DNA from: Amphiscolops sp. MND2022
Lineage: Eukaryota
DNA length: 60,000 bases
Assembly (NCBI GenBank): GCA_964187785.1
Contig: OZ076409.1
Location: 39,682,001-39,742,000 of the forward strand
Reading direction: 5' to 3'
Shown here: positions 1 through 60,000 of the stretch, piece by piece
How the letters are laid out: every line of letters begins with the position of its first letter
Numbering within the stretch: position 1 is the stretch's first letter
Made by a program: the position numbers and the translations under genes
The notes under the pieces: model-generated
The model's input: only the letters and a program-made list of their open reading frames with translations
Databases searched by the model: none
What the model was told of the DNA's origin: nothing

Positions 1-334
1 CCAACAAAAACAGGTATGACGACTGCTCCAGCTATAGACTGTTATCCATTGCTAGTCATATTGGCAAGCTTTTTGAGCGTTTTTTCCCTCTATCAGATAT
101 CATGGATCTTCGTCATCAATCGAGTGCCATGTGTATCATGTTGGGGGAAGACACACACCCGTGGTCTGCAACTAACGTAGGGAACCCCACACTAGCCACT
201 ATCCCAGTAACAAAAATACCAACCAACAAACTACTCATACCAGCCACTATCCCAGTCGACTGGTAGAAGAAGAAATCAATTAACCTTCGGGATGTGGCAG
301 TACAAATGAATCCAGAACAAAGTGAATAGTACAA
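1..334 (-). mobile_element. Fragment of a tandemly repeated LINE-type non-LTR retrotransposon
   Basis: 40-330 is a close duplicate of 3671-3990 (gttatccattgctagtcatattggcaagc...), which lies at the 5' side of the RT copy at 668-3990. Confidence 0.7.
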
Positions 335-667
335 GACGCCCGCTAAGCACCGGGATATTTTCCCTCCCTTTTCGCCTTCACCAACTGAGCCATAGCTGTT
401 TTGGGAGGGGGAATAGGGTCTAAAGAATTAGATTTTACCTTTAGTGATTTTAGATCTTATTCCCGTCCTGAAATTTTAGATCTTATTCTCCTTAGATCTT
501 ATTCCCATTTTTACTTTAGATACTATTCCCTACTCTCAGTAGGGAACTGCAACTGACCAGCTGTCCTTGACTATTTAGTTACTTGGCAGTAATTTGGCAG
601 AATTTGAAAAAAACGCAACACAGATGATGATTTTCCTCCCCCATTTTAAAATGAGAGGTCGGAAAAT

Positions 668-3600
668 AATAAATAGAATTTGACACAGAAGAAAGGCAGG
701 TGAGGATTGCAGGGTTATAAGAATTTATCGATGCTTGCAATAAAGGGGTGGCTGTAAATAGGTCGAATTTTTCTGGTCGAAAGGAGAGGTCGAACCTTTT
801 AATCGAATTGCAGGGATCGAATGGAATGCGGTCGAATTTAATCGTATTTGTTGTATGGCTCGGTCGCTTCGCTCCCTTCGCCAAGTAGCAACATTGAGGC
901 ATGGCAATATGGCACGTCGCTCCGCTCCGCTTCGCTCCTGCATTCAGGGCACTAGGGGTATGTGAACATATCTGACTACGTTATAAAAATTTCGATCCGA
1001 GTTGTTTCGATCTCATTCAAAAATTAGGTATGTCGACCTGAGGACTAACTCTGATTTTCGATCCCGTTCCTTCGAACGGTGGGGTATTTTTGGATCAAAT
1101 TTTTGTGTGAGCGAAAAGCGAGATCGAAGGTTTTGAGATCGATTTTTTCCGGTTTTGCTAGGTTTTTGCTCCTGTAAAGTGTTTAAAAGCGTTTAAAATT
1201 ATTTAGGTAGTTTTCCCCACCTAATATGGGATCATATACGGTGTATGCACGCTCGCCCTCACCGTCGCAAAGACCAGCTCCCACTACGATCGCTTCGCGA
1301 TCTCCGTTCCCGCTAGGTCTTTGCTCCTGTTCGACCTCGCTTAGCAAGATGGGAACATAAGCGGCCCCGAGGGGCCGCGGGGCATTAGAGGAAATGGGGG
1401 GCATATCCGACGGCCAAAAACATTGTTATTTGAAAACGCTAGGTATTTGAAAACATGGATTCGATCTCATTTTCTTTGACCATTTTACTTCGATCCCAGT
1501 GACAGATTGCATTTTCGCGCAAATTCATTCGATCCAAACGCCCACCGCCCCTTCGAACTATTTCCGCCCACCCGCAATAAAGCCAGCCAACGCGTTTATA
1601 GCATGCTTGTTTTCCCAATTTAGCAAACCAACTAGCGTTTCGTTAATGTTTTGATTTTGAAGCTCCTTAATGAAACTCCTTCGGTTCTTGGCATGAGACA
1701 CAGGAAAATAAGAAATGTGCAGTATCATCGACAACTCTACAATAAGGACAAATATCGGTTTTGCTCTTTTTACTTCTGAATAATACTTCGCGTACTTCAA
1801 AGTCATTCATTAGAACACGTTGCGTTTTGACAGAAACTTTCCTAGGTTATGGTGCAAGCATTTTCATGATGCTGTTTCTTACTTTAGGCCCTGAGGAATT
1901 TGAGTACATTAGAGCTTGCTTTATTTCTCTTTGCGATAAGTGCCTGCAATACTCATCCACCTCCTTCCTAAAAGTACTGACTGAGGATTGTCTAGCATAT
2001 TGTATGTATATTGCCTTAATTTCATCGGGGTCACGATTTGCCATTGAAAGTTTGTGTACCAGAAATAATCTCACCATATTAATATGTTGGGGTATGATTG
2101 CTAAATTACCTGGGTTTAGAATATCTGCACTTTTAGCAGTTGAATGTAGAAACATTAATACTTGATTAGTGTAGAGTAGAGAAGGAGGCCAAATATTACT
2201 TAAAACACTGACTACCTGTTTCGATACTTGGTAGTTTCTTATCCCAAAGGTAGATTTATGAACAATCCACCACATCTTGTCAAGAGATGTCATATTTTGA
2301 TGAAACCATATAGTCATAGAGTACGTTACACGTGGTTTCAGATATGAATCAAAGATACGTACATCGTGAAATGGATTTAATCCTTGCGTTATAAGTAAAC
2401 TAGTTTCCTTCCAGAAATTAACCACTGAGGCAGAGATAATGGCAGCATGTGTTTTGAAACTTAAATCTCTCTCAAACCATATGCCCAGTATTTTACTTCT
2501 CCCAACAAATTTATAGTCGGACTGAAATACTTCTTTTGAGAAAATTATATGTTCAGGTTTGTCTTCATTCAGCACCTGCCTCCATTTGTATGTATAGTTT
2601 TCCGCCTTTTCTAAAGATGTGCCTAAGTTTTTTTTGCTTGAAAGAAAAGTACTGTAATCTGCATACTTATATGTTAAGTCCGCATCTTAGAGGAAGCCCT
2701 TCATTAAAAATATAAACAAAAGTGGTGACAGTACAGCACCCTGAGGTAAACCATTAAGAGGGACAAATAACATGTCGATAAAATCATTGACTTGGATATT
2801 GACTTTCCGATTCGATAGAAAAGATTTTATAGTAGCTAACATTGGACCATTTAAATCACTGTTTAGTACCTTGCTTAGTAATAAAGTTTGATCTACGGAA
2901 TCAAAAGCTTTCTCTAGATCATATACTGTTGCTATTGGTAAATTTTCCATTTTTAAGATATCATGATATAATTTGTATCAGTAGTGCCAAGTTGACTTGC
3001 CTGGCTGAAAACCAACTTGTTGCTCATCAATGTCGAGGATATCTGATGATCTTAGTCTTCTATCTATCACTCGTTCAACTACTTTTCCTAAATGGGATGT
3101 AAGTGAAATACGTCTCCATGAAGATGGATTGGTATAATCAGTTTTGCCAGACTTTTTCAAGAAAATGACTATGGTTTTATCAAATGGCCAAATCCCCATA
3201 AAGAATGCACTGTTTACTTAGTGCAAACATATGCTAATGGTGTTAAATTTGAATTTCATTATTAGCTTAGGATGAAGGCCATAAAGATCCACGCCCTTGT
3301 TGTTTGTCTCCATTTTCTTTATGGCTTGTTTAAGTTCATCCATTGTAATACGCATGTTTAGATCATTCTTGACCTCCTCCTTGTAAAAATCCCCAACGGT
3401 GTGATCCAACTTCTCTTTCACTTCTTCTTTTGTTTTTTCATAAAAAGCGTCGTCAAATAGTTTACCAGTAAAGTGCACCATCGAAGAAAATACGTTGAAA
3501 GAGCGCAGCTTAATGGCAATCCTTTTCCAGTGTCTTACCCTTGTGACGAAGTACTTCTTTGTTATTTAAGTCCATTGAGCCATTGAAATTGCGGATATTA

Positions 3601-3990
3601 TCGAAAAATGTTTTGAGGTTTCTCTCATTCATTTCCATGATATCATGGATTTCCATGATCTTTTCCAACTGTTATCCTTTGCTAGTCATATTGGCAAGCT
3701 TTTTGAGCGTTTTTTCCCTCTATCAGATATCATGGATCTTCGTCATCAATCAAGTGCCATGTGTATCATCATGTTCGAAGAAGACACACACACCCGTGGT
3801 CTGCAACTAACGTAGGGAACCCCATATAAGCCACTATCCCAGTAACAAAAATACCAACCAACAAACTACTCATACCAGCCACCATCCCAGTCGACTGGTA
3901 GAAGAAGAACAAGAAGAAGAAATCAATGAACCTTCGGGATGTGGCAGTACAAAAGACTTTCTATCATTGATTCCAGAACAAAATAAATAG
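668..3990 (-). mobile_element. Degenerate LINE retrotransposon ORF2 (RT + C-terminal CCHC knuckle), interrupted by a MITE
   Basis: Broken ORFs with RT motifs WRRISLTSHLGKVVERVI, QQVGFQPGKST, YDLEKAFDSV and GLPQGAVLSPLLF; C-terminal CPYCRVVDDTAH; several stops and frameshifts. Confidence 0.85.
746..1573. mobile_element. Non-autonomous TIR DNA transposon (MITE) with 9-bp TSD, Mutator-like
   Basis: Imperfect ~22-bp TIRs gggtggctgtaaataggtcgaa / ttcgaactatttccgcccaccc; TSD gcaataaag at 737-745 and 1574-1582; empty site with a single gcaataaag at 4060-4068 in the sister LINE copy. Confidence 0.9.
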
Positions 3991-5056
3991 TATAAATAGA
4001 ATTTGACACAAAAGGAAGGCAGGTGAGGATTGCAGGGTTATAAGATTTAATCGATGCTTGCAATAAAGTCAGCCAACGCGTTTATAACATGCTTGTTTTC
4101 GCAATTCAGCAAACAAACTAGCGTTTCGTCAATGTTTTGATTTTGAAGCTCCTTAATGAAACTCCTTCGGTTCTTGGTATGAGACACAGGAAAATCAGAA
4201 ATGTGCAGTATCATCGACAACTCTACAATAGGGACAAATATCGGTTTTGCTCTTTTTACTTCTGAATAATACTTCGCGTACTTCAAAATCATTCACTAGA
4301 ACACGTAGCGTTTTGACAGAAACTTTCTTAGGATATGGTGCAAGCATTTTCATGATGCTGTTTCTTACTTTAAGCCCTGAGTAATTTGAGTACATTAGAG
4401 CTTGCTTTATTTCTCGTTGCCATAAGTGCCTGCAATACTCATCCATCTCCTTCTTAAAAGTATTGACTGAGGATTGTCTAGCATATTGTATGTATATTGC
4501 CTTAATTTCATATTACGATTTACAATTGAAAGTTTGTGTACCAGAAAGAATCTCACCATATTAATATGCTGGGGTATGATTGCTAAATTACCTGGGTTTA
4601 GAATATCTGCAATTCTACCAGTTGAATGTAGAAACATTAATACTTGACTTGTGTAGAGTAGAGAAGGAGGCCAAATATTACTTAAAACACTGACTACGTG
4701 TTTCGATATTTGGTTTTTTTCCCAAAGATAGATTTATGAACACTCCACCGCATTCTGTCCAGAGATGTCATATTTTGATGAAACCATATAGTCATACAGT
4801 ACGTTACACGTGGTTTCACATATGAATCAAAGATACGTACAGCGTAAATGGATTTAATCCTTGCGTTATAAGTATACTAGTTTCCTTCCAGAAATTAACC
4901 ACTGAGGCAGAGATAATGGCAGCATGTGTTTTGAAACTCAAATCTCGCTCAAACAATTGTCCCAGCATTTTACTTCTCTCAACAATCTTATAGTCGGACT
5001 GAAATGAAATTTGTATGTTCAGTTTTGTCTTTATTCAGCACCTGCCCCTCATTTGC
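3991..5056 (-). mobile_element. Second, truncated copy of the 3' part of the same LINE
   Basis: High similarity to 668-745 + 1574-2590; the translated ORFs are near-identical. Confidence 0.85.
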
Positions 5057-5063
5057 ATTAATT

Positions 5064-6496
5064 ATACCAATTAATTGAGTATTTTTTAAGTCTCATATAC
5101 AAATGCCAAATAAAAAAATTAAAAACCCAAATACCAAATACATCGACAATGCCCAAAGTGGACAATGTAGAAACATGGGACAAAGATGTTAGAAAGAATT
5201 TGGGAGCCATCCCATCAGTGAATAGCTGAAAATCCACTGAAACATTAACAACAACAACAATACCAAATACAAATACCAAATGCATGATACTTTTGTCACA
5301 ACAACTGTTCCAGGTTATTGCAATGAGCAACGAAGGCGAGAGCGAAATTATACGCAATGGTGATTCTAATACAAAGTGGGTGGGCAGAAATAGGTCGAAG
5401 GAACGGGATCGAAAATCAGAGTTAGTCCTCGGGTCGACATACCAAATATTTGAATGGGATCAAAACAACTGGGATCGAAAGTTTGATTTTTGGGAAACAA
5501 ATCGAAATGCCGCAGATGGAATTTTCTAGAATAGTATAAAACCTGTATCGGATATGTCCCCATTTCCCCTAGTGCCCGGCGGCCCCTTGGTGCCGCTTAT
5601 GTTCCCATCTTGCTATGCGAGGTCCAACAGGAGCAAAGGCCTAGCGGGAACGGAGATCGCGAAGCGATCGTAGTGGGAGCAGGTCTTTGCGACGGTGAGG
5701 GCGAGCGTGCATACACAGCATATGCCCCACATTATGGTAGTCAATCGACTTTAGGCAAACAAAGAACGTTTTTGACCCGAAGGCTTCGATCAAATTCGAC
5801 CGCATTCTATTCGATCCCTGCAATTTAATCAAAAGGTTCGACCTTTGCCCTTTTGACCAGAAAAATTTGACCTATTTACAGCCACCCATACAAAGTCTGA
5901 TATACAATGTGATTCCGATACAAAGTGGATGTTAAATAAATCCACCAACGGCATTTATCGGCGCTTCATGTGTGAATTTAAAAACGGTCGTAAAACATGT
6001 ATGAGAAAGTGTATTCGATGCGAAACTGTTGGTTTCATGCATTCCACTTCCCTGTTTCGCGCACTTTATTGCAAGAAGTACGTTTTCTTGGCAAAACATA
6101 AGCCTTTGTTTCAGTAATTGACATAGTTGACAATGTTTGACGATTGTTTTTTCAATTCAATTATCTCAATTATGATAATACTCTACTCTCTATCTTTGCT
6201 GTTATATGCATTTTTTGTATTGTACAGTTTTCTGTATAATTCGTTACTTTAATCATTTTACTTAAATCATTTTTCGACAAATCTATCGATGAAATTAGTC
6301 AAATAATTTGTCGGTGATATAGTTGTCGACGAAATATCCCGGACCCAACCCAAATACCAAATGCAAATAGTGGATTTTGAGAAATACAAATACCAAATAC
6401 AAATACTGGTGAAGGTGAAGACCCAAATACCAAACCCCAATAGTAACGAACCAAATAAACAAATATCAAATACTTGCTGACCCAATTAATTGGAAT
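5064..6496. repeat. Probable non-autonomous element with short inverted termini and (aaatacc)-rich repeats; hosts a MITE
   Basis: ccaattaattgagt (5067-5080) and acccaattaattgg (6480-6493) are inverted (13/14 match); aaataccaaatac repeats at ~5100-5280 and ~6350-6470; no TSD visible. Confidence 0.4.
5378..5887. mobile_element. Second copy of the 9-bp-TSD MITE (opposite orientation, internally deleted)
   Basis: Termini gggtgggcagaaataggtcgaa ... cctatttacagccaccc; TSD atacaaagt at 5369-5377 and 5888-5896; internal sequence is the reverse complement of 746-1573. Confidence 0.9.
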
Positions 6497-9050
6497 CCCT
6501 GTTCCCGGGTCGCATAAAGAGCCTTCATTCAGGCGAGTGGGTGCAAGAGCATCCACAACCGTGACATCTCACACCAGCTGTTTACCCACTTCCCAAGGAA
6601 TCATGGTAACACCGTCTGGGCGTTTGACATCGGTTCGGTACAGTCCACGCGGTTCGAGCATTGAAGGCAAGTCGAGAGATCCGCTTTATGAGAGAATTGA
6701 GAATAGCATTACGTGAGAAGCGACAAGAACTCTTGGTGCAAGAAAGACCGTGTAAACCGTCCCGTTCAACTCTTTTACCACAGTTGCGTGTATGCAAATG
6801 TTGGCCCCGAGACGTAAACCAATTGAAATCCGAAGTTGCTGATCATCAAGTTTCAGGTTCTTACAGGGAACGACGTTCAGCCATTGAGATCCGATTTTGC
6901 CTTGATGAGCGTTGAAAATTTTCGAACGTTTGTCATCCATTCTAGAAATCAATTCTTGCGTGGTTTTGATGAAAACAGGTTGTGACCAATTTTTCTGGCT
7001 TCGATCGAGAGGACTTTCCTGTTCATTCGGTAAACTCAACCATTCCTCAAGCGCTTTTGTAAATGAACATCTTCGAATGTTTCCGAGAAAATTGTCGTGC
7101 GAAAGTCACTCGCACCAAACGCTGAGGCGAAAAAGGCGGGAAGTGCTAATAATGATGCGGATGACACCCCAAGACCACCCATTTCAGCGGGCAGAGCCAG
7201 CTGAAAACTCGAAATAACGTCGAAGTTCACGTTACACACTTTGAAATGCCCGTTGCGTACGGTTTTGTTATGCTTTTCCAAGAGAGCTGGGTGATTAAAA
7301 CATGTACTGATTCTCAGGAAGTACAACTTTGGCAGACTGAAGCATTTTTTCAACATAAAAAAACCATAGTGGGCATCTAGTTTTTCATCAATTCCAGTAA
7401 CTTTTTCAGTTCATTGATTTTCTTTTCTAATAAGTCTGCTTGTGATTTCGGGCCGAGCAATGAAGCAAGAATGATAAGTCCATCTTTCTTTGGTGTTTTG
7501 ATCCCAGGGCAAAATTTTAGAAAAATGCTAAAATTGTCGATCGTCGTTTTTCAGTGCTGTCCTGAAGGCAACGAATTTCATATTTCGTGTGTTTAATTTT
7601 GAGTCCCAGCAATTTCTCCGCTTCAACAATTTGTTTGAGATCTTTCAAACTGGTTCTGTAATCATCACTTAAAATTCCATCGTCCAGGTACCATAAGTTT
7701 ATTTTCCACTACAAACTGTCAATGAGATCCTGAATGGAATCCGAAATAAAAACTGGAGGCTCATAATCTCCTTGCTGGGTCCCTTAACAAGATTTGATTA
7801 CTGAATCACCTTAAAAAAGAAAACTTGGTTGACCGTACGCCAAGTGTGAGTACCTATAAAGTTCAGGGCGTATTTCAAAAGTTTTCTCCAGCATGAATTG
7901 TCGGTTATTCGAATTGAAAACGTTTTCAAAGTCAATTTTCAAAATTACGTTCTCTTTGGGCTGGGGGCTTTCTATCAAACAACGGAAAACATGTGAGGCC
8001 AATTCAGCGCCCTTTTTGGTGCCTACGCCTACTTGTCGGCTTCCGTATCTTGCCTGACGTGATTCGAAGCCATGGTATCCGGCGCATTTTGCGGATAACC
8101 AGTGGAAAGTATTGCCTATAGCAAAAAGACGAAGTCCTCCATCAGGCTTTTTCAGCGCAATTAAATTCGCGCAAAAGAAGTACGGCCGAAGTTCGAAAAG
8201 TACTTTTCCTTCGAGAATCACATTCACAAAACTCGTTAAGGCTCTGAGAAAATTCAGTCCAGTTTGCCCGTTAGACTTGGCAGTCGAGTCTTTCAAAATT
8301 TTTGGCCAAATGCCATCCAACCCTGAACTAGAGCCATTGGGGAAGGACATGAAAGCCTTGTGGTCTAAAAACTCCGAGGTTGAAAAACCATCAAAATCTG
8401 TCCGGAACTGAGAAAGTTTCCCTTTGCGGATGTTTCAGCTTGAGGGCCGCGTAGTTGTCGACCGTGAACTCTGCAATCTTGTCGTCGCCTACAGCCAATC
8501 TGATTCCGGCCTTAACATTATCTTCGTCTAATTTAGTGCAAATGGAAAGCAGTCGTCGATCTAACTCGTTTTCTACTGCGCTCCTCTGTCGCCTTTGGGT
8601 CTTTTCTCAATGACACCATCCCGAATACGCTTGTTGATTATTGCACTGAGTGATGACCTCTGACGTTTACCTCCTTGAGGTGGTTTTGCCAAAAAACAGC
8701 TTAGAGAGGAAAGCAATATGCACCACAAGGCAATATTTTTCGGGGTAGCACAAATATCAATAATTTTGGGTATCAAGTTTTCAACTAGAGTGTTCCGTGA
8801 ATTTTTCGGAACTCTTTTCAAATGAACAACGCCTTAATTAAAAAGCGTGTCTGGTCCAAAGTTATCATCGTGACACTGTGAGGGATTGTGTACACTAAAG
8901 AGCATCAACAACGTTTAAATTCGGCAAGGCTTTGGGCCTCCGTTTTTGATAAATTGGCGCATTTCATATTGACCCATCCGTTGCAAAGCCTACAATTTAC
9001 CCAGTCTATCAACCCTGAGGGCTTCAGACACTTCAGAGCCTTGCAGGTTT
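6497..9050 (-). mobile_element. Degenerate CRE-clade non-LTR retrotransposon (N-terminal PHD-like finger, RT, restriction-like endonuclease)
   Basis: KKPDGGLRLFAIG, QVGVGTKKGAE, LKIDFENVFNS and LPAEMGGLGV motifs; HGLSC..RPDGVT..PW RLE region at ~6560-6760; DWVNCRLCNGWVNMKCANL at ~8950-9010. Confidence 0.8.
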
Positions 9051-9550
9051 CATTATTTTTCATCATAACTCAACCTCGAAACTTAACCAATTTGCAGGAA
9101 TACCACATTTGGGTGTGTGCCAGTTTCCCCAAAAAAACAATCACAACAACAGTGAAGCAATCTGTGAATGAAAAAAACCATGAAGCGTATGCTTTGCAAT
9201 AGTGCAGTAGACAAAACCATTTTCTGGAAAACAATGTGCTCGCGGACGAACAAGGTTCCAGAAGAAAACGAAACATTGTCAGACCGTTATACAGGCTACA
9301 TCTCAACCAAGAACTCTAGAATTACGAAAACACCAACTGCGAAATTGATCTAGAAAAGTCCCTCGACAGTGTGTGGATTGATGGCTTACTATTTGAACTT
9401 AGACATTATCAGGTGAATGGCAAAATGTACTTCATCATACGAACCTTTCTGCAGAACAGAGAGGCGATCATTGAGTTATCTGTCTATCTTTCACCTGCCT
9501 TTAAGATAGACATTGGTGTCCCTCAAGGTAGTGTCCTGCCACCACTACTA
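9051..9550 (+). mobile_element. LINE RT fragment
   Basis: DLEKSLDSVWIDGLL and GVPQGSVLPPLL motifs. Confidence 0.7.
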
Positions 9551-9569
9551 GTTGTTGTGATAAACTTGC

Positions 9570-12500
9570 ATGCTACACGTGGCCAGGACGCTTGCCTAGC
9601 AAAACCCACAAGTGTGAAAAATGTGCAACCTGTGTGGCCGACAACTCTGATGAAGTACAGTGCTCAAAGTGCGTGAACTGGTTTCATCTGGCTTGTAGTG
9701 ACGTGACGACAGAATTGGATCCCCATCTCGAAAGAATCGAGGGATGCCTATGGGTCTGCGAGTCCTGTTTACAACTGGTCGAGTACGATCTACAACAACC
9801 AGGTGGGACCAAACCTAATATTGATTCCATTAAGGATTGTGTTGATTCGACTGTTGAAGCATCTATAAAGCCTCTTCATAATAAGATTGCGCAATTATCA
9901 AAAATAATGTCAGAGTGTAAAGAGGAAATTGCCAAACACCAAATCCAAGTGCAGGAAAAAATCATTCATATTCCTCGTTTCCAGATAGAAGATGATACTA
10001 GTTTGCAAATTAAAATTGACAATATACTCGAGGCCGATAAAGATCAGAAACAAACTTTGAACTACGAAGAAGAAAAAGTGAGCAGTATCATGGAATTCCT
10101 CAGTGAAAATCCAACTGTTATCGGAATTGACGTGTTGGAAAGTTTGATCCTCTCAAGGAGCGACCACGATCAATGATTGTGACGCTCAATAGCCCATGGG
10201 ATATCAGGAAAATCTTAGCAAACGCACATGAACTCAAAAATTTTCCGGAAAAACGAACTAATAACTTATGAGGAAAGACAAGTGGAAAGAACTCTACTAT
10301 ATAAACGCCAAGAGCTTAGTTGGACGAAATGGTTGATTACATACCAAATTAGACGTTAATATATTCAGTTGCCAAAGTATTTATTTAGCCGATTCACGGC
10401 ATATTGTTGCCACCTGTATCTACCAAAATGCCAGACATATGCTAGACATATGATCTTAACAGAAACATGGCTAACAAAGGAAAAAATGGATGGCGAACTT
10501 CATTTACCCCATTATTGTCTAATACGAGCAGAAAGGGAAAGCAACCTCAGCGCAACTGCCCATGGTGATGTTCTAATAGCAATCCACAAAGACCTCAAGT
10601 ATTCCCCAGTCACTTTACCCACTGAATTACAAGTCTCATGTGCGGCTGCAGCGTTTATAGAACTGCACAAAAAACAACTTGTATTGCTTGCATATACAAC
10701 CCACCTGATAAAAGTACGTACCGTCTACCTATAAACGAGTGATCCTCTTTTTTCAAACCATTTAAAACCAGACAGCCGATTGGATTATGATAACGGGTGA
10801 TTTTATAAGGAAAAAGACAAATTGGGCTTCTATGACCTCAAGTGATCGGTATGAATAAAAGATCTTTGATGAATTGGATAGACTCAACTTTACACAAAAA
10901 ATAGGTTTATCCACCACCGAGCGGAACACCCTGGATCTTTTGTTTGTCAAAAACCCTGACTAAGTAGACGCTGCACGAGTACGAATCGAATTTAAGAATT
11001 CTTGTGAAAATAAGTTCATTTTCCCATACCTTTCACAGTTTGTTTGCTATCTACTAGACATGAATTCCAACCCAGCCCAATTTCTTCTACCAATTATTCT
11101 TGAAACAGATGTGATTACGACATAATGAAAGCACTTATAATTGAACAACCTTTCTTGCCCAAGTGTTGTAGCAACTGTGACCAAAAACTTGAAGAATGGT
11201 ATGCTTGGATTTCTGAAAAGCTGGACTCAACCACCCCAAGGCGAACGCAACACAGAAGAAAGCTCCCCCCATGGATTACACCTGGTACCTCCAATCTAAT
11301 GAATAGACTCTTCATTGTCAAAAAAGTGTATGAAAAACATCCAAACAGTATTTCAAAACGATATCGTTATGAGCTGAAAAACAATGAGATTGATAATGCA
11401 CTTGCTGAAGATCTCGTTGCATATCAAGAGAAACTCCTTGCCTCCAAAAGTGGATAATTATTGTTTAAACACTTCAGACAGCTAAAGCGCACTGCCATGT
11501 CGCCGCACCTAGAAGGAAGGACGAGTCTGCAAGAAGATTTAAAGCCCGAGCTAATTTACTAATAAAGTACTTTGCAACTATTTATCGAGAAACCAGTGCA
11601 ATAACAATGCCAGATTACACTGAATTGGGATCTTTTGACTTGAAACTTTGTCGAGATGAGTTAAGTCAAAGTGCAAAGAATTTAGTAATATCTAAAGCGC
11701 GAGGCCATGATGCTATCCCCTCTATACTGTATGTTAGGTCGGCAGATACACTTATTCATCCGCTCTACAATGTTTATCGGAATCTTGTTCGAACTTTTAT
11801 ATTCCCTTTGAAATGGGAGGAAGCCGAAGTGATTCCAGTATTCAAGAAAGGTTCGCAGACAAAAGTCGAAAATAATCACGCAATAAGTTTGTTAAACATT
11901 GGTAGCAAAACTTTTGAGATGATTATATTCCAGCGATTATTGGACATCTACGACCCCCATATGCAGGAGCGACAATATGGTTTCAGAACTGGTAGATACC
12001 CAATCTTGAGACTGCTGATAACGCTAAGTGAGATAAATTCCAATATTCAGAATGTTGAATGCCTTACACTCTTCTTATTCGACTTTCAGAAGGCGCTTGA
12101 TACGATCATATACGACATTCTTTGAAAAATGCAAAAACGTGAACTCTGTGCCGAACTTTAAAAACTCCTTTAATCATATCTCTGTCATCGCTATTTGAAG
12201 GTCCAAATTGATCTGGTTTTATCTGAGGCCAGTCAAGTTGAGAAAGAAATTCCTCAGGGTTCCTTTCTTGGTTCATTCTTTTTTGTGTTAATTATCGACA
12301 ATTTACCGAATGATATTGTATATATCTCTTCATACCTGTTTGATGACTACCTTTTTTCATTGTACACAGGACCCAACAACCCAGCCAATTGTTTAAAGTC
12401 TAATTTATGCCAACTTCAAACTTGGAGTGAAAAAAAAATGTTATTTTTCAATGTCAAAAAGTGCCAATATCTTATTCTCAAAGGTTCTCTAGGCTTTGAG

Positions 12501-12588
12501 CCAGAACTGTACAACGAGAAGACGAGAAGTTGATAAAAACGGAAGTATTACGGATTTAGGGCTCGTTGTAAATAACAATTTGAGATGG
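9570..12588 (+). mobile_element. Degenerate CR1/L2-group LINE: PHD-finger ORF1, APE endonuclease, RT; runs into the assembly gap
   Basis: ORF1 CEKC...VQCSKCVNWFHLACS...WVCESC; ILTETWL endonuclease motif; PPWIT; VIPVFKKG, QYGFRTG, DFQKALD and IPQGSFLG RT motifs; many stops. Confidence 0.85.
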
Positions 12589-12788
12589 NNNNNNNNNNNN
12601 NNNNNNNNNNNNNNNNNNNNNNNNNNNNNNNNNNNNNNNNNNNNNNNNNNNNNNNNNNNNNNNNNNNNNNNNNNNNNNNNNNNNNNNNNNNNNNNNNNNN
12701 NNNNNNNNNNNNNNNNNNNNNNNNNNNNNNNNNNNNNNNNNNNNNNNNNNNNNNNNNNNNNNNNNNNNNNNNNNNNNNNNNNNNNNNN
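12589..12788. other. Assembly gap (200 N)
   Basis: Run of N; the flanks are not necessarily contiguous in the genome. Confidence 0.99.
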
Positions 12789-13143
12789 CGAGGAACCTAT
12801 TTTTTACCATTGAACTTGTGACGTTTGTAAAATTTGAAGTACGTTTTCTTTTACCGCTAATGATCAAGGGGCTTCCGATGAATTTTTTGGTGTGAATTGT
12901 ATTGGAAAATTTATTCCATTCAAATTTTGATTTATGATTACATAGTAATTGAATTCTTCAAACCAAACCTAATTTTTGCGTTACGAAATCTACTTTGGAA
13001 TGGTTTAAAATTAGGTTCAAGCTTTCGTCAGGATTTTAAAATCAAAATTGTTCCAGTGGAAACTTAGTAACAACATTTTAAACTATCACGTACACTAAAA
13101 CCAATGCCACAAAAGTCTAAAAATTTGTCATTCCCTTTCAACG

Positions 13144-15858
13144 TCAATTTTCTTCGTCTGAGTCATCTCCACGATTGTCACTGTTTTCTTTTCTTGGGTC
13201 TTGACTACCGCTGCATCGGCTGCTGGTGTTTCCGGAGCTGCTCCCCGACTGGGTCTCACTGAATTCAGAGCGGGCTACCGGATCTTCATAGTCGAACATT
13301 AACTGCTCGAAGGGATGAATTGTTTTACTTGCTCGGAGGACAACATAACGTTGATTGTTGTCGGCAAATACAATGACATCAGTGGACTTCATATTGGCTT
13401 CTAAAACTGAGTGATTGGCAAGGCGACCCATACATCTACTATCAGGGTGGACAGGACACGTTTCCGCGGAGGCATTGATTATCCTTCGGCCGGGTCCTTT
13501 GACTTCAAGACAAAACTCCCGTTTAACACCTTCAATGGCGGATACTTCGTCCATTGATGTCTTGAGGAAAACCTGCCCGTGGTAATCAATGACGACTTCA
13601 TTTTTCTGGAAAACTCGGGTGGCAACGATTCCTCGTCCAAACTTGCTAAATGAAACTTGCGTGACTCCGGGCCATTTTTGAGATCGACATCTCTCCATAA
13701 GCAAAGTTTGATCTTCAAACTCCATATTGCTTGCCAATCCTTTGTAATAAATCTTCTGAATTGCCTTGTTCGTTTCTACTTTTGGGGTAATAAATATTGG
13801 GAGCACAAGTAGATAAACTTTTCTCAGGTCTTGGTTGCAGTCATTCTGCATCGTCCACTTCTGTCGCTGGAAATAGCTCTTCAGTCTCATTTCCAACGAA
13901 GCAAGGTCAGTTTTTCCATTCATATGCTTGAAAAAAGCATGGGCACGAGCTGATTGGCGGGCATATCTCTGTCGCTCCTGGTGCCTTCTCACCGCCGACT
14001 GCACGACCTGGTAGTCCAAGGCAATGTCCAGAGTCTGCCAAATTGCTCTAGTTTGGACCTTCAACTTAGGGAGTACTGCTTCAGTGTCGTTTGCGATGGG
14101 CAACACAACATGAAGGTGCCGTTCCAATTCCCACAGCGGGCTAGCACAGTGTTTCAGTACCTGTTTAAAACGATACCAACATTGAATTGTGTCTAAATGC
14201 ATTCTGAATTAATGATATCAACAGTGTACGTGTCACAGATAGATCGACCCCTGATTGGTACCAAAAACTAGCAAAACTAGCTCTACAATATAAATTGTCC
14301 CAGTTTCCACGGATTTTCAGTATAATTTGACTTGCTCAAAGAAAGCAATGCGGAAAGCAAGACCATATCTTTAAACACATGGCGTGGAAACCAGATACAA
14401 ATCTTAATACATTGCGAACTTTCACTCAAAGGGGTGTACACATTATTGCGCGTTACCATGAATGTCCTAGATTCCACGGTTTTAAGTTTGAATTGACTTA
14501 CTCAAAGAATGCATTGCGGAAAACAAGACCATATCTTTAAACACATGGCGTGGAAACCAAATACAAATCTTAATACATTGCGAACTTTCACTCAAAGGGG
14601 TATACACATTATTGTGCGTTACCATAAATGTCCTAGTTTGCACGGTTATTGAGTATAAAACGGCTCGCTTTTAAAAGTCTTCGAGAAAAAAAGACCATAT
14701 CTTTGAACACATGGTGAAAATCGAATACAAATCCTAACTCATAGTTCTATTCAAAGGGGTGTGATGATGATTTGTTTATACATACCGACTCCATATATTG
14801 GTCAACAACGTGGCTAGGTCGGAAGTTGGATTTCCCAGCTGAATTCACAAAAAACAATTCGGTGTACAGGATCCGATTGTCTGTCTCACTCAGCAGTCTT
14901 TCGAAAGGAGTCCCCTCACCGTGGTCCAGAAACTCGCTTCGAACACTCACGAAGTAGTCCACAAAGCCTTCCAATAACCATCGTGGGATATTGTAGCACG
15001 TTTTTCTGGCGCACCTCTCCGCTACATCTATCTCAAGCACGGAAGAGGCATTTTGGTCGTCTGATTCTTTCATCTTAACTGCTGCCTGCGCCACGGCGTG
15101 GACAGTCACATTGCTGACCTCCCGATCCAGAAAACCCAAGAATATTAAAACGTAAGCCATTAGACTTCGAAAGAACTCTATTTGGACCTTTTTCGTAGCC
15201 AGAATTCTCTTACTGCAACGCGATACATTCTCTGTTATTGTCCATTTAATGAAAGACTCCACTGTATCGGTTTTGTAATCAGGCTTCTTCTTCTTGGCGG
15301 GAACAGTCTAAAAAATGGAGAGTTTTCAAAAAGTGTCTTTATTGTATTTAAAACTGATAACGCATCCTCCAGGAATTAAAAAGTAAATTGGTTTCTATGA
15401 AACGTAACCCTTAATTGGAACGCAAAATTTGAACAATATGTATTCAGAAGTTTTACTATACTTACCATATCAACTGGTGGGGGCATTGGACGTTTGTTTG
15501 CTACATTATCGGAGCTTGGATGTCCATTGGACGGTTTTGGAGGAATTATGATCTCAGCTGGTAATTCGCTCTGATTGTTTAAAAGCTCGTTTATGACCTC
15601 TTCAGCTTCAGTCGGGAGATGTTCCGTTATTATTCCATCCTCATTGAAGCTGAATTCAGGTGGCTCTTGGAGGCGGAACGGAGTGCTGTTGAGTGGCCCG
15701 CCGGGTGTTTGGCTAAACATCACGGGCGATACCAGGGGCGTGAACAAACCAGAAGGAGTTTGCATTTGGGTTAATGTCAGAGGCGTAGACATGTCCGCGG
15801 AAGACGGTGTTGGAATTGGGGGCATCGACAAAGGCAGCGAGGTTTTATTTTGTTCCAT
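13144..15858 (-). CDS. Spliced ~643-aa protein: Pro/Ser-rich N-terminus + tyrosine-recombinase-like domain + SETD8/PR-Set7-like SET methyltransferase
   Basis: Phase-0 exons 15858-15466 (ATG|gtaagt), 15307-14786 (tttag|ACT, TCG|gtatgt), 14160-13144 (aaacag|GTA). SET motifs GRGIVATRVF, VIDYHG, GRLANHS, EQLMFDY. YR-like segments RSLMAYVLIFLGFLDREVSNVTV, LLEGFVDYFVSVR, LFFVNSAGK, TRAIWQT and RHQERQRY. Confidence 0.8.
14290..14760 (+). repeat. 166-bp repeat array 1 (~2.5-3 units) in intron 2 of the SET gene
   Basis: gacttgctcaaaga.. recurs at 14329 and 14495; same unit at 18950, 22980 and 25390. Confidence 0.9.
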
Positions 15859-16156
15859 TTAGGAAAGTTAGATTTTCTATTTTGACGGTCTGATTTTCAG
15901 AGACGATTTCAAGATAATGATTGTAGATTTCGAATATTTGTTTATATGAATTACGATAATATCTGATATTTAGTAATTAGTAGTGCCATATCCGGCTGTG
16001 CGACCGAAAACCTCAATCTTAAATGAGGCATGTAAAAAGCGTTATTTCGGAATGAGTCTAGTGTCTTCATTTCCAATTATTCCTAATAGTGCACCTGCTT
16101 CGTAATTAGGTGACGATTAGCTGTAATTAATTTGGGATGCAACCAATCTCGTTAGC

Positions 16157-16476
16157 GTCTTCTTTAACGCTCATCCCATCAACATTCATCACATAAAAAG
16201 TCTACATATTCTATTAGTTTCGAGCTTTAAAATAAAGTCTTCTTTAACGCTCATCCCATCAACATTCACCACATAAGGGGTTTACACATTCTATTAGTTT
16301 CGAGCTTTAAAATAAAGTCTTCTTTAACGCTCATCCCATCAATATTCACCACATAAGGGGTCTACATGTTTTATTAGTTTCGAGCTTTCAAATAAAGTCT
16401 TCTTTAACGCTCATCCCATCAACATTCACCACATAAGGTGTCTACACATTCTATTAGTTTCGAGCTTTAAAATAAA
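16157..16476 (+). repeat. 4 x 80-bp tandem repeat ending at the start codon (copy 1)
   Basis: gtcttctttaacgctcatccc... at 16157, 16237, 16317 and 16397; ATG at 16478. Confidence 0.95.
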
Positions 16477-16477
16477 A

Positions 16478-16849
16478 ATGCTTCTCCAAACCTTCTATGA
16501 AAATGAAGTTGTGCAAATCTTGGATCCTGCGACATCAATTTGGGAATCAGCGAAAATAATTTCCTTTGTGAGCGATTGGTGTGTAAGAATTAAATGGGTC
16601 GATTGGTCTTACAATAAAAAAGAAGATATCACTGTTCCCGAAGTATACAGACCTGACAAAAATTACTGGAATATTAGAAAATCCCACAATCTTGTCCGCG
16701 AAGAAACTGTGAGCAACAAAAGACGGTCAACACCTCTTAGCTACAACGCTCGTCGACTGGTCAGAAACGATCAAATTTACTTTTGGCAACCACAATGTAA
16801 CTGTGTAGATAGGAATGAGGCTAGTGTCTTCATTTCCAATTATTCCTAA
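16478..16849 (+). pseudogene. Truncated duplicate of the Tudor-like gene (N-terminal domain only, 123 aa)
   Basis: Near-identical to the first ~110 aa of the 17241 ORF, then reads into the duplicated promoter and stops. Confidence 0.75.
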
Positions 16850-16919
16850 TAGTGCACCTGCTTCGTAATTAGGTGACGATTAGCTGTAATTAATTTGGGA
16901 TGCAACCAATCTCGTTAGC

Positions 16920-17239
16920 GTCTTCTTTAACGCTCATCCCATCAACATTCATCACATAAAAGGTCTACATATTCTATTAGTTTCGAGCTTTAAAATAAAG
17001 TCTTCTTTAACGCTCATCCCATCAACATTCACCACATAGGGGGTTTACACATTCTATTAGTTTCGAGCTTTAAAATAAAGTCTTCTTTAACGCTCATCCC
17101 ATCAATATTCACCACATAAGGGGTCTACATGTTTTATTTGTTTCGAGTTTTCAAATAAAGTCTTCTTTAACGCTCATCCCATCAACATTCACCACATAAG
17201 GTGTCTACACATTCTATTAGTTTCGAGCTTTAAAATAAA
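16920..17239 (+). repeat. 4 x 80-bp tandem repeat (copy 2)
   Basis: Same units as 16157-16476, shifted by 763 bp. Confidence 0.95.
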
Positions 17240-17240
17240 A

Positions 17241-18679
17241 ATGCTTCTCCAAACCTTCTATGAAAATGAAGTTGTGCAAATCTTGGATCCTGCGACATCA
17301 ATTTGGGAATCAGCGAAAATAATTTCCTTTGTGAGCGATTGGTGTGTAAGAATTAAATGGGTCGATTGGTCTTACAATAAAAAAGAAGATATCACTGTTC
17401 CCGAAGTATACAGACCTGACAAAAATTACTGGAATATTAGAAAATCCCACAATCTTGTCCGCGAAGAAACTGTGAGCAACAAAAGACGGTCAACACCTCT
17501 TAGCTACAACGCTCGTCGACTGGTCAGAAACGATCAAATTTACTTTTGGCAACCAGAATGTAACTGTGTAGATAGCGAAAGATGCCAAGAGGACCGTTGC
17601 TGCGGGTCAGTTGTGATGGGTTGGGTAAAAATTAATGACCCTTTCTGTCAACAATGTTTGATAACCGACGTCGAGGACAATGATGAGTATGTTTCGTATC
17701 GCCAACTAAGAAATAAACCTTGTGTAAGAGACACTGAACCAGAAATTGATGAAACTGAACAAGATCATGAATCAGGATCTGACGTACATCGCCCATTCGT
17801 CAAAAAGCAAGCCCGTGTGACAAGCGCCACCCAACCGATGCCACAAGTCGACATTCTTTCCTTGCTTCCCAGTGTTGACGATGACGTTGAATTAACATAT
17901 GCACCCTGTGAAAATGATATCATAAAGGTAATGTTTTCTTGCTTTTTTGCTTACAAACTTTGCTTTTGAATTTTGATAACCCTGGATTGGCACCAAATTT
18001 TTCAAAGTATTTTTCCCACCAAATATTTGTTCAATCTTTTTATTTTCAGGTGGGATCTATTGCATCTTACGCAAATGATGATTTTGAAATCAAGAAGATT
18101 TACTATGATCATCAGAAGAGAAAAGCATGTGCATTCATGCAGAGCAGAAGTGACCCTGACATTGAAGTGCGCATCCCGACAATTCGTGTTGTCACAACAA
18201 CATCTTCTAAAGGCGATGTAATGGATTTTAATTCGCTTCTGGAGCCCATGGACCAAGCCTATGCTTTGTTTTCTGCAATAAAACGAATGGTGGGACTCTC
18301 AAGAAAGAAGCATTCCTTAACCGCAACATTAGTTCCCTGTACCCCACTGACAAAAAAACTCTGTGGCTTCGAAACTGGCAATCTCAAAGAGGCCGTTAAG
18401 TATAGTGTTGCAAACCAAGAGGGACATAAATGGTGCAACGGTACATGGGATACTGTACTTGGAAGAAATTGGGATATGATCCCATGTCACGCAAGCGATG
18501 GAGAAGATGTTCTTATAAAGACAATGAGGTTCATTGAACATCGAGAATTTGGCATGTTCACGATTCGTGTCCAGTTTTTGTCAAGCCAAGGCCACTACAA
18601 AAACAGCCAATATAGAGATCTGTTCGAAATGTACCTGTCTCAGATGCATGAAATACTCTTAAATACTCCTAAATTTTAA
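17241..18679 (+). CDS. Spliced ~438-aa protein with an N-terminal Tudor/chromo-barrel-like domain and an unknown C-terminal domain
   Basis: Exons 17241-17927 (AAG|gtaatg) and 18050-18679 (ttttcag|GTG), phase 0. FYENEVVQILDPATSIWESAKIISFVSDWCVRIKWVDW has the spacing and aromatic residues of Royal-family barrels; Cys-rich middle region. Confidence 0.7.
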
Positions 18680-18949
18680 AAAAACTTTCTATTCGTGTTT
18701 GATCATTTTTTGTTTCTTCAACAATTTATCTTTCATCATTATTAGTAATTATTACAATATAAGCTCCATGACCTTGTATTCTTGAAAATTCTTGAGAAAA
18801 GTCTTAGACTATCGAATTACTTTATTCTGAAATGTAATGCACTTGTCACATATAGATCAACCCCTGATTGGTACCAAAAATGATACAATCTCAACAATTT
18901 CCGGGATTTTATTTGCATGTTTTCCAACTTTTTTCAGGATATTTGATTT

Positions 18950-19365
18950 GCACCAAAAAGCAATGCGGAAAACAAGGACACATCCTAAAAAACATGGCAT
19001 GAAATCAAAACACAAATCGTAATGCATTGCTCAATTCTGTTCGTCTCGGTTTCCACGGATTTTCAGTAAAATTTGACTTGCTCGAAGAATGCAATGCGGA
19101 AGTCAAGACCATATCTTTAAACACATGCCGTGGAAACCAAATACAAACCTTAATACATTGCGAACTTTCACTCAAAGGGGTATGTATGTATGCAGACACC
19201 GGATTGCGCATTACCATAAATGTCCTGGTTTCCACGGTATTTAAGTGAAAATTGACTTGCTCAAAGAAAGCAATGCGGAAAACAAGGACATATCTTTAAA
19301 CGCATGGCGTGGAAACCAAACACAAGTCCTAATACGTTGCTCAATTTCATTCGAAGGGGCGTAGT
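18950..19365 (+). repeat. 166-bp repeat array 2 (diverged), between the Tudor-like gene and the transposase
   Basis: caatgcggaaaacaaggac...gtggaaacc...cattgcgaactttcactcaaagggg units. Confidence 0.85.
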
Positions 19366-19762
19366 CATGGTTTTCAGAAAATAATCAAACAATTTTTGTT
19401 TTTCTTTTTTTATTACCTTTTGAGTATTTCCAATCAGATAACGCTTTACCAAGATGAAACAAACAGTCCTGAGAAGTGAAAACTTCTAATTACGAGTGAT
19501 AAGACTTAATGGAAGACTCTTTTGCATCTGATTGTGATTATTGACAAAATGGCCTTGGGTGATATGGACTCAAATTATTAAAGTATAATTGAACCGTAAT
19601 TCATCAGTTTAATGAAGAGACTCAAAACCGGACTCATTTCACTTGTGGGTTTGTGTATCTAATTGCATTTCATTTTATTGTATGGTGAGGGTTGCAGTCT
19701 GACAAATGTTCTACAATCTATACAATTTCACTTTGCAATAAACCTAAAAACCAGCTTTAGAA

Positions 19763-22700
19763 ATGACTCCACTGTCAATGTGGGAAAGAAATATTATCGA
19801 AGCGGAAAATGGGAAATTCTTCGCTAACTGTCGACTTTTTGACGATATATCCGGAAAAGAAATACCGAATAAGTTTCGGAAGTTCGAGACACTTGTTGGG
19901 GAAATGTTGACTGGGACAAATTTAAATTCAAAAGAATTCATTCGAAGAATTGCTGTTAAAGGCCAGAAAACCCCCCCTGTATTTGTAGCAGCAAAATTGG
20001 CAAAACTACTTGTACTGCGTGGATTTAAAGACTTCCCTTGGAACTCAGCCAGAAGAGAGTTTGTCAGTTTGTTTTTCAATAATGATGTCATACCATATAA
20101 CAATCCTTACATGAAAGACACCCTTGTGACACCTGCAGATGCGACTCCTGAAGATTCGGCCCCTGAAGGTCAAGTCAGTGACAATTCTCTCTCAAAAGAA
20201 AGAAAGCTAGAAATATCAGACGCCAAAAAAGTCAAACATGAACAAACTGATCCAATTAGAACAGATCTGATGTCAGAAGTTGGGTTCAACAGTTTCATGA
20301 AAAAAATCAAAAGCTCTGCAAATAAGAGAAAAGATCAACGATTCACAAAAAAGAGGACCCAAACTTAGTCAAAAAAATTGTAGAAGATCTTTTCGAAAAA
20401 AGAGGATCTACTGATGAGTTCAGGCACCATTTATCTCTTGTCACGAAAACGGGTAACACGGAAGATGTTATAAAAGTTATTCGAACAAGACTTTCAATTG
20501 TTGGACTCGGATACAATTTAGTCCCATGCATTCGATTGGTCAAGAAGTCAACATCCGAAATTCAGTCCTACTTTACAGCAATGTGTGAGCCAGAAAGAAC
20601 CTTTTCTGGTTTTCGCTGCAACCTGATAAAATGCGTGGAGACGGTGTCATACTTCTTGTTTGGAACGAAAGAACTCAATGGCCAACGAGTTGATATCTGG
20701 GGAGATGGTTGTGAAATTGGAGGTGTCGAAACAACACGAATTGCATTCCGGATCCTTACTGACAAAATGAAGTGTCAATCATCCGATGCAGTATTCTGTT
20801 TTGCTGCATACAGGGGTAAAGATAGTAGATTCGCAATGGAGCAAAACCTTGGGCCAACTATAGCTGGAGTTCAAGAGTCTGGTTGGCTTTTTATGAAGAC
20901 CCTGGAACTATCAAAACGCGGAGTTAATTTAACATACAGTGGCGATTCGCCGTTTTTAATGAGATTGGTGCTCGGAATCACAAATGAATCAGCTAGCCCA
21001 TCGAAAATGCCACTCTATATAACAGAACTTGATTACACACCAACAAAATGTCATCATGAAACTGGTCTACGATCTGATGTTATTATACCCTTCAGAACGG
21101 ATCTTCCAAAATCTTCCTTGGTCTTCTACGAAAATATACAATCAGTTTGTCCTGATGCCACGCATATGACCACCCGTTGTGTTGAAAATGACCTCCAAAG
21201 AATTGCACAGAAAATTATCAGAGAAAAGCATCCTAATCATGATGTAGCAATTCGCCAGCTTGAAGAAAACTTGACAAGAAGAGATGCGAGACCATACTTT
21301 CAGTTCAACATATCTCATAGAAGTGGTTCGTGTATCGGTACTGTAGGTGCAGTATCCCTCTCAGGTGGTAGTGCTCTAGCGGTCATTGCTGATAAAGAGG
21401 AGCTTGCAGGTGCAAAAGACGGTAAAATTAGCGATCTTTACCATGGTGTTTGGGGTCCCGAAGATATCATTGTTGGCAGTGAAGAAAACGCAAATGTCCC
21501 TTGCGTTAACATCCTAAGAAACTGGTTTCCTAAACTTTTCAATAAAAATAACCCCAAGCAAAAAGAGTCCAATGACAAATTCATATCTGCTTTTGATGCT
21601 TGCGAACTCCTGCGATCGTGTTTAAACCAATGTGTTTTATGTCTGCGAGCAGAAGAATTCAACAGTGAAACGTTCAAAAAATGGGCTGAAGTTTATTACC
21701 AAACCAATATCTTGATATTCGGGCATGCCGGTTTGACACCTTATAAATTGAAAATGCTGATGTTTCCTCAACTTGTTGAGAGTGGATATATAAAGATATA
21801 AGACCATTTGATCATTTGTGTGAAGGTCTTGAAAAATCGAACCACCAAGCTAATCGTGGCTTTCAGACAAAGACAATGCGCGGAGAAGGTAAGATCTATC
21901 ACAAGGATCCACTATTCCTCGAGTCGTCCTTTTCTTTCTTGAAATTTTTAAGATTCGCAGTTGAAGTTGAAGACAAAGGCTCGGACGCTGAACCAACTTC
22001 TAAGATTATCATGGAACCTGAACAAGACGCAACAACAGAGGTCTACTTTGATGACCATAATATGACTGGAAACAGAAAGATCTATCAGACAGTTTCGAAC
22101 AGTACCACAAACAGCGTAATGAGTATACTTCATAGTGCAACAAAAGTGATGGGCATTGACGTTCCGGGACCTGAGTACCTTGATATTTGCCGCATAGAAC
22201 CACCGTTAACAACTATCGCCATTGGATGTCAAGAAAATCCTTTAAGTGGATTAAGATTTTGTCTGCTTGGTCGCTTGGGTACTTGGAAAAAACATACTCT
22301 AACACATGACATGGTGAAACAATTGATCATCAATATGGGAGGAACTGTTCTAGAAAATGAACGAGCTGACGTGTTGATGAGCACCCATTCACAGCTCCCC
22401 AATTGTTTTGTTCTCGTCAAGGACGAAAAAGACTTAATCTTAGGTACCGGTTCCACAGAGGAAATTAATGACATGAAGAAATCAAGGAAAAGAGGGTCAT
22501 CAGTAACACGGGAGGGTGGAAATGAACCATCACAATATTCCAAAATAGCAAAACGATTCGCAGCTGGGGGTTTCAAATTCTTGAATATCGAATTTTTATC
22601 TGAAGTTGACGAGAAAAAAATGCTGATTGACCCGGAGCCATACATTCTTCAGCCCGGATCCAAACTTGTTGAAAATCGTGTCAACGACAAAGACCTTTGT

Positions 22701-22841
22701 TCTTGGACCAATGCAGTGGAAAAACACTGGGTGAAGGTGTATCTGCGATTGTCGCTCTCAAGAGATACCGTGATGGCACTTTTAAACAACTTTCGTTTTG
22801 ATTTACTGTTCTCTTCTAATTCATATGTTACCCGAACTTGA
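19763..22841 (+). CDS. RAG1/Transib-like DDE transposase with C-terminal BRCT domain (~1000 aa; frameshifted in this assembly)
   Basis: Ordered RAG1-core-like motifs: IWGDG (D1), QSSDAVFCFAAYRGKDS, SGDSPFLMRLVLG (D2), CPDATH, LTPYKLK, CEGLEKSNH (E). BRCT-like PLSGLRFCLLG...VKQLIINMGGTV. Frames join at the A6 run 20347-20352 and at ~21795-21800; possible third shift at 22689-22691. Confidence 0.75.
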
Positions 22842-22979
22842 AACTATTCAATAAATTCTTCAAAAATAAGTATTTTCATTAGGTTTATTAAGATGCTCCT
22901 ACGAAACTAGTTTTACATATCATAGATTGGTGCCAAAAAGCACACAATATTGGGCTCCGTTTCGGCAAACTTTCGTTTG

Positions 22980-23365
22980 TCTTGGTTTCCACAAATTGAA
23001 TGCGCATTACCACAAATGTCCTAGTTTCCACGGTTTCAAGTTTGAATTGACTTACTCAAAGAATGCAATGCGGAAAACAAGACCATATCTTTAAACACAT
23101 GGCGTGGAAACCAAATACAAATCTTAATACATTGCGAACTTTCACTCAAAGGGGTATACACATCATTGCGCGTTACCATGAATGTCCTAGTTTCCACAGT
23201 TTTAAGTTTGAATTGACTTACTCAAAGAATGCAATGCGGAAAACAAGACCATATCTTTAAACACACGGCGTGGAAACCAAATACAAATCTTAATACATTG
23301 CGAACTTTCTTTCAAAGGGGTATACACATTATTGCGCGTTACCATAAATGTCCTGGTTTCCATTG
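22980..23365 (+). repeat. 166-bp repeat array 3, between the convergent transposase and JmjC genes
   Basis: Two near-complete units starting ~23049 and ~23215. Confidence 0.9.
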
Positions 23366-23617
23366 AGTTTTTACCTAGCGGAAATTCACTGTTGAGGTAT
23401 ACTCCTGATTTTTCTCCTATTATTCTTGCATAATCTTGGAAATTATTGCATTAGACGTCCAAACGTTTCAAAGCATGTTTTGAATAATTGAGAATTTTTC
23501 AATTCGTTTTCCAATTAAACTTCTTGCGCTCGTCACTGAATAAAACAGATTGTAAGGTATTTGGCAGTTTTGTCATTTATTTGTATGATACTGAAAATCT
23601 AAATCTGAATCTACAGT

Positions 23618-26600
23618 TTAATCTAAATCTAAAATATCTAGTTCAAGGGGGATTGAGCGGATTCCCGTAATGGCAGCAACAAGAGGACAGCGTTTTGGGT
23701 GCAAAGATGGATCTACCATCTTTGCCGGCAAGAGAGTTCTTCCCTTGCCTTTAACATGGGTAACCATCATTGCAGGTTTTGACTCGAGTTCTAGTAGATC
23801 CGTTGTCGTCATTACTTCCTCGTAGCTTTTCGTGTAGGGGTCAACAGCGATGGGCACATGCTCTGGAACAGTAAGAGCCTTACTGGGGTCAGTATTCTTC
23901 TCGGGATGCTCTCTCAAATAACTGCGGCTGCTGCTTGGTGGCTCACGCAGTGTCACTGAAGCTCTTTTTTGGCCCAGTACGATGTGAAGTCTTTCAGGAC
24001 TGAAATCGGGTAGCACCTGTAAAACGTAAAAATCAAACTTTAAACCTGGAGAGCAAACTTTCAATTGAAAAATCCGAAATATTTTTGGTATAGTTCTTGT
24101 TTATTGACTTAGAAGCACAAAATTTCACTCAGTTGTGTTTTACTTGCATGTATATCAGTCAGACATGAATGTAGAGGATGATCAATTGAAAAAAGCAAGA
24201 CTTGTTCATAAACATAAGTTTTTGAATTAGAAAATGACCCTCGATTGGAACCAAAATGGAAATGATTGAAAATGGAAAATTGAAGTTTTGTGACCAAACA
24301 AGAGTGAAGGCTTAACAATCTTACTTCACGGGCGGCGTGTTCATTGTATAGTGATTGCACTGTGCTGTACATCGACACCAGGCGTCGACAGAGTCGAGGG
24401 CACAGCTTTTCGGCAATACGGTACATCAGAAGTACCAACATCTCTGGAAGATCAGGGAACTTGTCATCGGATCTTCTCGGGAACTCGACGATGATTGAGT
24501 GTCTTATCATGGGCAGGTGCCCGAACGCCAGGAAGTTCGTTCCCAACGAAATGGCATTGCCTTTCGTAAGTACAAAGTGGAGGAAATTTGCGGGCATGAC
24601 TAGAACATCTCCAGCTGTGACATGCAACCGCAAACATCCCTCTTCCAGCTGGTCGATGTTCCCGAAGAATGTTGGCCTGAAAATAAAAGTACATCGAAGT
24701 TGCTTTTCTAATTTTTTGACATCAATAGAAGTAAACTAGAAAAAAGTTTAAATATTTGAAAAGAGACGTTAAATGCTTGCTTGTTGTTTTCCATCACCAA
24801 AAAATGTTAGTCAAAAAGTATAATTGTTTGTTTTTGAAAATAGAACAGTGTTCTTGAAGACAATAAAGTTGGTGTATTAGTTAAGTTTTGTTACTTACGT
24901 AGTGTCGTTCTCAGCATTCGACCATCTTTCAAAATTACTGAGGTTTTTCTTCGACGGTTTCACCAAGAAGAAAATCTTCTCTCCAGTTAGAACTGTGTAA
25001 AACACAGACGTCGAAGAATAATCCTGATGCCACGTCGTGTGCGCAGAATCTTGAGTGACCAGGACATAATAGGGAGTAGAACAAGAGTAATGCTCGGTTC
25101 TCGACTTCCCGATCTCCCTGTCGGCCAAATGGTTGATGGAGTTGTCAGCCACCATCTTGGGTACTGAGTATATGGCCTTGGGGAGTGTCCTGACATCGAT
25201 GACGTTTAGAGGGTAATACCGACTGCCTGGATGACAGTTGGCCAGCTCCACGAAAAACTCGTCATACGCGTGTCTGCAAAAAAACATCTATTAAATGATG
25301 CTAGGCAAGGTTCTAATTCATGTTATCAACAGTATACTTGTCACAGGTAGATCGGACCTGGATTGGTACCAAAACGAACTCGACATAACTGTCCCAGTTT
25401 CCACGGATTTTCAGTATAATTTGACTTGCTCAAAGAAAGCATTGCGGAAAGCAAGACCATATCTTTAAACACATGGCGTGGAAACCACATACAAATCCTA
25501 ATACATTGCGAACTTTCACTCAAAGGGGTATACACATTATTGCGCGTTACCATGAATGTCCTAGATTCCACGGTTTTAAGTTTGAATTGACTTACTCAAA
25601 GAATGCAATGCGGAAAACAAGACCATATCTTTAAACACATGGCGTGGAAACCAAATACAAATCTTAATACATTGCGAACTTTCACTCAAAGGGGTATACA
25701 CATCATTGCGCGTTACCAGGAATGTCCTAGTTTCCACGGTTTTAAGTTTGAATTGACTTACTCAAAGAATGCAATGCGGAAAACAAGACCATATCTTTAA
25801 ACACACGGCGTGGAAACCAGATACAAATCCTAATACATTGCAGAACCTCACTTGAAGGGGTATACCCATGGTTTGTGTTTTGGAACAACTAAATTCGGTT
25901 TTACTAAATGCTAAACATGGTTCAAACGAGTAAAAAGTGTTTTTTACCTCTCCGATTCTGGCTGACTTGACTTCAATTGGAGCATCAGGTTCAGCAAGGT
26001 TGACCGGTCGCAGAAGCCGTTTGATCTCCGCGACAAAGCCTTTTTTTCGCGGAGAATTTTGGGATTTTCAGTCCTGTGCAATGCTTGGCTCCATTTCTCC
26101 AAATCAAGGGGACACCATGTCGAAGAAAGTGACCAAGGTGTTCGGTTTGATTGTCATGGGGACCCTGCCACTCAGCGTAGGAAAATTGACATTCCAGAGG
26201 CACGTTTTCGCAAAATGCGAAGTGCTCTTGGGTGCCAAATGGGGCCGCTGGAGTCCCAGAATTGAATGTCAAATCAAGTGGCATCGGTGGTTGGGCAATT
26301 TGACATTTGACTGATCTCGCAATGTGGTTCCTTAGGCTGTAGCCGTACCCGAATGAGGTCCCACACGAAATGCAGAAATGACGGCTTCTTTTTTTTCCTC
26401 TCGCAGCTTCTGTAATTTCAAAGACAATTTATCAAATGAATGTCCAAAATTTTTTCTCATGAATTTCATTCATGGTATGACCCATGATTGGAACCAAAAA
26501 TCTTCCAAGATTTCATGAATGCTTTCATAGTATGACCCATGATTGGAACCAAAAATCTTCCAAAGATTTTATGAATGCTTTCATGGTATGACCCATGATT

Positions 26601-28030
26601 GGAACCAAAATCCTTCCCGAAAATTTGTGTTTTTAGACCTTCCCTTTCACATCAGAAAAACATTGCCCTTCTTTTTCTATTGCATACGGTAATCGGTTCA
26701 AGACCGTAAAATATTTCAAAACAAGAAAAAAAATTCTGGAAACAATCTTAACACTAACGGTATTGGTACATCCTGACTTCTTCTCCAGCAGCAATCTTTT
26801 CTTGTTGCTTCGTGCAATATTTGGCTCTTCTTTGATGGCGCTCTTTACTTTTTTTGGTCGTGAAAATCTGACCACATTTCTCGCACGTCAAATTCTGGGC
26901 AACTTGTTCCTGCTTGCTGACACTTTTGCATCCGGGAAGATGACGGGTTAAGTGCCATTTTCTTCCAGCAACGTAGTCGCAATTCGAACACGGGAAACCT
27001 AAACATAGCCTTTTGAATTATACGAGATGAAGAAGTCAAATAAAAAACCAACCTATACATACAATATACATACCAAAATCAGATTGTTTTCCACGAGTTA
27101 CAAAAATGATAGGTTTCATTTAGATTGCTCGAAACTTTGAAAAATGGTAGACATGATATATTGATCCACGTGATGTTTGATTTGTCAAACTATTTATCAT
27201 TTCAATTTCAATATCAAAAAATGGAGATTGTCGCTTGTCAATTGGAATTGTCAAAACGAGTACAAGAACGAGTAAATGGAAGTCTTACGTTTTTTAGGTG
27301 GCGGAGTTGTATCTCGAAATTCGTCACAGAGTTGTCGTTTTCGGTTTTCTGGCAAACCAGGGCAAGTGCGGGCATGAACAGCAAGGGCTTCTCGAGTGGG
27401 GGCATAATGGTCGCAAGCACCGATTGTGCAGAGATGACCTGAGTAATGAAACAACGATGAAAATATATACAAAAAATGTGAATATATTCAAAAATTATTT
27501 TTTGAACACCGCTGTTCATACAGCCTCAAAATTTCAATACAAATAAATCCAAATAAAGTAAAGAAACGTTCATCAAAACTTCAAACATTTTTCATCTTCG
27601 CAGTTGAATTTACCCGTTTCAGCAGTTTGATAGTTTTTGACCTTTTTCACTGATAGTCAAGAAAAAGTAACGCAGGAATTAACGACTTACCAAGGAACAG
27701 TTCTGATGATGAGTCAGATGAGTCCATGCGGGATCTAAAGTTCTGCGAAGTGCTGGGTCCGCTGGGTCCGGGGGCTTGCTCAGAAGTACTTTGCTCAGAA
27801 GCAGCTGTTTTCTTCGATTTCGGCTGTAACAACTTGAAAATGTGAATAAAAGGTCCAAAATATCAAGTGCAAATAACATGAAATTTAAATTAGTTCAAAT
27901 AACGAAGACAAAATTGTTTACGAGAAAGTTTGGATCTTTCCGTCTCATCCCCCCATCGATTTAAGTCCCCCAGTTATTATTAAATAAAAGTTTTATAAAT
28001 TACCTTTAAAAAAATATTAAAGTATCTCAT
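23618..28030 (-). CDS. Spliced ~716-aa protein: four C2HC zinc fingers + KDM2/KDM7-type JmjC histone demethylase domain
   Basis: Phase-compatible GT-AG exons: 28030-28004 (tentative), 27823-27691, 27438-27289, 26998-26759, 26409-25948 (one extra base in T7 run 26041-26047), 25287-24899, 24676-24325, 24016-23618. JmjC motifs TTWHQDYSSTSVFYTVLTGEKIFFLV and AGDVLVMPANFLHFVLT..SLGTNFL with intact H-x-D...H. Fingers CTIGAC..HARTC, CSNC..HLPGC, CEKC..HQRRAKYC, CISC..HIARSVKC. Confidence 0.85.
25390..25870 (+). repeat. 166-bp repeat array 4 (~3 units) in a JmjC gene intron
   Basis: Unit starts at 25423, 25589 and 25755 (exact 166-bp period). Confidence 0.92.
26465..26620 (+). repeat. 3 x ~55-bp tandem repeat in a JmjC gene intron
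   Basis: tcatggtatgacccatgattggaaccaaaa-type units with GATTGG at 26486, 26541 and 26597. Confidence 0.9.
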
Positions 28031-28394
28031 TAAACATACAATTTTTTTGGAAAAGAATCTGCGTAAAACAATTTGAAAGTTATCAGGACACTGTTTGAAA
28101 AACTGCCCTAAACTTTGAACCAGAATCTGCTTCTCAATTGTAAAATCAATTACAGTAGGGGGCTTTTATAACGACCCAAAGGGGCAGTTGATTTTAAACT
28201 GATAATTTCCTGATAAAATCCAAAAACAGTTTCTTGGAATTTGGGATTAAAATTGAAACAAGTAGAAGCCAAGACGCAATGAATAGCTAACTTTAATTTC
28301 GACGCTCTGAATACTTTTGTTTATTCCAATCTTGGAACCAATCTTTGAAAAAAATCCATAAGCAAAATCAATACAAAGACACTTTAGTGAATTC

Positions 28395-28556
28395 CCAAAT
28401 AACATAAGAGCAAATATCATAAAACGAAATTAGTTTCAAATGACAAAAATGAAATGAGTTTGACATTATAAAATAAAATTGTTTACGAGAAAGTTTCATT
28501 TTCATGTTATTTGAACCTAATTTTGTTTTTATGCTATTTGCTCTTATGTTATTTGG
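28395..28556. repeat. ~160-bp imperfect palindrome (foldback/MITE-like)
   Basis: ccaaataacataagagcaaata...aaatgaaa pairs with tttcattttc...tatttgctcttatgttatttgg; partial relative at ~27856-27930. Confidence 0.8.
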
Positions 28557-28822
28557 TACCTAATCGACAATTTTTCAACCAAAAATTTATTTCCGAAAAC
28601 GAAAAAATCAATTTACCATTATGATTGGCTTCGGGTTATATCCGTTGATTGGCTGAGGGTAGTATCGGCTGCTGGATGTCTGCAAAACTTTGAGTTGTTG
28701 AGAGAATCAAAGAGAGATTCAATGGGAGATTCTGGCTTGTTAATCAGTTAACAGTCCGAACGGTGAGAAAACAAGTTTGACAATGAAAACTGCCGGTCAG
28801 TTAGCAATCGGTCAGTTGCTGT

Positions 28823-28988
28823 GATACGCGCCGCTGATACGAGCCGCTGATTAGCCAATAGGAATCACCCACAGTTGGAACAGTCATCAGTTTGGTACGA
28901 GTTGCTGATACGCGCCGCTGATTAGCAAGGAAATTACTCACGATTGTAACAGTAATGATTTTGATACGAGCCGCTGATACGCGACGCT
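28823..28988 (+). repeat. Five copies of a GC-rich 13-mer gatacg(c/a)g(c/a)cgct
   Basis: Copies at 28823, 28836, 28907, 28963 and 28976. Confidence 0.85.
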
Positions 28989-29854
28989 GGTGAGCTTTCA
29001 AGCGATGACCGATAAGGCAATAACAATCATATCTGTTCTAATATTGTTGACAAGCAATAAGTTTAAAAGCAAATAGAAAGCAGTTTCTCGATGACCGTGT
29101 AAATTCGAGAATGTTCTAGAAAATATTCGAAAAAAAATATTCGAATACGAAAAATCTTAATCTTTTGCTGTTTATTCTTCGCCTCGAATCTTGATAAAAT
29201 TCAGTACGAATTTGGCCTCTAAACCTGAAGCATAATACATCATTGGTTGCTTTCATTTTCACGCCCGAAACGATCAATAGAAACCGAAAATCTATAGTTA
29301 ACGATTTCAAATATCGTTCAAATAGATATCATTTTGATTAATTTTGCTCAGATTCGACCCATGATTGGAACCAAAATCTCCCCATTTCTCCACTCTAATT
29401 ATTCAAATAAATTTTTCATTTTCCAGTATAATTTATTTCAGTATAAATGTAGTATTTCACTCTTGTGTATCACTATAGTATAAAAATATTCCAGTATAGT
29501 ATAGTGAACATTATAGTTAAGTATAGTACAAGTAACCTGAATCTTTTCAATTGCATTCTAATTGACTATTTTAATCAAATTTTTATTTTTATTTATCTAA
29601 GCAGCTTTACGATTCGACCCACGATTGGAACCAAAATCCCCCGAATTCCACGAAGATTTTAAAATTTCATTAAAATAATTTATTCCAGTTGGTATAAATG
29701 TATTTCACTTTTGTATATCACTATGTACAATCAGTATAAGTATTTTGCACTTTGGTAAAGTGTTGAAAGAAATTTTCCTTTTTCGTTTTTTTTAAAATTC
29801 ATTTTCAAATTTCATTTTTTCAAATTCAAATGCAGTCTGTATAATTGTAGTACG

Positions 29855-29881
29855 ATAGTATAGTAGTATAGTATAGTATAG
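29855..29881 (+). repeat. (tagta)n microsatellite
   Basis: atagtatagtagtatagtatagtatag. Confidence 0.7.
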
Positions 29882-30270
29882 ATGAAAGGAAGAGAAGCCG
29901 ACAGTTTTACGGAAAGAGAGACATTGATTTTCACTTGTTTGTGGAAATTGACTTTGTATTTACTCTCCGGCTTATTAAATTTGATTTCAGCTAATTAAAA
30001 TGTAAGTGGAAAGTAAGACGCTGAAATTTGCAGCCATCTGATTGGTTGTAATGCACTTTGTGGAATCCAAGACACGAATTTGGCGGCATCTTGTCGGCAT
30101 TTGTCGGCATATTTTTGGTCCCAGTTTCCGCAAAATGAAACCGGCTAACGTATTAACCCATGCCCTCGGATTCCGAAAAACACCGATTTTCGTGGCGTGG
30201 ATTCCGCAAAATCAGTGCTAAATTGCCAATTTTGCACGCTTTAAGACATGTCTGCGGAATCGGAGGGCCT

Positions 30271-33200
30271 ACACGCACAGAAATGTGTCTGTAGCGATTT
30301 AGCTTGCAGATGCACAGTAATGCGAGGTCTTGGAATGGACAGAACAAAGACTGTCACAGATGTTGGCAGTCAAAGAGCAACAGCACAACCAGAAGTGAAA
30401 TTCGCCTCATCGAAGCCGTCGATCACTCTCAGTGCAGACGCGAATCGGTTACCGCCTGCGTTTGGAGGAATGCAGAGTGGTGCATTGCAAGTACCACAAC
30501 TTGCGAACACACAAAAACAGTATTTGCCCAGTCAAGGACCAAACTTTTCCTCAAATGCAAAAGATGACTACTACATCAGATCTAGCTTGCCAAAACTGAA
30601 GTTGGCAGATTTCTCAGGTGACCCAATGGAGTGGCCAGAGTGGTCACAACTATTCCAAGCAACCGTCCATGCAGCGAACATTGACGACAGTGTAAAAATG
30701 AATCACCTGAAAACAATGGTCACGGGCAAGGCGAAAGAGGCTATTGCTGGTCTAGGGTACACTGCTGAGATGTACAATCTGGCGTGGAAAGTTCTAGTTC
30801 GATACTTTGGAAAACCTCAAATGGTTGTGAACGTCCAGTTGAAGCGAATCTATTCCTTCCCTCCGATGAAACCTTACGATGGAACCACATTGATCAAGTT
30901 TGCGAGAATAGTGTCGAGTTGCGTGAAAGTTTTGACACAATTCAACTACGTGGGAGACCTAAACTTAAAAGGAGTTCTGGGCAGTGCCACAAGGAAGTTA
31001 ACACTGGACATGAAAACGAAGTGGCTCACTTATGTCAAGCAAATGAACCTGTATCAACCGGGACTCGCTGTGTTCAGTGAATGGCTAAATGATATAGCGG
31101 ATATTCAGGATGAATTGCTTTTGTATTCGAATCCAAAAGCTGATCGCGCGAAGACGAGCTACAAGGAAAAGGCCGAAGGCTCTACGTTTGCAACATCAGC
31201 AACAAACAGGGCAAATGACAACTCGAAAAACCAGAGAGAGTGTGTGTTGAAAGACGGCAAACACCCAATTTGGAAATGCGAAAAGTTCAAAAAAATGAAC
31301 GTCGAAGAAAGAGGACAAAAGGCGAAAGAACTGAAGTCGTGCTTCAAATGCTTGTCAGATGCACATCAGATGAGAACTTGCTCTGGTAGACTCTGTGACG
31401 TCAATGGTTGTGGAAAACCCCATCACAGATTGCTACACAGACCTTACAACGTGGAACAAAAGAAAAGCGTTGAAAATGTCGACGAGGTTTCAAACCTGTC
31501 CTCAATGAGAAGCAGTGGCGTGCTTCCCGTCATTCCAGTAACGATAGGGAGTGGGCGCAAAACTCTGAAAACGTTCGCTTTGTGCGACTCAGGAGCAAGC
31601 CTGTCCTTTGTGGACGAGAGCCTGATGATAACGCTAAATCTGATGGGACAGCCAGTGGATATGAACGTTGCAGGGATTCATGAAACGTCAGATATTAGTA
31701 GTAAACGACTTCGAGTCAAGATTGGAGATCACGACGGAAAGGTCAAAGAAGATAATATGGCATATAGTCATCCCAACGTGATTGCAGGAAATCGAACGTA
31801 CAACTTCAAGAAATTGAAAAGAAACATATCCTCACCTGTCAGTTTTGAAAGACTCAACCATCAACCTGAAAGATGTCAAAGTCATCTTAGGCCAAGATTG
31901 TTATCATCTGCATAGAGCAACTGACTATAGAAAGTGTGGAAACGCAAAGCCGTGGGCAGTGCGAACCAAGCTGGGATGGATGCTCAGTGGACCCTTGCCT
32001 CAACAAGAAAGTGCGAAACTCGCAACTGAAAAGTTGTTCGCAGCAGAACTGGACTCATTAGCGGGGCAAATGGAAACCCAGTAGACCATGGGATTGTATG
32101 CCCTGAACTGCAGTGTATCCGGGAGGTTGGAGGCAAATAAGAAGAGCTCACGGGACATTTTCGTAGTAGAACGCAACTGGCAGGAAGTCAACACTAAAAC
32201 CCTCCTCGTAGAAATCAAGCAAGTCTGGCAAGAAGAAATGCAACTTGTTGCAAGTGATCATAATATTGTCAAACAAGAAAAGAACAAGGAGTTTTCACTT
32301 ACAGAAGAAAAGAACGAACATGAACGTGTCGCAATTACATCAAACTTTCGAACCTCGGAAAAATTTTGTGTAACGCTTGACTTGCTGAAATAGAGTATAG
32401 GTGTCGCATCTGTAAAACAGCTTGTCAAAGAAAAGTATTCAACGCAATTGCAAGCAACGAATGTTACTGTCAACACTCTAACACTTTAAGAAGTAAAAAG
32501 GTGTTCTCAATTGGAGAGAGATATTGAATTCGTGAATAAGAGCCAAATTGAACTTCATGAAGTCCCAAGAGGCAAAGCGATAAATCGAAGACCCTTTGGT
32601 GGTTTGTTGAAGCCAGACCAACCGACTGAAGAAAACGCGAGTAATGAAAGAAAAGCCTTAAATGTGTCACTTGGGAGAAAACATGACGTTGGCTTGAATG
32701 AAAAACTGCTGGACAAAATCATTCCAAACGACAGGGTAAATTGTAACAATTGGTTAGGTAATGGAAATTCGGGAATGGATGCAGTGGCACAAGCTAATGC
32801 GTATACCCAACTGAGAAATAGCCATCCCAAGCAATTCGAGAAACGAGCTTGGAAATTTGAACATAGCTCACACCTATTAGATGAAATGGACGAAGGGGAT
32901 CCGCTGAATCAAGATGGCATACTAGAAGCAAAAAATTCGACAGATGAATTTGCAGGCGAAATATCACTGATGGAAACGCCAATGGGTTCTTCAAAAGCCC
33001 GAACAACAACAGGCTGTAAAATTGGACCTTGCATAGGGCCGGCTGTATCATGGGAAGAAATGATGTTGCAACTTCAATTCTTTGGAAAATGCAATTAAGA
33101 GGAAATTAGACAACTTGAAGTCAATGATTTGGTTTGGATAGTGGATGAGAATGTGAAAAGAGCGCACTACAAGATGAGTAGAGTGTTGGAAGTCTATCAT

Positions 33201-33380
33201 GGAGGTGATGGGCGAGTGAGATCAGTGCTGGTGAAAACTGAAGATGGAAAACTCAAAAGACCAGTAGTGAAACTGGCACCCATGTTCTACGAAAGTGTTT
33301 TTCGGGAGAAAAACAGGGCCGGCAATGTTGGCGCCATACAATTGCGAGATCAGAAACTCGAATTTGAACGTGACTGATGA
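30271..33380 (+). mobile_element. Internally deleted, 5'-truncated Bel/Pao LTR retrotransposon (gag, protease, pol C-terminus; RT/RNaseH/integrase core missing)
   Basis: LPKLKLADFSGDPMEWPEW gag; Pao Cys-His cluster C..KHPIWKC..CFKCLSDAH..C..CDVNGCGKPHHRLLH; ALCDSGAS protease; WAVRTKLGW; GGDGRVRSVLVKT..LKRPVVKLAP; purine-rich tract then TGTTGG (probable 3' LTR start) at 33326. Confidence 0.85.
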
Positions 33381-35549
33381 AACTTACAACTCAAAACACT
33401 CAGAAACTTTGTCAAGATTTGATTTGGAAAATTACAAGTTTCAGCAGAAATATGCCTGAGGGAAAAACACCACCCCTTTTGAGAAGCACTTGTCCAATGA
33501 CCCTGAAACTTAGCATGCATATACCAGAAGTGCTAACTCAACTTTTTACTTGATCCGCCCTACCTCGTATCTCCCCTGGGTTCAGAGCAATTAACACCCA
33601 AAGTGACCTAGGTCGGACCCCATGAAAATCCAATGTCGATGTAATAATAATTATGTGCTTTTCTCATTTGACCTTGAAGGAAATGTAACTCCGTTGACAT
33701 TTATTATATTTACGTTGTGTAAACATACTTTCTAGCCCACCTAACCAACATGCCAAAACACCACATAGTTTGTTTACATAGCCAATAACTTCATTTTATG
33801 CTTTAAATGTCATTTATTTATACAACATATTTCAACTGATATTTGCTTATATTTACTGTAGAATTGTAAACGATATGTATACCAATATTAAATAGAGACT
33901 TTCTCCACTGAATAGCTCTAGTCAAGTTGGGTCGCAGGACCGCGAGGCTAATTAATCAACTTCTCAATCTTCACAACTTTTCGCTAGAGTCAGAGCGACT
34001 AAGTAGCTACTCTCATAGGTGGAGAGCCGGAGCGCGTGAAGATACTGTGAGGGAAGTGTGCTACGGATCACATCGGATCCAAATCAGTGCAAAAAGGAAT
34101 CGCAGAAGATTCCACGGGTCACATCGGTCCCATCAAGCCAAAAGTTACAGTCCTTGAAAACAAGAAACCAGGAACTGTTTAGTGACGGTCCACAGCACTA
34201 AGCAACGGATCAGGGCGGCGTGAAGCTTGTCAAGCCTCAGCGCAGGACAAGGGCAAGCAGCCGTTACAAGCTCCTTGTCGTAACATTGGTACCGAATTTT
34301 TTTGATGAGAGCTCTGAGGTTATTGAGACAGTCTTCGTTGAGGTGGGTAGAGATTAAAGTACCGGGCCCCAGTGATGTGTCGGACCACAATCGGTACCTC
34401 CTAGTAACAAGGGGCTGAACTTTGGCATTGCTCTCACCTACTGGTTGCAAGAAGTATTTTACTTGATACGAACGTGCTTTATTTTCGTTTCGTTCAGGTA
34501 TGCCATTAACGTAAACTACCATTGCACCTTGACAAAAAAGCTCGTGAGCCACTTGACTTGCAGATGGATTGGATTGTAGTTGGATTCTTCAAAAAGTACA
34601 AGTCGTTTCGTCCGACATAAAGAATAATGATGTCAGAAAAATCCTTGGGGGAATAAAATTGTAGACGTACCGAACACAATCACCAGGTGGAGAAAGTATA
34701 TTCAAGTTTCCTGCCTCTAAATTCCTTGCCTGTGAGTCAGCAATCAAAAGCGTTTTTGTGGATGGGGATCTGTATACATGATAACGTGACTATTTTGGTG
34801 TAGACGTTCAGAAACATCTCGAAATTGTCATTTGGACAAGTGTATTGGATATTTGTTCAAATGACGTTAGCTTTCGAAAATTGACAATTAATGCATTTCA
34901 ACTTGTCAGTGGAGTCTAATTGAAACCAACTAAAAGATTTGGGAAGACGGGCTCCAGGAATATCGATCAAAACCACTTCGTGTCCGTGGGGTATACTAGA
35001 CTATTCTGGGGTAATGACAAAAATCGAAGGATTGAAGTAAAACTAGGCCATTTTGGGCTGGCACTGTAAAATGTGCAATAATGCTCAATGTCCAAGAATT
35101 GAGATTTCAAAGGTTTTGGGTACCATTTTTGTGAAAACCAGGTTCAATTTTAACAAAGGGTATTTCCCTGAATATAGAATTCACCTCTGAACGTATACAA
35201 ATTGAGGCCAAAAAGGTAGTAAAAACAAATACTAATGCTCTAAAAGTGATACATAAGTGTTGAATATTGGGACTGTAGTCATTAGATGTCCGGGAGGTCG
35301 GCGTCCCAATAAATGGTCTCGTCTATGTTCAGTTATAGTATTCACGGACTCTTGTTTTCTTCATATCAGTGGACCATCCTGCTGTTTCAGGAAAACACCA
35401 TTGGTAAAAAAAGAATCATTTATTTGACTCATCATGGGTTGAACTTGCGGAACAATAAAGATAAAAACAATTGTAAAAGGAAAAGATGACATAAAACACG
35501 TCACGATTATGTTGAATCAACTTTTACTAATGAGTTTTATTTTGGAATC

Positions 35550-36650
35550 TGTTTACTCAACTCCCATAGAATCACGGTAACTCCGTCTGGGCGTTTGTCA
35601 TCATTCGCTAAACTCCAAGCGGGTTGAGCATTGAAGGCAATTCGAGAGATCCTAACGTCTGCTTCATGAGTATTGAGGGTTGCATGATGTGAGTTGCAAC
35701 AAGCACTCTTCGTGCAAGAAAAACCGTGTATCCCGTCCCGTTCGAGTTTTTCACAACAGTGGCACGTATGCGCAACACAGATGATGGCTCTGCACCGTAA
35801 AACAATTGAAATCCGAAGCTGCTGATCATCACGTTTCAGGACTAGGTTCTTGCAAGGAACGGCGTTCTGCCAGTGACCCCGATATGCCTTGATGATCAAT
35901 AAAAATTTTCAAACGTTTGTCATCCAATCAAGAAATCAAAGTTTGAGCGGTTTTAACGTAGACAGGTTGGGTCCAATTTTGTGGGTTTCATCGAGAGGAC
36001 TCTCCTGTTCATTAGTTAACCTCAACCATTTCCCAAGCGCTTTTGTGAACGAAACATCCTCGAAGGATTCCGAGAAAATTGTCGTGAGAAAGTCACTCGC
36101 ACCAAAAAGCTGAGGCCAAAAAGCCGGAAGGGCTAATAATGATGCGGCAGAAACCCAAAGACCATCCATTTCTGGGGGCAAAGCCATCTGAATACTCGAA
36201 ATACTGTCGAAATTCACGGTACTCACTTTGGAAAGTCTGTCGCGTAGGTATTTTTCATACTTTTGCGAAAGAACTGTACGATTTAAACATGTACTGGTTC
36301 TCAAAAAAACAACAACATTACGCCGAGTGTGAGTACTTATAAACCTAAGGGTGTGTTTCAAAAGTTTTCACCAGCATGATTTGTCGGTTTTCAAATTCAA
36401 TTTTGAAGATTACGTTTTCTTTGGGCTGAAGGCTTTCGATCAAACAACGGAAAACAAGTGAGGCCAGGTCAGCGCCCCTTTTGGTGCTTACACTTACTTG
36501 TCGACTTTTTTATCTTGTTTGACGTAATTCGAAGACACGGTATCCGGCACATTTTGTGGTTAATTGGTGAAACGTAATGCCTTCAGCGATAGAACGAAGT
36601 CCTCCGTCGGACTTTTTCAGCGCAATTAGTGTCGCAACAAAGAAATACGC
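35550..36650 (-). mobile_element. Second, deleted copy of the CRE-type element at 6497-9050
   Basis: Colinear similarity to ~6590-8180 with an internal deletion; KRPDGVTVILWE, HGFSCTKS. Confidence 0.85.
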
Positions 36651-37888
36651 TTTTAGGCTTCTCATTTACATAGAGTACACTTATTCACTCTACCCGTTTC
36701 CACCGCATTTTTTTTCTCGGACTCCAAAAAATATAACTATTAAGCATAGAGTAAGTTTCGCATTCGCATTTGAATGCAGGCGAAACTCTCGGATAACGAA
36801 TAATCAGCACTCGTTCGCTTCATCAAACGAGAAACTAATTGTTGTCGGCACATTGAGAAGTAAAATTCTCATGCTATCCGCTCTCTGCCGAACAAATTAT
36901 CTGGAGTTTTTAGTAGGTACTAGAAACCACGCTAAACATTGTTCTGAAAAAAAGTCGAACTTTTGAGATTTTGATATTAATCATGCCATCACAGAAATAT
37001 TACCAAGAAAACTTGTGTGAAAAGGACCCTCGCAACAGATGAAAAAGACGTCGTTCAGATTCACTTCAAGAACTCAACGACGTTGCTGGATATTGATAGC
37101 TCGGAGAAAACGTGGGTGAACTGTCCGATAAGATGAAATTTGATTTACATATTGCTGACAAAATAACTAGCAAATTCAATCGTAACTGTCATAGGAAATT
37201 GTGAAACTGAACTGTCATTCGATATGTGCATTGCTTAGAACGCTTGTGAGATCTCTTTTACAAAAATGCAAGCTAGCATCCTCATTTCCAAAAACGTTCT
37301 TGTCTTCTGCTTTTCAAAACACTGGTAAAAAATACTAATTACTTTCTTCACAGAGGATGGACCATCTGCACAGTCGTATCACAGACCTTCTGTATCATTA
37401 GTCGCCGGTTTTAGCAATCATTGTAACCCCCTGCTTTGTTCAGCAGTGAACTACCGGATCCTAAATGACTTGATCACATACAACTTCAAGACCAACGTTA
37501 TAATAGCTCCAAGAAATATCCCTCCTGTATCGGACTTTTCAATTATTCAAAAAACTTTTGATTTATATTGTCAATTTTTTTTTCAAAATATTCCGCCTAG
37601 GACAAAATATCTTTTCTCCAGTACTATGTATATCAGGAAAAACGTACTCCGAAGATGATATTCACTTTTCTCGAAACGGTAATTCAAATTTTTCGTTTAC
37701 GCTGGTAAATTTCTATCGAGTAATTTACAACTTTTGTACTGAGGGATCGAAACCATTGCCAAATATCAGAGAAAAAAGTACCATATATGTACAAAACACC
37801 TCAACGGTGGTGGAATCTTCTGTTTTGAACGCGATAAAAACATGTATCACATCACATCACAAGCTCGACATGATTGTGAGAGAATAGC

Positions 37889-37964
37889 TATAACAGGACT
37901 CGAACCTGCATCTCAAATCAAACAAAACTAGCAGTCAAGCTCCTTTACATTTAGACCAAATGGC
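37889..37964 (-). pseudogene. tRNA-Ser(GCT)-like pseudogene / SINE head
   Basis: Minus strand reads gccatttggtctaaatgtaaaggagcttgactGCTag...gcaggttcgagtcctg, with A-box-like, anticodon-arm and B-box motifs; stems degenerate. Confidence 0.55.
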
Positions 37965-38049
37965 TAATTCAATCTCATCAATCTTTCGAATTATAACTAA
38001 CTAACCGTTGTTATAATATCCCCTTCTAGCTGAAGCTGATGCAACACAG

Positions 38050-38760
38050 CTCCCAGTAGAACACAACACTGGACATGATTCTGCCACCTCTAACATTGGC
38101 TCGAACCAAAGCTTCCAAAGAGACCTCAGTCTACGATACTTTCAGTAGACATCTAGACATGTTGCTGAGATGTCATTTTGATCATTTATGCGATGAAGAG
38201 ATTGCAATACAGCAAATGCCGAACAAAACATCCAAAATGCGACCATTCAAGGAATTCAAAGAGTTCAATAATCACATGTCAAAAGGCAAGATCTCCAATG
38301 CCAATAGATGAACCAAAAAGAGGTCCTTCATACACAAAGCACATAAACGAAAGCCAATCCGTCATGAACATACTTGAACAGAAACACTCGAATCTAAACC
38401 CATTCGACGAGTTATATTTGTGAGAAAATGTTATGAAGAAATGCTACCGTGCCATTACACCGTTTTTGACACGATAGATTCCAGTGCAATCAAAAGTTCT
38501 GCTATAAAACAAAATGAATCGCATAGCCCTCAGTCTTGAAGGCGAACGGATGGCGCAGAATCCTGACCGTCTCCATAAACTCCTGTCGAAATCTGTAGAA
38601 CAAAAGCGTCACTCGCCAGAGAAATTGCAACAACTGAAAATGACCAATCGTCTTATACAGTACCATTTAACGCTTAAAGACTCTCAGCATTGGATAAGAA
38701 TCCAGGCGTCAGACTTGTCGGGGTCTGGATTACCAACAGAACAACCCAACCTCGACATGA
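38050..38760 (+). mobile_element. CRE-like retrotransposon N-terminal fragment (second family)
   Basis: Broken MILPPLTLARTK, KGKIS, ILEQKH and IDSSAIKSSA motifs; paralogous to 39720-40050. Confidence 0.55.
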
Positions 38761-38775
38761 TTGAGGAAAGTGTTA

Positions 38776-38908
38776 TTACAGGACTCGAATTTGTATCTCA
38801 AGACAAACCTAGCTAGCAGTCAAGCGCCTTAACAATTAAATCAAAGAACCTATTTCATTTCCGCTTGCTAGATTTGTCTTGAGATGCAGATTTGAGTCCT
38901 GTAATGGC
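38776..38908. repeat. Inverted pair of the tRNA-Ser-like repeat
   Basis: ttacaggactcgaatttgtatctcaagacaaacctagc (38776) versus gctagatttgtcttgagatgcagatttgagtcctgtaa (~38867-38904). Confidence 0.7.
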
Positions 38909-39152
38909 TCACCAGACTCACCTATCCTGCAAGGCGCACCAGAATCCTGTCACCACAATCCTGCTCTAAATCTTTGCTTTTGTGTCTAAATAGTTGGTTG
39001 GTTGCTTTAGTCGTAGAGCTGATATTGGTGGCTAGTACTGAATGTTGTCCTTGAACTTTGTAACCGCGAGGTAGTCACTCATTTGAAATGGGAGTAATAT
39101 AGCAACCGCTACTTTGGTCAATACATCTACACGGTTTGCTCGAAATATCGGA

Positions 39153-39220
39153 GCTCAGGTGTAGCGGTCACCACCTCAGTTCGCGTTTTGAAAGAATAGG
39201 TTCGAATCCTATCAACTCTG
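39153..39220 (+). pseudogene. tRNA-derived fragment (Pol III A/B boxes)
   Basis: ggtgtagcggt ... ataggttcgaatcctat T-arm hairpin. Confidence 0.45.
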
Positions 39221-39239
39221 AATCGTTGCTCTACACAGG

Positions 39240-39660
39240 AAACGGCGGTGGATGTATGGATCGAATCAATTTGCGCGAATATGCAATCTGTCACTTCGAA
39301 CGAAGTAAAATCGTCAAAAAAAAATTAGATCGAATCAATTATTTCAATTGACTAGCGTTTTCAAATAACCATGTTTTTGACCTCCGGATATGCCCACATT
39401 TCCTCTAGTGCCCCTCGGCCCCTTATGCCGCTTATGTTCCCACGATGCGATCGTAGTGTGAGCTGGTCATTGCGAAGGTGGTAAAGCGAGCGTACATACA
39501 CCGTGTATGACCCCATGTTAGGTGGGAAAAAGTACCTAAATTATTTCAAACGCTTTTGAACGCTTTACAGAAGCAAAAATCTAGCAATAATTTTTGTTCC
39601 ATTTTCGATATCGTTTTTCCATCACAAAAAAATTCGATCTCAAAATACCCCACCATTGGA
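39240..39660. mobile_element. Third, truncated and more diverged copy of the 9-bp-TSD MITE
   Basis: Reverse-complement similarity to ~1075-1550; TIRs missing. Confidence 0.8.
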
Positions 39661-39699
39661 AAAACATTTTCTTCAACTTACCCAACAATAAAAACGGAT

Positions 39700-41050
39700 A
39701 TAAGTTCTTGAATATCCTTAACACGTTCCTCGCTGTCACAATCCCAACAAATCCAGATGAATCGAAACACGCACTCAAACTGGCCATTATTCTGCCACAC
39801 CTAGCAGTAGCTAGAACCAAAGCTTCCAAAGAGAACTCAGTCAACGATACCCTCAGTAGACATCTAGACAGGTTCCTGAGATGTCATTTGATAAATTAGC
39901 GATGGATGAAGAGAGTGCAAAACAGCAAAGGCCAAAAAAAAACATCCGGAACGAGTCCACTCAACTAATTCAAAAAGTTGAACAATCACATGCCAAAAGG
40001 CATGATCTCTAATGCCAAAAAATGGACCAAAAAGACGTTCTTCATCATCTTGATGTTCAAAATGACAAAGTCGAACTTGCACAGCTTAGTTTTTCCAAGT
40101 CATGAAATTGTTTTTTAGAATGAACGCAGAGTGCTCGGCTCGATCATAGGCAGTGACACTGAGTGTAACACTGACACAAAAGCTGACTGAATATTCCGGA
40201 ACGTCTCCACAATCCCTTTCCAAAGCCAATTCACAAGGAGTTTCGCATAAGACAACATTGATCAACAAGAACACACCGCATAGCGAAAACTAGCTGTAGC
40301 AGGCAATGGGGGACGAATTGTTGCCAAAAACGATTTTATTCAGAAACGTGTTTTCTTCACCAATCAAAGACGGTGGTCTAAATATCTTGATGCCTGATAA
40401 CCGGGCCCATGCCGGCACAAAAAGAATGACAGAAAAACCTTTTGAAAACGATACCATAACAAAATCAATCGGTCAGTTTGCCATAACTGAGTCAATCCGA
40501 AAAGAAAAACGGAATTGGTTGAAAAAGAAACGAAGCCATTTGATTGATGAATTCGATAATAACAAATGTTATTCACCCCAATTTGCCTCGGAAAAAGATA
40601 GTCAAACTGGATTCAACGTTGCAACTTTATGACTTTGACCTGTCTGAATTCACAGACGGAAAAGCTTTCAGGTATGGGGTGAGAATACCTTCGCATTTTA
40701 CTACCTTCGCGATGCCTTGTCTCAAAGTGGGTACACTCACAGGAGGCACAAGGAATACAGAGACAATTTGGGCAAACTGATGGACGAGGTCTGCTACGAC
40801 GTATCAATCGAACTTAAATTTCAACCGTTACAAAGTGAACGCTTTGACAAGAAAACCACAACTCGGGAAGATGAGGCTCGACTGGACATCAAAGCAAACG
40901 AACTTTGGAAGTCAAAACTCACCAGAACAGTTTTCGTCAAGTTTTTCAATCGGCATAACAAGTTTTGCCTCAAAAAATTGCAGAGGCTCACAAACCAGAC
41001 AAGGCAATGAAAACAAACAAATTTGAAAAACGCCTTGTCCTAATCAAGAG
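39700..41050 (+). mobile_element. Degenerate CRE-like retrotransposon (RT C-terminus + RLE)
   Basis: SPIKDGGLNI and GYTHRRHKEYRDNLGKLMDEVCYDVSIE..QPLQSE..EDEARLDIKA RLE motifs. Confidence 0.75.
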
Positions 41051-43461
41051 AACATGTTCTGTTTTTTCGTGCCTTGGACGCGCAGGCCCATTAGCGACCA
41101 AAGCAATGCGACGACATGCTGGCTTGACTTGAAAACTTTCAATTTCTCTCCACATCCCCTCAATTGTTTTCTATTTTCACTGAATCGTTGCGGAGCATGT
41201 CAACCCTAAAAAATACTTTTGGTCCTCGTTTTGTTTTCATGCAAAAATATATATGAAACAAAGATTTTCCTCTGCCAGAAAGGCAAGTCGATTTCCCTTC
41301 CACCACTCTCTTGACTTGATGTTGCTAAAAATCCAATGTATTATTCAAACCAAAACGAACAGGCCAACAGTTCGAACGCCTTAGCTTTTGAAAGCAGCCT
41401 GTACTTTTTCATGTCGCGACCCGGGACAGTTGCGTTATATTTCACTATCTTTGACTTCTTTTGTTCTTCAATTCTCAGCTTTGTTTGGTTTTCAGATACC
41501 CAACTGGTTTGCTCTCATCCTAAAGATTTGCAACATCCCTAGTTAACTGGACATCGCAATCAAGTCACAGAGGGTATCATTCTAATTACGTTGGGTTGAC
41601 CAAATCGTGATAGGCCAGGCAAACAGTGGAGAAATTGGATCTCAAAAAGTGCAACGTTTTAGCCAAATGACCCCAAAGTGGTGATGGTGAAGAAAGGCTG
41701 TACAACTCAAGTGTTGTTGTTTTCTGACGTCTTGAAGCCTTCATCCAACTCCGATGGAGAATGTAATAACTTGAGGTGAGGTTTGGTAAAAAATTGAAGC
41801 AATATAACTGACAACCTCAAAATTTGAAGACATTAAACACTGAAGAAAAACATTGCCAATCAAGCATTCACGAATTGGTAAGACGAACGGGTAAGAAAGT
41901 TGCATTCACTTGCTCGAAGGAAAGTTTCAGTTGGAGCGTCCCAAGGTAATGCAACATCAGACTGCAAATCTGGACCAAACCTATCAAGAATGTGCCATTT
42001 ATTTCGAAAACCTACCTGGCTGCTCTGTAATCAACCACAAATAGAGGAAGAAGGCCACTTTTAACGTTTTTGTCGGATCAAGAAAACAGTCAGATCAAGT
42101 TTTCAATGCCCATCATAAAATCAATTAGAAAATAAAGTTAACGGCTTCGTTGATAGCACAGGGCGTCAGATCCAGTAAAATCAAAGTTCAGCAACTCAAG
42201 TCAATGGTTGAACAAAGTGGTTTTCGTTCACGACAAATTTTTTGTACATTTTGTCTAGGGTTGTGACCAAAAAACAACTCTTTTCTGCAGATGAAACGCT
42301 CACAACTGGATCTCCACGGATAATGAGATTGAGCAGTTATTCTTCATTGCAAAACCAAAGCCCTTTGATGGAACTAGTCTTTTATGAATCGACAGATCGG
42401 TAACCGAATCTCCAGATTTGCACGGTGTGAATCAAAGTCTTTCAGTCAGTGGCATTTTTGGTATCGAAAATTACGACAATTAGCTTGTACAAATTGCGAT
42501 CAATAGTGAAGTTTGCGGAAGTCAGAAAATGCAGATGACAGTTCACGAAAACTTGATTATTGCAGACAGTTGTTATGATGTTCAACGAATGAAAAGACAG
42601 CATCCACAATTGACAGGCTATCCTGCAAAACAATGTCCGCCTGAAAGACGTGAAAATCATCCTTGCTACAGACTGTTTTCTCATAACGAGGCCATCATCA
42701 TATCAACGTGGTTACACAGGTGAACCACAGAGTGAACCACGGTCCAAAAAGCACTTGGATGGACTGGACTGTGAGTGGCCTTCTCCACTCAAGTGTCAAA
42801 CTTGAGCTCATGCCATATTTCGATTGTTCAAACCAGCGGAAGGAACATCAACGAGGAGATCAAGGTTTGTTTGGACAATGAAAGCAATCGTTCGCGAGGG
42901 AAAATTGATGGATCATCCAGATCAGATGGCAGCAGATATTCCGTGGGAATGTTGTGGAGTTATCCGCGCTCTACGTTGCCAGATAACTATGGAAGCGCTG
43001 CTGAGCAGTTTTTGTCACATGAGTCTCGATTATCCAAGACACGCAATTGAAGATATCTTTTTCTGATATAAATAAATTAAATGCAGATTTTGGTTACATT
43101 CAAAAACTGGACCCAAATGACATTTGTGAGATCAGATATGACCCTCAGGGTTATGTACCTCATCACCCAGTGAATATTACTAATAAACCTGGAAAAGTGA
43201 GACGAGTCTGCAATGCTGCAGCGACTTCGAAGGGATAATTGAACATGATTTCAGTTGTTGACCCTGGTTTGTAGTAAATTATCTTTGGTATCTTCTGTCG
43301 TTTCCAAAAGACGCTCACCGAAGTGATTGAAGATATTGAAGCAATGTTCCTGCACGAGAAATACCTGTAGAAGACGACAATTATCTACGTTTCACAGATA
43401 ACGGGAACAAAATTCCTGTTGGTTCGAAAATCGTCACCCGCATATTTAAATCAATGCCTTC

Positions 43462-46400
43462 TGATGCCGTTTGAAGGCAACTTTGTTAACAATTATTAAT
43501 TTTCCCATTATGGTTGACCTTCAACCTTGACCATGTAAATCCACATAGAATAGTGGTTAAATACATAAGCCATGAGGTTTGAGAAGCGGGTTCGAACATG
43601 CCGGGACCCGAAACTTTTTTATTCTTTCCGACTTTTTCTCCCTGTTAACCGTGACCCTAAACGACCCCAAACGAACGTACCTGCACGTCAATCATTTGTC
43701 TCTCTTCTGTTTTTTTGTTCTTAAACAAGTTTAACTATACATGTAACATGGCAATTACGTAATTGTCTAATAGCATAATTGTTTTGATAAACATACTGAA
43801 ACGTCATTCAACTCTCTTTGTGTTGTGACTGTCTCTGGTATCATACTGTGATATTATGCCGAACACAAAAAAAGCCTATCAAATGTCATTACTTCTATCT
43901 ACCTTGTTTGAAACGACGACCACCAGAGCAGTTGAAGTGAGCCACATTTTTGGTCCACCAACCCGTATACCGCTACCACGCGAGAACCCGAGCAACCGGT
44001 GGAACAATCCGGTCACATTTCGAGGATGATTTTTCCTAACGCTTCCTGGTCTTCCCGAACCCGCTTTTCTGGGCAGACGCGGATGGTACAATCTTCGATA
44101 CGCCCGCAACCCACAACATAATAAGACGAGGAATTGTAAAGTATTTTTGACAAGAAAAACTGTTAGTGACACAAAATTATTCAAACTTCAAGAATTTAAG
44201 GTGAAAAACTTTTTTTAATTCCGTGCTCGCACAGCCAAAATATATATAGGCAAAAAGTACCCCTGAATGGTTTTCATACGTGAGCAAGTTCTTTTCACCT
44301 CGCTTTAGAAAAACTTCCCGCTAAAGCAAAAAAGATGTATGCAAAAATTGTGTACACAGCGCTGAACTCAGTTTCACCTCTGTTTGTAAAAAACCCCCGT
44401 AAAACTGAGCAGTAGATTCTAAAATACTTCTTTCGACATCGAAGAGACCTCGTAATTTGGCATGACGTACTAAATAACTCGATTAGTCACCACGTTTCTG
44501 GTAATTATACTTCTTTGACCCCTCAGCAACCGGTGAATACATTCAATCAGTTTCGGTCAAGAGTTGCAGCTTCGCTTTTCTGCCGATGAGACGGCATGAA
44601 AGACATTTGCGCCCTCTTGAAGCGACGGTTTTTCACCATCAGTATTTTGAAAGACATCATCTCAAAACTTAAGGCAAAAAGCAATTTATGGTGAAACCTT
44701 ATCAGGCCCTTCACCAAAAACATGAACCAAAAATCAAATCTGAAGGTGAGCTGGTCCCATTTCACTGTTAAAACGAACTGGTTGAGACAACTCTCCTTGA
44801 TTCCAATACGTGGCTACAAGTGGAGGCTGAGGTGCATGAGCGCATGCAATCTCAGTCTTCGGAATGCAGAACAGACGAAACCCCAGCACTAGCCAGTAAA
44901 ACTAAAACATCGACTACGGGCGTTTGTATCGAAGCAGTCAGATAAACGGCAGGCGAAGCCATCTTCTGGCTCGCAACAGAAAGTTTCTAATCCGGGCATG
45001 ATGTGTAGAGGTAAAAAAACCCCTACACAACGCGCAAGACTTTATTGCAGAACAACAATTGTGCTTTTCTTGTTGCGGAGCGAATCATGTGTGCAGAAGT
45101 TGTCCTCGTCCAAGGAAATGCGAGAAACGTGGTTGCCCCAGCTCACACAATCCTCTTCTTCACGGAGCTGAACGTGTCTTCCGAAAACATCAAAAACATC
45201 CCCCGTCAACAAAAAGGCTGAACGAAAAGTCAAAATCATCGACTGAACGAAACACTCAACCAACGCAAAACAATGTTCGAGGTACCAACTTCGCTTCTGT
45301 GACGGATGTGAAAGTTTTGCTGCAAGTAATTCGTGTTCGTCTCAAGTCTGGCGAACGGACCGAATAAGCTTTAGTTAAATGTGGTTAAGCATTTACTCAG
45401 TCAATCCTGGCACACTCCTGGCTTCCAACGAAGCTGAAGCTAAAGGGAACGCAGGTACAAATGACTGTCAGTGGTATCAATTCCAAAAATCCTTGAGCAC
45501 TTTGGCTGTTAGTGTTAAAATTACACTGACCGACCCGACAAGTGATTATTGCCATCCTTTGAAATATTTTTGGAAGAAGACTTACACGTTGGTTCGGACG
45601 TCTTTGATGTTGCTTGCTTACAAGAAAAGTATGCACATCTCCAACCATTGGAGCTACAGCGCCACAGCTATGCTGAAGTGGAAGTGGTCACTGGCCAGGA
45701 CGCGTTTCACGCCATGCGACCTCTGGAGTATTTTGTAACTGATTCGAAAAATGCCCCAGTTGCCGTCCGACTTCCTTTAGGATGGGTGTTGAGTGGAACC
45801 TTGCCATCACGTTCATGTCTATCTTCGACTTGCTTCTAATCCAACGTAGAGAACTTCATGTGAGCTGATCAAGTGAAACGTTGGTATGACATCGAGTCGT
45901 TCGATGCATACATGTCCGCTCTTTCCTGTTCGAAAGCCGACAGCCGGCTCTTCAAATTTTCGAAAGCACGTTTTTCCACGTTACCAAGGGGCAATTTTAT
46001 GTGCTGAAGATAATTGCAAACGTCCTGATATTTACTTCTCTGCTCTAGTCAAGCTTAAATCACGCAAGAACAAGCTGAACAAAAACGCGACCTAATGAGT
46101 AGCTATAGCAAAACTATTCAAGATGAACTCGACAAACGGTTACATAATCAAAGTTTTACCACATAACCCTTCTCGGAGATCAGACCGAGAGTGGTATCTT
46201 CCACATCATGCCGTGGTTAACCAGCATAAACCAGGTAAAGTGCGAAGAGTTCTAATCGGCGCTTCCAAGTTTCATCGTTGTTCGCTCAACAGTTGTTTGT
46301 TAACTGGTCCTGATCTGTTACAGAGTCTTAGTCATGTGTTTTTCCGTTTTCGAGAACATAGGTACACATTTTCCGCGGACATCAAGGCTCTGTTTATGCA

Positions 46401-49400
46401 AGTTGGAGTTTTACCGGAAGATCGAAGGTCTCTTCGCCTTTTATGGCGGGAGGACCGCACACGCGATGTGGAGGTTTATTTATACACCAGACACATTTTC
46501 GGCGCCAATGATTCCCGACCTGTTTTTGTTGCTTCACAAAAGACCGCTTCCGACCACAAAGAAAAATTTCCTGCCCAGTCTTGGCAGTGAAGTTAAAGTT
46601 CTACATGGATGACAATTTGGATTCTCTAGAATCAGAATTGAAAGCAATCTTAAGAGCCGATAAACTCTTTGCCCTTTTGAAACTAGGAGGTTCCAAGTTG
46701 ACGGAGTTCGTAAATAACATCCCAAAACTAGCTTCACAATTGAACGATGACACAATCAAACCGGAACAGAAATCGATTTCCATCAACCCTGAAGAGACAG
46801 AAAAATCTCATGTCCTCGGATTGAGATGGAACCATGCTGAAGGCAGCTTATTAGTCAGTCGGTGTTTGGATAATAGCGACCACTTGATCATAACTCAACG
46901 AGGTATTCTCAGCCAGGTTTCGTCCATCTTCGAGCTGATGTCAAAATTTCATGTATTTGACGATAGCTCTCAGGAGAGACTTTGTGCTGTGGCATTTCTT
47001 CGTGGCAAACTTTGCAGCAGTCAATCAACAATGCTACTTTGTATTCGGGAAAGCCCGCGTCGCCCCGATGAAACAATTTATGATTCCAAAGCTCGAGGTT
47101 CCAGCCTCGCTTCTAACTGCGCGTCTGATGGATAAAAGTCTGAAAGCACTGGCCATCACGATAGATAGAAATTTTTTTGGACAGCCAGTACAACTGTGAT
47201 TCAATGGTTTCATTCGCATGGAAAGCAGCCAACTTCCGTGACCCTCGACCTCACAACAGTGGACCAATGGAACCACGTTGGCACTTCAGATAACCCCGCA
47301 GACACCGGTACCCGGCGAATAACCGCTAAGTCTCTCTTCGTTAGTTGCTGGCTCAAAGGCCCACTTTTTCACGCCACTTCAAAAAAGGGTCTTTCCAATC
47401 AAAGACTACCGTACAAGGCCTAATGAAAATTCCGAACTCCTAAACATTGCCTGAAAATGTAACTTTTGTCAGTGAAGGTCTTGTTACCCCTGCGAATGTT
47501 TTCCGTTAGGAGAAATTCAGCTCCTATGCAAAAGTTATTGGAATCATGGCATATGTAATGCGTGTTCAATCCAAAACACAAGCGCTTCCGAACTATGGAC
47601 AAAAGTTTGCGGGATCCGTTTTAGATGAACATCGCTCAGCAAAAAGTACAGTACCTAGCCCAAGACGGATCCTTCCTGATATTCGAAAGCAATTACTTGA
47701 GAACTAAGGCACAAGTCGTTCAAGTCCGTTATTACAGTACTCACCCTTTTTCGGCTCCACTGGAGTCATTCGGTCTACCGGTCGCATTCAGCGTCTTGCA
47801 GGTGTCGCATTTGATAAGAAACACCCGCTCCTCCTCGACGCCCGTCACCCTGTGTTTTTGGTTCTTTTAGTTACTATTTGTTTAGTTGCTGAGCTTAAGT
47901 TGCGCTATTATTCAAAGCCGCGTTGTTTACAAACTTAATTGAGAAGTAGAAATCAAACCAATGAATATTACATCAAATTAATGAGATTAGTCATAATATG
48001 AGCGATAACTTCAAATTCATATAAATTAGTCATAACATAAACCGGGGGGCATTGAATAATTAAATTGTTTCAAAATATAGTTTGCTCCAACATTCGGTAT
48101 GGTTAGCTCTAAGAAGTGTTTCAGGACTTCTGATATCTTTTCCCTTGATGAAAAGGAAACCATAAGGAAGTAGCTTTTGCACTGATGCAAAGACACATGG
48201 TGAAGTAGATTATCTTCAAGAGCAAACGGAAGATACATTTTGTAAATCATCATTGAGGGTAGCCCGATTGTAGCTGTATGGTTACACAAGTGTATGAGTC
48301 ATAAACTGGACTGCAACTGTGGATGTGGTAGGGGTATATGAAAGAATCTCCAGCTGAAATACAAGAGATTTAGTCAAAATAACGGACGACCAAGAAATTG
48401 AGTGCGTTAAATCAGACCGTAAACTGAAAAGGCTGCTAGAAATTCAAGGAATGAGAAGGAATGAAAGGCGTCGAAAATAAAGTTAGGAAATGTCAAGTGG
48501 TAACTGAGAGGGTAACTTCCGTAATTTGACCACCGGTCTGTTTCCAACCCATTTTTTTGTTCTAACTTCTGCAACACGAGCAATGTTATCGTTTCCAGTA
48601 AAGACTTTCATCACACGACCTAAAGGCCATTTTAAGGGAACTGTATTGTCATCAACTACGAAAACCATATCGTTCGGCTTGAGACTATCTGCTGGTTTTT
48701 GCCACTTGTTTCGAGGCTGTAGTGATGTTAGATAATCATGTCTCCAAATGGACCAGAATTTTTGCTTCATTGTATCCATTTGTTGCAAGTCTTTCAGCGT
48801 TGCTTTTCTGTGTTTCAATTGTTTCGGTGATGAAAATGAGGGAACAGTGAGGGGTCTGCCTACGAGAAAATGTGCAGGCGTTTAAACGGTCATGTCGTTT
48901 GGGTCATCTGATGATGGCAAAAGGGGCCTTGAGTTGAGTATGCTCTCAATTTGCGCCTGGAGAGTCAAGAAGTTTCTAATTGAAGTATGTGGGCCTTCAT
49001 TGTCCTGCGGAGATGGTGTTTCACTGATTTAATGCCAGCCTCCCAAAGGCCACCGAAATGAGGTGCTCGAGCTGGTATCATGAACCAATCTGTTCCAAGT
49101 TGAGAGACTTCATTGCGTAGTTCCAAAATTTCTTTACGAGCAGCAACAAAAGTCGTGGCATTGTCCGAGTAAAGCTGTGCTGGCATACCACGCGGGCAAT
49201 GAAACGTGGGCAATTCTAAATGTATTGCTTTAGTCGTGAAACAAACGAAATTGGCGATGTATATTTTAGTAATATGGGGCATCTTGACATCTATTGACCC
49301 GGTAAAATCTATGCCTGTTCTTTCGAAGGGCTGAGATTCTGTGATTCGCTCAATGGGCAAGTCGCCCATGATTGGTGGTGACATCTTCAGACAGAAACGT

Positions 49401-52400
49401 GCACAAGTGACACAATTTTTGATTACTTGCTTAACCTTTGCTTTCAGTCCAATAATCCAAAATTTCTGCTTGATTGTAAACATTGTCAGTTGACAGCCTC
49501 CATGGAGAGTTTTTTCATGGTAAAAAGAAATTATTAGCGAGACTAAAGGAGAGTTGCGGGGTACTAAAATCGGATGCTTTTTCAGCTCTGGTAAAGTTGA
49601 CTGACTGATACGACCACCAACTCTGAGAATTTTAAGATTAGTATCCCAGAAGGGGGTTAACGGTAAGAAAGGGTGTCTTGAAGGAAGGGGTAAATCTTGA
49701 GAAAGTAAAGAAATTTCCTCTTTCAATAATCGTTTTTGTTCATTTCTGATTTGGACTAGTTCGGCATCAACCAAATTATTTGATGATACGACCTTTTCTG
49801 TTCTTTCTTTTTTCAGCATTGTGACAACTTTTATAACCAAAGCTGCGACCCGAATAAGTTTTGAAAAACTAGAAAACCTGGTTACTTCAATCAAATTTTG
49901 ATCTGAATCCACTTCTGTAGAGGCAATTTGAATTTTCTTGTTTTCTTCGGGGCAAACTTTTAAACATGCAAAATCTCGCTGCGGCAATTTCTTTTTGTTT
50001 TGCGACAACCAAGAAGGACCGTTCCACCATAAAGATTTACTTTCAATTTCGTTTCCCATCATGACGCGGGATGCACAATCAGCTGGATTTTCCCGAGTAG
50101 GTAGGTGCCTCCAACAAGGACCGGGCAAAGTGTCTTGTACTTTGCTAATTCTATTTCTGACAAACGTTTTCCACTTTTCAGGAGATTGGGCGAGCCAGGA
50201 AAAAACTACCGTAGAATCTGACCAGGCAAAGAATCTCAATTCAGGAAAGCGAAGATCAGATAAAGCTTCCTTGACAGCTTCTTCCAAGGTTGCACCTAAT
50301 AACGCTGCACAAAGTTCCAATCGGTTAATGCTGAGACACTTTAATGGGGCAACTCTTGTTTTTGCTACTAGTAATTTGACTTTAATACTTTTTCAGTAAC
50401 TGTTCTTACATAAATACAAGCTGACAAGCTGCATATGCTCTTTCTGAAGCATCACAAAAGACATGAAAAGTAAAGTCATCTGTGAATATCTCTTGAGTAA
50501 TCTGACGGTCTATTGAAAAGTTTTCCAAAAATTTCAAATTTGACCTAATGATTTGATAGTTCTCGATGATTTGACTAGGTAAAATTGTGTCCCAGGTAAC
50601 GTCAAGTTTCCACAAGCTTTGCATGAAAACCTTCAAAGTAATTGTTACGGGCGAAAGCCAACCCAGTGGATCAAATAAGGTGGGTATTTCGGAAAGAATG
50701 GCTCGTTTTGTCTCAGGAACGTCTTCCGCACTTGTGACTTTGAATTGAAAAACGTCTTTGTTTGGCAACCAAGATGCTCCGAGAGTTTTAACGATGTAAT
50801 TTTTACTTTCGATAACTGAATCATCATCGGATTCTCGATAATACTTGTCCAAACACTTGATAAGTTCTGACTTGTTCGATGTCCATTTGCGTAAATCAAA
50901 ATCTCCAGTTTTCAAAGCTGCGATTAGATCCTTTTGAATTTGGAAAGCTTCTTTTAAGGTAAAACAACCGCTAAGAAGATCGTCCACGTACATATCATTT
51001 TTGATTATTGTGCTAATAACTGTGTCACCTAACTCTTCAGCAATAACAAAAAGAGCTCGAATGGATTGAGACGACGAAAGAACAAGACCGTAAGTAACTC
51101 TGGTCATTCTCAAATGTTTCATTGGTTCTGCGCTTCTCTCGCGCCAAAGAGTTCTATGAAAATCTTTGTCTTCTTCCGCTAACAAAACTTGTCGATACAT
51201 CTTTGCAATGTCTGCAGAGAACACTACAGGATAAAACCGGAATCGTAAAAGTATTGCAAAAAGATCGTTTTGATTTTTCGGACCGACCATCAAAACTTCG
51301 TTCAAAGAGGTTCCTGTTGACGTTTCAGCTGAGGCATCAAAAACCACTCTCAATTTTGTCGTTGTACTGCTATATTTTAAAACACAGTGGTGCGGTAGAT
51401 AAAAAGACTTTTTCCGAGAAATCTCAATTTGTTTTTCTGGAACTTCTTCCATGTGACCTAATTCAATAAATTCGTTTATGAAGGCGGTATACTTTGCTTT
51501 GAGGCTGTTGTTATCGAGTTTTTTCTCCAGACTCAGAAATTGTTTTTTAGCATTGCATAATAAATCACCTAACTTCGAACTGTTCTCTTTGAATGGTAAC
51601 TTCACAATAAAACGACCATGCTCATCCCGGCGGGTAGTCTGAGTGAAGTGAACTTCACAAAGAACTTCTTCCTTTGTTTTTGTATAGTGTTGAGGCACGT
51701 CTTCTAATTGCCAAAATTTTTCTAAATGTGAAGGATTACTTTCGACATGGAATATTTGTAGAGTAATGCTTGGGGTATTTGACGAACTTATGGATCCTAT
51801 AACAACACATCCAAAATTTGAATCTCTCAGATGTAAAGATTTGGTCATACGAATTTTTCTCTCCAACATAAACTGTTCGTTCGACAACTCCGGCCCCAAG
51901 CACAATGTCTATCGGACCTGCTTTGTAGAATTCTGGATCTGCCATGTTCCGATGCTCGAACCTTTTCCATGAATCATCCTTCAGGATGGTTTGGTTAGGA
52001 AGGAATCCAGTCAACCTTGGTAGTACTAAAGCTTTCAATTTGACACTTTCTTTGGAACTTTTAACAATGAAATGAACACCAGATGGATTTGAGAAATTCA
52101 CATTTCCGCCAATCCCGCTTACTTTTATGTTCAAATGCTCCTGTTTGAGATTCAATTTTCTCGCACGCACAAGACTCTGTGATGAGATTTGCTTGTGCTA
52201 CTGTATCAAAGAGAGCACGGCATGAGAGTGTAACACCATTACCAACAACTTGAATGACTGCAGTGGGTAAAAGAACATGACTTTTGTCGCTATTGAAAGC
52301 AATGTTGACGTTTTCGGATGCTTCTGTTGTATTTGTTTTCACTTCATTGAAACGATGGAGTAAAGAATGATGTCTTCTTCCACAATGTTTACAACAAGAA

Positions 52401-55400
52401 CTCTTACAAGCAGTTAACACATGTCCTGGTTTTAAACAATTGAAACACAACGCATGACGCTTGATTAGGTCTGTTTTATTAGAGGAAGATAAGTTTTCGA
52501 ACTTTGGACAGATGAAAATTTTGTGCTTTTCACCACAACATTCACAAAAAGCTTCTTCGCTTGTTGTATAAACTTGGGTTCTTGGTTGAGTTGTATTAGC
52601 ATTTTTCGGTGTTTCTTCATTATCTCTTTTGTCCTTTTGGCGCCTGGAAACGCTTTTGGAAGCTTCCAAGGCGCGGCATCTGTTCTGTAGAAACGTTTTT
52701 AACTGATTGAACGTTTGTTGATCAGTACCAGGAGTTGCAATCTCCCATTCTTGTCTCGTTATAGGACTCAGCTTTTCGACGACAATGTAAAGCAAAAACA
52801 GATCTTGTTCGTCAACTTTATGACCTAGGTTAGATAAAACTAATCTGTGTTCTTCGACTGATTCAATTAACAAATTGAGTGATTTGGAATTTTCTGTCTC
52901 TTGATGAGGAATGTTAACAATGCTTTTGACGTGTCAACGAGAGATAAGGCGAGGGTTAGAATATCGGTTTTTGAGAATTTCTCTAGCTACTTCATAATTG
53001 GAGTCACTGATAGTGACAGAGGATAAGAGTTTAGCTGCATCACCTTTCAAGCTGGCTTTTAGGTAATGCAACTTCTGTGAGTTGCTTAACATTGAATTTG
53101 AATCAACAGAACTTTTAAAAAGATCTATGAAACTCATCCAGTCTGTATAAGTCCCAGAAAACGTTGGTAAACTAATCTTTGGTAACTTCAGGCCTGTTGC
53201 ATCTGTATTTTGAAAGTAACTTGTATTTGGAAGAGAAGACTCTCTGAACTGTTTAACTTTCTGGATAAAACGGTTTATATTGTCAGCATTGTCACTAATC
53301 CTGTCATTCCATTCTGTACTTTCAATAATGTCATTGTCAAGACCTTCTAATCCCAACAGAGATTGATACGTTTTGTCTAAATCTTGTATTTGAAGCAGTT
53401 TAGCTTTGAGGCGAGTCTCAGCTCGTTCTAACTTGATCAGATGTTGCTCTGATATAGTTGTTATTTCTTGATTTAGTAACAACTCTACTTCCGTGTAATA
53501 TCTTGTGGCAATGCCTCGATGTGCCGCTCTTGTTCGTTTCTTAGTTTCAATTTCCGTCATTACTCAGGATAAATTTCACACGTGGTAAAACTTTTGAAGT
53601 AAATAACTGCAACTAAGCGCGAAATTATCAGATAAGTATGTTCTGAACAAAGTTGGTTAACTGAAAAAATAAGGAACGAAAATTCAGCTAAAGAACGAAA
53701 AATACTATGCTTAGCTTTGTCAAGATGAAATAAGGAATGAAAAGATGGAGAAATACTAAGCTTTCATGGGGTATACTGTGGCATTTCCTGTGTTGGCGGT
53801 AGTCCTGTCGACATCTTTTTGTGGGGCGCCATTATGTTTTTGGTTGTTTTAGTTACTATTTGTTTAGTTGCTGAGCTTAAGTTGGGCTATTATTAAAAGC
53901 CGCGTTTTTTAAAAACTTAATTGAGAAGTAGAAATCAAACCAATGAAAATTACATCAAACTAATGAGATTAGTCATAATATGAGTGATAACTTCAAATTC
54001 ATATAAATTAGTCATAACACCCTGGTAAGACATTTTTTCTGTCGCACTTACATCGCGGTCATAATCACCAAGGTGTCGACTATTTCCGAGCTGTTGTTTA
54101 ACATTAGTACCATGTACTAAAACTTCGTTCAGTCCTTCGGAGCATTCATTCGAGATGCGTCTTCTGTCGAAAACGTCGAGCTCAGACTCTCACGCCAAAG
54201 ATATCTGACCTCCCGAAGGTACGCATCAGTCGCCGATCACCAGTCTTTTGAATACAGGCGGTGATTACTTCGGACCGTTCCACGTGTCTGTCCGAAGGTC
54301 AATTGAGAAAAGATGGTTTTTTTTTCACGTGTTTAACGACACGCACAGTACTTATCGAAATTGTATCTTCAATGGACACGAGTTTTTGCAACATGGGATT
54401 GAAAGCTTCATTGCTCGACGAGGGAAGTCGTCAATAATTGGGTCCGATAATGGGACAAATTTCGTTGGCGCTGAAAAAGAATAGAATTAGTATCCAGTGT
54501 CGAATCTTGGAACTACAGTGCACCGCCGTTTTTGGCAGACAAAGGAATAAAGTGGAAGTTCAATCCTATGGCTGCGCCACGCCTTGGAAGAGCATGGGAG
54601 AGACTTGTAAGGAGCTGCAAACAGGTCTTTCATGCAATTTTTGGGAATCAGAAACTAAGTGATGAAGTTTTCCCTACTACGTTTGCCCTTGAGGAACAAA
54701 TTCTCAACGCTCGAGCCATAACAGCCGTCCGCTCTAATCCTAATGAACTCGATACGCTCACACCGAATCATTTTCTCTTAGGGCACCGGTATTCAAGTAT
54801 ATCGTTCTTGGCAACGGCGAATGATTTCGATCATTAAAAGAGGTATATGTGAGCGCAAGCGTACGCAAATGCGATCTGGTCCAGGTGGCTCAATGAGTAT
54901 GTGCCATCACTCAACCGAAGGTCGAAGTGGCTGACTCCCTCACCTCACAAGTTCCGAACAGCTGACCTTGTTTGGATTTGGGAACGGAGTAGCCCCGGGA
55001 TTGAATCGCTGAACTATGGGCAAGATAGTACAGCACGCTCCGTGAACCTAAGAACGCAATCAGGTCGTTGTACCCGACCTCTAGTAAAACTTGTCCCTGT
55101 ACTTCCCTCCTCATCCTTCGGGCGGGAGTATGTTGCCCGGTGAAAGCATTCTTTTTTACCAAAAATTAAATTTCCTATTATGGTTGAGCTTCAACCTTTA
55201 CCGTGATACTCCACATGGCAAAGTAGTTAAATACCTAAGCCATGAGGTTCGAGATCCGGGTTCAAATCCCGCCGGGATCCGACACTTGTTCCCTTTCTTC
55301 CTACTTCCCCCCCCCAAAGTACTGTCACCCTAAACGACCCCAAACGAACGTACATCTCCGACAATCCATTGTCCGTCATTGTTTTATTGTTTGTAAACAA

Positions 55401-55621
55401 GTTCAGCTGTACATGTAACATGTCAATTACGTACTTGTCTAATAGCATATTTGTTTTTATAAACATACTGAAACATTATCGAGTTTTTTCGGTGTTGTGA
55501 CCGCTTTGGTATCATAATGTGATGTTATGCCGAACTTTAGGGAAGGTGATCAATTGACATTACTTTCGTCTACCTTTCTTCAAAACGACGACCATCAGGC
55601 ATTGAGCTGAAGTGAGCCAAA
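43462..55621 (+). mobile_element. Degenerate Bel/Pao LTR retrotransposon B with both LTRs
   Basis: Diverged LTRs 43462-43946 and 55131-~55621; PBS-like tggtcc after the 5' LTR; purine tract gggcgggagta before the 3' LTR; near-TSD ccttc/acttc; gag CFSC..H..C..CEKRGC..HNPLLH, WYLPHH, FYMDD and SDNGTNFVGA motifs. Confidence 0.85.
47853..54019 (-). mobile_element. Youngest, near full-length Bel/Pao LTR retrotransposon C nested in B
   Basis: 185-bp LTRs 47853-48037 and 53835-54019 (TG..CA, 8 mismatches by eye); exact 5-bp TSD ccctg; PBS TGGCGCCCC; gag-pro-RT(YVDD)-RNaseH-integrase ORFs at 53560-48483 with several frameshifts. Confidence 0.95.
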
Positions 55622-55859
55622 ACTTCCTCTATTTGGTTGAAAGTATACTAGAAGCGGAATCTTTGAACCAAAAGCTCATGACATTTTTGCAGAGGAGTGG
55701 TTCCAACTTGTCCAAAAAACAATCAAACGTGAAAAAACTATGTGAGAAAAATAGTGAGGTGACATTGTTCCCGCTTCGGAATGGAATTTTACAACAGACG
55801 ACCGAAAATTGGGTTGTAGTTTTACTGGTGAAGAAATTTCTGTAATCATTTATGGACGG

Positions 55860-56440
55860 CTCTTTCCGTTGTTTCGTCTGTTTTTGACGCAATGGAATTG
55901 GCTTCACCATTCTTTATCAGAATTTGACCAGTTCTCCGTTCAATCGGGCAAAAAACGTTGAAGTCCTGGATTAAGAAATCGCTGAAGGTTTAACAAAACA
56001 ATATTTCGATGGTTGCAAGAAGTGTCTTGAGAGAGCTTTGAGAGAGCTTTCAACCAACTGTACCAATGGTTGGGAGATTGACAGCCATGCTTAATTGCAC
56101 GGAAACTCCAAGCGGCCCGTCGTGCGTCACGAATAAAACTTTCAATTCTTGAAGAACACGATGTCGTCATCGATTGAGTTCATTTGTGTAGTGATTCGAC
56201 AACAGTGATATAAATAGCTGAATTCTTTGACAAAAAACTGGGGATACTCATTGCAAATCGCATCAGATAAATTTCGGAAAAAACCAAGCTGGGTGAAAGG
56301 GTTCATGAAGCCGTGTACAAGAGCTAGCAGCTCGCGGCACGCGAGGGATGAAAGCCGATGAAAATGCGTCCAGTGTGTGGCTAAACGGGCCGGCGTGACG
56401 TAGAGAAAATAAAGGTCAATGGCTAATAGCAATTACATAG
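55860..56440 (-). mobile_element. Possible LINE endonuclease-region fragment inserted in Pao A
   Basis: Interrupts the plus-strand Pao pol remnant; weak minus-strand ORFs only. Confidence 0.3.
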
Positions 56441-58199
56441 CGCGCTGTAGTTGAGAGCCTTTTAGAAATACCTCAAATGGTGCTCTGAGCCACTTGAGAA
56501 ACAAGGAAATTCATTCAGTTCTTGGATCAAATTAGTTCATACTAGTAGCTACCTACTTCACTAGAGATGTCTCAATCAACTTGAAAGGACTAATTTCATT
56601 GGACGAACTACTGAAAGCAGAACGAAAGGCATTCAAATTGGTCCCAAAGGAGACGTTTGCGGCGGAAAAAGAAAGAATTGTCTTCGAAATCAAAAAGTGC
56701 CAATGTTTTGATGATATTGTTATTATGCGAGCTAGCGGGCAATTATCTAAAACTGATTTCGAGTTGGATACAAAACATCCAATTCTTCTGCCATTGCAAC
56801 AATCTGCATTGCAGTTGATGGTGCTAAAATGTTTATAAAAACTACCAATAAGGTATTGAAACTATTCCGCTTGACATAAACCAAAGTGTTGGATTTTGGG
56901 CCTCAGAAGGGCGTAGCGGAGCAATGAAATTTCTGCCTTACATGCAGCAATCACACTGCGAATATCCAAGCTCCACTTATGGCCTATATACTACGCGAGA
57001 GAGTTCAAAGAAGGGATCTCTTTTTCTCATATGTTGGAGTGGAAAATTTTGGACCCTTAGGGGTGGAATACATGAGTAAAACAATGAGAAATTGGGCTAG
57101 TTTTTTCATCAGCTTCTCCGCGATACCGTATTCATCTTAAACTAGTTTTTCCGCTGAATACAGAATTTTTCGTAGCGCATTAACACAAAACATAGCCAAA
57201 CGAGGTCGCCCATTGACAATTTAGAACAGTAATGATCAATTTTTGTTGCTGCGATCAACGAGCTGAAGCAGTTGGCATCAATGCTGCAAAATAGTGACTT
57301 AGAGGATAAAGTTGGTCGAACGAGGATCGTTTGGAATTTTAACCCTGCCGCGCAGCCATATGAACCGAACGATTTCGAAGCACGTACGCGACACCATTTT
57401 CTTCCATTTGGGTCGGCCGAGTTTTGAGTTTCCTTATTTGCCAGATGCGCAGAAAAACCAAAATCACAGGAAAATGTTTCGTGTGGCTCAACATGTGGTT
57501 GAGATGGTTGAAAAAAAACATTCCAGTACATAATATCCCTCAGAAGTGATTTTTTTATCGATACAAAATGAAAAACTGGTTTGGTGTGGATTGTTGACGA
57601 TCGGGAGAATCGGGGTGCTTACCGCCTTTGAAAGGTCTAAAAGTGTAATTTCAGGAATCTTGCTGATATTTGACCTTGCGACATCAAAACTCAGTCTGGA
57701 GTTGTTTCGCGGCCTACAGTCGATTTTTTCCGTGTTTTTGAAGGCAATTGGTGTGATCTTCCTCAAGCGAAACACAGCTCCGGCCTTGAAACAACTTGGA
57801 AACAACCAACATTCAGGAAAAACCCCAAATTGAGTTTTTTCAACCAGCCACAGCTTGGAACCCAAAAAGAAAGAAAGAACCGCAAAATTGAGATTCCGTA
57901 ATGATTTTAGCGAAACTACAGGAAAATCACAAGTAACTGGAATTCGAATTTTTTTCAAAATTACTTTTTTTCGTGGAGTTTCTTGGACCTCTGAGCAAAT
58001 ACATCACATTTGAGTAAGATATTTTTCCCGATTACCTGTTAACCCTTAATAGCCCTCATAATCATTTGTTAGCGTGTTGTAGGAATAAGTTTGAGTATCT
58101 GTAGTCCATGTTAACGTACGTAGTTATGCAGAAAGTGTCCAGCATAGCAGATTTACAAAGCATGAATGAATATTTACTTCTTGTAAATTGACTGTTTTT

Positions 58200-60000
58200 T
58201 TTTACTTAAGTTTGTAATTAGACATTAATATTAGCATCCATTTTGTTTACTCTAGACGTCGACGTACCTCAGTTGTTAAATAACCATACAAGAGTGGAAA
58301 CTTCGCATCTTTAACCCAAGTTGAGAATGTTTTGGAAGTTACAAAACCTTCAGTTTCCAACGCGACTCTCCAGACGTAGTTTTCATACAAGGGACAGGCG
58401 AGGGATCGAATGCCTGAGGAAGTAGAATCAGCGTGTACAAGGTGCTTACGAGTTTTCAAGACCTCCTTCGGCCCCACGCCTTTAAGACATTTGGATTACC
58501 TGTTGCCTGGACGCCAGGAGTATCAAGAGCCCGTTCAGTGAGGATGTTCGGCATTCTTGGTGGAATGTGAGGTATAGTTCCGCTGTGTAGCAGTAGGTTC
58601 TCGACTGTGAAAAACCAGATCCTTTTTTGAGAACTCTCACTGCTTGCGTAAATGCTTGCCAATGGCCATCGATTACACGCCTGATAAATCGCTCCTGTTC
58701 ATCGCATTCAATTTGACCGCACTTATTGCCATCAAGATCAAAATTTAGTCTATCATGGCGACGGCATGAGGTATTGAAGATCCTTCTTATTTGGTGCGAA
58801 TAGCAGTTCCAGAGGACGATGATCAGTTTTTCAGCACCTTCATCACTTTTGTCGAATTGAGAGCAACACCTTGGAGAAAACACTTGAGTCATCACGTATG
58901 AATGTTAATTTGAAACACATGTCAATTGGCAAGACCTTTTATTATTCTTTACTCAGCTGTTAACTGCATCTGGATCCAACTAAATTCAGCGTTCTTTTTC
59001 ATGGACGATTTTTTAGCCTTCCGCAAACAGATGTGGGTCGCCGATTTTCAAAGCAACGGGAAGATCATGTATAAAAAGGCAAAACAAGACTGGTCCCACC
59101 ACAGACTCTTGAAGTAGGCCGCTTGTAACATCCACAACTTGCGAGCTTGTATTATCTTCTCGAACAAAATGCTTACGTTGATCAAGGTAGTCAGATAACA
59201 CCTCAAGAGTGCAACCTTAAGGCCGATTTGGTTTTTTTCCAAAAGTTTTGAATGCGGTACTTTGTCAAACGTCTTTTACAAACCAGTGTAAAAGGCGATG
59301 TTTTCACTTGATGGCTCTTCTTCCAGGGTATCGTGAATTCGTTTCCGCAAGAGGAGCGATTGGTTGCTACTGAACTTTTTTCACAAAACCAGGCTTACGC
59401 TCTGTTAGGAGTTTGGCAGAAAGCTTATCCAAGGACTTGTAAATGCTTTTTTGAAACTTTTGGGGACTAAAATTGAAAGTGACTCCAGTCGGTGAACTTT
59501 TATTTACCGTCTGTTTCTTTTCTCGAACCACCGGAGAAACAGCCGCAACTTTCCAAGTGGTCACCATTTTCCGCGCACGCATTAGGTTCTTGAAGCAATT
59601 TTGGAGGTTCCTGTCACGGAAGCAGAAGTCTTCTGAAAGGAAATTGGTTGAAGTCCGTCTGGTCCTCGCGCATTTTTTTAAGAAAGCCAAAATTTCTCGG
59701 AGACTCTTTTTTTCAGATACTGTAATTCGCCTAAGTAGTTTTTTTTGGTCCAAAGTTTTTAATGTCAAAAGACTTTTTGTATGAAAACCAAACTGGAATA
59801 GTGATTCGACATTTCGATTTCATTGGCTGTTTCTGCTTTTCTGGTGGAGACTCCGTCCCTGATGAGAACTTGTGGCAAACTACATTTCTTGTCAAGACTT
59901 TCGAGAAGTTTGAAAGTCAAATGTGTGCCTCTTTGCTCCGGGTGATTTTTTTATTAGGCAACTGGATCGCCTGCGTATACAGTCGAACTTGACCTTTGAT
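58200..60000 (-). mobile_element. Degenerate CR1/L2-group LINE RT region
   Basis: TWKVAAVSPV, KPGFVKK and VTSGLLQESVVGPVLFCLFIHDLP..HLFA motifs in broken ORFs. Confidence 0.75.

Follow-up and report, generated by a model that had tools for sequence, protein, structure and literature searches.

A window of 60,000 nucleotides, the whole stretch of DNA analysed here, contains four compact genes that an earlier note read, from sequence alone, as a single mobile unit, 17 kb or more in length, with chromatin-modifying cargo. Is this interval a single transposable element, and what might such an element gain from carrying genes that act on chromatin?

Copies and boundaries of the element

A search for other copies, proposed in the earlier note as a way to define the termini and the target-site duplication (TSD), returned near-identical copies with sharp ends. 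Four of them (C2, C13, C11, and C5), on other chromosomes than the window copy, are 99.91-99.94% identical across 17.8 kb, and the similarity ends abruptly at identical bases. Intact copies define a full-length transposon of 17,832 bp. It is capped by perfect 22 bp terminal inverted repeats (TIRs) that begin 5'-CATTACAGTG..., with a TACAGTG heptamer within the TIR from base 4, and its termini are 5'-CA..TG-3'. A 2 bp TSD was found in 5/5 copies having both flanks (TC, TC, TA, GT, TG), a sample of five copies only. The TIR 22-mer occurs 1,182 times genome-wide (581 + 601, ≤2 mismatches) against 0 + 0 for a reversed control. Many +/- TIR pairs are spaced 0.18-8.5 kb apart, as expected of deletion derivatives.

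The window interval is a decayed, 5'-truncated copy of this family of autonomous 17.8 kb cut-and-paste DNA transposons, a family still active or active very recently. The copy lies at 12894-30322 on the plus strand, its pieces are 92-97% identical to intact copies, and position 12894 is equivalent to base 1456 in intact copies. An assembly gap of 200 N (12589-12788) marks the loss of the left ~1.45 kb and, with it, of the left TIR; a TIR search of the window found no left TIR. The right TIR (30301-30322, minus strand) has one mismatch to the 22-mer. By analogy with intact copies, the CG that follows it (30323-30324) would be the right copy of the expected 2 bp TSD, its left partner lost in the gap. 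The element had previously been placed at 12789-30270; the true right end is 30322, and the left end is absent, homology to intact copies beginning at 12894. The truncation of the window copy and its broken transposase had been overlooked.

The cargo genes and their linkage

Stop-to-stop open reading frames (ORFs), Pfam, and PDB sequence searches recovered all four genes in the order and orientation first described: SET(-), Tudor-like(+), transposase(+), and ZnF-JmjC(-). The SET-domain gene (13144-15858, minus strand; ORF blocks 15376-15858, 14747-15307, and 13144-14208) is conserved in three subfamilies and has a GT..AG candidate intron at 15308-15465. It scores 41.8 bits against the Pfam SET cut-off of 22.4. 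Its catalytic domain (13288-13638, minus strand; PF00856, 1.5e-10) contains the motifs GRG, NHS, and FDYEDP, and the nearest solved relative is KMT5A/SET8 (SETD8; 2e-5 by sequence, 4.9e-6 by profile). The C2H2-zinc-finger/JmjC gene (23618-27487, minus strand) is made up of ORF blocks 27251-27487, 26754-27017 (C2H2), 25991-26428, 24895-25287 (HxD and K), 24109-24735 (second His), and 23618-24100. It is nearest to PHF8/KDM7 in the PDB sequence search (about 6e-11). The two domain identities were thus right, and similarities this weak (about 2e-5 and 6e-11) give tentative substrate assignments. The earlier description had missed that the JmjC gene also encodes C2H2 zinc fingers.

The Tudor-like gene (17241-18679, plus strand) consists of two exons (17241-17927 and 18050-18679) and a phase 0 GT..AG intron (17928-18049). 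A 763 bp tandem duplication (16049-17574, plus strand), absent from the compared intact copy, doubles its start. The protein model is poor (mean pLDDT 36.5), and a Pfam search of the protein returned nothing. A single ~80-residue barrel, hand-mapped from alignment A2 to approximately 17496-17739 (plus strand), matches the Tudor domains of MTF2 (Z 7.8, rmsd 1.3 over 51 residues) and PHF1 (E 1.4e-2) and the tandem Tudor of 53BP1 (Z 6.5). All of its Tudor matches have Z <8 and E >1e-3, and the nearest are Polycomb-like, H3K36me3-binding Tudors. On this low-confidence model, the proposed Tudor-like reader is tentatively supported for this one barrel only.

Consistent splice phases had been claimed for three genes. 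In-frame GT..AG introns can be drawn for the SET, Tudor-like, and JmjC genes, and the Tudor-like intron is confirmed by subfamily copy L041, whose ORF is continuous through the same junction; the breaks in the transposase are indels. The private repeats described earlier are also real. Four arrays of a ~166-nt unit lie in the element and nowhere else in the window: in the second SET intron (14207-14758), in the spacers from the Tudor-like gene to the transposase (18820-19360) and from the transposase to the JmjC gene (23013-23478), and in a JmjC intron (25315-25861). Genome-wide, among the matches listed (40 scored of 787 candidates), all adjoin the SET gene of an element copy.

The four genes travel together. 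Thirty-two rows with at least 93% transposase identity represent 30 loci; SET was found in 28, the Tudor-like gene in 29, JmjC in 28, and all four in 26/30, each gene on the expected side and strand. These hand-tabulated counts are lower bounds because the genome tables list scored candidates only, and a gene's absence from them carries no information. The same arrangement recurs at 14 loci of a subfamily whose transposase is ~80% identical. One copy of a ~62% subfamily (transposase identity) retains SET and the Tudor-like gene next to its transposase, with the Tudor-like gene oriented away from it. No JmjC was found within 5.8 kb downstream in this copy, the one examined, and the demethylase is therefore not universal.

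DNA transposons can capture host fragments, and the cargo might be host gene fragments picked up passively (Pack-type) and carried without function. The evidence points the other way. Six exon segments (920 codons), compared between the main subfamily and the ~80% one, gave pN of 0.13-0.22 and pS of 0.62-0.78. Four segments permitted dS, with dN/dS of 0.107-0.158 and saturated synonymous sites; these values, about 0.11-0.16, indicate purifying selection on the cargo. Catalytic motifs (SET GRG, NH[SC], and FDYEDP; JmjC HxD..K..H) are conserved and intact in three subfamilies. SET and the Tudor-like gene are kept in the ~62% subfamily even though its full-length transposase is only ~51% identical, and many copies have uninterrupted reading frames for the cargo. 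Passive capture, already disfavoured, is very improbable. We give hardly any credence to the idea that this is not one element, but a cluster of host genes or the chance nesting of several unrelated repeats. The window copy is embedded in retroelement debris and has no left end, as such a reading would have it, but it is already refuted by identical 17.8 kb units on different chromosomes that agree in both ends and in their TIRs and have TSDs, and the same order and spacing recur in the 26/30 close loci and the 14 loci of the ~80% subfamily. The single mobile unit first proposed stands, and we regard a mobile unit with selected cargo as close to certain.

The transposase and its relatives

In intact copies the transposase frame is open over 1,017 codons and gives 1,012 aa when read from its first ATG; at least eight rows of the genome search have this frame. 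The window gene is a pseudogene (19763-22841, plus strand) with frameshifting indels relative to intact copies at ~20347 (-1), ~21795 (+5), and ~22689 (-1). Introns were considered for these breaks and ruled out by the uninterrupted frame of the intact copies.

The model of the 1,012-aa protein (pLDDT 78.5, pTM 0.71) gave 42 Foldseek matches at E ≤1e-3. RAG1 was the best (6.5e-7), HzTransib scored 9.6e-5 and BbRAGL 2.2e-4, and the first family beyond these was hAT Hermes (4e-3). In VIA-align, RAG1 reached Z 18.5 (rmsd 3.6, 381 residues), HzTransib Z 16.2, and BbRAGL Z 15.9, and protein-atlas features pointed to RAG1 clusters (0.93). The matching core is hand-mapped to approximately 20455-21995 (plus strand; residues 231-741 of the intact protein). 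The 1,012-aa protein has no Pfam or PDB sequence match, and no sequence method tried links it to RAG1, so the assignment rests on predicted structure. A RAG1/Transib fold is very likely on that basis, and the RAG1/Transib-type transposase of the earlier note is correct at the fold level. The protein also has a C-terminal BRCT domain (Z 11.7 in VIA-align; approximately 22228-22670, plus strand; residues 821-966), overlooked before. Pfam finds BRCT in transposase relatives and gives a weak match in the window ORF.

The element has in common with Transib and RAGL/ProtoRAG the predicted core fold, cut-and-paste mobility with TIRs, and the TACAGTG heptamer inside the TIR. It differs in its 5'-CATTACAGTG terminus with the heptamer from base 4, its 2 bp rather than the canonical 5 bp TSD, undetectable sequence similarity, the absence of C(2)C and H(3-4)H as conserved motifs, and the added BRCT domain. 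It is also 17.8 kb long and carries three chromatin genes, and no gene resembling RAG2 was found. Transib relatives with 3 bp and TA TSDs are described in a preprint (10.64898/2026.08.26.747230). The CACTA/Mirage/Chapaev/Transib (CMCT) clade likewise has 5'-CA..TG-3' termini, TSDs in a 2-5 bp range that includes ours, and RAG1-related transposases. Two zinc-ligand motifs, C(2)C and H(3-4)H, define the clade and are reported as common to all its members; neither is conserved in this transposase family, which has C463-x4-H468 and H684-x9-H694 instead. The termini and 2 bp TSD fit the CMCT clade, with placement inside or beside it.

Possible uses of the cargo

Since a methyltransferase, a Tudor-like reader, and a demethylase are carried beside a RAG1-like transposase, the element may be modifying chromatin to its own advantage. 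Counter-silencing, which the earlier note raised together with target-site preparation, is the use we favour; as the main role of the cargo we give it somewhat less than an even chance. The 1,012-aa DDE transposase (RAG1/Transib fold, C-terminal BRCT) would mobilise the element by acting on the 22 bp TIRs, leaving 2 bp TSDs. The three cargo genes kept intact by selection, a SET lysine methyltransferase, a Tudor-like-barrel protein, and a C2H2-zinc-finger/JmjC demethylase (nearest PHF8/KDM7/KDM2), would edit and read histone-lysine methylation on the element's own copies, and chromatin edited in this way would keep those copies expressible and mobile. The C2H2 zinc fingers may direct the demethylase to the DNA of the element, and the transposase may be linked to DNA-break signalling through its BRCT domain. 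As an overall reading of the interval, this account is probable.

Rather than shielding resident copies from silencing, the cargo might choose or prepare target sites by tethering the transposase to methyl-marked chromatin. Chromodomain integrases and the RAG2 PHD finger tether to chromatin with a given methyl mark, and RAG1, whose fold the transposase is predicted to have, partners with a chromatin-reading protein. The nearest matches of the barrel are Polycomb-like, H3K36me3-binding Tudors. Its gene directly precedes the transposase and has the same orientation, both in the main subfamily and in the ~80% one. In the ~62% subfamily, however, it points away, and the five TSDs and flanks have no common target. 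A reader alone would be enough for tethering, which leaves the selected writer and eraser unexplained, and we consider target-site choice unlikely. In another possible use, the cargo would manage the repair of DNA breaks and the chromatin of replication. The writer (SET8-like), the eraser (PHF8-like), the Tudor reader, and the BRCT domain of the transposase would adjust H4K20 methylation, together with phospho-dependent signalling, where the element excises and inserts. Repair might thereby be steered, e.g., so that the sister chromatid serves to copy the element back. SET8 writes and PHF8 removes H4K20me1, and the nearest solved relatives of the cargo enzymes are KMT5A/SET8 and PHF8/KDM7; the transposase BRCT matches those of 53BP1, MDC1, and BRCA1 (Z 11-11.7), and the matches of the barrel include the tandem Tudor of 53BP1 (Z 6.5). 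Yet these resemblances are remote (about 2e-5 for SET), KDM7/KDM2 relatives also act on other lysines, the best Tudor matches are H3K36me3 readers and not 53BP1, and BRCT folds are generic. A role in repair is accordingly improbable.

As to counter-silencing, escape from silencing has been proposed for fungal DNA transposons, some of them CMCT, that encode TET/JBP dioxygenases (PMC12730594). Like the present element, these are described as DNA transposons carrying an eraser of a repressive epigenetic mark; there the mark is DNA 5-methylcytosine, the hosts are fungi, and the enzyme is single, whereas here the predicted marks are on histone lysines and the host is an animal. Phytophthora HarbingerS and MuDR families encode a SET-domain histone methyltransferase (Repbase Reports 2014, as cited in PMC12730594) and are DNA transposons with such a gene, as here. 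They differ in superfamily and host kingdom, and one cargo gene is described there against a writer, a reader-like protein, and an eraser here. No published element combining these genes turned up in the literature searched, and the earlier note had not recognised the combination from any described superfamily. Fusions of transposable elements with chromatin domains have been surveyed across eukaryotes, cnidarians included (bioRxiv 10.1101/2021.11.30.470311). That survey also describes elements recruiting chromatin reader and modifier domains, but in single fused gene models; the present element carries its chromatin proteins as separate genes, and a screen of the fusion type described there would therefore miss it.

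Copies and ends of the element

The window is eukaryotic, with ~40% GC, and is crowded with retroelement remains. Stop-to-stop ORFs from 12.8 to 30.3 kb reproduce the gene order and orientation of the earlier note. A SET gene on the - strand (Pfam SET 41.8 bits, cut-off 22.4) is followed on the + strand by a Tudor-like gene without a Pfam match and by a long transposase gene spread over three frames. Last in order, on the - strand, is a JmjC gene with a weak JmjC/cupin match and a C2H2 zinc finger in Pfam.

Each of the four proteins was used as a query against the 1.07-Gb genome assembly. The transposase has at least 87 genome matches (87 of 1,258 candidates scored), and among the scored candidates there are at least 120 matches to SET, 136 to the Tudor-like protein and 151 to JmjC. 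Linkage was tabulated by hand from the four match tables, and the counts are lower bounds, since absent rows may be unscored candidates. Of the transposase rows, 32 have at least 93% identity; they correspond to 30 loci, two pairs each being a tandem duplication inside one locus. At these 30 close loci, SET is found on the expected side and strand in at least 28, the Tudor-like gene in at least 29, JmjC in at least 28 and all four genes together in at least 26. The same order, strands and spacing are found at 14 or more loci of a subfamily whose transposase is ~80% identical to the main one. Protein-database matches of SET, Tudor-like and transposase have the same longest-contig sizes, a hint that these three genes are linked in other assemblies too. 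Internal tandem duplications double the transposase region at G000:C10:43706362-43720164 and G000:C12:5981464-5997481 (loci on two host chromosomes), the latter also doubling the Tudor-like gene; both resemble a 763-bp tandem duplication in the window copy.

A more distant subfamily, ~62% identical in its transposase, is represented by one copy (L039+L040, G000:C5:16422001-16438000, read in reverse), whose full-length transposase shares 51% identity with that of the main subfamily. This copy retains SET and Tudor-like genes beside the transposase, and the head-to-head pair forms a cassette whose orientation relative to the transposase is inverted. We did not find JmjC in the 5.8 kb downstream in this one copy. 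A retroelement integrase sits in that 5.8 kb.

Six copies were compared together with their flanks, and both flanks were usable for target site duplications (TSDs) in five. Copies on C2, C13, C11 and C5 (chromosomes of the host assembly) are 99.91-99.94% identical over 17.8 kb, and similarity stops at the same two bases. The element is 17,832 bp long, and in intact copies its termini, 5'-CATTACAGTGCATCTGCAAGCT ... AGCTTGCAGATGCACTGTAATG-3', form a perfect 22-bp terminal inverted repeat (TIR). All five copies with both flanks have a 2-bp TSD (TC, TC, TA, GT, TG). The earlier note had proposed a single mobile unit of at least 17 kb and a search for further copies, termini and TSDs; the dispersed 99.9% copies, with common boundaries, TIRs and TSDs on four chromosomes, bear this out. 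With two or fewer mismatches, the 22-mer occurs 1,182 times in the genome (581 forward and 601 reverse), and a reversed control occurs 0 times. In many facing pairs the two TIRs are separated by no more than 0.18-8.5 kb, as is characteristic of deletion derivatives.

Near-identical units with the same ends, TIRs and TSDs on different chromosomes exclude a host gene cluster, and the same shared boundaries, TIRs and TSDs exclude separate repeats nested by chance. The reading as a Maverick or virus-like element was also rejected, since the Pfam search of the element ORFs gave no capsid, polymerase or integrase. Passive capture of the cargo (SET, Tudor-like and JmjC) was weighed by comparing the main and ~80% subfamilies over six exon segments (920 codons). 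Per site, the two subfamilies differ by 0.13-0.22 at non-synonymous and by 0.62-0.78 at synonymous positions, the latter near saturation; dN/dS is 0.107-0.158 in the four of six segments where it is computable, and passive capture is rejected on these values. The unit moves by cut-and-paste, it has moved very recently, and its cargo is kept under selection.

The window copy is decayed. It is 92-97% identical to young copies, and its sole terminus is the right TIR at 30301-30322, with one mismatch; the left TIR is absent. Homology with intact copies starts at 12894, equivalent to element base 1456, just to the right of a 200-N gap. Thus, the assembly here lacks the left 1.45 kb of the element. 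Compared with an intact copy, the window transposase has a 1-base deletion at ~20347, a 5-base insertion at ~21795 and a 1-base deletion at ~22689. Introns were considered as the cause of the frame changes and rejected, since the transposase of intact copies is a single open frame of 1,017 codons (1,012 aa counted from the first ATG). The frame changes are decay.

A transposase with a RAG1-like predicted fold

We did not find a Pfam family for the transposase core in the ORFs themselves or in sets of 19 and 22 relatives, where BRCT was the only family found. A PDB sequence search and profile searches (19- and 30-sequence profiles) returned no match, including none to RAG1. Pfam RAG1 (PF12940) has no match in the host genome, a null that is uninformative because the control genomes are equally without one. 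At E ≤ 1e-3, the transposase family has 583 representative clusters in a set of 1.84 billion proteins. In a protein-language-model atlas the core is nearest to RAG1 clusters (0.93, 152-162 shared features), which we take as a lead only; its closest unnamed clusters are mainly cnidarian.

The transposase was modelled with AlphaFold from a 30-sequence alignment (mean pLDDT 78.5, pTM 0.71, core mostly >85). Foldseek against the PDB gave 42 matches at E ≤ 1e-3, every one of which is RAG1, HzTransib or BbRAGL (best E 6.5e-7, 9.6e-5 and 2.2e-4, respectively). The family that follows them, hAT Hermes, is at 4e-3 and a TM of 0.26. VIA-align superposes model residues 254-739 on RAG1 483-1008 with a Z of 18.5 and an rmsd of 3.6 Å over 381 residues, and gives a Z of 16.2 for HzTransib and 15.9 for BbRAGL. 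The RAG1/Transib-type DDE enzyme guessed from the sequence alone was therefore correct at the level of the predicted fold, where sequence searches are without a match. The transposase is predicted to have a RAG1-type DDE core. Solved relatives of this core cut DNA by nick and hairpin.

Secondary structure and conservation point to D311, D395 and either E687 or E690 as the candidate catalytic triad; each is conserved in 23/24 to 29/29 sequences. Between D395 and E687, the only conserved C/H columns of the 30-sequence alignment are C463 (21/30), H468 (30/30) and H684 (28/30), and H694 (29/29) lies just past E687. The family thereby conserves C463-x4-H468 and H684-x9-H694; no C-x2-C or H-x3-4-H pair is conserved in the alignment. 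The C-terminus of the transposase carries a BRCT fold. In the model, residues 821-966 align with the BRCT domains of 53BP1, MDC1 and BRCA1 at a VIA-align Z of 11-11.7 (11.7 for both 53BP1 and MDC1), and Pfam BRCT scores above its cut-off in two relatives, P0132 and P0177. No RAG1-like transposase with BRCT was found among the papers searched.

Canonical Transib elements share the RAG1-like DDE core with the element at the level of the modelled fold only. They differ in having a 5-bp TSD, whereas that of the element is 2 bp, and a TIR that opens with an RSS-like CAC..TG heptamer, whereas the element terminus is CATTACAGTG, with TACAGTG from base 4. RAGL/ProtoRAG elements are expected to have an adjacent RAG2-like kelch-propeller gene. 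No element ORF has a kelch or RAG2 match in Pfam; the model of the Tudor-like protein does not cover its C-terminal half. The CMCT clade, which joins CACTA, Mirage, Chapaev, Transib and relatives, has been defined by three traits: termini of the form CA..TG, a TSD of 2-5 bp, and the motifs C(2)C and H(3-4)H (PMC12730594, 2025). Measured against this definition, the element shares the 5'-CA..TG-3' termini and a TSD within 2-5 bp, but the C(2)C and H(3-4)H motifs are not conserved. Transib relatives with 3-bp and TA TSDs are reported in a preprint (10.64898/2026.08.26.747230, 2026). Because the termini and TSD fit and the zinc motifs differ, and because the TSD is 2 bp against the canonical 5 bp, we file the transposase as a predicted RAG1/Transib fold in or beside the CMCT clade, non-canonical as a Transib.

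The chromatin cargo and its possible role

The SET gene appears to encode a SET-domain lysine methyltransferase, judging by its Pfam score and catalytic motifs. The motifs GRG, NH[SC] and FDYEDP are kept in three subfamilies. KMT5A/SET8 is the nearest solved relative, at a distance: KMT5A/SETD8 chains give the best PDB matches (2e-5, or 4.9e-6 when a family profile is used), and MLL1 follows at about 5e-3 (6.7e-3 with the profile). The JmjC gene carries a KDM2/KDM7 (JHDM1/PHF8)-like fold with the HxD..H iron ligands and the 2-oxoglutarate lysine. Its HxD-containing exon matches PHF8, KDM7, PHF2 and KDM2A in a PDB sequence search (6e-11 to 2e-5), and the HQD, K and H are kept in two subfamilies. 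Pfam JmjC scores 14.3 on that single exon, under the cut-off of 24. Upstream exons encode C2H2 zinc fingers (PF00096, 2.1e-6), in the place where KDM7/PHF8 have an N-terminal PHD and KDM2 a CXXC/F-box. Pfam, PDB relatives and conserved catalytic motifs thus uphold the SET and JmjC calls made from the sequence alone.

The third cargo protein had been read as a Tudor-like methyl-lysine reader. It has no sequence match in the PDB and none in Pfam, including its 13 relatives. The AlphaFold model is poor (mean pLDDT 36.5), and its sole barrel spans residues 84-164 (local pLDDT 50-73). On this weak model, Foldseek ranks the Tudors of PHF1, MTF2 and PHF19 first (E 1.4e-2, TM 0.70-0.78), and VIA-align gives Z values that are all below 8 (MTF2 7.8, LBR 7.6, PHF19 7.4, TDRD3 7.2, 53BP1 6.5). 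The modelled barrel is supportive of a Tudor or Royal-family fold, not conclusive; the reading stands to the extent that one low-confidence barrel matches Tudor folds, and sequence searches add nothing to it.

In-frame GT..AG introns can be drawn in all three cargo genes. That of the Tudor-like gene (17928-18049), a 122-nt GT..AG insert in the main subfamily, is confirmed by the ~80% subfamily, in which a continuous ORF (L041, an element copy, 680-1699) runs through the same junction, between ..NDIIK and VGSIASY... This intron was gained or lost within one transposon lineage. In databases, main-subfamily gene models run through it to a stop.

DNA transposons with a single chromatin or DNA-methylation cargo gene are already known. 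PMC12730594 cites SET genes in Phytophthora HarbingerS and MuDR families and describes TET/JBP genes carried by fungal DNA transposons, and fused TE-chromatin gene models have been surveyed across eukaryotes (10.1101/2021.11.30.470311). We found no TIR transposon with JmjC, nor any precedent for this four-gene set, in the literature; Repbase, Repbase Reports and Dfam were outside its scope and may hold a prior description.

The cargo proteins would edit and read lysine methylation to the advantage of the element. Counter-silencing of resident copies, with the zinc fingers giving sequence targeting, is the most likely role, and we favor it tentatively. Target-site choice or tethering comes next and is rather unlikely; a part in steering break repair, along an H4K20/BRCT axis, is the least probable of the roles considered. 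A more elaborate proposal, which we regard as improbable as a whole, is a complete methyl-lysine circuit in which a writer (SET8-like), a reader (Tudor) and an eraser (PHF8-like, guided by the zinc fingers) are wired to the RAG1-fold transposase. With BRCT, such a circuit would set chromatin at the element's own copies and at DNA breaks, possibly via H4K20 methylation, and control both silencing and the choice of repair pathway. RAG1-RAG2(PHD) ties DNA cleavage to histone marks, and the element would then be the free-living equivalent of that coupling.

Should the cargo do what its sequence implies, the animal genome has here a mobile element equipped with its own histone methyl-writer, reader and eraser. 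Beyond the DNA demethylation of fungal TET/JBP cargo and the lone SET genes, transposon counter-defence would then include a full set of histone-methylation tools. A RAG1-fold transposase travelling with chromatin readers and modifiers would offer a natural system for studying the origin of the link between RAG-type cleavage and histone marks. The 99.9% identical 17.8-kb copies, of which ~14 kb is not transposase, suggest a large-cargo cut-and-paste system that is currently competent. In the host and related genomes, transposon cargo accounts for dozens to hundreds of gene models of the SET, JmjC and Tudor-like kinds, which would inflate counts of host chromatin genes.

Repeats within and beside the element

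The private repeats described in the earlier note are arrays of ~166-nt units. Within the window they are confined to four places, all in the element: the SET intron (14207-14758), the spacer between the Tudor-like and transposase genes (18820-19360), the spacer between transposase and JmjC (23013-23478) and a JmjC intron (25315-25861). Each array starts with a shared leader of ~35 nt, GTCACAGATAGATCGACCCCTGATTGGTACCAAAA-like. In the genome, with 40 of 787 candidates scored, every listed match of the repeat adjoins the SET gene in a copy of the element. The copy from the ~62% subfamily contains related units as well. Toward each end of the element, 0.66-0.97 kb in, there are two occurrences of a 17-mer, GACCCACGATTGGAACC; in the element copies L021/L023 it lies at ~661-677 and ~876-892 from the left end and at ~687-703 and ~953-969 from the right end. 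The ~166-nt repeats and the 17-mer are candidate sites for binding by the zinc fingers or by the transposase.

To the right, the element is inserted just upstream of the gag (DUF1759) of a BEL/Pao LTR retrotransposon on the + strand (30323-37000), which is a high-copy repeat. A second BEL/Pao copy lies on the - strand (47853-54019) and is bounded by direct repeats of ~185 nt (47853-48037 and 53835-54019, 96% identical). Both copies encode a DUF1759 gag, a Pao peptidase and an integrase zinc domain. To the left, a LINE-like reverse-transcriptase fragment (11104-12588; RVT_1, 1.3e-4) extends into the assembly gap. Another unclassified repeat is the block at 38-5724, which contains direct repeats of ~2.5-3.6 kb (e.g., 1574-1873 and 4060-4359, 95% identical) and inverted arms of 93-167 nt (1233-1399 and 5558-5724, 93% complementary). 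A 279-aa ORF on its - strand (1847-2686) is without a Pfam match.

Follow-up and report, generated by a model that had tools for sequence, protein, structure and literature searches.

A SETD8-like methyltransferase fused to a putative recombinase-derived domain in a giant DNA transposon of Amphiscolops

The window analysed here, a stretch of 60,000 nucleotides of contig OZ076409.1 from Amphiscolops sp. MND2022, encodes at positions 13144..15858 a SET methyltransferase domain preceded by a region reminiscent of tyrosine recombinases. This raises the question of what the middle region is and whether it still acts on DNA. The original prediction offered two answers: a DNA-binding module that brings the methyltransferase to nearby repeats, or a divergent resolvase that recombines them.

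Gene model and surrounding transposon

Three exons on the minus strand, separated by two GT–AG introns (158 and 625 nt), form a single frame of 643 aa:

15466..15858, minus strand: exon 1, aa 1–131, a Pro/Ser/Thr-rich low-complexity N-terminus
14786..15307, minus strand: exon 2, aa 132–305, with a basic KKKK stretch and the putative recombinase N-lobe, L191 at the catalytic-Arg position
13726..14160, minus strand: first part of exon 3, aa 306–450, helical, with a conserved basic motif around Y371
13144..13725, minus strand: SET part of exon 3, a SETD8-like SET domain (aa 451–607) and an acidic tail

The predicted joining of these exons into one protein of ~643 aa holds. It is backed independently of splice prediction by an intronless paralogue from the same genome (L127, subfamily E, 680-aa open frame), which is collinear with aa 24–607 at 34% identity (E = 2e-103) and aligns across both exon junctions. 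Intron 1 is absent from subfamily C, and intron 2 is retained in subfamilies B and C and in metagenome contig L157, in the same place or within a few codons. By sequence comparison, exon 1 is weakly conserved in subfamilies B and E. The six other copies of subfamily A comprise three that give a product of identical length (643 aa), one that runs past the stop, one with two internal stops and one with a frameshift. Locus L119, at first sight a read-through copy, has stops. In subfamily E the full frame of the fusion gene is kept in four of the eight loci checked. From these alignments we regard the three-exon product as real.

Neither the element that surrounds the gene nor the JmjC gene beside it figured in the earlier description of this locus. 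The following features were annotated:

12789..30322, no strand assigned: giant DNA transposon of subfamily A, 98–99% identical over this span to 6/6 fetched copies
30301..30322, minus strand: right terminal inverted repeat of 22 bp, to which the left-end repeat in copies A3 and A5 has one mismatch
17091..18679, plus strand: divergently oriented gene of ~430–460 aa, with a single frame in B and E
19748..22841, plus strand: DDE-like transposase with a C-terminal BRCT-like domain, three frames in the window copy
23618..26428, minus strand: PHF8/KDM7-like JmjC demethylase gene, multi-exon, with a provisional exon model (PHF8, E = 5e-11)

The window copy is without ~1.7 kb of the left arm, including the left terminal repeat, at an assembly gap (12589–12788), while the complete copy A3 measures 18,593 bp. 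The termini read 5'-CATTA...TAATG-3' and the 22-bp inverted repeats begin with CATTAC. A 2-bp target duplication is found in ten of the 11 copies with both ends (6/7 in A/B and 4/4 in E). This count leaves out the window copy, A1, A2, A4, A6 and B4 (6/13 A/B sequences), which have no left end, as well as subfamily C, where nested insertions occur and the right end was not found. The duplicated dinucleotide varies (TA, TT, AA, GT), and it is mismatched in one B copy. A search of the 1.07-Gb genome with exon 2 gave at least 150 matches, which fall into groups of about 99, 90, 68 and 52% identity, and a further group of at least 26 rows has 41–44% identity to the subfamily C query.

Identification as a Crypton, as a Polinton-type element or as a host gene was dismissed in view of the termini, the genes carried and the copy number. 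Cryptons are described as being without terminal inverted repeats, with terminal direct repeats of 4–6 bp and with the recombinase as sole mobility enzyme (PMC3212892); the element has 22-bp inverted repeats, variable 2-bp duplications and a separate DDE-like gene. Pieces of BEL/Pao retrotransposons are also present in the window according to Pfam, and would be in keeping with an animal host.

The same four genes occur in subfamilies A, B, C and E, with proteins that are 29–78% identical and an order that is rearranged in C and E. The divergent ORF, the start of which is partly duplicated at 16049–16821 in the window copy, has no match in Pfam, PHROGs or the PDB. It is present in all four subfamilies and also in contig L157, where it adjoins a whole fusion gene that likewise lacks the catalytic Arg. 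In copies A3 and A4 the transposase occupies one frame of 1017 aa. Apart from BRCT (E = 0.05–0.1) it matches no Pfam or PDB family, and it is called DDE because of its motif pattern (a candidate triad D320, D400 and E692, with C468-x-D-x-x-H473, all conserved in the four subfamilies) together with the element termini. The pattern D, D, C-x-D-x-x-H, E is like that of RAG1/Transib-type enzymes. The enzyme fits no family tested and may represent a new lineage. To judge from its motifs and from the termini, the element in all probability moves by this transposase. The JmjC gene, nearest to PHF8/KDM7A, encodes an N-terminal C2H2-like finger and keeps the Fe(II) ligands H-x-D and the distal His of KDM7/PHF8 enzymes in A, B, C and E.

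Between A and B, synonymous sites are saturated (pS 0.74–0.87), with pS 0.80 and pN 0.21 for the middle domain and pS 0.76 and pN 0.14 for the SET domain; because dS is mostly saturated, no ratio of the dN/dS type is given. From these substitution patterns we take the middle domain to be under purifying selection. Altogether, the alignments of its copies and subfamilies mark the gene as real, conserved, multi-copy cargo of a giant transposon that carries chromatin modifiers.

SET domain and middle domain

Pfam SET (PF00856) matches the 643-aa product with E = 1.5e-10, and the best 14 PDB sequences for the SET exon are all SETD8 (E = 1.8e-5 with the single sequence and 6e-13 with a family profile), in accord with the original assignment. 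The motifs of SET methyltransferases (GRG, YxG, RxxNHS and ELxF/YDY) are all present, including the predicted GRLANHS and LMFDY, with Y498, N554–H555, F594 and Y596 among their residues. YHG, RLANH and DY are invariant in an 11-sequence alignment. On this evidence the domain is intact with SETD8 as its nearest relative, and it is very likely to be catalytically active.

The Phe/Tyr switch position is occupied by F594, and by Phe in at least 90% of 11 relatives. Wild-type SETD8 PDB entries read LLYDY at this place, the switch residue being presumably Y334, and the Tyr that goes with mono-methylation in SETD8 is thus absent here. Mutation at the Phe/Tyr switch converts SETD8 from a mono- to a di-methyltransferase (PMC8897848), and with Phe at the switch it is fairly likely that the domain transfers more than one methyl group. 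In a comparison with SETD8 PDB sequences, the SETD8 residues C-terminal to the SET core and the insert region are not retained. Since these H4-contacting regions diverge, any histone substrate is putative, and H4K20 as the substrate lysine is a guess from the nearest relative. Related SET domains at 31–46% identity occur in other public sequences, and of 99 pattern matches among metagenome contigs five were confirmed.

The middle domain is more difficult to place. The profile search for phage integrases that had been suggested came out negative: no Phage_integrase or other recombinase profile matches the product in Pfam, PHROGs or PDB-profile searches, and DUF3504 has no match in the middle domain. 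An hhalign comparison with a 9-sequence recombinase alignment scored 14.9, where 40 column shuffles reached at most 14.5, and its register is wrong. The PF00589 profile has seven matches in the genome itself, none of them inside the element, and tblastn found no similarity between these and the fusion protein. None of 1554 candidates was retained in a search for longer-protein homologs, which is weak evidence, and none of 12 pattern matches in viral contigs was confirmed; tblastn against phages gave only three weak matches (E = 0.06–1), and with L107 it gave none. In an Atlas search, the cluster at rank 6 (score 0.91) carries Phage_integrase in 13% of its members, while the same search with exon 3 aa 1–170 was uninformative (best score 0.82).

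Exon 2 folded alone gave a pLDDT of 38.8. The model used here is of the intronless paralogue (aa 205–530, from a shallow 16-row alignment), with a mean pLDDT of 58.9, a pTM of 0.40 and values below 50 for residues 117–153. Foldseek returned no match at E ≤ 0.001 in the PDB or viral libraries. A structural scan of 48,161 chains placed Cre at rank 29 (Z 5.3, r.m.s.d. 3.8, 118 residues, model residues 1–168 on Cre 134–272), and a second comparison with 626 chains gave four entries of topoisomerase IB (Z 3.7–4.2, r.m.s.d. 5.0–5.2, 112–119 residues) and a Staphylococcus integrase (Z 3.8, r.m.s.d. 4.7, 122 residues), all of these Z values (3.7–5.3) being inside the noise range stated for the tool, with 28 unrelated helical rows above Cre. 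The rows above Cre are short generic helical bundles, and only Cre, topoisomerase IB and integrase rows align 112 residues or more over model residues 1–168. Recombinase descent is favoured because these longest alignments all come from one superfamily. The predicted helix–helix–hairpin–helix order also fits. For model residues 168–229, matches are limited to generic small helical bundles. What aligns is the catalytic-domain N-lobe, and the alignments end before the C-terminal catalytic residues of recombinases; in Cre, the H-x-x-R, Trp and Tyr all come after the aligned part. No N-terminal core-binding domain was detected, aa 1–131 being of low complexity. The idea of a degenerate recombinase-like middle is thus weakly borne out, through low-Z N-lobe matches of the paralogue model to three breaking–rejoining families, but neither by a profile nor by a Foldseek match. 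Judged by the model, the domain is probably derived from a recombinase.

The motif G-x-R-x-x-E surrounds the first catalytic Arg of tyrosine recombinases. The predicted GFLDRE is present at G189–E194 and puts L191 at the position of this Arg, in a register that follows from the motif pattern and the Cre sequence rather than from residue-level superposition; Leu is found here in 6/6 lineages. The likely place of H-x-x-R reads W315-E-L-E318, with WNLE, NQLK, YTLK and TILK in other rows and an Arg in P0025 only. The looser retention of a downstream Arg, His and Tyr that had been proposed is seen for a candidate Tyr, since Y371 lies in a basic motif and is conserved in 8/9 rows, though outside the part superposed on Cre, but not for R343 (QTRAIWQT), which is not conserved across subfamilies, nor for H365 (RHQERQRY), which is Arg in E, L157 and L160. 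The subfamily alignment offers no conserved candidate for the Lys, His or second Arg of a recombinase active site. The first Arg, the H-x-x-R and the H/W of active tyrosine recombinases are all missing, and the domain is almost certainly unable to cut DNA.

Repeats and competing explanations

Arrays of a 166-bp unit are spread through the element:

14290..14737, no strand assigned: 166-bp tandem unit, 2.7 copies, within intron 2 of the fusion gene
18931..19373, no strand assigned: variant 166-bp array upstream of the transposase
23001..23362, no strand assigned: 166-bp array between the transposase and the JmjC gene
25390..25869, no strand assigned: 166-bp array between two coding segments of the JmjC gene

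In 17 sequences the unit core matches 124 times within the elements (294,762 bp) and once in the flanks (245,238 bp), and this lone match lies inside a 1-kb derivative that shares the ends of the element and shows an AC duplication. The core is 79–83% identical in B and, over 55–70 bp, 80–86% identical in C, despite synonymous saturation. It has no match inside 4/4 E copies, E having a different unit. Common to all four subfamilies is the 8-bp motif G(C/T)GGAA(A/T)C, with 25 copies in the element of the window (24 non-coding) against eight in the other 42 kb, counts that are inflated by the repeats for a motif picked after inspection of the top k-mers. The motif also occurs near both termini, partly at a spacing of 22 bp, and the 166-bp units contain an inverted pair of it. 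From their conservation, the repeats look like constrained, candidate protein-binding sites.

Which protein would bind them is less clear. That the fusion protein itself reads the repeats is possible but doubtful. Since the motif is also subterminal, partly at 22-bp spacing, the binder may be the transposase instead, and as far as conservation and motif positions go, the transposase or the product of the divergent ORF is as good a candidate as the fusion protein. The two enzymes could then act without any sequence-specific targeting by the middle domain, with one of these other proteins bound to the repeats and perhaps recruiting them. The position of the motif next to both termini, the lack of a detectable N-terminal core-binding domain in the putative recombinase, and a divergent ORF that no other neighbour surpasses in conservation, also in L157, all speak for such an arrangement. 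We nevertheless consider it unlikely, as the motif occurs mostly in the interior of the element, within cargo-gene introns and spacers (24/25 copies being non-coding), in a layout that matches the pattern of VANC targets (PMC5735166), and purifying selection acts on the middle domain. It is less probable still that this domain is an unrelated α/β scaffold or nucleosome-binding module with a chance resemblance to recombinases. Every sequence-profile test was negative, hhalign stayed at shuffle level and the top recombinase row was at rank 29 with Z 5.3, but the longest alignments over model residues 1–168 come from three families of one superfamily, the helix–helix–hairpin–helix order fits and an Atlas cluster with Phage_integrase was retrieved.

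The enzymes might also act elsewhere than on the element's chromatin: on a non-histone target, for example the transposase or a protein of host defence, or on the host's chromatin in general. SETD8 has non-histone substrates (PMC8897848) and the substrate-contact regions diverge from it, while a PHF8/KDM7-like demethylase that is carried along in all four subfamilies points to histone marks and makes this very unlikely. The second of the original answers, an active resolvase or integrase that would act on the repeats by recombination or move the element, draws on the conserved Y371 and on the inverted motif pair in the repeat units. It is extremely improbable because Leu replaces the catalytic Arg in 6/6 lineages and neither the second Arg and His nor a Lys is conserved. 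Terminal inverted repeats, 2-bp duplications and a DDE-like transposase moreover account for mobility, and Cryptons are without such terminal repeats (PMC3212892).

In the explanation that we prefer, the DDE-like transposase would mobilise the element, the catalytically dead recombinase-like domain would likely serve only to hold DNA or chromatin, and the methyltransferase and demethylase would reset histone methylation on the element, keeping it expressible or mobile. We lean slightly towards such a reset by the fusion protein and the PHF8-like demethylase. Removal of repressive marks is plausible, since PHF8 erases H4K20me1, H3K9me1/2 and H3K27me2 (PMC8897848). For the chain as a whole, in which the 18-kb transposon carries an accessory gene combining a SETD8-like enzyme with a dead recombinase-derived domain for a chromatin reset, we consider the case evenly poised.

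The human relatives of the two enzymes write and erase H4K20me1, and young copies of the element, 98–99% identical and some with all frames open, carry both the SETD8-like methyltransferase and the PHF8-like demethylase. With both enzymes at hand and element-specific repeats as a ready binding substrate, self-editing of histone marks by a transposon becomes directly testable. A compact protein that combines DNA binding with a SET domain could in addition serve as a part for epigenome editing.

Comparison with known systems

The closest parallel in gene content is found in the giant Plavaka (EnSpm/CMCT) elements of Bostrychia, which are 17.4–19.1 kb long and carry the accessory genes PAG1–3 (bioRxiv 10.1101/2025.02.11.637652). 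According to that preprint, these too are DDE transposons of 17–19 kb with three accessory genes (an uncharacterised one, a SET gene and a 2-oxoglutarate oxygenase) and with internal tandem repeats that are proposed as binding sites. There, however, the SET domain has an adenine methylase as its fusion partner and the oxygenase has a ParB-like domain, whereas here a SETD8-like SET domain is fused to a recombinase-like domain and the oxygenase is a PHF8/KDM7-like JmjC protein. The termini of the element, CATTA..TAATG with a 2-bp duplication, agree with the 5'-CA..TG-3' ends and 2–5-bp duplications given for CMCT in PMC12730594, where PlavakaB ends are CATCA..TGATG. The element is not filed in CMCT because its transposase is without the C(2)C and H(3–4)H motifs lying after the second D and before E, C-x-D-x-x-H being conserved in an alignment that was read by eye. 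SET methyltransferases are likewise cargo of HarbingerS and oomycete MuDR elements (cited in PMC12730594), which belong to other superfamilies and hosts; the account in that paper mentions neither a recombinase-like fusion nor a JmjC partner. In the open literature we found no description of the fusion or of the element; Repbase, Dfam, subscription journals and the supplements of the Bostrychia preprint and of PMC12730594 were outside the scope of this search.

Recombinase folds that persist without catalytic residues have precedents in the dead Crypton recombinases (DUF3504 proteins, Cbf2/Ndc10, Gcr1), and MarCry-1_FO, in which a Crypton has become part of a DDE transposon mobilised by its own transposase, is a precedent for the present element (PMC3212892). 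These dead Cryptons differ in being host genes or carriers of GCR1_C, and the sections of PMC3212892 devoted to them describe no SET fusion. Among PDB entries SETD8/KMT5A/PR-Set7 matches best, and the similarity extends to the helix that precedes the SET core and to the YHG and RLxNHS motifs. It differs in having Tyr instead of Phe at the switch and in its insert and C-terminus, and the gene described here is transposon-borne and multi-copy. The gene can be equated neither with a Crypton, nor with an active recombinase, nor with SETD8 itself.

VANC is to our knowledge unrelated in sequence to the fusion protein. The VANDAL/VANC system of Arabidopsis resembles the present one in that the element encodes an accessory protein and that short motifs are amplified as tandem repeats in introns and spacers and differ between related families (PMC5735166). 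VANC acts on DNA methylation and is experimentally proven (PMC5735166), whereas the repeats here are candidate binding sites. Proven anti-silencing encoded by transposons is limited to plant VANDAL elements in the account of the Bostrychia preprint (bioRxiv 10.1101/2025.02.11.637652). The broadest reading, that these unclassified giant cut-and-paste transposons, probably of animals, bring both a writer and an eraser of histone methylation and direct the writer to their own repeats through a dead tyrosine-recombinase domain, is a tentative and rather unlikely one; if correct, they would hold a self-targeting, chromatin-editing cassette comparable to VANC in organisms other than plants.

Introns and repeat motifs of the subfamilies

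The four diverged subfamilies of the giant element differ in their intron count (none in E, two in A and three each in B and C) and in intron position, those of C being partly different. Comparison of the same subfamilies shows that the introns frequently contain the repeat units. As intron positions vary and many introns contain repeat units, we suggest that intron gain in the giant element is tied to repeat insertion. A second recurrent motif, TTGG(A/T)ACCAA, is found in A and B and is nearly missing in C and E. In the window it includes a 56-bp tandem array and occurs at

14236-14275, 18849-18888, 26457-26619 and 29346-29645, second motif

Variation among copies and a conserved ORF

In six of the seven subfamily-A sequences (window 12589-12788 and copies A1, A2, A4, A5 and A6) the left arm is interrupted by an assembly gap at a near-identical position, which in the gap-free copy A3 is seen to adjoin a TA microsatellite. 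The window copy further carries a 763 bp tandem duplication (16049-17271) that is present in none of the six other aligned A copies and spans an 80-bp array together with the start of a conserved ORF of 430-460 amino acids. This ORF is found at

17091-18679, window
L043:1860-3209, other locus
L127:4102-5478, intronless subfamily-E paralogue locus
L157:661-2283, metagenome contig

and has no family match. Judged by eye only, its N-terminal part is Tudor/chromo-like in appearance.

A 1,032 bp non-autonomous derivative (L126:6628-7659) possesses the terminal repeats of the family, shows a duplication of AC and contains a single repeat core. The subfamily-E copy E1 is surrounded by a Polinton/Maverick-like stretch (L124:1-7400 and L126:3510-4750), in which integrase-, ATPase- and protease-like frames were identified by eye.

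Retroelements in the window and recombinase frames elsewhere

30245-31915, 46099-47135 and 48965-53563, decayed BEL/Pao retrotransposons
1847-2686, 7811-8434, 9532-10176 and 11469-12125, fragments of LINE-like reverse transcriptase, along with an ORF1-like frame bearing a PHD finger

A decayed BEL/Pao copy borders the right end of the giant element at 30323.

Elsewhere in the genome, a 1055-residue open frame (L108-L110; G000:C3:2083091-2085292) contains three tandem partial Phage_integrase matches spaced by about 993 bp. Apparently intact tyrosine recombinase frames (L107 and L111) lie on the small contigs C1368 and C616, which are GC-rich, dissimilar to the main genome and possibly symbiont or contaminant DNA.

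The transposase

19748-22841, transposase with the motif pattern D, D, C-x-D-x-x-H, E and a BRCT-like tail

This protein has no family match in Pfam or the PDB. Both the motif pattern and the BRCT-like tail are retained across the four diverged subfamilies. Together with the CATTA..TAATG ends and 2-bp duplications of the element, the transposase may represent an unnamed lineage.

What the first reader, a model, noticed from the sequence alone, without database searches (positions are those of the whole stretch)
14253..29636. Eleven same-orientation copies of a near-palindromic motif GATTGGWACCAAAA mark the extent of the element
GATTGG starts at 14253, 17985, 18866, 22925, 24243, 25361, 26486, 26541, 26597, 29363 and 29623, usually preceded by ACCC-nn. 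All copies are non-coding, one precedes each 166-bp array, and one or more lie in introns of all three spliced genes. The core TTGG(T/A)ACCAA is palindromic and includes a reverse CCAAT box. It is a likely recognition site for an element-encoded protein and independent evidence that the four genes are one unit.
Basis: seen in the sequence. Interest (0 to 1): 0.7.

Follow-up and report, generated by a model that had tools for sequence, protein, structure and literature searches.

The report
Self-tag motif in chromatin-armed transposon
A 21-letter DNA tag is repeated through the introns and spacers of a large, multi-copy jumping gene that carries its own histone-modifying enzymes, and it is most likely the landing site by which the element directs those enzymes to itself to avoid being silenced, though binding has not been shown.

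Summary
GATTGG-NN-CCAAA occurs exactly 11 times, all on +, all non-coding, within 14253-29636, and nowhere else in the window (0.07 expected). The full motif is about (G)ACCC-NN-GATTGG-NN-CCAAAA: invariant half-sites and free spacers, kept in six unrelated flank contexts.

The block is a multi-copy DNA transposon. It encodes a RAG1/Transib-fold transposase (Z 19.8) with a BRCT-like tail, a SETD8-like SET gene, a Tudor-like gene, and zinc fingers joined to a KDM7/PHF8-type JmjC demethylase with its metal ligands intact. The genes travel together in two subfamilies. One diverged-subfamily intron keeps the motif while its flanks are unalignable. A distant relative has a different, equally one-stranded, non-coding repeat.

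The motif does not mark the ends: the element extends beyond it on the left, probably on the right, and no termini were found.

Best reading (0.5): a VANC-like self-recognition tag that recruits an element-encoded chromatin enzyme, probably the zinc-finger demethylase. Binding, enzyme activity and expression are untested. Passive spread by internal copying, a host factor, or the transposase remain live rivals.

The parts
14246..14266 (+). motif copy 1 (class A), SET-gene intron 2, 5' of 166-bp array
17978..17998 (+). motif copy 2, gene-2 intron (the only intronic copy read in sense)
18859..18879 (+). motif copy 3 (class A), spacer between gene 2 and transposase
22918..22938 (+). motif copy 4 (lacks most of ACCC), spacer between transposase and JmjC 3' ends
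24236..24256 (+). motif copy 5, last JmjC intron; readable as a peptide in other copies and in subfamily B
25354..25374 (+). motif copy 6 (class A), JmjC intron 4, 5' of 166-bp array
26457..26617 (+). 56-bp tandem x2.9 holding motif copies 7-9 (26486, 26541, 26597), JmjC intron 3
29356..29376 (+). motif copy 10, right non-coding arm
29616..29636 (+). motif copy 11, degenerate 260-bp duplicate of copy 10
15406..15427 (+). weak copy in SET-gene intron 1 (PWM 18.2; marginal)
18938..18958 (+). weak copy before the degenerate array (PWM 12.9; not above background)
28332..28343 (-). partial opposite-strand copy, core only
14290..14737 (+). 166-bp array 1; each unit carries an inverted pair of a second motif GYGGAAWC
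18957..19360 (+). degenerate 166-type array 2
23001..23362 (+). 166-bp array 3
25390..25869 (+). 166-bp array 4; units 97-99% identical to units of arrays 1 and 3
13144..15858 (-). gene 1, 3 exons, 643 aa: proline-rich N-terminus, possible recombinase-like middle (lead only), SETD8-like SET domain
16049..17574 (+). 763-bp tandem duplication (99% identical) with 80-bp arrays; divergent promoter region; no motif copy
17241..18679 (+). gene 2, 2 exons, 438 aa, Tudor-like N-terminus (lead), conserved beside the transposase in distant relatives
19763..22841 (+). RAG1/Transib-fold DDE transposase with BRCT-like tail; split over three frames in this copy
23618..27740 (-). gene 4, about 7 exons: four C2H2/C2HC-type zinc fingers plus KDM7/PHF8-type JmjC domain; frame break in exon 4 of this copy
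30060..30261 (.). cluster of five GYGGAWWC sites in both orientations; candidate right subterminal region
12589..12788 (.). assembly gap (200 N); the left end of the element is probably in or beyond it

Best explanation
The motif is the cis half of a transposon-encoded, sequence-specific chromatin system. SHOWN: the motif is confined to non-coding parts of a multi-copy RAG1-fold transposon and tiles it at gaps of at most 4.1 kb; the element carries a KDM7/PHF8-type JmjC domain behind zinc fingers, a SET domain and a Tudor-like gene. INFERRED: an element-encoded DNA-binding protein, most plausibly the zinc-finger-JmjC protein (less likely the gene-1 product), binds the motif. It removes repressive histone methylation (H3K9me1/2 and H3K27me1/2 are KDM7A substrates) locally, so that copies of this family stay transcribed and mobile while host genes are spared. 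INFERRED: new sites arise by direct-orientation copying between the element's non-coding segments, which explains the common strand, and are kept by selection only where they break no exon.
For: Exclusive to the block, 11 against 0. Core identity 0.82 against 0.28/0.31 in the flanks over 48 between-class pairs. GATTGG and CCAAA invariant in 11 of 11, variation concentrated in two 2-bp spacers. Subfamily-B protein P0234 (60% identical to the window ORF) reads through the homologous intron as FGSNHG, the motif's minus-strand frame, plus LGSNCG, and little else aligns; 9 of 60,000 simulated tails gave any motif-frame peptide. JmjC best PDB hits are PHF8/KDM7 (E 6e-11) with H-x-D and the distal H present; zf-C2H2 E 1.5e-6. 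Genes co-occur by subfamily. CpG observed/expected is 0.90, so silencing here is unlikely to rest on global CpG methylation. Distant relative L004 has its own submotif, 14 + against 0 -, in a transposase intron and a downstream spacer. Precedent: VANC-bound motifs accumulate in VANDAL introns and spacers through tandem repeats (PMC5735166, passages and one section).
Against: No binding, activity or expression data. Cross-subfamily conservation rests on 1 informative protein; the other 16 diverged-subfamily proteins stop within 12 residues of the splice donor. Among 35 other near-identical copies the core peptide is altered in 7, so these show no special constraint. Subfamilies A and B seem to share the motif, whereas VANC21 and VANC6 targets differ. 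Only 3 of 11 copies lie inside a tandem unit; the main 166-bp arrays carry a different motif. The divergent promoter region has no copy. Same orientation over 6 classes has only p about 0.03. The SET domain resembles SETD8, whose mark is often repressive (recalled), so the kit need not be purely anti-silencing. Genome-wide motif density could not be measured.
Confidence: 0.5

Rival explanations
1. Passive by-product: a short sequence was copied around the element by template switching or gene conversion and survives only in non-coding DNA; nothing binds it.
For: Whole 166-bp arrays were recently copied between distant sites (97-99% between arrays, about 85% within). Five of 11 copies come from two local duplications, and three share a longer module. 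Direct-orientation copying explains the strand bias. Repeats in non-coding parts are common in relatives (L001, L003, L004, L007).
Against: The conserved part stops sharply at about 21 bp in six contexts, with flanks at background. Half-sites are invariant while spacers vary. It survives in the otherwise unalignable subfamily-B intron.
Confidence: 0.17
2. Site for a host transcription or chromatin factor that the element has accumulated, as an enhancer-like or insulator-like signal.
For: Contains CCAAT on the minus strand. Shared by two subfamilies that appear to be in one assembly (shared contig lengths via a third transposase cluster). Absent from 14 of 14 distant loci, 48 kb in all.
Against: 0 of 11 copies match the recalled NF-Y, ERSE or NFI patterns; NF-Y-type boxes lie elsewhere (14 in the window, e.g. 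28630, 28654). No copy in 44 kb of flanking host DNA, which however is mostly repeat debris. A 17-base consensus is long for a host factor.
Confidence: 0.15
3. Binding site of the transposase, as internal or subterminal RSS-like sites for synapsis or autoregulation.
For: RAG1-fold enzyme; A-rich 3' end; two copies lie in the right arm. Transposases can act as sequence-specific activators of their own copies (bioRxiv 10.64898/2026.08.24.746577, abstract and passages).
Against: Sites are spread internally in one orientation rather than inverted at two ends. No match to the recalled RSS nonamer. The second motif GYGGAWWC, clustered in both orientations at 30060-30261 (5 sites, 0.045 expected), is the better subterminal candidate. 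Class-A copies share upstream flank, so they are not inserted termini.
Confidence: 0.13
4. Recombination site for a tyrosine-recombinase-like domain in gene 1.
For: Direct orientation and partial dyad symmetry. ESM Atlas gives integrase-like clusters at 0.91 (PF00589 in 13% of members) and 0.88.
Against: Recombination between intronic direct sites would delete exons. The dyad has a 2-bp centre, not the 6-8 bp usual for such sites (recalled). By eye the catalytic motifs look degenerate. No Pfam, PHROG or PDB support.
Confidence: 0.05

Closest known systems
Arabidopsis VANDAL/VANC anti-silencing systems (PMC5735166; PMC10398659)
   Same: Multi-gene DNA transposon; short motif accumulated in introns, spacers and terminal non-coding DNA; tandem repeats evolving in concert; proposed self-specific loss of silent chromatin.
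   Different: VANDALs are plant Mutator-type elements; VANC carries DUF1985/DUF287 and affects DNA methylation, with 9-bp motifs inside the repeats. Here the transposase has a RAG1 fold, the candidate effector is itself a histone demethylase with zinc fingers, the motif is 21 bp and mostly beside the arrays, and binding is not shown.
Spm/TnpA and AtMu1 transposase regulators (bioRxiv 10.64898/2026.08.24.746577)
   Same: Element-encoded protein binding clustered family-specific motifs; Spm is in the same broad CMCT structural group.
   Different: TnpA motifs cluster at the termini at high density; here sites tile the interior about every 1-4 kb.
Transposons carrying epigenetic enzymes: fungal TET/JBP elements incl. 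Plavaka, ESTA, EnSpm; oomycete HarbingerS and MuDR with SET (PMC12730594)
   Same: Cut-and-paste element with chromatin-modifying cargo; ESTA is also RAG1-like.
   Different: Different enzymes and hosts; 'JmjC' occurs 0 times in that paper's main text, and the passages I saw describe no cognate cis motif.
Transib / RAG1 / ProtoRAG transposases (PMC4411706; PDB 6xny, 6pqx, 6b40)
   Same: Fold: Z 19.8, rmsd 3.5 A over 378 residues to RAG1; Z 17.9 to HzTransib. Acidic triad D199/D279/E571 inferred in P0001.
   Different: About 11% identity; lacks conserved C(2)C and H(3-4)H; has a BRCT-like tail; four-gene 17-kb element, whereas that paper says known Transibs encode one protein; termini unknown.
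KDM7/PHF8 (JHDM1D) histone demethylases
   Same: Best PDB hits of both JmjC exons; H-x-D...H ligands present.
   Different: N-terminal part is C2H2/C2HC-type fingers instead of the PHD finger (PHD recalled for KDM7); multi-copy and transposon-borne.

Membership tests
VANC-type sequence-specific anti-silencing system | Short motif enriched in non-coding regions of the cognate element | tested here: met
   11 of 11 non-coding, 0 outside the block; genome-wide test not possible
VANC-type sequence-specific anti-silencing system | Motif lies in tandem repeats that evolve in concert | tested here: inconclusive
   3 of 11 in a 56-bp tandem; 4 adjoin homogenised 166-bp arrays that hold another motif
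VANC-type sequence-specific anti-silencing system | Element-encoded protein binds the motif | not testable with these tools
   needs EMSA/ChIP
VANC-type sequence-specific anti-silencing system | Protein expression removes silent marks from cognate copies | not testable with these tools
   no chromatin or RNA data
VANC-type sequence-specific anti-silencing system | VANC homology (DUF1985/DUF287) and Mutator transposase | tested here: not met
   no such Pfam hit in any block ORF scanned; fold is RAG1-like. It may work like VANC; it is not a VANC.
VANC-type sequence-specific anti-silencing system | Motif differs between related families | tested here: inconclusive
   shared by A and B on one protein; different repeat in distant L004
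[quoted passage not shown] | RAG1-like DDE fold | tested here: met
[quoted passage not shown] | Conserved C(2)C and H(3-4)H between second D and E (PMC12730594) | tested here: not met
   of 15 aligned rows, 3 have an unconserved CxxC and 2 an unconserved H(3-4)H; only a D-x2-H is invariant
[quoted passage not shown] | 5'-CA..TG-3' terminal inverted repeats and 2-5 bp target duplication | tested here: inconclusive
   no TIR between 12789-13143 and 29640-30520; left end hidden by N gap
KDM7/PHF8 demethylases | JmjC domain with H-x-D...H iron ligands | tested here: met
KDM7/PHF8 demethylases | N-terminal PHD finger | tested here: not met
   upstream exons scanned give zf-C2H2, no PHD hit
KDM7/PHF8 demethylases | Demethylase activity on H3K9/H3K27/H4K20 | not testable with these tools
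   needs assay
NF-Y CCAAT box | Two purines 5' of CCAAT (recalled consensus) | tested here: not met
   0 of 11
Tyrosine recombinase with cognate site | Recombinase fold with intact catalytic residues | tested here: inconclusive
   Atlas lead only; single-sequence model pLDDT 38.7

The most novel reading that the evidence does not exclude
An undescribed lineage of large RAG1-fold, zinc-site-less transposons of animals carries a complete self-targeted chromatin kit: a zinc-finger-guided KDM7-type eraser, a SET writer and a Tudor reader, plus a family-specific DNA address that it writes into its own introns and spacers. It would be an animal counterpart of plant VANC in which the targeting protein is itself the enzyme, with address and reader diverging between hosts (different repeat in L004).
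Probability: 0.3. Interest if true: 0.88.

Novelty: new variant of a known kind. Interest (0 to 1): 0.68.

Why it matters
Sequence-specific anti-silencing by transposon-encoded proteins is established in plants, and how such proteins erase marks was left open in the VANC passages I read. This element offers a named candidate enzyme, a named candidate site and dozens of natural copies in at least two subfamilies, so the question becomes directly testable. It would also give a natural sequence-guided histone demethylase and a new branch of RAG1-like transposases. If the motif is only a copying relic, the four-gene element remains of interest but this finding drops to a marker.

Tried and rejected
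- Hairpin or RNA element: no Rfam match; 4 of 4 copies folded no better than shuffles (z -0.07 to 1.11).
- Splicing signal: distances to splice sites vary (46-580 and 58-232 nt) and the motif reads sense in one intron, antisense in the others.
- Motif as element termini: shared upstream flanks and no TIR.
- Viral or prokaryotic origin: no relative or motif in viral contigs or GTDB genomes.
- Whole-genome enrichment: no genome held.
- Sequencing runs: no RNA holder listed, which is no evidence on expression; two low-depth contig sets did not define the ends.
- Likeness of the right arm to the 166-bp unit: local score 39 against shuffle maximum 55, not significant.
- Recombinase-like domain: single-sequence fold unusable, so no fold search; PDB and PHROG searches blank.
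- Transposase profile against PDB sequences: nothing significant.
- 6 of 10 window ORFs looked up for read-through of other motif sites were not in the collection; the 4 found gave no new strong site.
- A paper search with a guessed host taxon gave nothing useful; the host is not identified.
- Earlier findings near or like this locus: none.
- Literature searches for a Transib-like or giant animal transposon with JmjC/SET cargo (listings only, open-access library) showed no such description. Repbase Reports and subscription journals were not searchable, and no supplements were read.
Full report
1. Observation. With the pattern GATTGG-NN-CCAAA the window has 11 hits, all on +, all between 14253 and 29636, against 0.066 expected. 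Column analysis gives (G)ACCC-NN-GATTGG-NN-CCAAA(A); GATTGG and CCAAA are invariant in 11 of 11. The centre is TA, AA, CA or TG, so 3 of 11 cores are true palindromes. By their flanks the copies form six classes. Between classes the 21-bp core is 82% identical and the 30-bp flanks 28-31% (48 pairs); within classes 93% against 63%/36% (7 pairs). The core was defined on these same copies, so this describes sharp edges rather than being an independent test. In leave-one-class-out scans, 10 of 11 copies scored above every site outside the block; copy 22925 did not.

2. The block. The window is repeat-rich eukaryotic DNA with LINE-like and BEL/Pao debris, spliceosomal introns and CpG observed/expected 0.90. 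An invertebrate animal host is my inference; it is not identified. Between an N gap (12589-12788) and a BEL gag (similarity from about 30515) lie four genes. Gene 1 (-, 643 aa, two GT-AG introns, no internal stop) ends in a SET domain closest to SETD8 (Pfam E 1.5e-10; PDB E 2e-5); its middle gives only an integrase-like lead. Gene 2 (+, 438 aa, one intron) has a Tudor-like lead below the reliable score (0.81). Gene 3 is a transposase, split over three frames here and nearly continuous in P0248 (939 aa). A model of P0001 (pLDDT 84.8) matches RAG1 and HzTransib (Foldseek E 3e-6; Z 19.8, rmsd 3.5 A, 378 residues). It has a BRCT-like tail (11 of 86 members hit BRCT_2) and lacks the conserved C(2)C and H(3-4)H motifs that PMC12730594 gives for the CMCT clade. 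Gene 4 (-) has four C2H2/C2HC-type fingers by eye (Pfam zf-C2H2 E 1.5e-6 for one exon) and a JmjC domain closest to PHF8/KDM7 (E 6e-11) with H-x-D and distal H present. The junctions around its exons 3-4 are approximate and exon 4 has a frame break in this copy.

3. One mobile unit. Clusters at 90% identity hold 128 members (transposase, fragments included), 45 (SET exon), 76 (gene-2 exon) and 12 plus 20 (JmjC exon). At most 15 members per cluster are listed; I dropped rows seen on several contigs and the 157,041-bp contig that holds the window's own ORFs. I grouped clusters into A and B by similarity to the window's proteins, having already seen some overlaps. Subfamily A: transposase (14 contigs) shares 2 with gene 2 (14), 5 with SET (32), 5 with JmjC (25); gene 2 shares 5 and 5; SET and JmjC share 9. 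Subfamily B: transposase (14) shares 6 with SET (30) and 1 with JmjC (13); SET and JmjC share 2. All 12 A-by-B comparisons give 0. Several shared contigs are about as short as the element (13,634; 14,243; 14,962; 15,898 bp), and one of 42,045 bp holds three genes. Equal length is strong but indirect evidence of the same contig. Gene-2 homologues lie beside the transposase in 3 of 14 metagenome loci; no SET or JmjC homologue was seen in these short contigs.

4. The motif in other copies. Gene calls that run into the last JmjC intron translate the motif. Of 53 proteins tallied, 37 read 30 or more residues into the intron. One is the window's own. Of 35 other A-type copies, 16 show the full motif peptide, 12 the core with a changed ACCC part, and 7 an altered core; these copies are young and say little about selection. 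The one informative B-type protein, P0234, shows FGSNHG and LGSNCG in a tail that otherwise aligns poorly with the window intron; 9 of 60,000 simulated tails gave any motif-frame peptide. This is peptide-level evidence, n = 1. The motif is absent from 14 of 14 distant loci (48 kb). L004 (34% identical transposase) instead has its own dispersed module, with a submotif found 14 times on + and 0 on -, in a transposase intron (interrupted by an integrase-bearing insert) and a downstream spacer. L001, L003 and L007 have other repeats in transposase-interrupting or flanking non-coding DNA; L002, L010 and L013 showed no recurring 10-mer.

5. Extent. The motif under-reports the element. Gene 1 extends to 13144. 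A second motif, GYGGAAWC, forms inverted pairs in every 166-bp unit and a cluster of five at 30060-30261 (0.045 expected per 210 bp; pattern widened after seeing the cluster), which suggests the right end lies there. No TIR was found. The 166-bp units are 97-99% alike between arrays and about 85% within an array, showing recent copying between distant non-coding sites.

6. Mechanism. Sharp edges, invariant half-sites, free spacers, strand independence from transcription, no hairpin and tiling at gaps up to 4.1 kb fit a double-stranded protein-binding site. The element supplies a finger protein fused to an enzyme class that removes H3K9me1/2 and H3K27me1/2 (PMC10558696, start of abstract in a search listing). 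I therefore favour a VANC-like self-address (0.5), with the zinc-finger-JmjC protein as reader at about 0.3. Rivals: passive copying 0.17, host factor 0.15, transposase site 0.13, recombinase site 0.05. Binding, catalysis, expression and effect on chromatin are all inferred.

7. Known systems. What I saw: PMC5735166, passages and section 9; PMC10398659, passages; bioRxiv 10.64898/2026.08.24.746577, abstract, outline and passages; PMC12730594, passages; PMC4411706, passages; PMC6431247, term search with no JmjC, Transib or Chapaev mention. No supplements were read; they and Repbase entries could hold a prior description. The system works, by hypothesis, like VANC or TnpA but is a member of neither, and the transposase has the RAG1 fold without meeting the CMCT motif test. 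Earlier AI notes from this scan report JmjC cargo in fungal elements; these are unchecked leads and I did not use them as support. NF-Y, ERSE, NFI and RSS patterns, the KDM7 PHD finger and recombinase site geometry are recalled.

8. Verdict. Real feature, real four-gene element, plausible but untested function. New variant of a known kind; interest 0.68.

Noticed in passing
   Followed up: partly
window 19763-22841: Transposase family (273 representatives at E<=0.001) with RAG1 fold, no conserved zinc-site motifs and a BRCT-like tail; no Pfam family for the core.
   Followed up: partly
window 16049-17574: 763-bp tandem duplication, 99% identical, copying the 80-bp array and the first part of gene 2; recent duplication or assembly artefact.
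   Followed up: no
window 28395-28556: About 160-bp imperfect inverted repeat, with a related copy at 27851-27931, upstream of the zinc-finger-JmjC gene.
   Followed up: no
window 28620-28995: NF-Y-type CCAAT boxes and 13/69-bp repeats; probable promoter, possibly of an unrecognised 5' exon.
   Followed up: no
window 14786-15307: Middle exon of the SET gene matches unnamed animal protein clusters at 0.92-0.96 in the ESM Atlas (mollusc, arthropod, chordate records), with a weak integrase-like lead.
   Followed up: partly
L004 1-740, 2923-3123, 6700-6920: Family-specific dispersed repeat, all one strand, in non-coding parts around a distant transposase relative; an integrase-bearing insert interrupts the intron.
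   Followed up: partly
L007 5889-6887: PLAC8-domain ORF (E 1.3e-11) downstream of a transposase relative; cargo or host gene unknown.
   Followed up: no
protein clusters P0011, P0043, P0005, P0008, P0026: Further multi-copy transposase subfamilies (10-163 members); those tabulated showed almost no co-occurrence with the SET or JmjC clusters found, so cargo may differ or be too diverged.
   Followed up: partly
window 30245-33100, 42300-47100, 48965-53563: Decayed BEL/Pao retroelements.
   Followed up: no
window 9532-10176 and 11469-12533: PHD-finger ORF and broken reverse transcriptase, LINE-like debris left of the gap.
   Followed up: no
window 38-2528, 3668-5887, 39239-39661: Another repeat family with direct and inverted copies, unrelated to the block.
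   Followed up: no

What the first reader, a model, noticed from the sequence alone, without database searches (positions are those of the whole stretch)
14290..25870. Four dispersed, co-oriented arrays of a 166-bp repeat confined to introns and spacers of the block
Arrays at ~14290, 18950, 22980 and 25390 each hold 2-3 units, all on the + strand regardless of the host gene's strand, and some units are near-identical between arrays. The unit is about one chromatosome long and contains inverted sub-motifs (cgtggaaac / gtttccacg; gcaatg / cattgc). The layout recalls dispersed homologous regions of large DNA viruses. The arrays could be binding, nucleosome-positioning, origin or recombination sites, and their similarity implies homogenisation.
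Basis: partly seen in the sequence, partly recalled or inferred. Interest (0 to 1): 0.7.

Follow-up and report, generated by a model that had tools for sequence, protein, structure and literature searches.

The report
Repeat cassettes inside a RAG1-like transposon
The repeats are real and sit inside a large, multi-copy animal jumping element that encodes a RAG1-like cutting enzyme and two histone-modifying enzymes; they are probably docking sites through which the element's own proteins recognise it and keep it from being silenced, a trick we found described only for plants.

Summary
Confirmed: four co-oriented arrays, 11 units of about 166 bp, two in verified introns and two in spacers, none in the 42 kb of flanks. 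The block is not viral. It is a multi-copy DNA transposon of at least 17 kb in an animal host. Its transposase folds like RAG1/Transib (DDE kept, zinc site lost, BRCT-like tail). Its cargo is a SETD8-like methyltransferase, a zinc-finger/PHF8-like JmjC demethylase and an unknown gene. Each array is a cassette: a leader plus units built from a bipartite module, GGAAW-N15-TAAACA. Two related elements from other metagenomes (48% transposase identity) carry the homologous module in introns of the transposase gene, same orientation; one keeps the 166-bp period in two different introns. One inverted module lies at the likely right end. Best reading (0.5): a conserved binding platform for an element-encoded protein, spread through non-coding DNA, working like VANDAL/VANC target repeats or internal subterminal sites. 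Binding is inferred, not shown. No genome was held, so exclusion from the rest of the genome is untested. No paper describing this lineage was found in nine searches; Repbase could not be searched.

The parts
14202..14770 (+). Cassette A: leader (GATTGG box at 14253) plus 3 units, inside an intron of the SET gene
18820..19373 (+). Cassette B: leader (box at 18866) plus 3 units, spacings 131 and 179, upstream of the transposase
22920..23371 (+). Cassette C: shortened leader (box at 22925) plus 2 units and partials, between convergent 3' ends
25311..25876 (+). Cassette D: leader (box at 25361) plus 3 units, inside an intron of the zinc-finger/JmjC gene
25612..25671 (+). Example of the conserved core: two 26-nt modules (GGAAW-N15-TAAACA type) 34 nt apart; homologous core in L001-L004
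13144..15858 (-). Three-exon gene ending in a SET domain (Pfam E 1.5e-10; SETD8/KMT5A best in PDB, E 2e-5); middle exon of unknown fold (tyrosine-recombinase-like sets are an Atlas lead only)
17241..18679 (+). Two-exon cargo gene of unknown function; GATTGG box in its intron (17985)
19763..22800 (+). RAG1/Transib-fold DDE transposase with BRCT-like tail; frameshifted near 20350, 21795 and 22690 in this copy, while sister copy P0286 reads 939 aa without a break
23618..27823 (-). Multi-exon gene: three to four zinc fingers (zf-C2H2 E 1.6e-6 for one exon) followed by a PHF8/KDM7-like JmjC domain (E 6e-11, HxD kept); frameshift near 26050; start not modelled
26457..26617 (+). 56-bp tandem array (2.9 copies), each copy carrying the GATTGG box, in an intron of the JmjC gene
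29346..29645 (+). Two more GATTGG boxes (29363, 29623) in the non-coding right arm
30040..30270 (-). Candidate right subterminal region: one inverted module at 30174 (18.2 bits) and related GGAA motifs; exact terminus unresolved

Best explanation
The arrays are cis-acting cassettes of a large, multi-copy cut-and-paste DNA transposon with a RAG1/Transib-fold transposase. SHOWN: the genes travel together in many copies; the cassette lies only in non-coding parts; its bipartite module (two short cores about two helical turns apart) is conserved in sequence, spacing and orientation in related elements. INFERRED: the module is the binding site of an element-encoded protein, most likely the transposase, because the module is conserved together with it and also occurs inverted at the likely right end, as a subterminal site would. 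Copies spread into spacers and new introns by duplication or conversion within the element, which keeps them co-oriented and homogenised. Their benefit is to let the element mark itself: protein bound at the arrays brings in or acts with the SETD8-like methyltransferase and the zinc-finger JmjC demethylase, so that chromatin over the element stays permissive, as VANC target repeats do in VANDAL. The family-specific GATTGG box is a candidate site for the zinc fingers (speculative).
For: Fold: the model (pLDDT 89.8) matches RAG1, HzTransib and BbRAGL first (Foldseek E 3.4e-5; VIA Z 15.6, rmsd 6.9, 363 aligned, and Z 14.9, rmsd 3.4, 313 aligned; next family P element Z 10.0). Catalytic-type D127 (27 of 27 rows with a residue), D207 (42 of 42), DxxH (43 of 43) and an HxxExxExS[NH]H motif in 28 of 45 homologues, most misses being fragments. 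Multi-copy: 90% clusters of 128 (transposase), 76, 45, 30 and 10 members; 14 of 56 listed contig lengths carry two or more different genes and 6 of 12 listed transposase contigs also carry cargo, with at most 15 members listed per cluster. Conservation: a profile built only from L002/L003 modules scores 9 array modules at 18.0-22.4 bits and one minus-strand site at 30174 at 18.2; no site reaches 12 bits in 42 kb of flank on either strand. The window-only 63-nt profile finds the intronic repeat as top hit in 4 of 4 loci, reached by 0, 0, 1 and 0 of 100 shuffles. The whole 166-nt unit aligns to the L003 unit with score 62 against 17+-9.6, 0 of 500 shuffles. L003 and L004 hold one 220-nt cassette (93.6%) at the start of two different transposase introns, period 166. 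GATTGG box: 11 of 11 on +, all non-coding and inside the block; shuffles give 0-2; absent from 4 of 4 related loci at 2 mismatches. Precedent: VANC binds motifs amplified as tandem repeats in introns, spacers and termini of VANDAL (PMC5735166, passages); a transposase itself activating its own family (bioRxiv 10.64898/2026.08.24.746577, passages).
Against: No binding, expression or chromatin data. A plain 60-nt identity test without a chosen core is only marginal: 35, 34 and 34 matches, reached by 3, 2 and 2 of 30 shuffles, although the best diagonal falls in the same register in 3 of 3 loci. The 63-nt core and the modules were chosen after inspecting the loci. The four loci are only two independent elements (L001~L002 98.7%; L003 and L004 appear to be one gene). 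VANC target repeats diverge fast between families, whereas this module is conserved. The right-end evidence rests on one site: by exact 11-mers that window scores 4 against 3 for five others of 191. The left end is in or beyond an N gap, so no TIR pair or TSD was seen. Cargo genes were not seen in the short related loci. The JmjC exon's cluster has 1 member, so co-travel of that gene is not shown by clusters; it rests on adjacency and on X1 contigs covering both genes.
Confidence: 0.5

Rival explanations
1. The cassette is a small non-autonomous mobile element or introner with an internal tandem repeat. It inserts in many places in the genome and happens to, or prefers to, land in this transposon; it has no function for the large element.
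For: In L003/L004 two introns at different positions begin with the same 220 nt, starting at the donor site; L002 and the window's copy lack introns at those positions, and L002 has a cassette intron at a third position. The leaders of A, B and D contain a CAC-starting 7-mer (noticed post hoc). Introners are a known class (PMC9860276, search listing only).
Against: 11 of 11 units and all related-locus cassettes are co-oriented with the transposase; independent insertions should take both strands. No copy in 42 kb of flank. No inverted repeat of 25 nt or more among the 25 longest listed bounds a cassette, and homology runs on upstream of the CAC. Three of 8 listed X1 contigs cross from array into this element's own flank (16 of 62 pieces and 12 of 56 loose ends shown). 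Conservation tracks the transposase family.
Confidence: 0.2
2. The module binds conserved host transcription factors and the arrays are enhancers that drive the element's genes, for example in the germ line. The two cores resemble ETS-type and forkhead-type sites (recalled, not tested).
For: Conservation across elements at 48% transposase identity fits a slowly evolving host protein. Cassette B lies 390 nt upstream of the transposase ATG; the leader holds a reverse CCAAT-like box. A host factor acts at ProtoRAG TIRs (PMC7481187, search listing only).
Against: The fixed 15-nt spacer and the strict orientation are unusual for enhancers; cassettes also lie between convergent 3' ends and deep in introns; no motif library was tested.
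Confidence: 0.15
3. The period is what matters: each 166-bp unit seats one nucleosome or chromatosome and phases chromatin over the element.
For: A period of 166 in the window and in L003/L004 despite only about half identity between the units.
Against: Spacing is 131 and 179 in B and about 113 in L002; L003/L004 have only 1.2-1.3 units; no 10.4-bp periodicity. It could be a secondary feature of the best explanation.
Confidence: 0.08
4. Homologous-region-like replication origins of an integrated large DNA virus.
For: Dispersed, homogenised arrays with imperfect inverted motifs.
Against: No viral hallmark gene; spliceosomal introns; a DDE transposase in the centre; no hit in IMG/VR; no stable fold-back (z 0.74 as DNA, 0.30 as RNA).
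Confidence: 0.03

Closest known systems
Transib / RAGL (ProtoRAG) transposons, CMCT clade
   Same: RAG1-type fold is the top structural match; DDE-type acidic residues and DxxH conserved; multi-copy.
   Different: The C(2)C and H(3-4)H zinc ligands that define CMCT (PMC12730594, passages; PMC7204232, passages) were not found; BRCT-like tail in place of CTT; no RAG2-like gene seen; at least 17 kb with SET and JmjC cargo; internal repeat cassettes.
VANDAL elements and VANC target repeats (Arabidopsis, MuDR superfamily)
   Same: Large multi-gene DNA transposon with motif-bearing tandem repeats in introns, spacers and terminal regions, homogenised within the family (PMC5735166 and PMC10398659, passages).
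   Different: Animal host; different transposase superfamily; no VANC homologue detected; carries its own putative histone writer and eraser; the module is conserved between families instead of diverging fast.
SET-encoding HarbingerS and MuDR of Phytophthora; TET-encoding fungal transposons (ESTA, Plavaka)
   Same: DNA transposons carrying chromatin-modifying enzymes; ESTA transposases also resemble RAG1 (PMC12730594, passages).
   Different: Those are oomycete or fungal; the passages read report no SET plus zinc-finger JmjC pair and no internal arrays.
Introners
   Same: Near-identical sequence at the start of introns at different positions (L003/L004).
   Different: Seen only within this element family; antisense in the window's two introns; also intergenic; no TIR or TSD found.

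Membership tests
CMCT clade (Transib/RAGL/Chapaev/EnSpm/Mirage/ESTA/Plavaka) | RNase H-type DDE transposase with RAG1-like fold | tested here: met
   Foldseek E 3.4e-5; VIA Z 15.6, rmsd 6.9, 363 aligned. Invariant D127, D207 and a conserved downstream Glu motif. Their equivalence to RAG1's catalytic residues is recalled, not read from a residue-level alignment.
CMCT clade (Transib/RAGL/Chapaev/EnSpm/Mirage/ESTA/Plavaka) | C(2)C motif after the second Asp | tested here: not met
   CxxC within 10-40 residues after the second Asp in 1 of 45 homologues; the window's protein has none there.
CMCT clade (Transib/RAGL/Chapaev/EnSpm/Mirage/ESTA/Plavaka) | H(3-4)H motif before the catalytic Glu | tested here: not met
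   Columns 471-480, the expected place (placement partly recalled), hold no His among their commonest residues; only one conserved His lies just before the Glu motif.
CMCT clade (Transib/RAGL/Chapaev/EnSpm/Mirage/ESTA/Plavaka) | 5'-CA..TG-3' termini with TIRs and a 2-5 bp TSD | tested here: inconclusive
   A CAC start lies at 30217 on the minus strand next to the inverted module, but related motifs run on to about 30270; the left end is at or beyond the N gap 12590-12789.
RAGL/ProtoRAG | Convergent RAG2-like kelch gene and CTT cysteine motif | tested here: not met
   The convergent gene is zinc-finger/JmjC; the C-terminus is BRCT-like in 13 of 46 aligned members.
VANDAL/VANC-type anti-silencing system | Motif-bearing tandem repeats in the element's non-coding regions | tested here: met
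VANDAL/VANC-type anti-silencing system | Element-encoded protein binds the motif and removes silent marks | not testable with these tools
   Candidate proteins exist; no binding or chromatin data.
VANDAL/VANC-type anti-silencing system | MuDR transposase and VANC homologue | tested here: not met
   Transposase is RAG1-fold; Pfam named no such domain in any block ORF.
Viral homologous regions (hr) | Lie in a large DNA virus genome with replication and structural genes | tested here: not met
   No viral hallmark in the block's ORFs; no BFVD match at E<=0.001 for the transposase.
Genome-wide satellite, MITE or Helentron with central repeats | Copies outside the large element, with own ends and target duplications | tested here: inconclusive
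   None in 42 kb of flank; the whole genome is not held.

The most novel reading that the evidence does not exclude
An undescribed lineage of large animal transposons with a zinc-less, BRCT-tailed RAG1-fold transposase carries a self-contained anti-silencing system: repeat cassettes, derived from the subterminal transposase site and able to found new introns, recruit the element's own H4K20-type methyltransferase and zinc-finger histone demethylase. It would be an animal counterpart of VANDAL/VANC with the enzymes on board.
Probability: 0.3. Interest if true: 0.85.

Novelty: new variant of a known kind. Interest (0 to 1): 0.68.

Why it matters
How animal DNA transposons escape heterochromatin is largely open; the clearest sequence-specific case found in these searches is in Arabidopsis. 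This element supplies all the parts for a direct test: a defined 26-nt module, a second family-specific box, and candidate readers and enzymes. It also adds a widespread, unnamed RAG1-fold transposase family (273 clusters at 50% identity; none of 10 looked up carries a name) that lacks the zinc site otherwise conserved in this clade, which bears on RAG origins. The cassette's presence at the start of lineage-specific introns suggests a route of intron gain inside mobile elements.

Tried and rejected
Rfam (0 matches) and tRNA scan (0): no RNA gene. Folding of the unit is no better than shuffles. No 10.4-bp periodicity; CpG observed/expected is the same inside and outside the block (0.91 against 0.86 and 0.91). 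Sequence searches of the transposase in the PDB found nothing; only the fold search placed it. The Atlas gave no usable hit for the transposase. Searches for longer fused forms of the SET exon and of the middle exon found none, which is weak evidence. A single-sequence model of the middle exon was unusable (pLDDT 38.7), so the tyrosine-recombinase lead (Atlas 0.90, family on 13% of members; DUF3504 0.88) stays a lead. Scans for the repeat or the two-module pattern found 0 in viral contigs, 0 in prokaryote genomes and 0 in phages; no transposase locus in viral or prokaryote collections. Sequencing runs: no RNA holder listed. Contig depth is not copy number and was not used as evidence; uncovered bins say nothing. 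RSS-like reading of the leader (CAC 7-mer, 20-nt spacer, A-rich tract; consensus RSS from PMC8289069, passages): post hoc, spacer is neither 12 nor 23, not seen in related loci; kept as a curiosity. Earlier scan notes: nothing returned. Literature searches listed no paper on this lineage. Repbase, subscription papers and all supplements were not seen; supplements of PMC12730594 or of broad DDE surveys could hold the family.
Full report
Observation. TRF and the repeat finder give period-166 arrays at A, C and D and an irregular one at B. A profile search finds 11 full or near-full units, all on the + strand, with one partial and one chance-level hit elsewhere. Units in the same position of different arrays are the most alike (A2-D2 99%, A1-D1 97%) and edge units are the most decayed (59-78%). 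A and D share 540 nt at 87.6%, beginning about 90 nt before the first unit, so the repeated object is a cassette of leader plus array. All four leaders hold a GATTGGWACCAAA-type box. This box occurs 11 times in the window, always on +, always outside modelled exons and only between 14253 and 29623; 30 shuffles gave 0-2.

The host block. The flanks are decayed LINE and Bel/Pao retroelements, which points to an animal host (established knowledge: Bel/Pao is essentially metazoan). Between the N gap (12590-12789) and about 30.2 kb lie four spliced or frameshifted genes. (i) A minus-strand gene ending in a SET domain closest to SETD8/KMT5A; array A is in its 625-nt intron and the join is in frame. 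(ii) A two-exon gene of unknown function. (iii) A transposase at 19763-22800. (iv) A minus-strand gene with zinc fingers followed by a PHF8/KDM7-like JmjC domain with HxD intact; array D is in its 674-nt intron.

The transposase. Pfam and PDB sequence searches do not place it, but it has 273 homologue clusters, none of 10 checked being named. A model from a 46-sequence alignment (pLDDT 89.8) matches RAG1, HzTransib and BbRAGL first, well above the P element (Z 10.0) and unrelated folds (Z 6.2 or less). Two Asp, a DxxH and a downstream Glu motif are conserved; the C(2)C and H(3-4)H zinc ligands that define the CMCT clade (PMC12730594 and PMC7204232, passages) are not. A BRCT-like tail is matched, mostly below the curated cut-off, in 13 of 46 members. 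It works like a Transib/RAG transposase but is not filed as a member.

The block is a mobile, multi-copy unit. At 90% identity the window's own proteins fall in clusters of 128 (transposase fragments), 76, 30 and 10 members, and the 98%-identical SET exon in one of 45. With contig length as a fingerprint and at most 15 members listed per cluster, 14 of 56 contigs carry two or more of the genes and 6 of 12 transposase contigs carry cargo. A sister copy reads 939 aa without a break, so this copy's frameshifts are decay or assembly error. Against: the JmjC exon's cluster has one member and three look-ups missed; cluster members may come from more than one assembly, so these are not copy numbers.

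The repeat is conserved in relatives. The one metagenome scan returned 4 loci from two independent elements, 44-48% identical in the transposase. L003 and L004, apparently two pieces of one gene, have two different introns that begin with the same 220 nt (93.6%) and show a 166-nt period. L001/L002 have a cassette in an intron at a third position, period about 113, and L002 has a second co-oriented copy 2.2 kb upstream. The shared core is two 26-nt modules, GGAAW-N15-TAAACA, 34 nt apart. A profile from the related loci alone picks 9 array modules at 18 bits or more and nothing at 12 bits or more in 42 kb of flank; the reverse test also works. The whole unit aligns to L003's with a score that 0 of 500 shuffles reach, the register having been set by the module. 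An unguided 60-nt identity test was only marginal, reached by 2-3 of 30 shuffles, though in the right register in 3 of 3 loci. The orientation is the transposase sense strand in every case. The GATTGG box is absent from 4 of 4 loci, so it may be family-specific.

The right end. The same independent profile gives one more strong site, at 30174 on the minus strand, within a stretch of related GGAA motifs (30040-30270) that abuts a Bel/Pao fragment with no matching LTR. An inward-pointing site near an end is what a subterminal transposase site looks like, and the internal arrays would then have the left-end orientation. This rests on one site, an exact k-mer test barely separates it, and the left end is not visible.

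Mechanism. Shown: element-internal, non-coding, homogenised cassettes with a conserved two-part module of fixed spacing. Inferred: a protein binds it; the transposase is the best candidate; the cassettes spread by duplication or conversion inside the element and are tolerated only in spacers or as introns; and their use is to address the element's chromatin enzymes to itself. The precedent is VANDAL, where VANC binds motifs amplified as tandem repeats in introns, spacers and termini (PMC5735166 and PMC10398659, passages), and a recent preprint in which a transposase activates its own family (10.64898/2026.08.24.746577, start of abstract and passages). The difference, slow rather than fast motif divergence, fits a transposase or host reader for the module and leaves the GATTGG box as the candidate for the zinc fingers. 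I give this 0.5; a passenger mini-element or introner 0.2; a host-factor enhancer 0.15; nucleosome phasing as the main role 0.08; a viral origin 0.03.

What is open. No genome was held, so confinement to the element is shown only for this window and, thinly, by 3 of 8 listed X1 contigs that cross from an array into the element's own flank. No RNA, binding or chromatin evidence is available. Nine literature searches listed no description of this lineage; Repbase and supplements were not seen, so it may already be catalogued.

Verdict. A real feature and a new variant of a known kind: internal repeat cassettes of a large RAG1-fold transposon with histone-modifying cargo. Interest 0.68.

Noticed in passing
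window 16049-16821 / 16812-17585: A 763-bp tandem duplication at 98.8%, each half holding four copies of an 80-bp repeat just upstream of the unknown gene's ATG; recent duplication or assembly artefact.
   Followed up: no
window 14786-15307 (-): Middle exon of the SET gene: nearest Atlas cluster is an unnamed, mainly mollusc set (0.95); phage-integrase and DUF3504 sets at 0.90 and 0.88. A decayed tyrosine-recombinase (Crypton-like) domain fused to SET is possible; the single-sequence model failed.
   Followed up: partly
window 28395-28556, 27851-27931, 28822-28995: An imperfect 160-bp palindrome with a partial copy at 27851, and a 13/69-bp tandem repeat, in the right non-coding arm, upstream of the zinc-finger/JmjC gene.
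   Followed up: no
window 30160-30270: Nested short inverted repeats at the junction with the Bel/Pao fragment, which has no matching LTR in the window.
   Followed up: partly
window 13027-13090: Weak module-like sites (8.4-9.7 bits, within the background range) just left of the SET stop codon, possibly the start of the left subterminal region.
   Followed up: partly
L002 2352-2399 / 5408-5463: A different 32-bp repeat lies in the cassette intron and, inverted, downstream of the transposase: again an internal motif with an inverted copy on the 3' side.
   Followed up: no
window 19038-19183 and 23001-23110 (run X2, record 10): A 265-nt contig joins a B-type unit to a C-type unit through 9 other letters: an array variant not in the window.
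   Followed up: no
window 22688, 26041, 26061 (run X1): Single-base indels in low-depth X1 contigs coincide with frameshifts in the window's transposase and JmjC genes, which suggests other copies differ there.
   Followed up: partly
window 1-12590 and 30270-60000: Flanks are nested, decayed LINE (PHD and RT domains), Bel/Pao and other repeats, including inverted copies at 746-1554 / 5395-5887 / 39239-39661.
   Followed up: no

What the first reader, a model, noticed from the sequence alone, without database searches (positions are those of the whole stretch)
23618..28030. Hidden 8-exon gene: four C2HC zinc fingers joined to a catalytically intact KDM2/7-type JmjC domain
Three of the four fingers are missed by the ORF track but appear once exons are joined in matching phases. 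The Fe(II) ligands (HQD...H) and the 2-oxoglutarate-binding T/K positions are retained. Host KDM2 and KDM7 proteins pair JmjC with CXXC/PHD/F-box or PHD domains, not with C2HC finger arrays. The architecture is therefore atypical and suggests a sequence-targeted demethylase, a plausible anti-silencing factor.
Basis: partly seen in the sequence, partly recalled or inferred. Interest (0 to 1): 0.8.

Follow-up and report, generated by a model that had tools for sequence, protein, structure and literature searches.

The report
Broken transposon-borne zinc-finger histone demethylase
The zinc-finger plus demethylase-like gene is real but frameshifted twice in this copy, and it belongs to a many-copy family that likely rides inside a jumping DNA element, where intact copies would likely strip silencing marks from the element's own chromatin.

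Summary
The eight exons, four C2HC fingers and all JmjC catalytic residues are present. The gene is not intact, though. It has one extra base in exon 5 and eight missing bases in exon 6, and translation stops at 25993, before the catalytic core. Relatives read through the exon-5 break (22 of 30 exon-5 proteins). Finger plus JmjC occurs in single open frames in relatives, so the fusion is real.

It is not a canonical host KDM2/7. It has no PHD, CXXC or F-box, sits in a separate 56-row group, and has many near-identical copies. It lies tail to tail with a broken RAG1-like transposase carrying a BRCT domain, near a SETD8-like gene. A 13-base word occurs 12 times in this 15-kb stretch, always non-coding and on one strand, and nowhere else in the window (0.66 expected).

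Best reading: a dead copy of a cut-and-paste transposon whose intact copies carry their own histone demethylase, probably against silencing. The word is a candidate finger target. Element ends, splicing, activity and binding are unshown. The scan reported this family before, in this genome and in fungal retrotransposons.

The parts
28004..28030 (-). Exon 1 (predicted; ATG at 28030)
   Evidence: splice signal and phase only
27691..27823 (-). Exon 2, low-complexity Ser/Pro-rich stretch
   Evidence: splice signals and phase; no Pfam hit
27289..27438 (-). Exon 3 with finger 1 (Cx4Cx12Hx3C, 27430-27362) and a basic tail
   Evidence: no Pfam hit
26759..26998 (-). Exon 4 with fingers 2 (26990-26928) and 3 (26885-26814)
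   Evidence: Pfam zf-C2H2 E 1.5e-06
25948..26409 (-). Exon 5 with finger 4 (26374-26303) and the N-terminal part of the JmjC region
   Evidence: the X read-through aligns to JmjC relatives from residue 279-289 on
26041..26047 (-). Frameshift 1: one base more than relatives in an A run
   Evidence: frame switch in tblastn of relatives; left out in X1
25991..25993 (-). Premature TGA reached after residue 322
24899..25273 (-). Exon 6, JmjC core: N 25206, I 25200, Y 25068, T 25038, H 25029, D 25023, Y 24999, K 24978; frameshift 2 (8 bases missing) at 25268
24325..24676 (-). Exon 7 with the third metal ligand H 24579, N 24537 and a likely helical tail
23618..24016 (-). Exon 8, C-terminal tail to the stop; no family match
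19748..22838 (+). RAG1-like DDE transposase with C-terminal BRCT, broken into four pieces by three frame changes; candidate acidic triad at about 20692 (DIWGDG), 20935 (YSGD) and 21822 (EGLEKSNH)
13147..15858 (-). Three-exon gene ending in a SETD8-like SET domain
   Evidence: Pfam SET E 1.5e-10; SETD8 best PDB match E 4.9e-06
17241..18679 (+). Two-exon gene whose N-terminus resembles a Tudor/chromo barrel (recalled resemblance only; no Pfam hit); truncated duplicate just upstream
14253..29635 (+). Span of 12 copies of GATTGGHACCAAA (14253, 17985, 18866, 18945, 22925, 24243, 25361, 26486, 26541, 26597, 29363, 29623), all non-coding
25384..25869 (.). 166-bp satellite in intron 5; sister arrays at 14290-14737, about 18840-19370 and 23001-23362
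26457..26617 (.). 56-bp tandem repeat in intron 4, each unit holding the 13-base word

Best explanation
This is a twice-frameshifted copy of a multi-copy gene joining four C2HC zinc fingers to a KDM7-like JmjC domain, likely carried as cargo by a roughly 17-kb RAG1-like cut-and-paste transposon whose intact copies would likely use it to erase repressive histone methylation on their own DNA. Shown: the exons, fingers, catalytic residues, two frameshifts, many near-identical relatives, the neighbouring transposase and SET genes, and the confined repeated word. Inferred: (a) the four genes move as one unit; (b) intact copies are active Fe(II)/2-oxoglutarate demethylases for mono- or dimethyl-lysine, most likely H3K9me1/2 or H3K27me2 (KDM7 substrates, recalled); (c) the fingers replace the host PHD reader and dock the enzyme on the element's 13-base word, so that element genes stay transcribed. 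This copy would make at most a 322-residue finger-only peptide. Odds by step: broken here as assembled 0.95, broken in the living genome 0.85, transposon cargo 0.85, active enzyme in intact copies 0.75, DNA-sequence targeting against silencing 0.4-0.5.
For: Breaks. Of 30 exon-5 proteins, 22 read open across the A run. Decay: 8 of 11 coding differences between the window and X1 change the residue; 5 of the 8 are private to the window by comparison with P0036 and P0211. Multi-copy: 14 relatives among 25 candidates at 63-99% identity; P0211 sits on 10 contigs. Not canonical: the 56-row group holding the window is split from 76 canonical rows, support 98. Catalytic constraint in that group: T 51 of 56, Y 53 of 56, K 49 of 56, N 41 of 56, against a median column agreement of 0.36. 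The residues match PHF8 H247, D249, H319, T244, Y257, K264, N189, I191 and N333 (PMC9516565, passages). A relative's model (P0104, pLDDT 74.8) ranks PHF8/KDM7 first, E 2e-22, with JMJD6 at 9.5e-13. Fusion in one frame: P0077, P0190, P0232. Transposase: the best Atlas hit of relative P0005 is RAG1, 0.95 with 181 of 256 features; BRCT at Foldseek probability 0.99 but E 0.32; relatives in clusters of 93 and 17. One unit: the word occurs 12 times against 0.66 expected, in 0 of 100 shuffles, only at 14253-29635, and all 12 are non-coding. It lies on the same strand in introns of genes on opposite strands, so it is not a splice signal. Precedent: VANC targets often form tandem repeats (PMC5735166, abstract); TET/JBP and SET genes ride in DNA transposons (PMC12730594, passages).
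Against: No terminal inverted repeat or target duplication was found; the left end runs into an N gap at 12589-12788. I saw no second locus with the JmjC gene and transposase together: the two metagenome loci are 1.1 kb and no genome is held. The transposase lacks the C(2)C and H(3-4)H motifs of the CMCT clade, had no PDB sequence match, and its model was poor (pLDDT 38.6) with no fold match at E 0.001. The fingers are widely spaced, lack canonical linkers and end in Cys like protein-binding FOG fingers. The word's core is nearly palindromic and could be a transposase or host-factor site. The neighbouring SETD8-like writer does not fit a simple erase-silencing story. The count of 83 in the P0200 cluster is inflated: 5 of 15 listed members are satellite ORFs, and the contigs may come from more than one assembly. 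The tree is a quick, unrooted search on 140 columns with long branches. The 19 of 150 hits dropped before it (short or lacking HxD) include decayed close copies, so the H and D counts are partly selected. X1 depth is about 2.4, so its single differences may be errors. The P0104 model used an alignment that held canonical KDM7 rows.
Confidence: 0.5

Rival explanations
1. Same transposon cargo and active enzyme, but the CCHC fingers are protein- or RNA-binding adaptors. The enzyme is recruited by the transposase, the Tudor-like protein or a host factor, and the 13-base word is a transposase or host-factor site.
For: The fingers are spaced 12-30 residues apart without tandem linkers. CCHC fingers of FOG1 bind GATA1 (PMC3927085, one passage). 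Relatives P0077 and P0190 show only one finger in their frame. Pfam gives weak zf-C2H2_jaz hits for finger 4 of relative P0226 (E 0.083).
Against: The word is spread through introns across the element rather than at the ends, as VANC targets are in non-coding regions (PMC5735166 abstract and headings). Four fingers are enough for a 13-base site (inference).
Confidence: 0.25
2. The JmjC and the SETD8-like gene are an eraser-writer pair for H4K20me1 that, with the BRCT-bearing transposase, tunes repair, replication or target choice during transposition rather than transcriptional silencing.
For: SETD8 is the best PDB match of the SET exon and PHF8 of the JmjC exon; PHF8 acting on H4K20me1 is recalled. 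A BRCT domain lies on the transposase.
Against: Both matches are weak in identity and do not fix substrates. The loop after HxD differs from canonical KDM7 (S or T for G in 55 of 56 rows). A shared mark was not tested.
Confidence: 0.13
3. This copy is intact in the living genome and the breaks are assembly errors.
For: Frameshift 1 lies in a homopolymer, a typical long-read error. X1 lacks both lesions. The window has a scaffold gap.
Against: The 8-base loss is not a homopolymer slip. Five private residue changes and three transposase frame changes accompany it. X1 carries its own extra 1-base loss at 26061, and 8 of 30 relatives are also broken or cut short in exon 5.
Confidence: 0.1
4. A host KDM2/KDM7 ortholog, or a domesticated host gene cluster, at a fixed locus.
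For: Eight-exon structure with ordinary splice sites; KDM7-like core.
Against: No PHD, CXXC, F-box or LRR; outside the canonical group; many near-identical and decayed copies; flanked by retroelement debris.
Confidence: 0.04
5. A remnant of an endogenous giant virus that captured a demethylase, as in Amoebidium.
For: Intron-bearing KDM4-like genes occur in Amoebidium viral insertions (PMC11244446, passages). The nearest Atlas clusters of finger exon 4 are small C2H2 proteins of giant viruses, score 0.97 (a lead only). One of 5 candidate stretches in viral contigs encoded a transposase relative, but no locus was returned.
Against: The window ORFs I read and scanned show no viral hallmark gene (Pfam on 16 pieces only). 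No JmjC relative in viral contigs, 0 of 12 candidates. The unit is small and centred on a DDE transposase.
Confidence: 0.04

Closest known systems
KDM7 family (PHF8/KDM7B, KIAA1718/KDM7A, PHF2, ceKDM7A)
   Same: Best sequence and fold matches; iron triad, 2-oxoglutarate residues and methyl-lysine pocket positions kept.
   Different: Four C2HC fingers instead of a PHD; HQDYSS instead of HIDFGG; separate long-branch group; multi-copy beside a transposase; this copy frameshifted.
KDM2A/B
   Same: Same JmjC subgroup; second-best matches (E 6.5e-06 by sequence).
   Different: No CXXC, PHD, F-box or LRR.
VANC anti-silencing proteins of Arabidopsis VANDAL transposons (PMC5735166, abstract and headings)
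   Same: Transposon-encoded accessory protein; short motifs in non-coding tandem repeats of the element as likely targets.
   Different: VANC is reported to cause DNA hypomethylation; here the accessory gene is itself a histone-demethylase-type enzyme, and binding is untested.
TET/JBP-carrying fungal DNA transposons and SET-carrying HarbingerS/MuDR (PMC12730594, passages)
   Same: DNA transposons, CMCT types among them, that carry a chromatin-modifying enzyme proposed to escape silencing.
   Different: Those act on DNA or write histone marks; this is a histone eraser with its own fingers, in an intron-rich genome, next to a SETD8-like gene.
KDM4-like JmjC genes of Amoebidium giant-virus insertions (PMC11244446, passages)
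   Same: A genomic parasite that captured a histone demethylase, lost the host reader domains and kept introns.
   Different: KDM4 type, JmjC only, viral carrier; here KDM7 type with added fingers and a DDE transposase.
RAG1 / Transib / CMCT clade transposases
   Same: RAG1 best by language-model features; D, D, E motifs in RAG1-like context.
   Different: C(2)C and H(3-4)H zinc motifs absent; BRCT at the C-terminus; no RAG2-like partner seen; termini not found.

Membership tests
KDM7 (PHF8/KIAA1718/PHF2) | JmjC with H-x-D...H iron triad | tested here: met
   H 25029, D 25023, H 24579; spacing 76 against 72 in PHF8 (PMC9516565 numbering)
KDM7 (PHF8/KIAA1718/PHF2) | 2-oxoglutarate residues N189, T244, Y257, K264 | tested here: met
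   N, T, Y, K at equivalent places
KDM7 (PHF8/KIAA1718/PHF2) | Methyl-lysine pocket I191, F250, N333 | tested here: met
   I and N kept; F250 is Y here and F in 42 of 56 of the group
KDM7 (PHF8/KIAA1718/PHF2) | N-terminal PHD finger | tested here: not met
   no PHD hit in any exon scanned; C2HC fingers instead
KDM7 (PHF8/KIAA1718/PHF2) | Groups with canonical HxDFGG proteins in a tree | tested here: not met
   outside the 76-row canonical group, support 98; quick unrooted tree
KDM7 (PHF8/KIAA1718/PHF2) | Jumonji helical domain after JmjC | tested here: inconclusive
   no Pfam JHD hit for exon 7 or P0104; helices follow the core in the P0104 model
KDM7 (PHF8/KIAA1718/PHF2) | Demethylase activity on H3K9me2/H3K27me2/H4K20me1 | not testable with these tools
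   needs an assay on an intact copy
KDM2 | CXXC, PHD, F-box and LRR domains | tested here: not met
   none found
Classical DNA-binding C2H2 finger arrays | Cx2-4Cx12Hx3-5H/C fold spacing | tested here: met
   four fingers, last ligand Cys; two have Hx6C; Pfam zf-C2H2 on exon 4
Classical DNA-binding C2H2 finger arrays | Tandem fingers joined by short TGEKP-type linkers (recalled) | tested here: not met
   gaps of 27, 14 and 30 residues without that linker
Classical DNA-binding C2H2 finger arrays | Sequence-specific DNA binding | not testable with these tools
   candidate site only
CMCT / RAG1-like DNA transposons | RNase H-type D, D, E transposase | tested here: inconclusive
   RAG1 best Atlas hit at 0.95 and motifs present, but no PDB sequence or fold match
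CMCT / RAG1-like DNA transposons | [quoted passage not shown] | tested here: not met
   no CxxC after YSGD and no His pair before the E in P0005 or the window ORF
CMCT / RAG1-like DNA transposons | 5'-CA..TG-3' terminal inverted repeats and 2-5 bp target duplication | tested here: inconclusive
   no pair found; left end in or near an N gap
CMCT / RAG1-like DNA transposons | Dispersed multi-copy family | tested here: met
   many JmjC exon-5 variants on different long contigs; transposase relatives in clusters of 93 and 17 at 60% identity
VANC-type anti-silencing systems | Accessory protein binds short motifs in non-coding repeats of its own element and removes silencing | not testable with these tools
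   motif layout fits; binding and effect untested

The most novel reading that the evidence does not exclude
A family of RAG1-like transposons carries a self-addressed chromatin-editing kit: a zinc-finger KDM7-type eraser aimed at a 13-base word planted through the element's own introns, beside a SETD8-like writer and a possible reader. It would be an enzyme-bearing counterpart of plant VANC outside plants and fungi, and part of a large unnamed JmjC lineage (56 rows at under 50% identity) that may live mainly on mobile elements.
Probability: 0.3. Interest if true: 0.88.

Novelty: new variant of a known kind. Interest (0 to 1): 0.65.

Why it matters
How transposons escape histone-based silencing outside plants is largely open. 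A transposon that carries its own histone demethylase, with a candidate targeting module and a candidate target word, makes the question testable with one binding assay and one enzyme assay. It would add a histone eraser to the known transposon-borne modifiers (VANC, TET/JBP, SET). It would also warn annotators that 'extra' KDM genes in repeat-rich genomes may be cargo. This copy is dead, so its value is as a map to intact family members.

Tried and rejected
No whole genome is held. No RNA holder was listed; 1 run was listed, X1, holding 0.34 of the words. X1 contigs retain introns and do not cover exons 1-3, which is no evidence either way.

A short intron or alternative splice sites to rescue the exon 5-6 phase were listed and rejected, because relatives read through in one frame.

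The search for terminal inverted repeats failed: best left-versus-right score 26, shuffle mean 24.35.

JmjC locus scans: metagenomes gave 2 loci of 25 candidates, both 1.1 kb and without context; viral contigs 0 of 12; prokaryote genomes 0 of 20. The transposase scan of viral contigs confirmed 1 of 5 candidates but returned no locus.

The transposase profile found nothing in the PDB, and its structure model was too poor to classify. The exon-6 search among longer proteins gave only 1 of 51 candidates, the decayed P0001. Earlier-finding look-ups by sequence, near and relatives were blank.

Paper searches listed no paper whose title or abstract opening describes a transposon-encoded JmjC demethylase. 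I judged most from listings only. Repbase Reports and subscription journals are not in the library, and no supplements were read, so an existing Repbase entry is possible.
Full report
Observation. Reading the minus strand gives eight GT-AG exons from 28030 to 23618 (exon 3 starts at 27438). Exons 1-5 join in phase and encode four fingers of the form Cx2-4Cx12Hx3-6C at residues 57, 107, 142 and 196. Exon 4 matches Pfam zf-C2H2 at E 1.5e-06. Exon 6 matches PHF8 (E 7.6e-11), KDM7A, PHF2 and KDM2A in the PDB. The equivalents of PHF8 H247, D249, H319, N189, T244, Y257, K264, I191 and N333 are all present, and F250 is Tyr (numbering from passages of PMC9516565).

The copy is broken. One of 7 junctions fails. 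Exon 5 read in its entry frame stops at 25993-25991 after residue 322, and it delivers phase 1 where exon 6 needs phase 2. Two lesions explain this. Relatives of exon 5 change frame against the window at 26042-26046. Of the 37 proteins listed, 5 are satellite ORFs and 2 belong to a distant lineage. Of the other 30, 22 read open across this point and 8 are shifted or cut short. Run X1, the only holder listed, lacks the extra base and has 8 more bases at 25268. P0036 and P0041 carry the matching extra residues at the start of exon 6. With both lesions accounted for, the seventh junction is also in phase (frame arithmetic). X1 has its own 1-base loss at 26061, at depth 2.4, so it is either another dead copy or holds an error. 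Eight of 11 coding differences between the window and X1 change the residue. By P0036, P0211 and P0197, five are private to the window and three to X1. This fits neutral decay from an intact master.

The fusion is real at family level. Finger 4 and the start of the JmjC region share exon 5. A read-through with X at both breaks aligns to JmjC proteins from residue 279-289 onward, best to the divergent relative P0104 (E 3e-31), ahead of canonical KDM7-type proteins (E 8e-22 or weaker) among 10 tested. P0077, P0190 and P0232 carry a C2HC finger and the JmjC core in one uninterrupted frame. Splicing of exons 1-4 to the rest is inferred from phase; no RNA was available.

It is not a canonical host gene. 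The representative search found 644 proteins at E 0.001 and listed 150. I kept 131 of the 150 for a tree, dropping 19 that were short or lacked HxD, among them decayed close copies. The quick, unrooted tree splits 76 canonical HxDFGG-type rows from 56 rows that include the window, support 98. Many of the 50 hits scanned, mostly long canonical ones, carry PHD or JHD. In the 56-row group the cofactor residues stay (T 51, Y 53, K 49, N 41 of 56) while the median column agreement is 0.36, and the GG after HxDF is replaced. A model of P0104 (pLDDT 74.8) ranks PHF8 and ceKDM7A first and JMJD6 far lower; its alignment included canonical rows. Exon 5 has 14 relatives among 25 candidates at 63-99% identity. 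One cluster has 83 members, of which 15 were listed: 10 exon-5 proteins and 5 satellite ORFs. P0211 lies on 10 contigs. These contigs are unnamed and may come from more than one assembly.

Surroundings. Tail to tail with the gene lies a transposase-like reading at 19748-22838. Its relatives are single ORFs of 955-1119 residues at 51-62% identity, in clusters of 93, 17, 3 and 1. The window copy changes frame three times against them. The core of P0005 is nearest to RAG1 by Atlas features (0.95), and its C-terminal part resembles BRCT. It lacks the C(2)C and H(3-4)H motifs that PMC12730594 (passages) gives for the CMCT clade. PDB searches by sequence and by fold did not confirm RAG1. Further left are a possible Tudor-like gene (recalled resemblance, no Pfam hit) and a SET gene whose best match is SETD8. 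Outside lie retroelement remnants: a reverse transcriptase at 11469 and a DUF1759 gag at 30245.

What ties these genes together is shared non-coding DNA. A 166-bp satellite recurs at four places between 14290 and 25869. The word GATTGGHACCAAA occurs 12 times at up to 1 mismatch, all on the plus strand and all between 14253 and 29635, against 0.66 expected; 0 of 100 shuffles reach 12. All 12 are non-coding although about half the span is coding. The word keeps its strand in introns of genes on opposite strands, so it is a DNA-level feature. Termini were not found, and the left end meets an N gap. Co-mobility is therefore inferred, not shown.

Mechanism. Most likely, intact elements express a finger-JmjC protein that removes mono- or dimethyl repressive marks from the element's nucleosomes and keeps its genes on, with the fingers standing in for the lost PHD and reading the repeated word. 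Each of these steps is inferred. VANC targets often form tandem repeats (PMC5735166, abstract), which gives the layout a precedent. The main rival is that CCHC fingers bind proteins, as in FOG1 (PMC3927085, one passage), and that the word serves the transposase. A second rival is an H4K20 writer-eraser pair acting on repair or replication.

Comparison and novelty. It works like a KDM7 by fold and residues but fails membership on the PHD and on the tree. Transposon-borne modifiers are known: VANC, TET/JBP and SET (PMC12730594). Captured KDM4-like genes occur in giant-virus insertions (PMC11244446, passages). Passages of bioRxiv 10.64898/2026.08.24.746577 hold no JmjC. Searches showed no description of a transposon-encoded JmjC demethylase, judged mostly from listings; Repbase Reports and supplements were not seen. 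The scan's own notes report the same kind of element several times in this genome and finger-JmjC cargo in fungal LTR elements; these are leads, not support. My transposon-cargo and frameshift reading was recorded before the first look-up. Verdict: new variant of a known kind, dead copy, interest 0.65.

Noticed in passing
window 16049-17585: 774-bp tandem duplication at 98.8% identity, giving a truncated and a full copy of the Tudor-like ORF, each preceded by four 80-bp repeats; a real duplication or an assembly artefact.
   Followed up: no
window 14786-14203: With the best-looking splice sites the SET gene's exon 2-3 junction is out of phase (0 against 2; worked by hand), so the SET gene may be broken too. 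Not checked against relatives.
   Followed up: partly
window 26760-26996: The nearest Atlas clusters of the two-finger exon are small C2H2 proteins of giant viruses (score 0.97). This may reflect length alone or a shared finger type.
   Followed up: partly
window 30050-30290: Cluster of GGATTCC/GGAATCC-like words related to the 166-bp satellite, ending in ...AAATGTG just before the BEL/Pao gag; a candidate right end of the element, with no left partner visible.
   Followed up: partly
window 28395-28556: 35-nt inverted repeat, 91% complementary with 92 nt between the arms, upstream of exon 1; 69-bp and 13-bp tandem repeats at 28822-28989.
   Followed up: no
P0209 and P0229 (one 78-kb contig): These proteins begin with exon-8-like residues joined to exon-5 sequence, so some family copies are internally rearranged.
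   Followed up: no
L001 220-780 and L002 112-760: Two short metagenome contigs encode members of the same divergent JmjC group with HQD...H intact, so the lineage occurs in other organisms; no context is visible.
   Followed up: partly
window 48486-53563 (-), 30245-33377 (+), 45002-47135 (+), 9320-12530 (+), 1850-5459 (-): Frameshifted BEL/Pao-like LTR elements and LINE remnants fill the flanks. Labels are from reading the translations; only two pieces were scanned.
   Followed up: no
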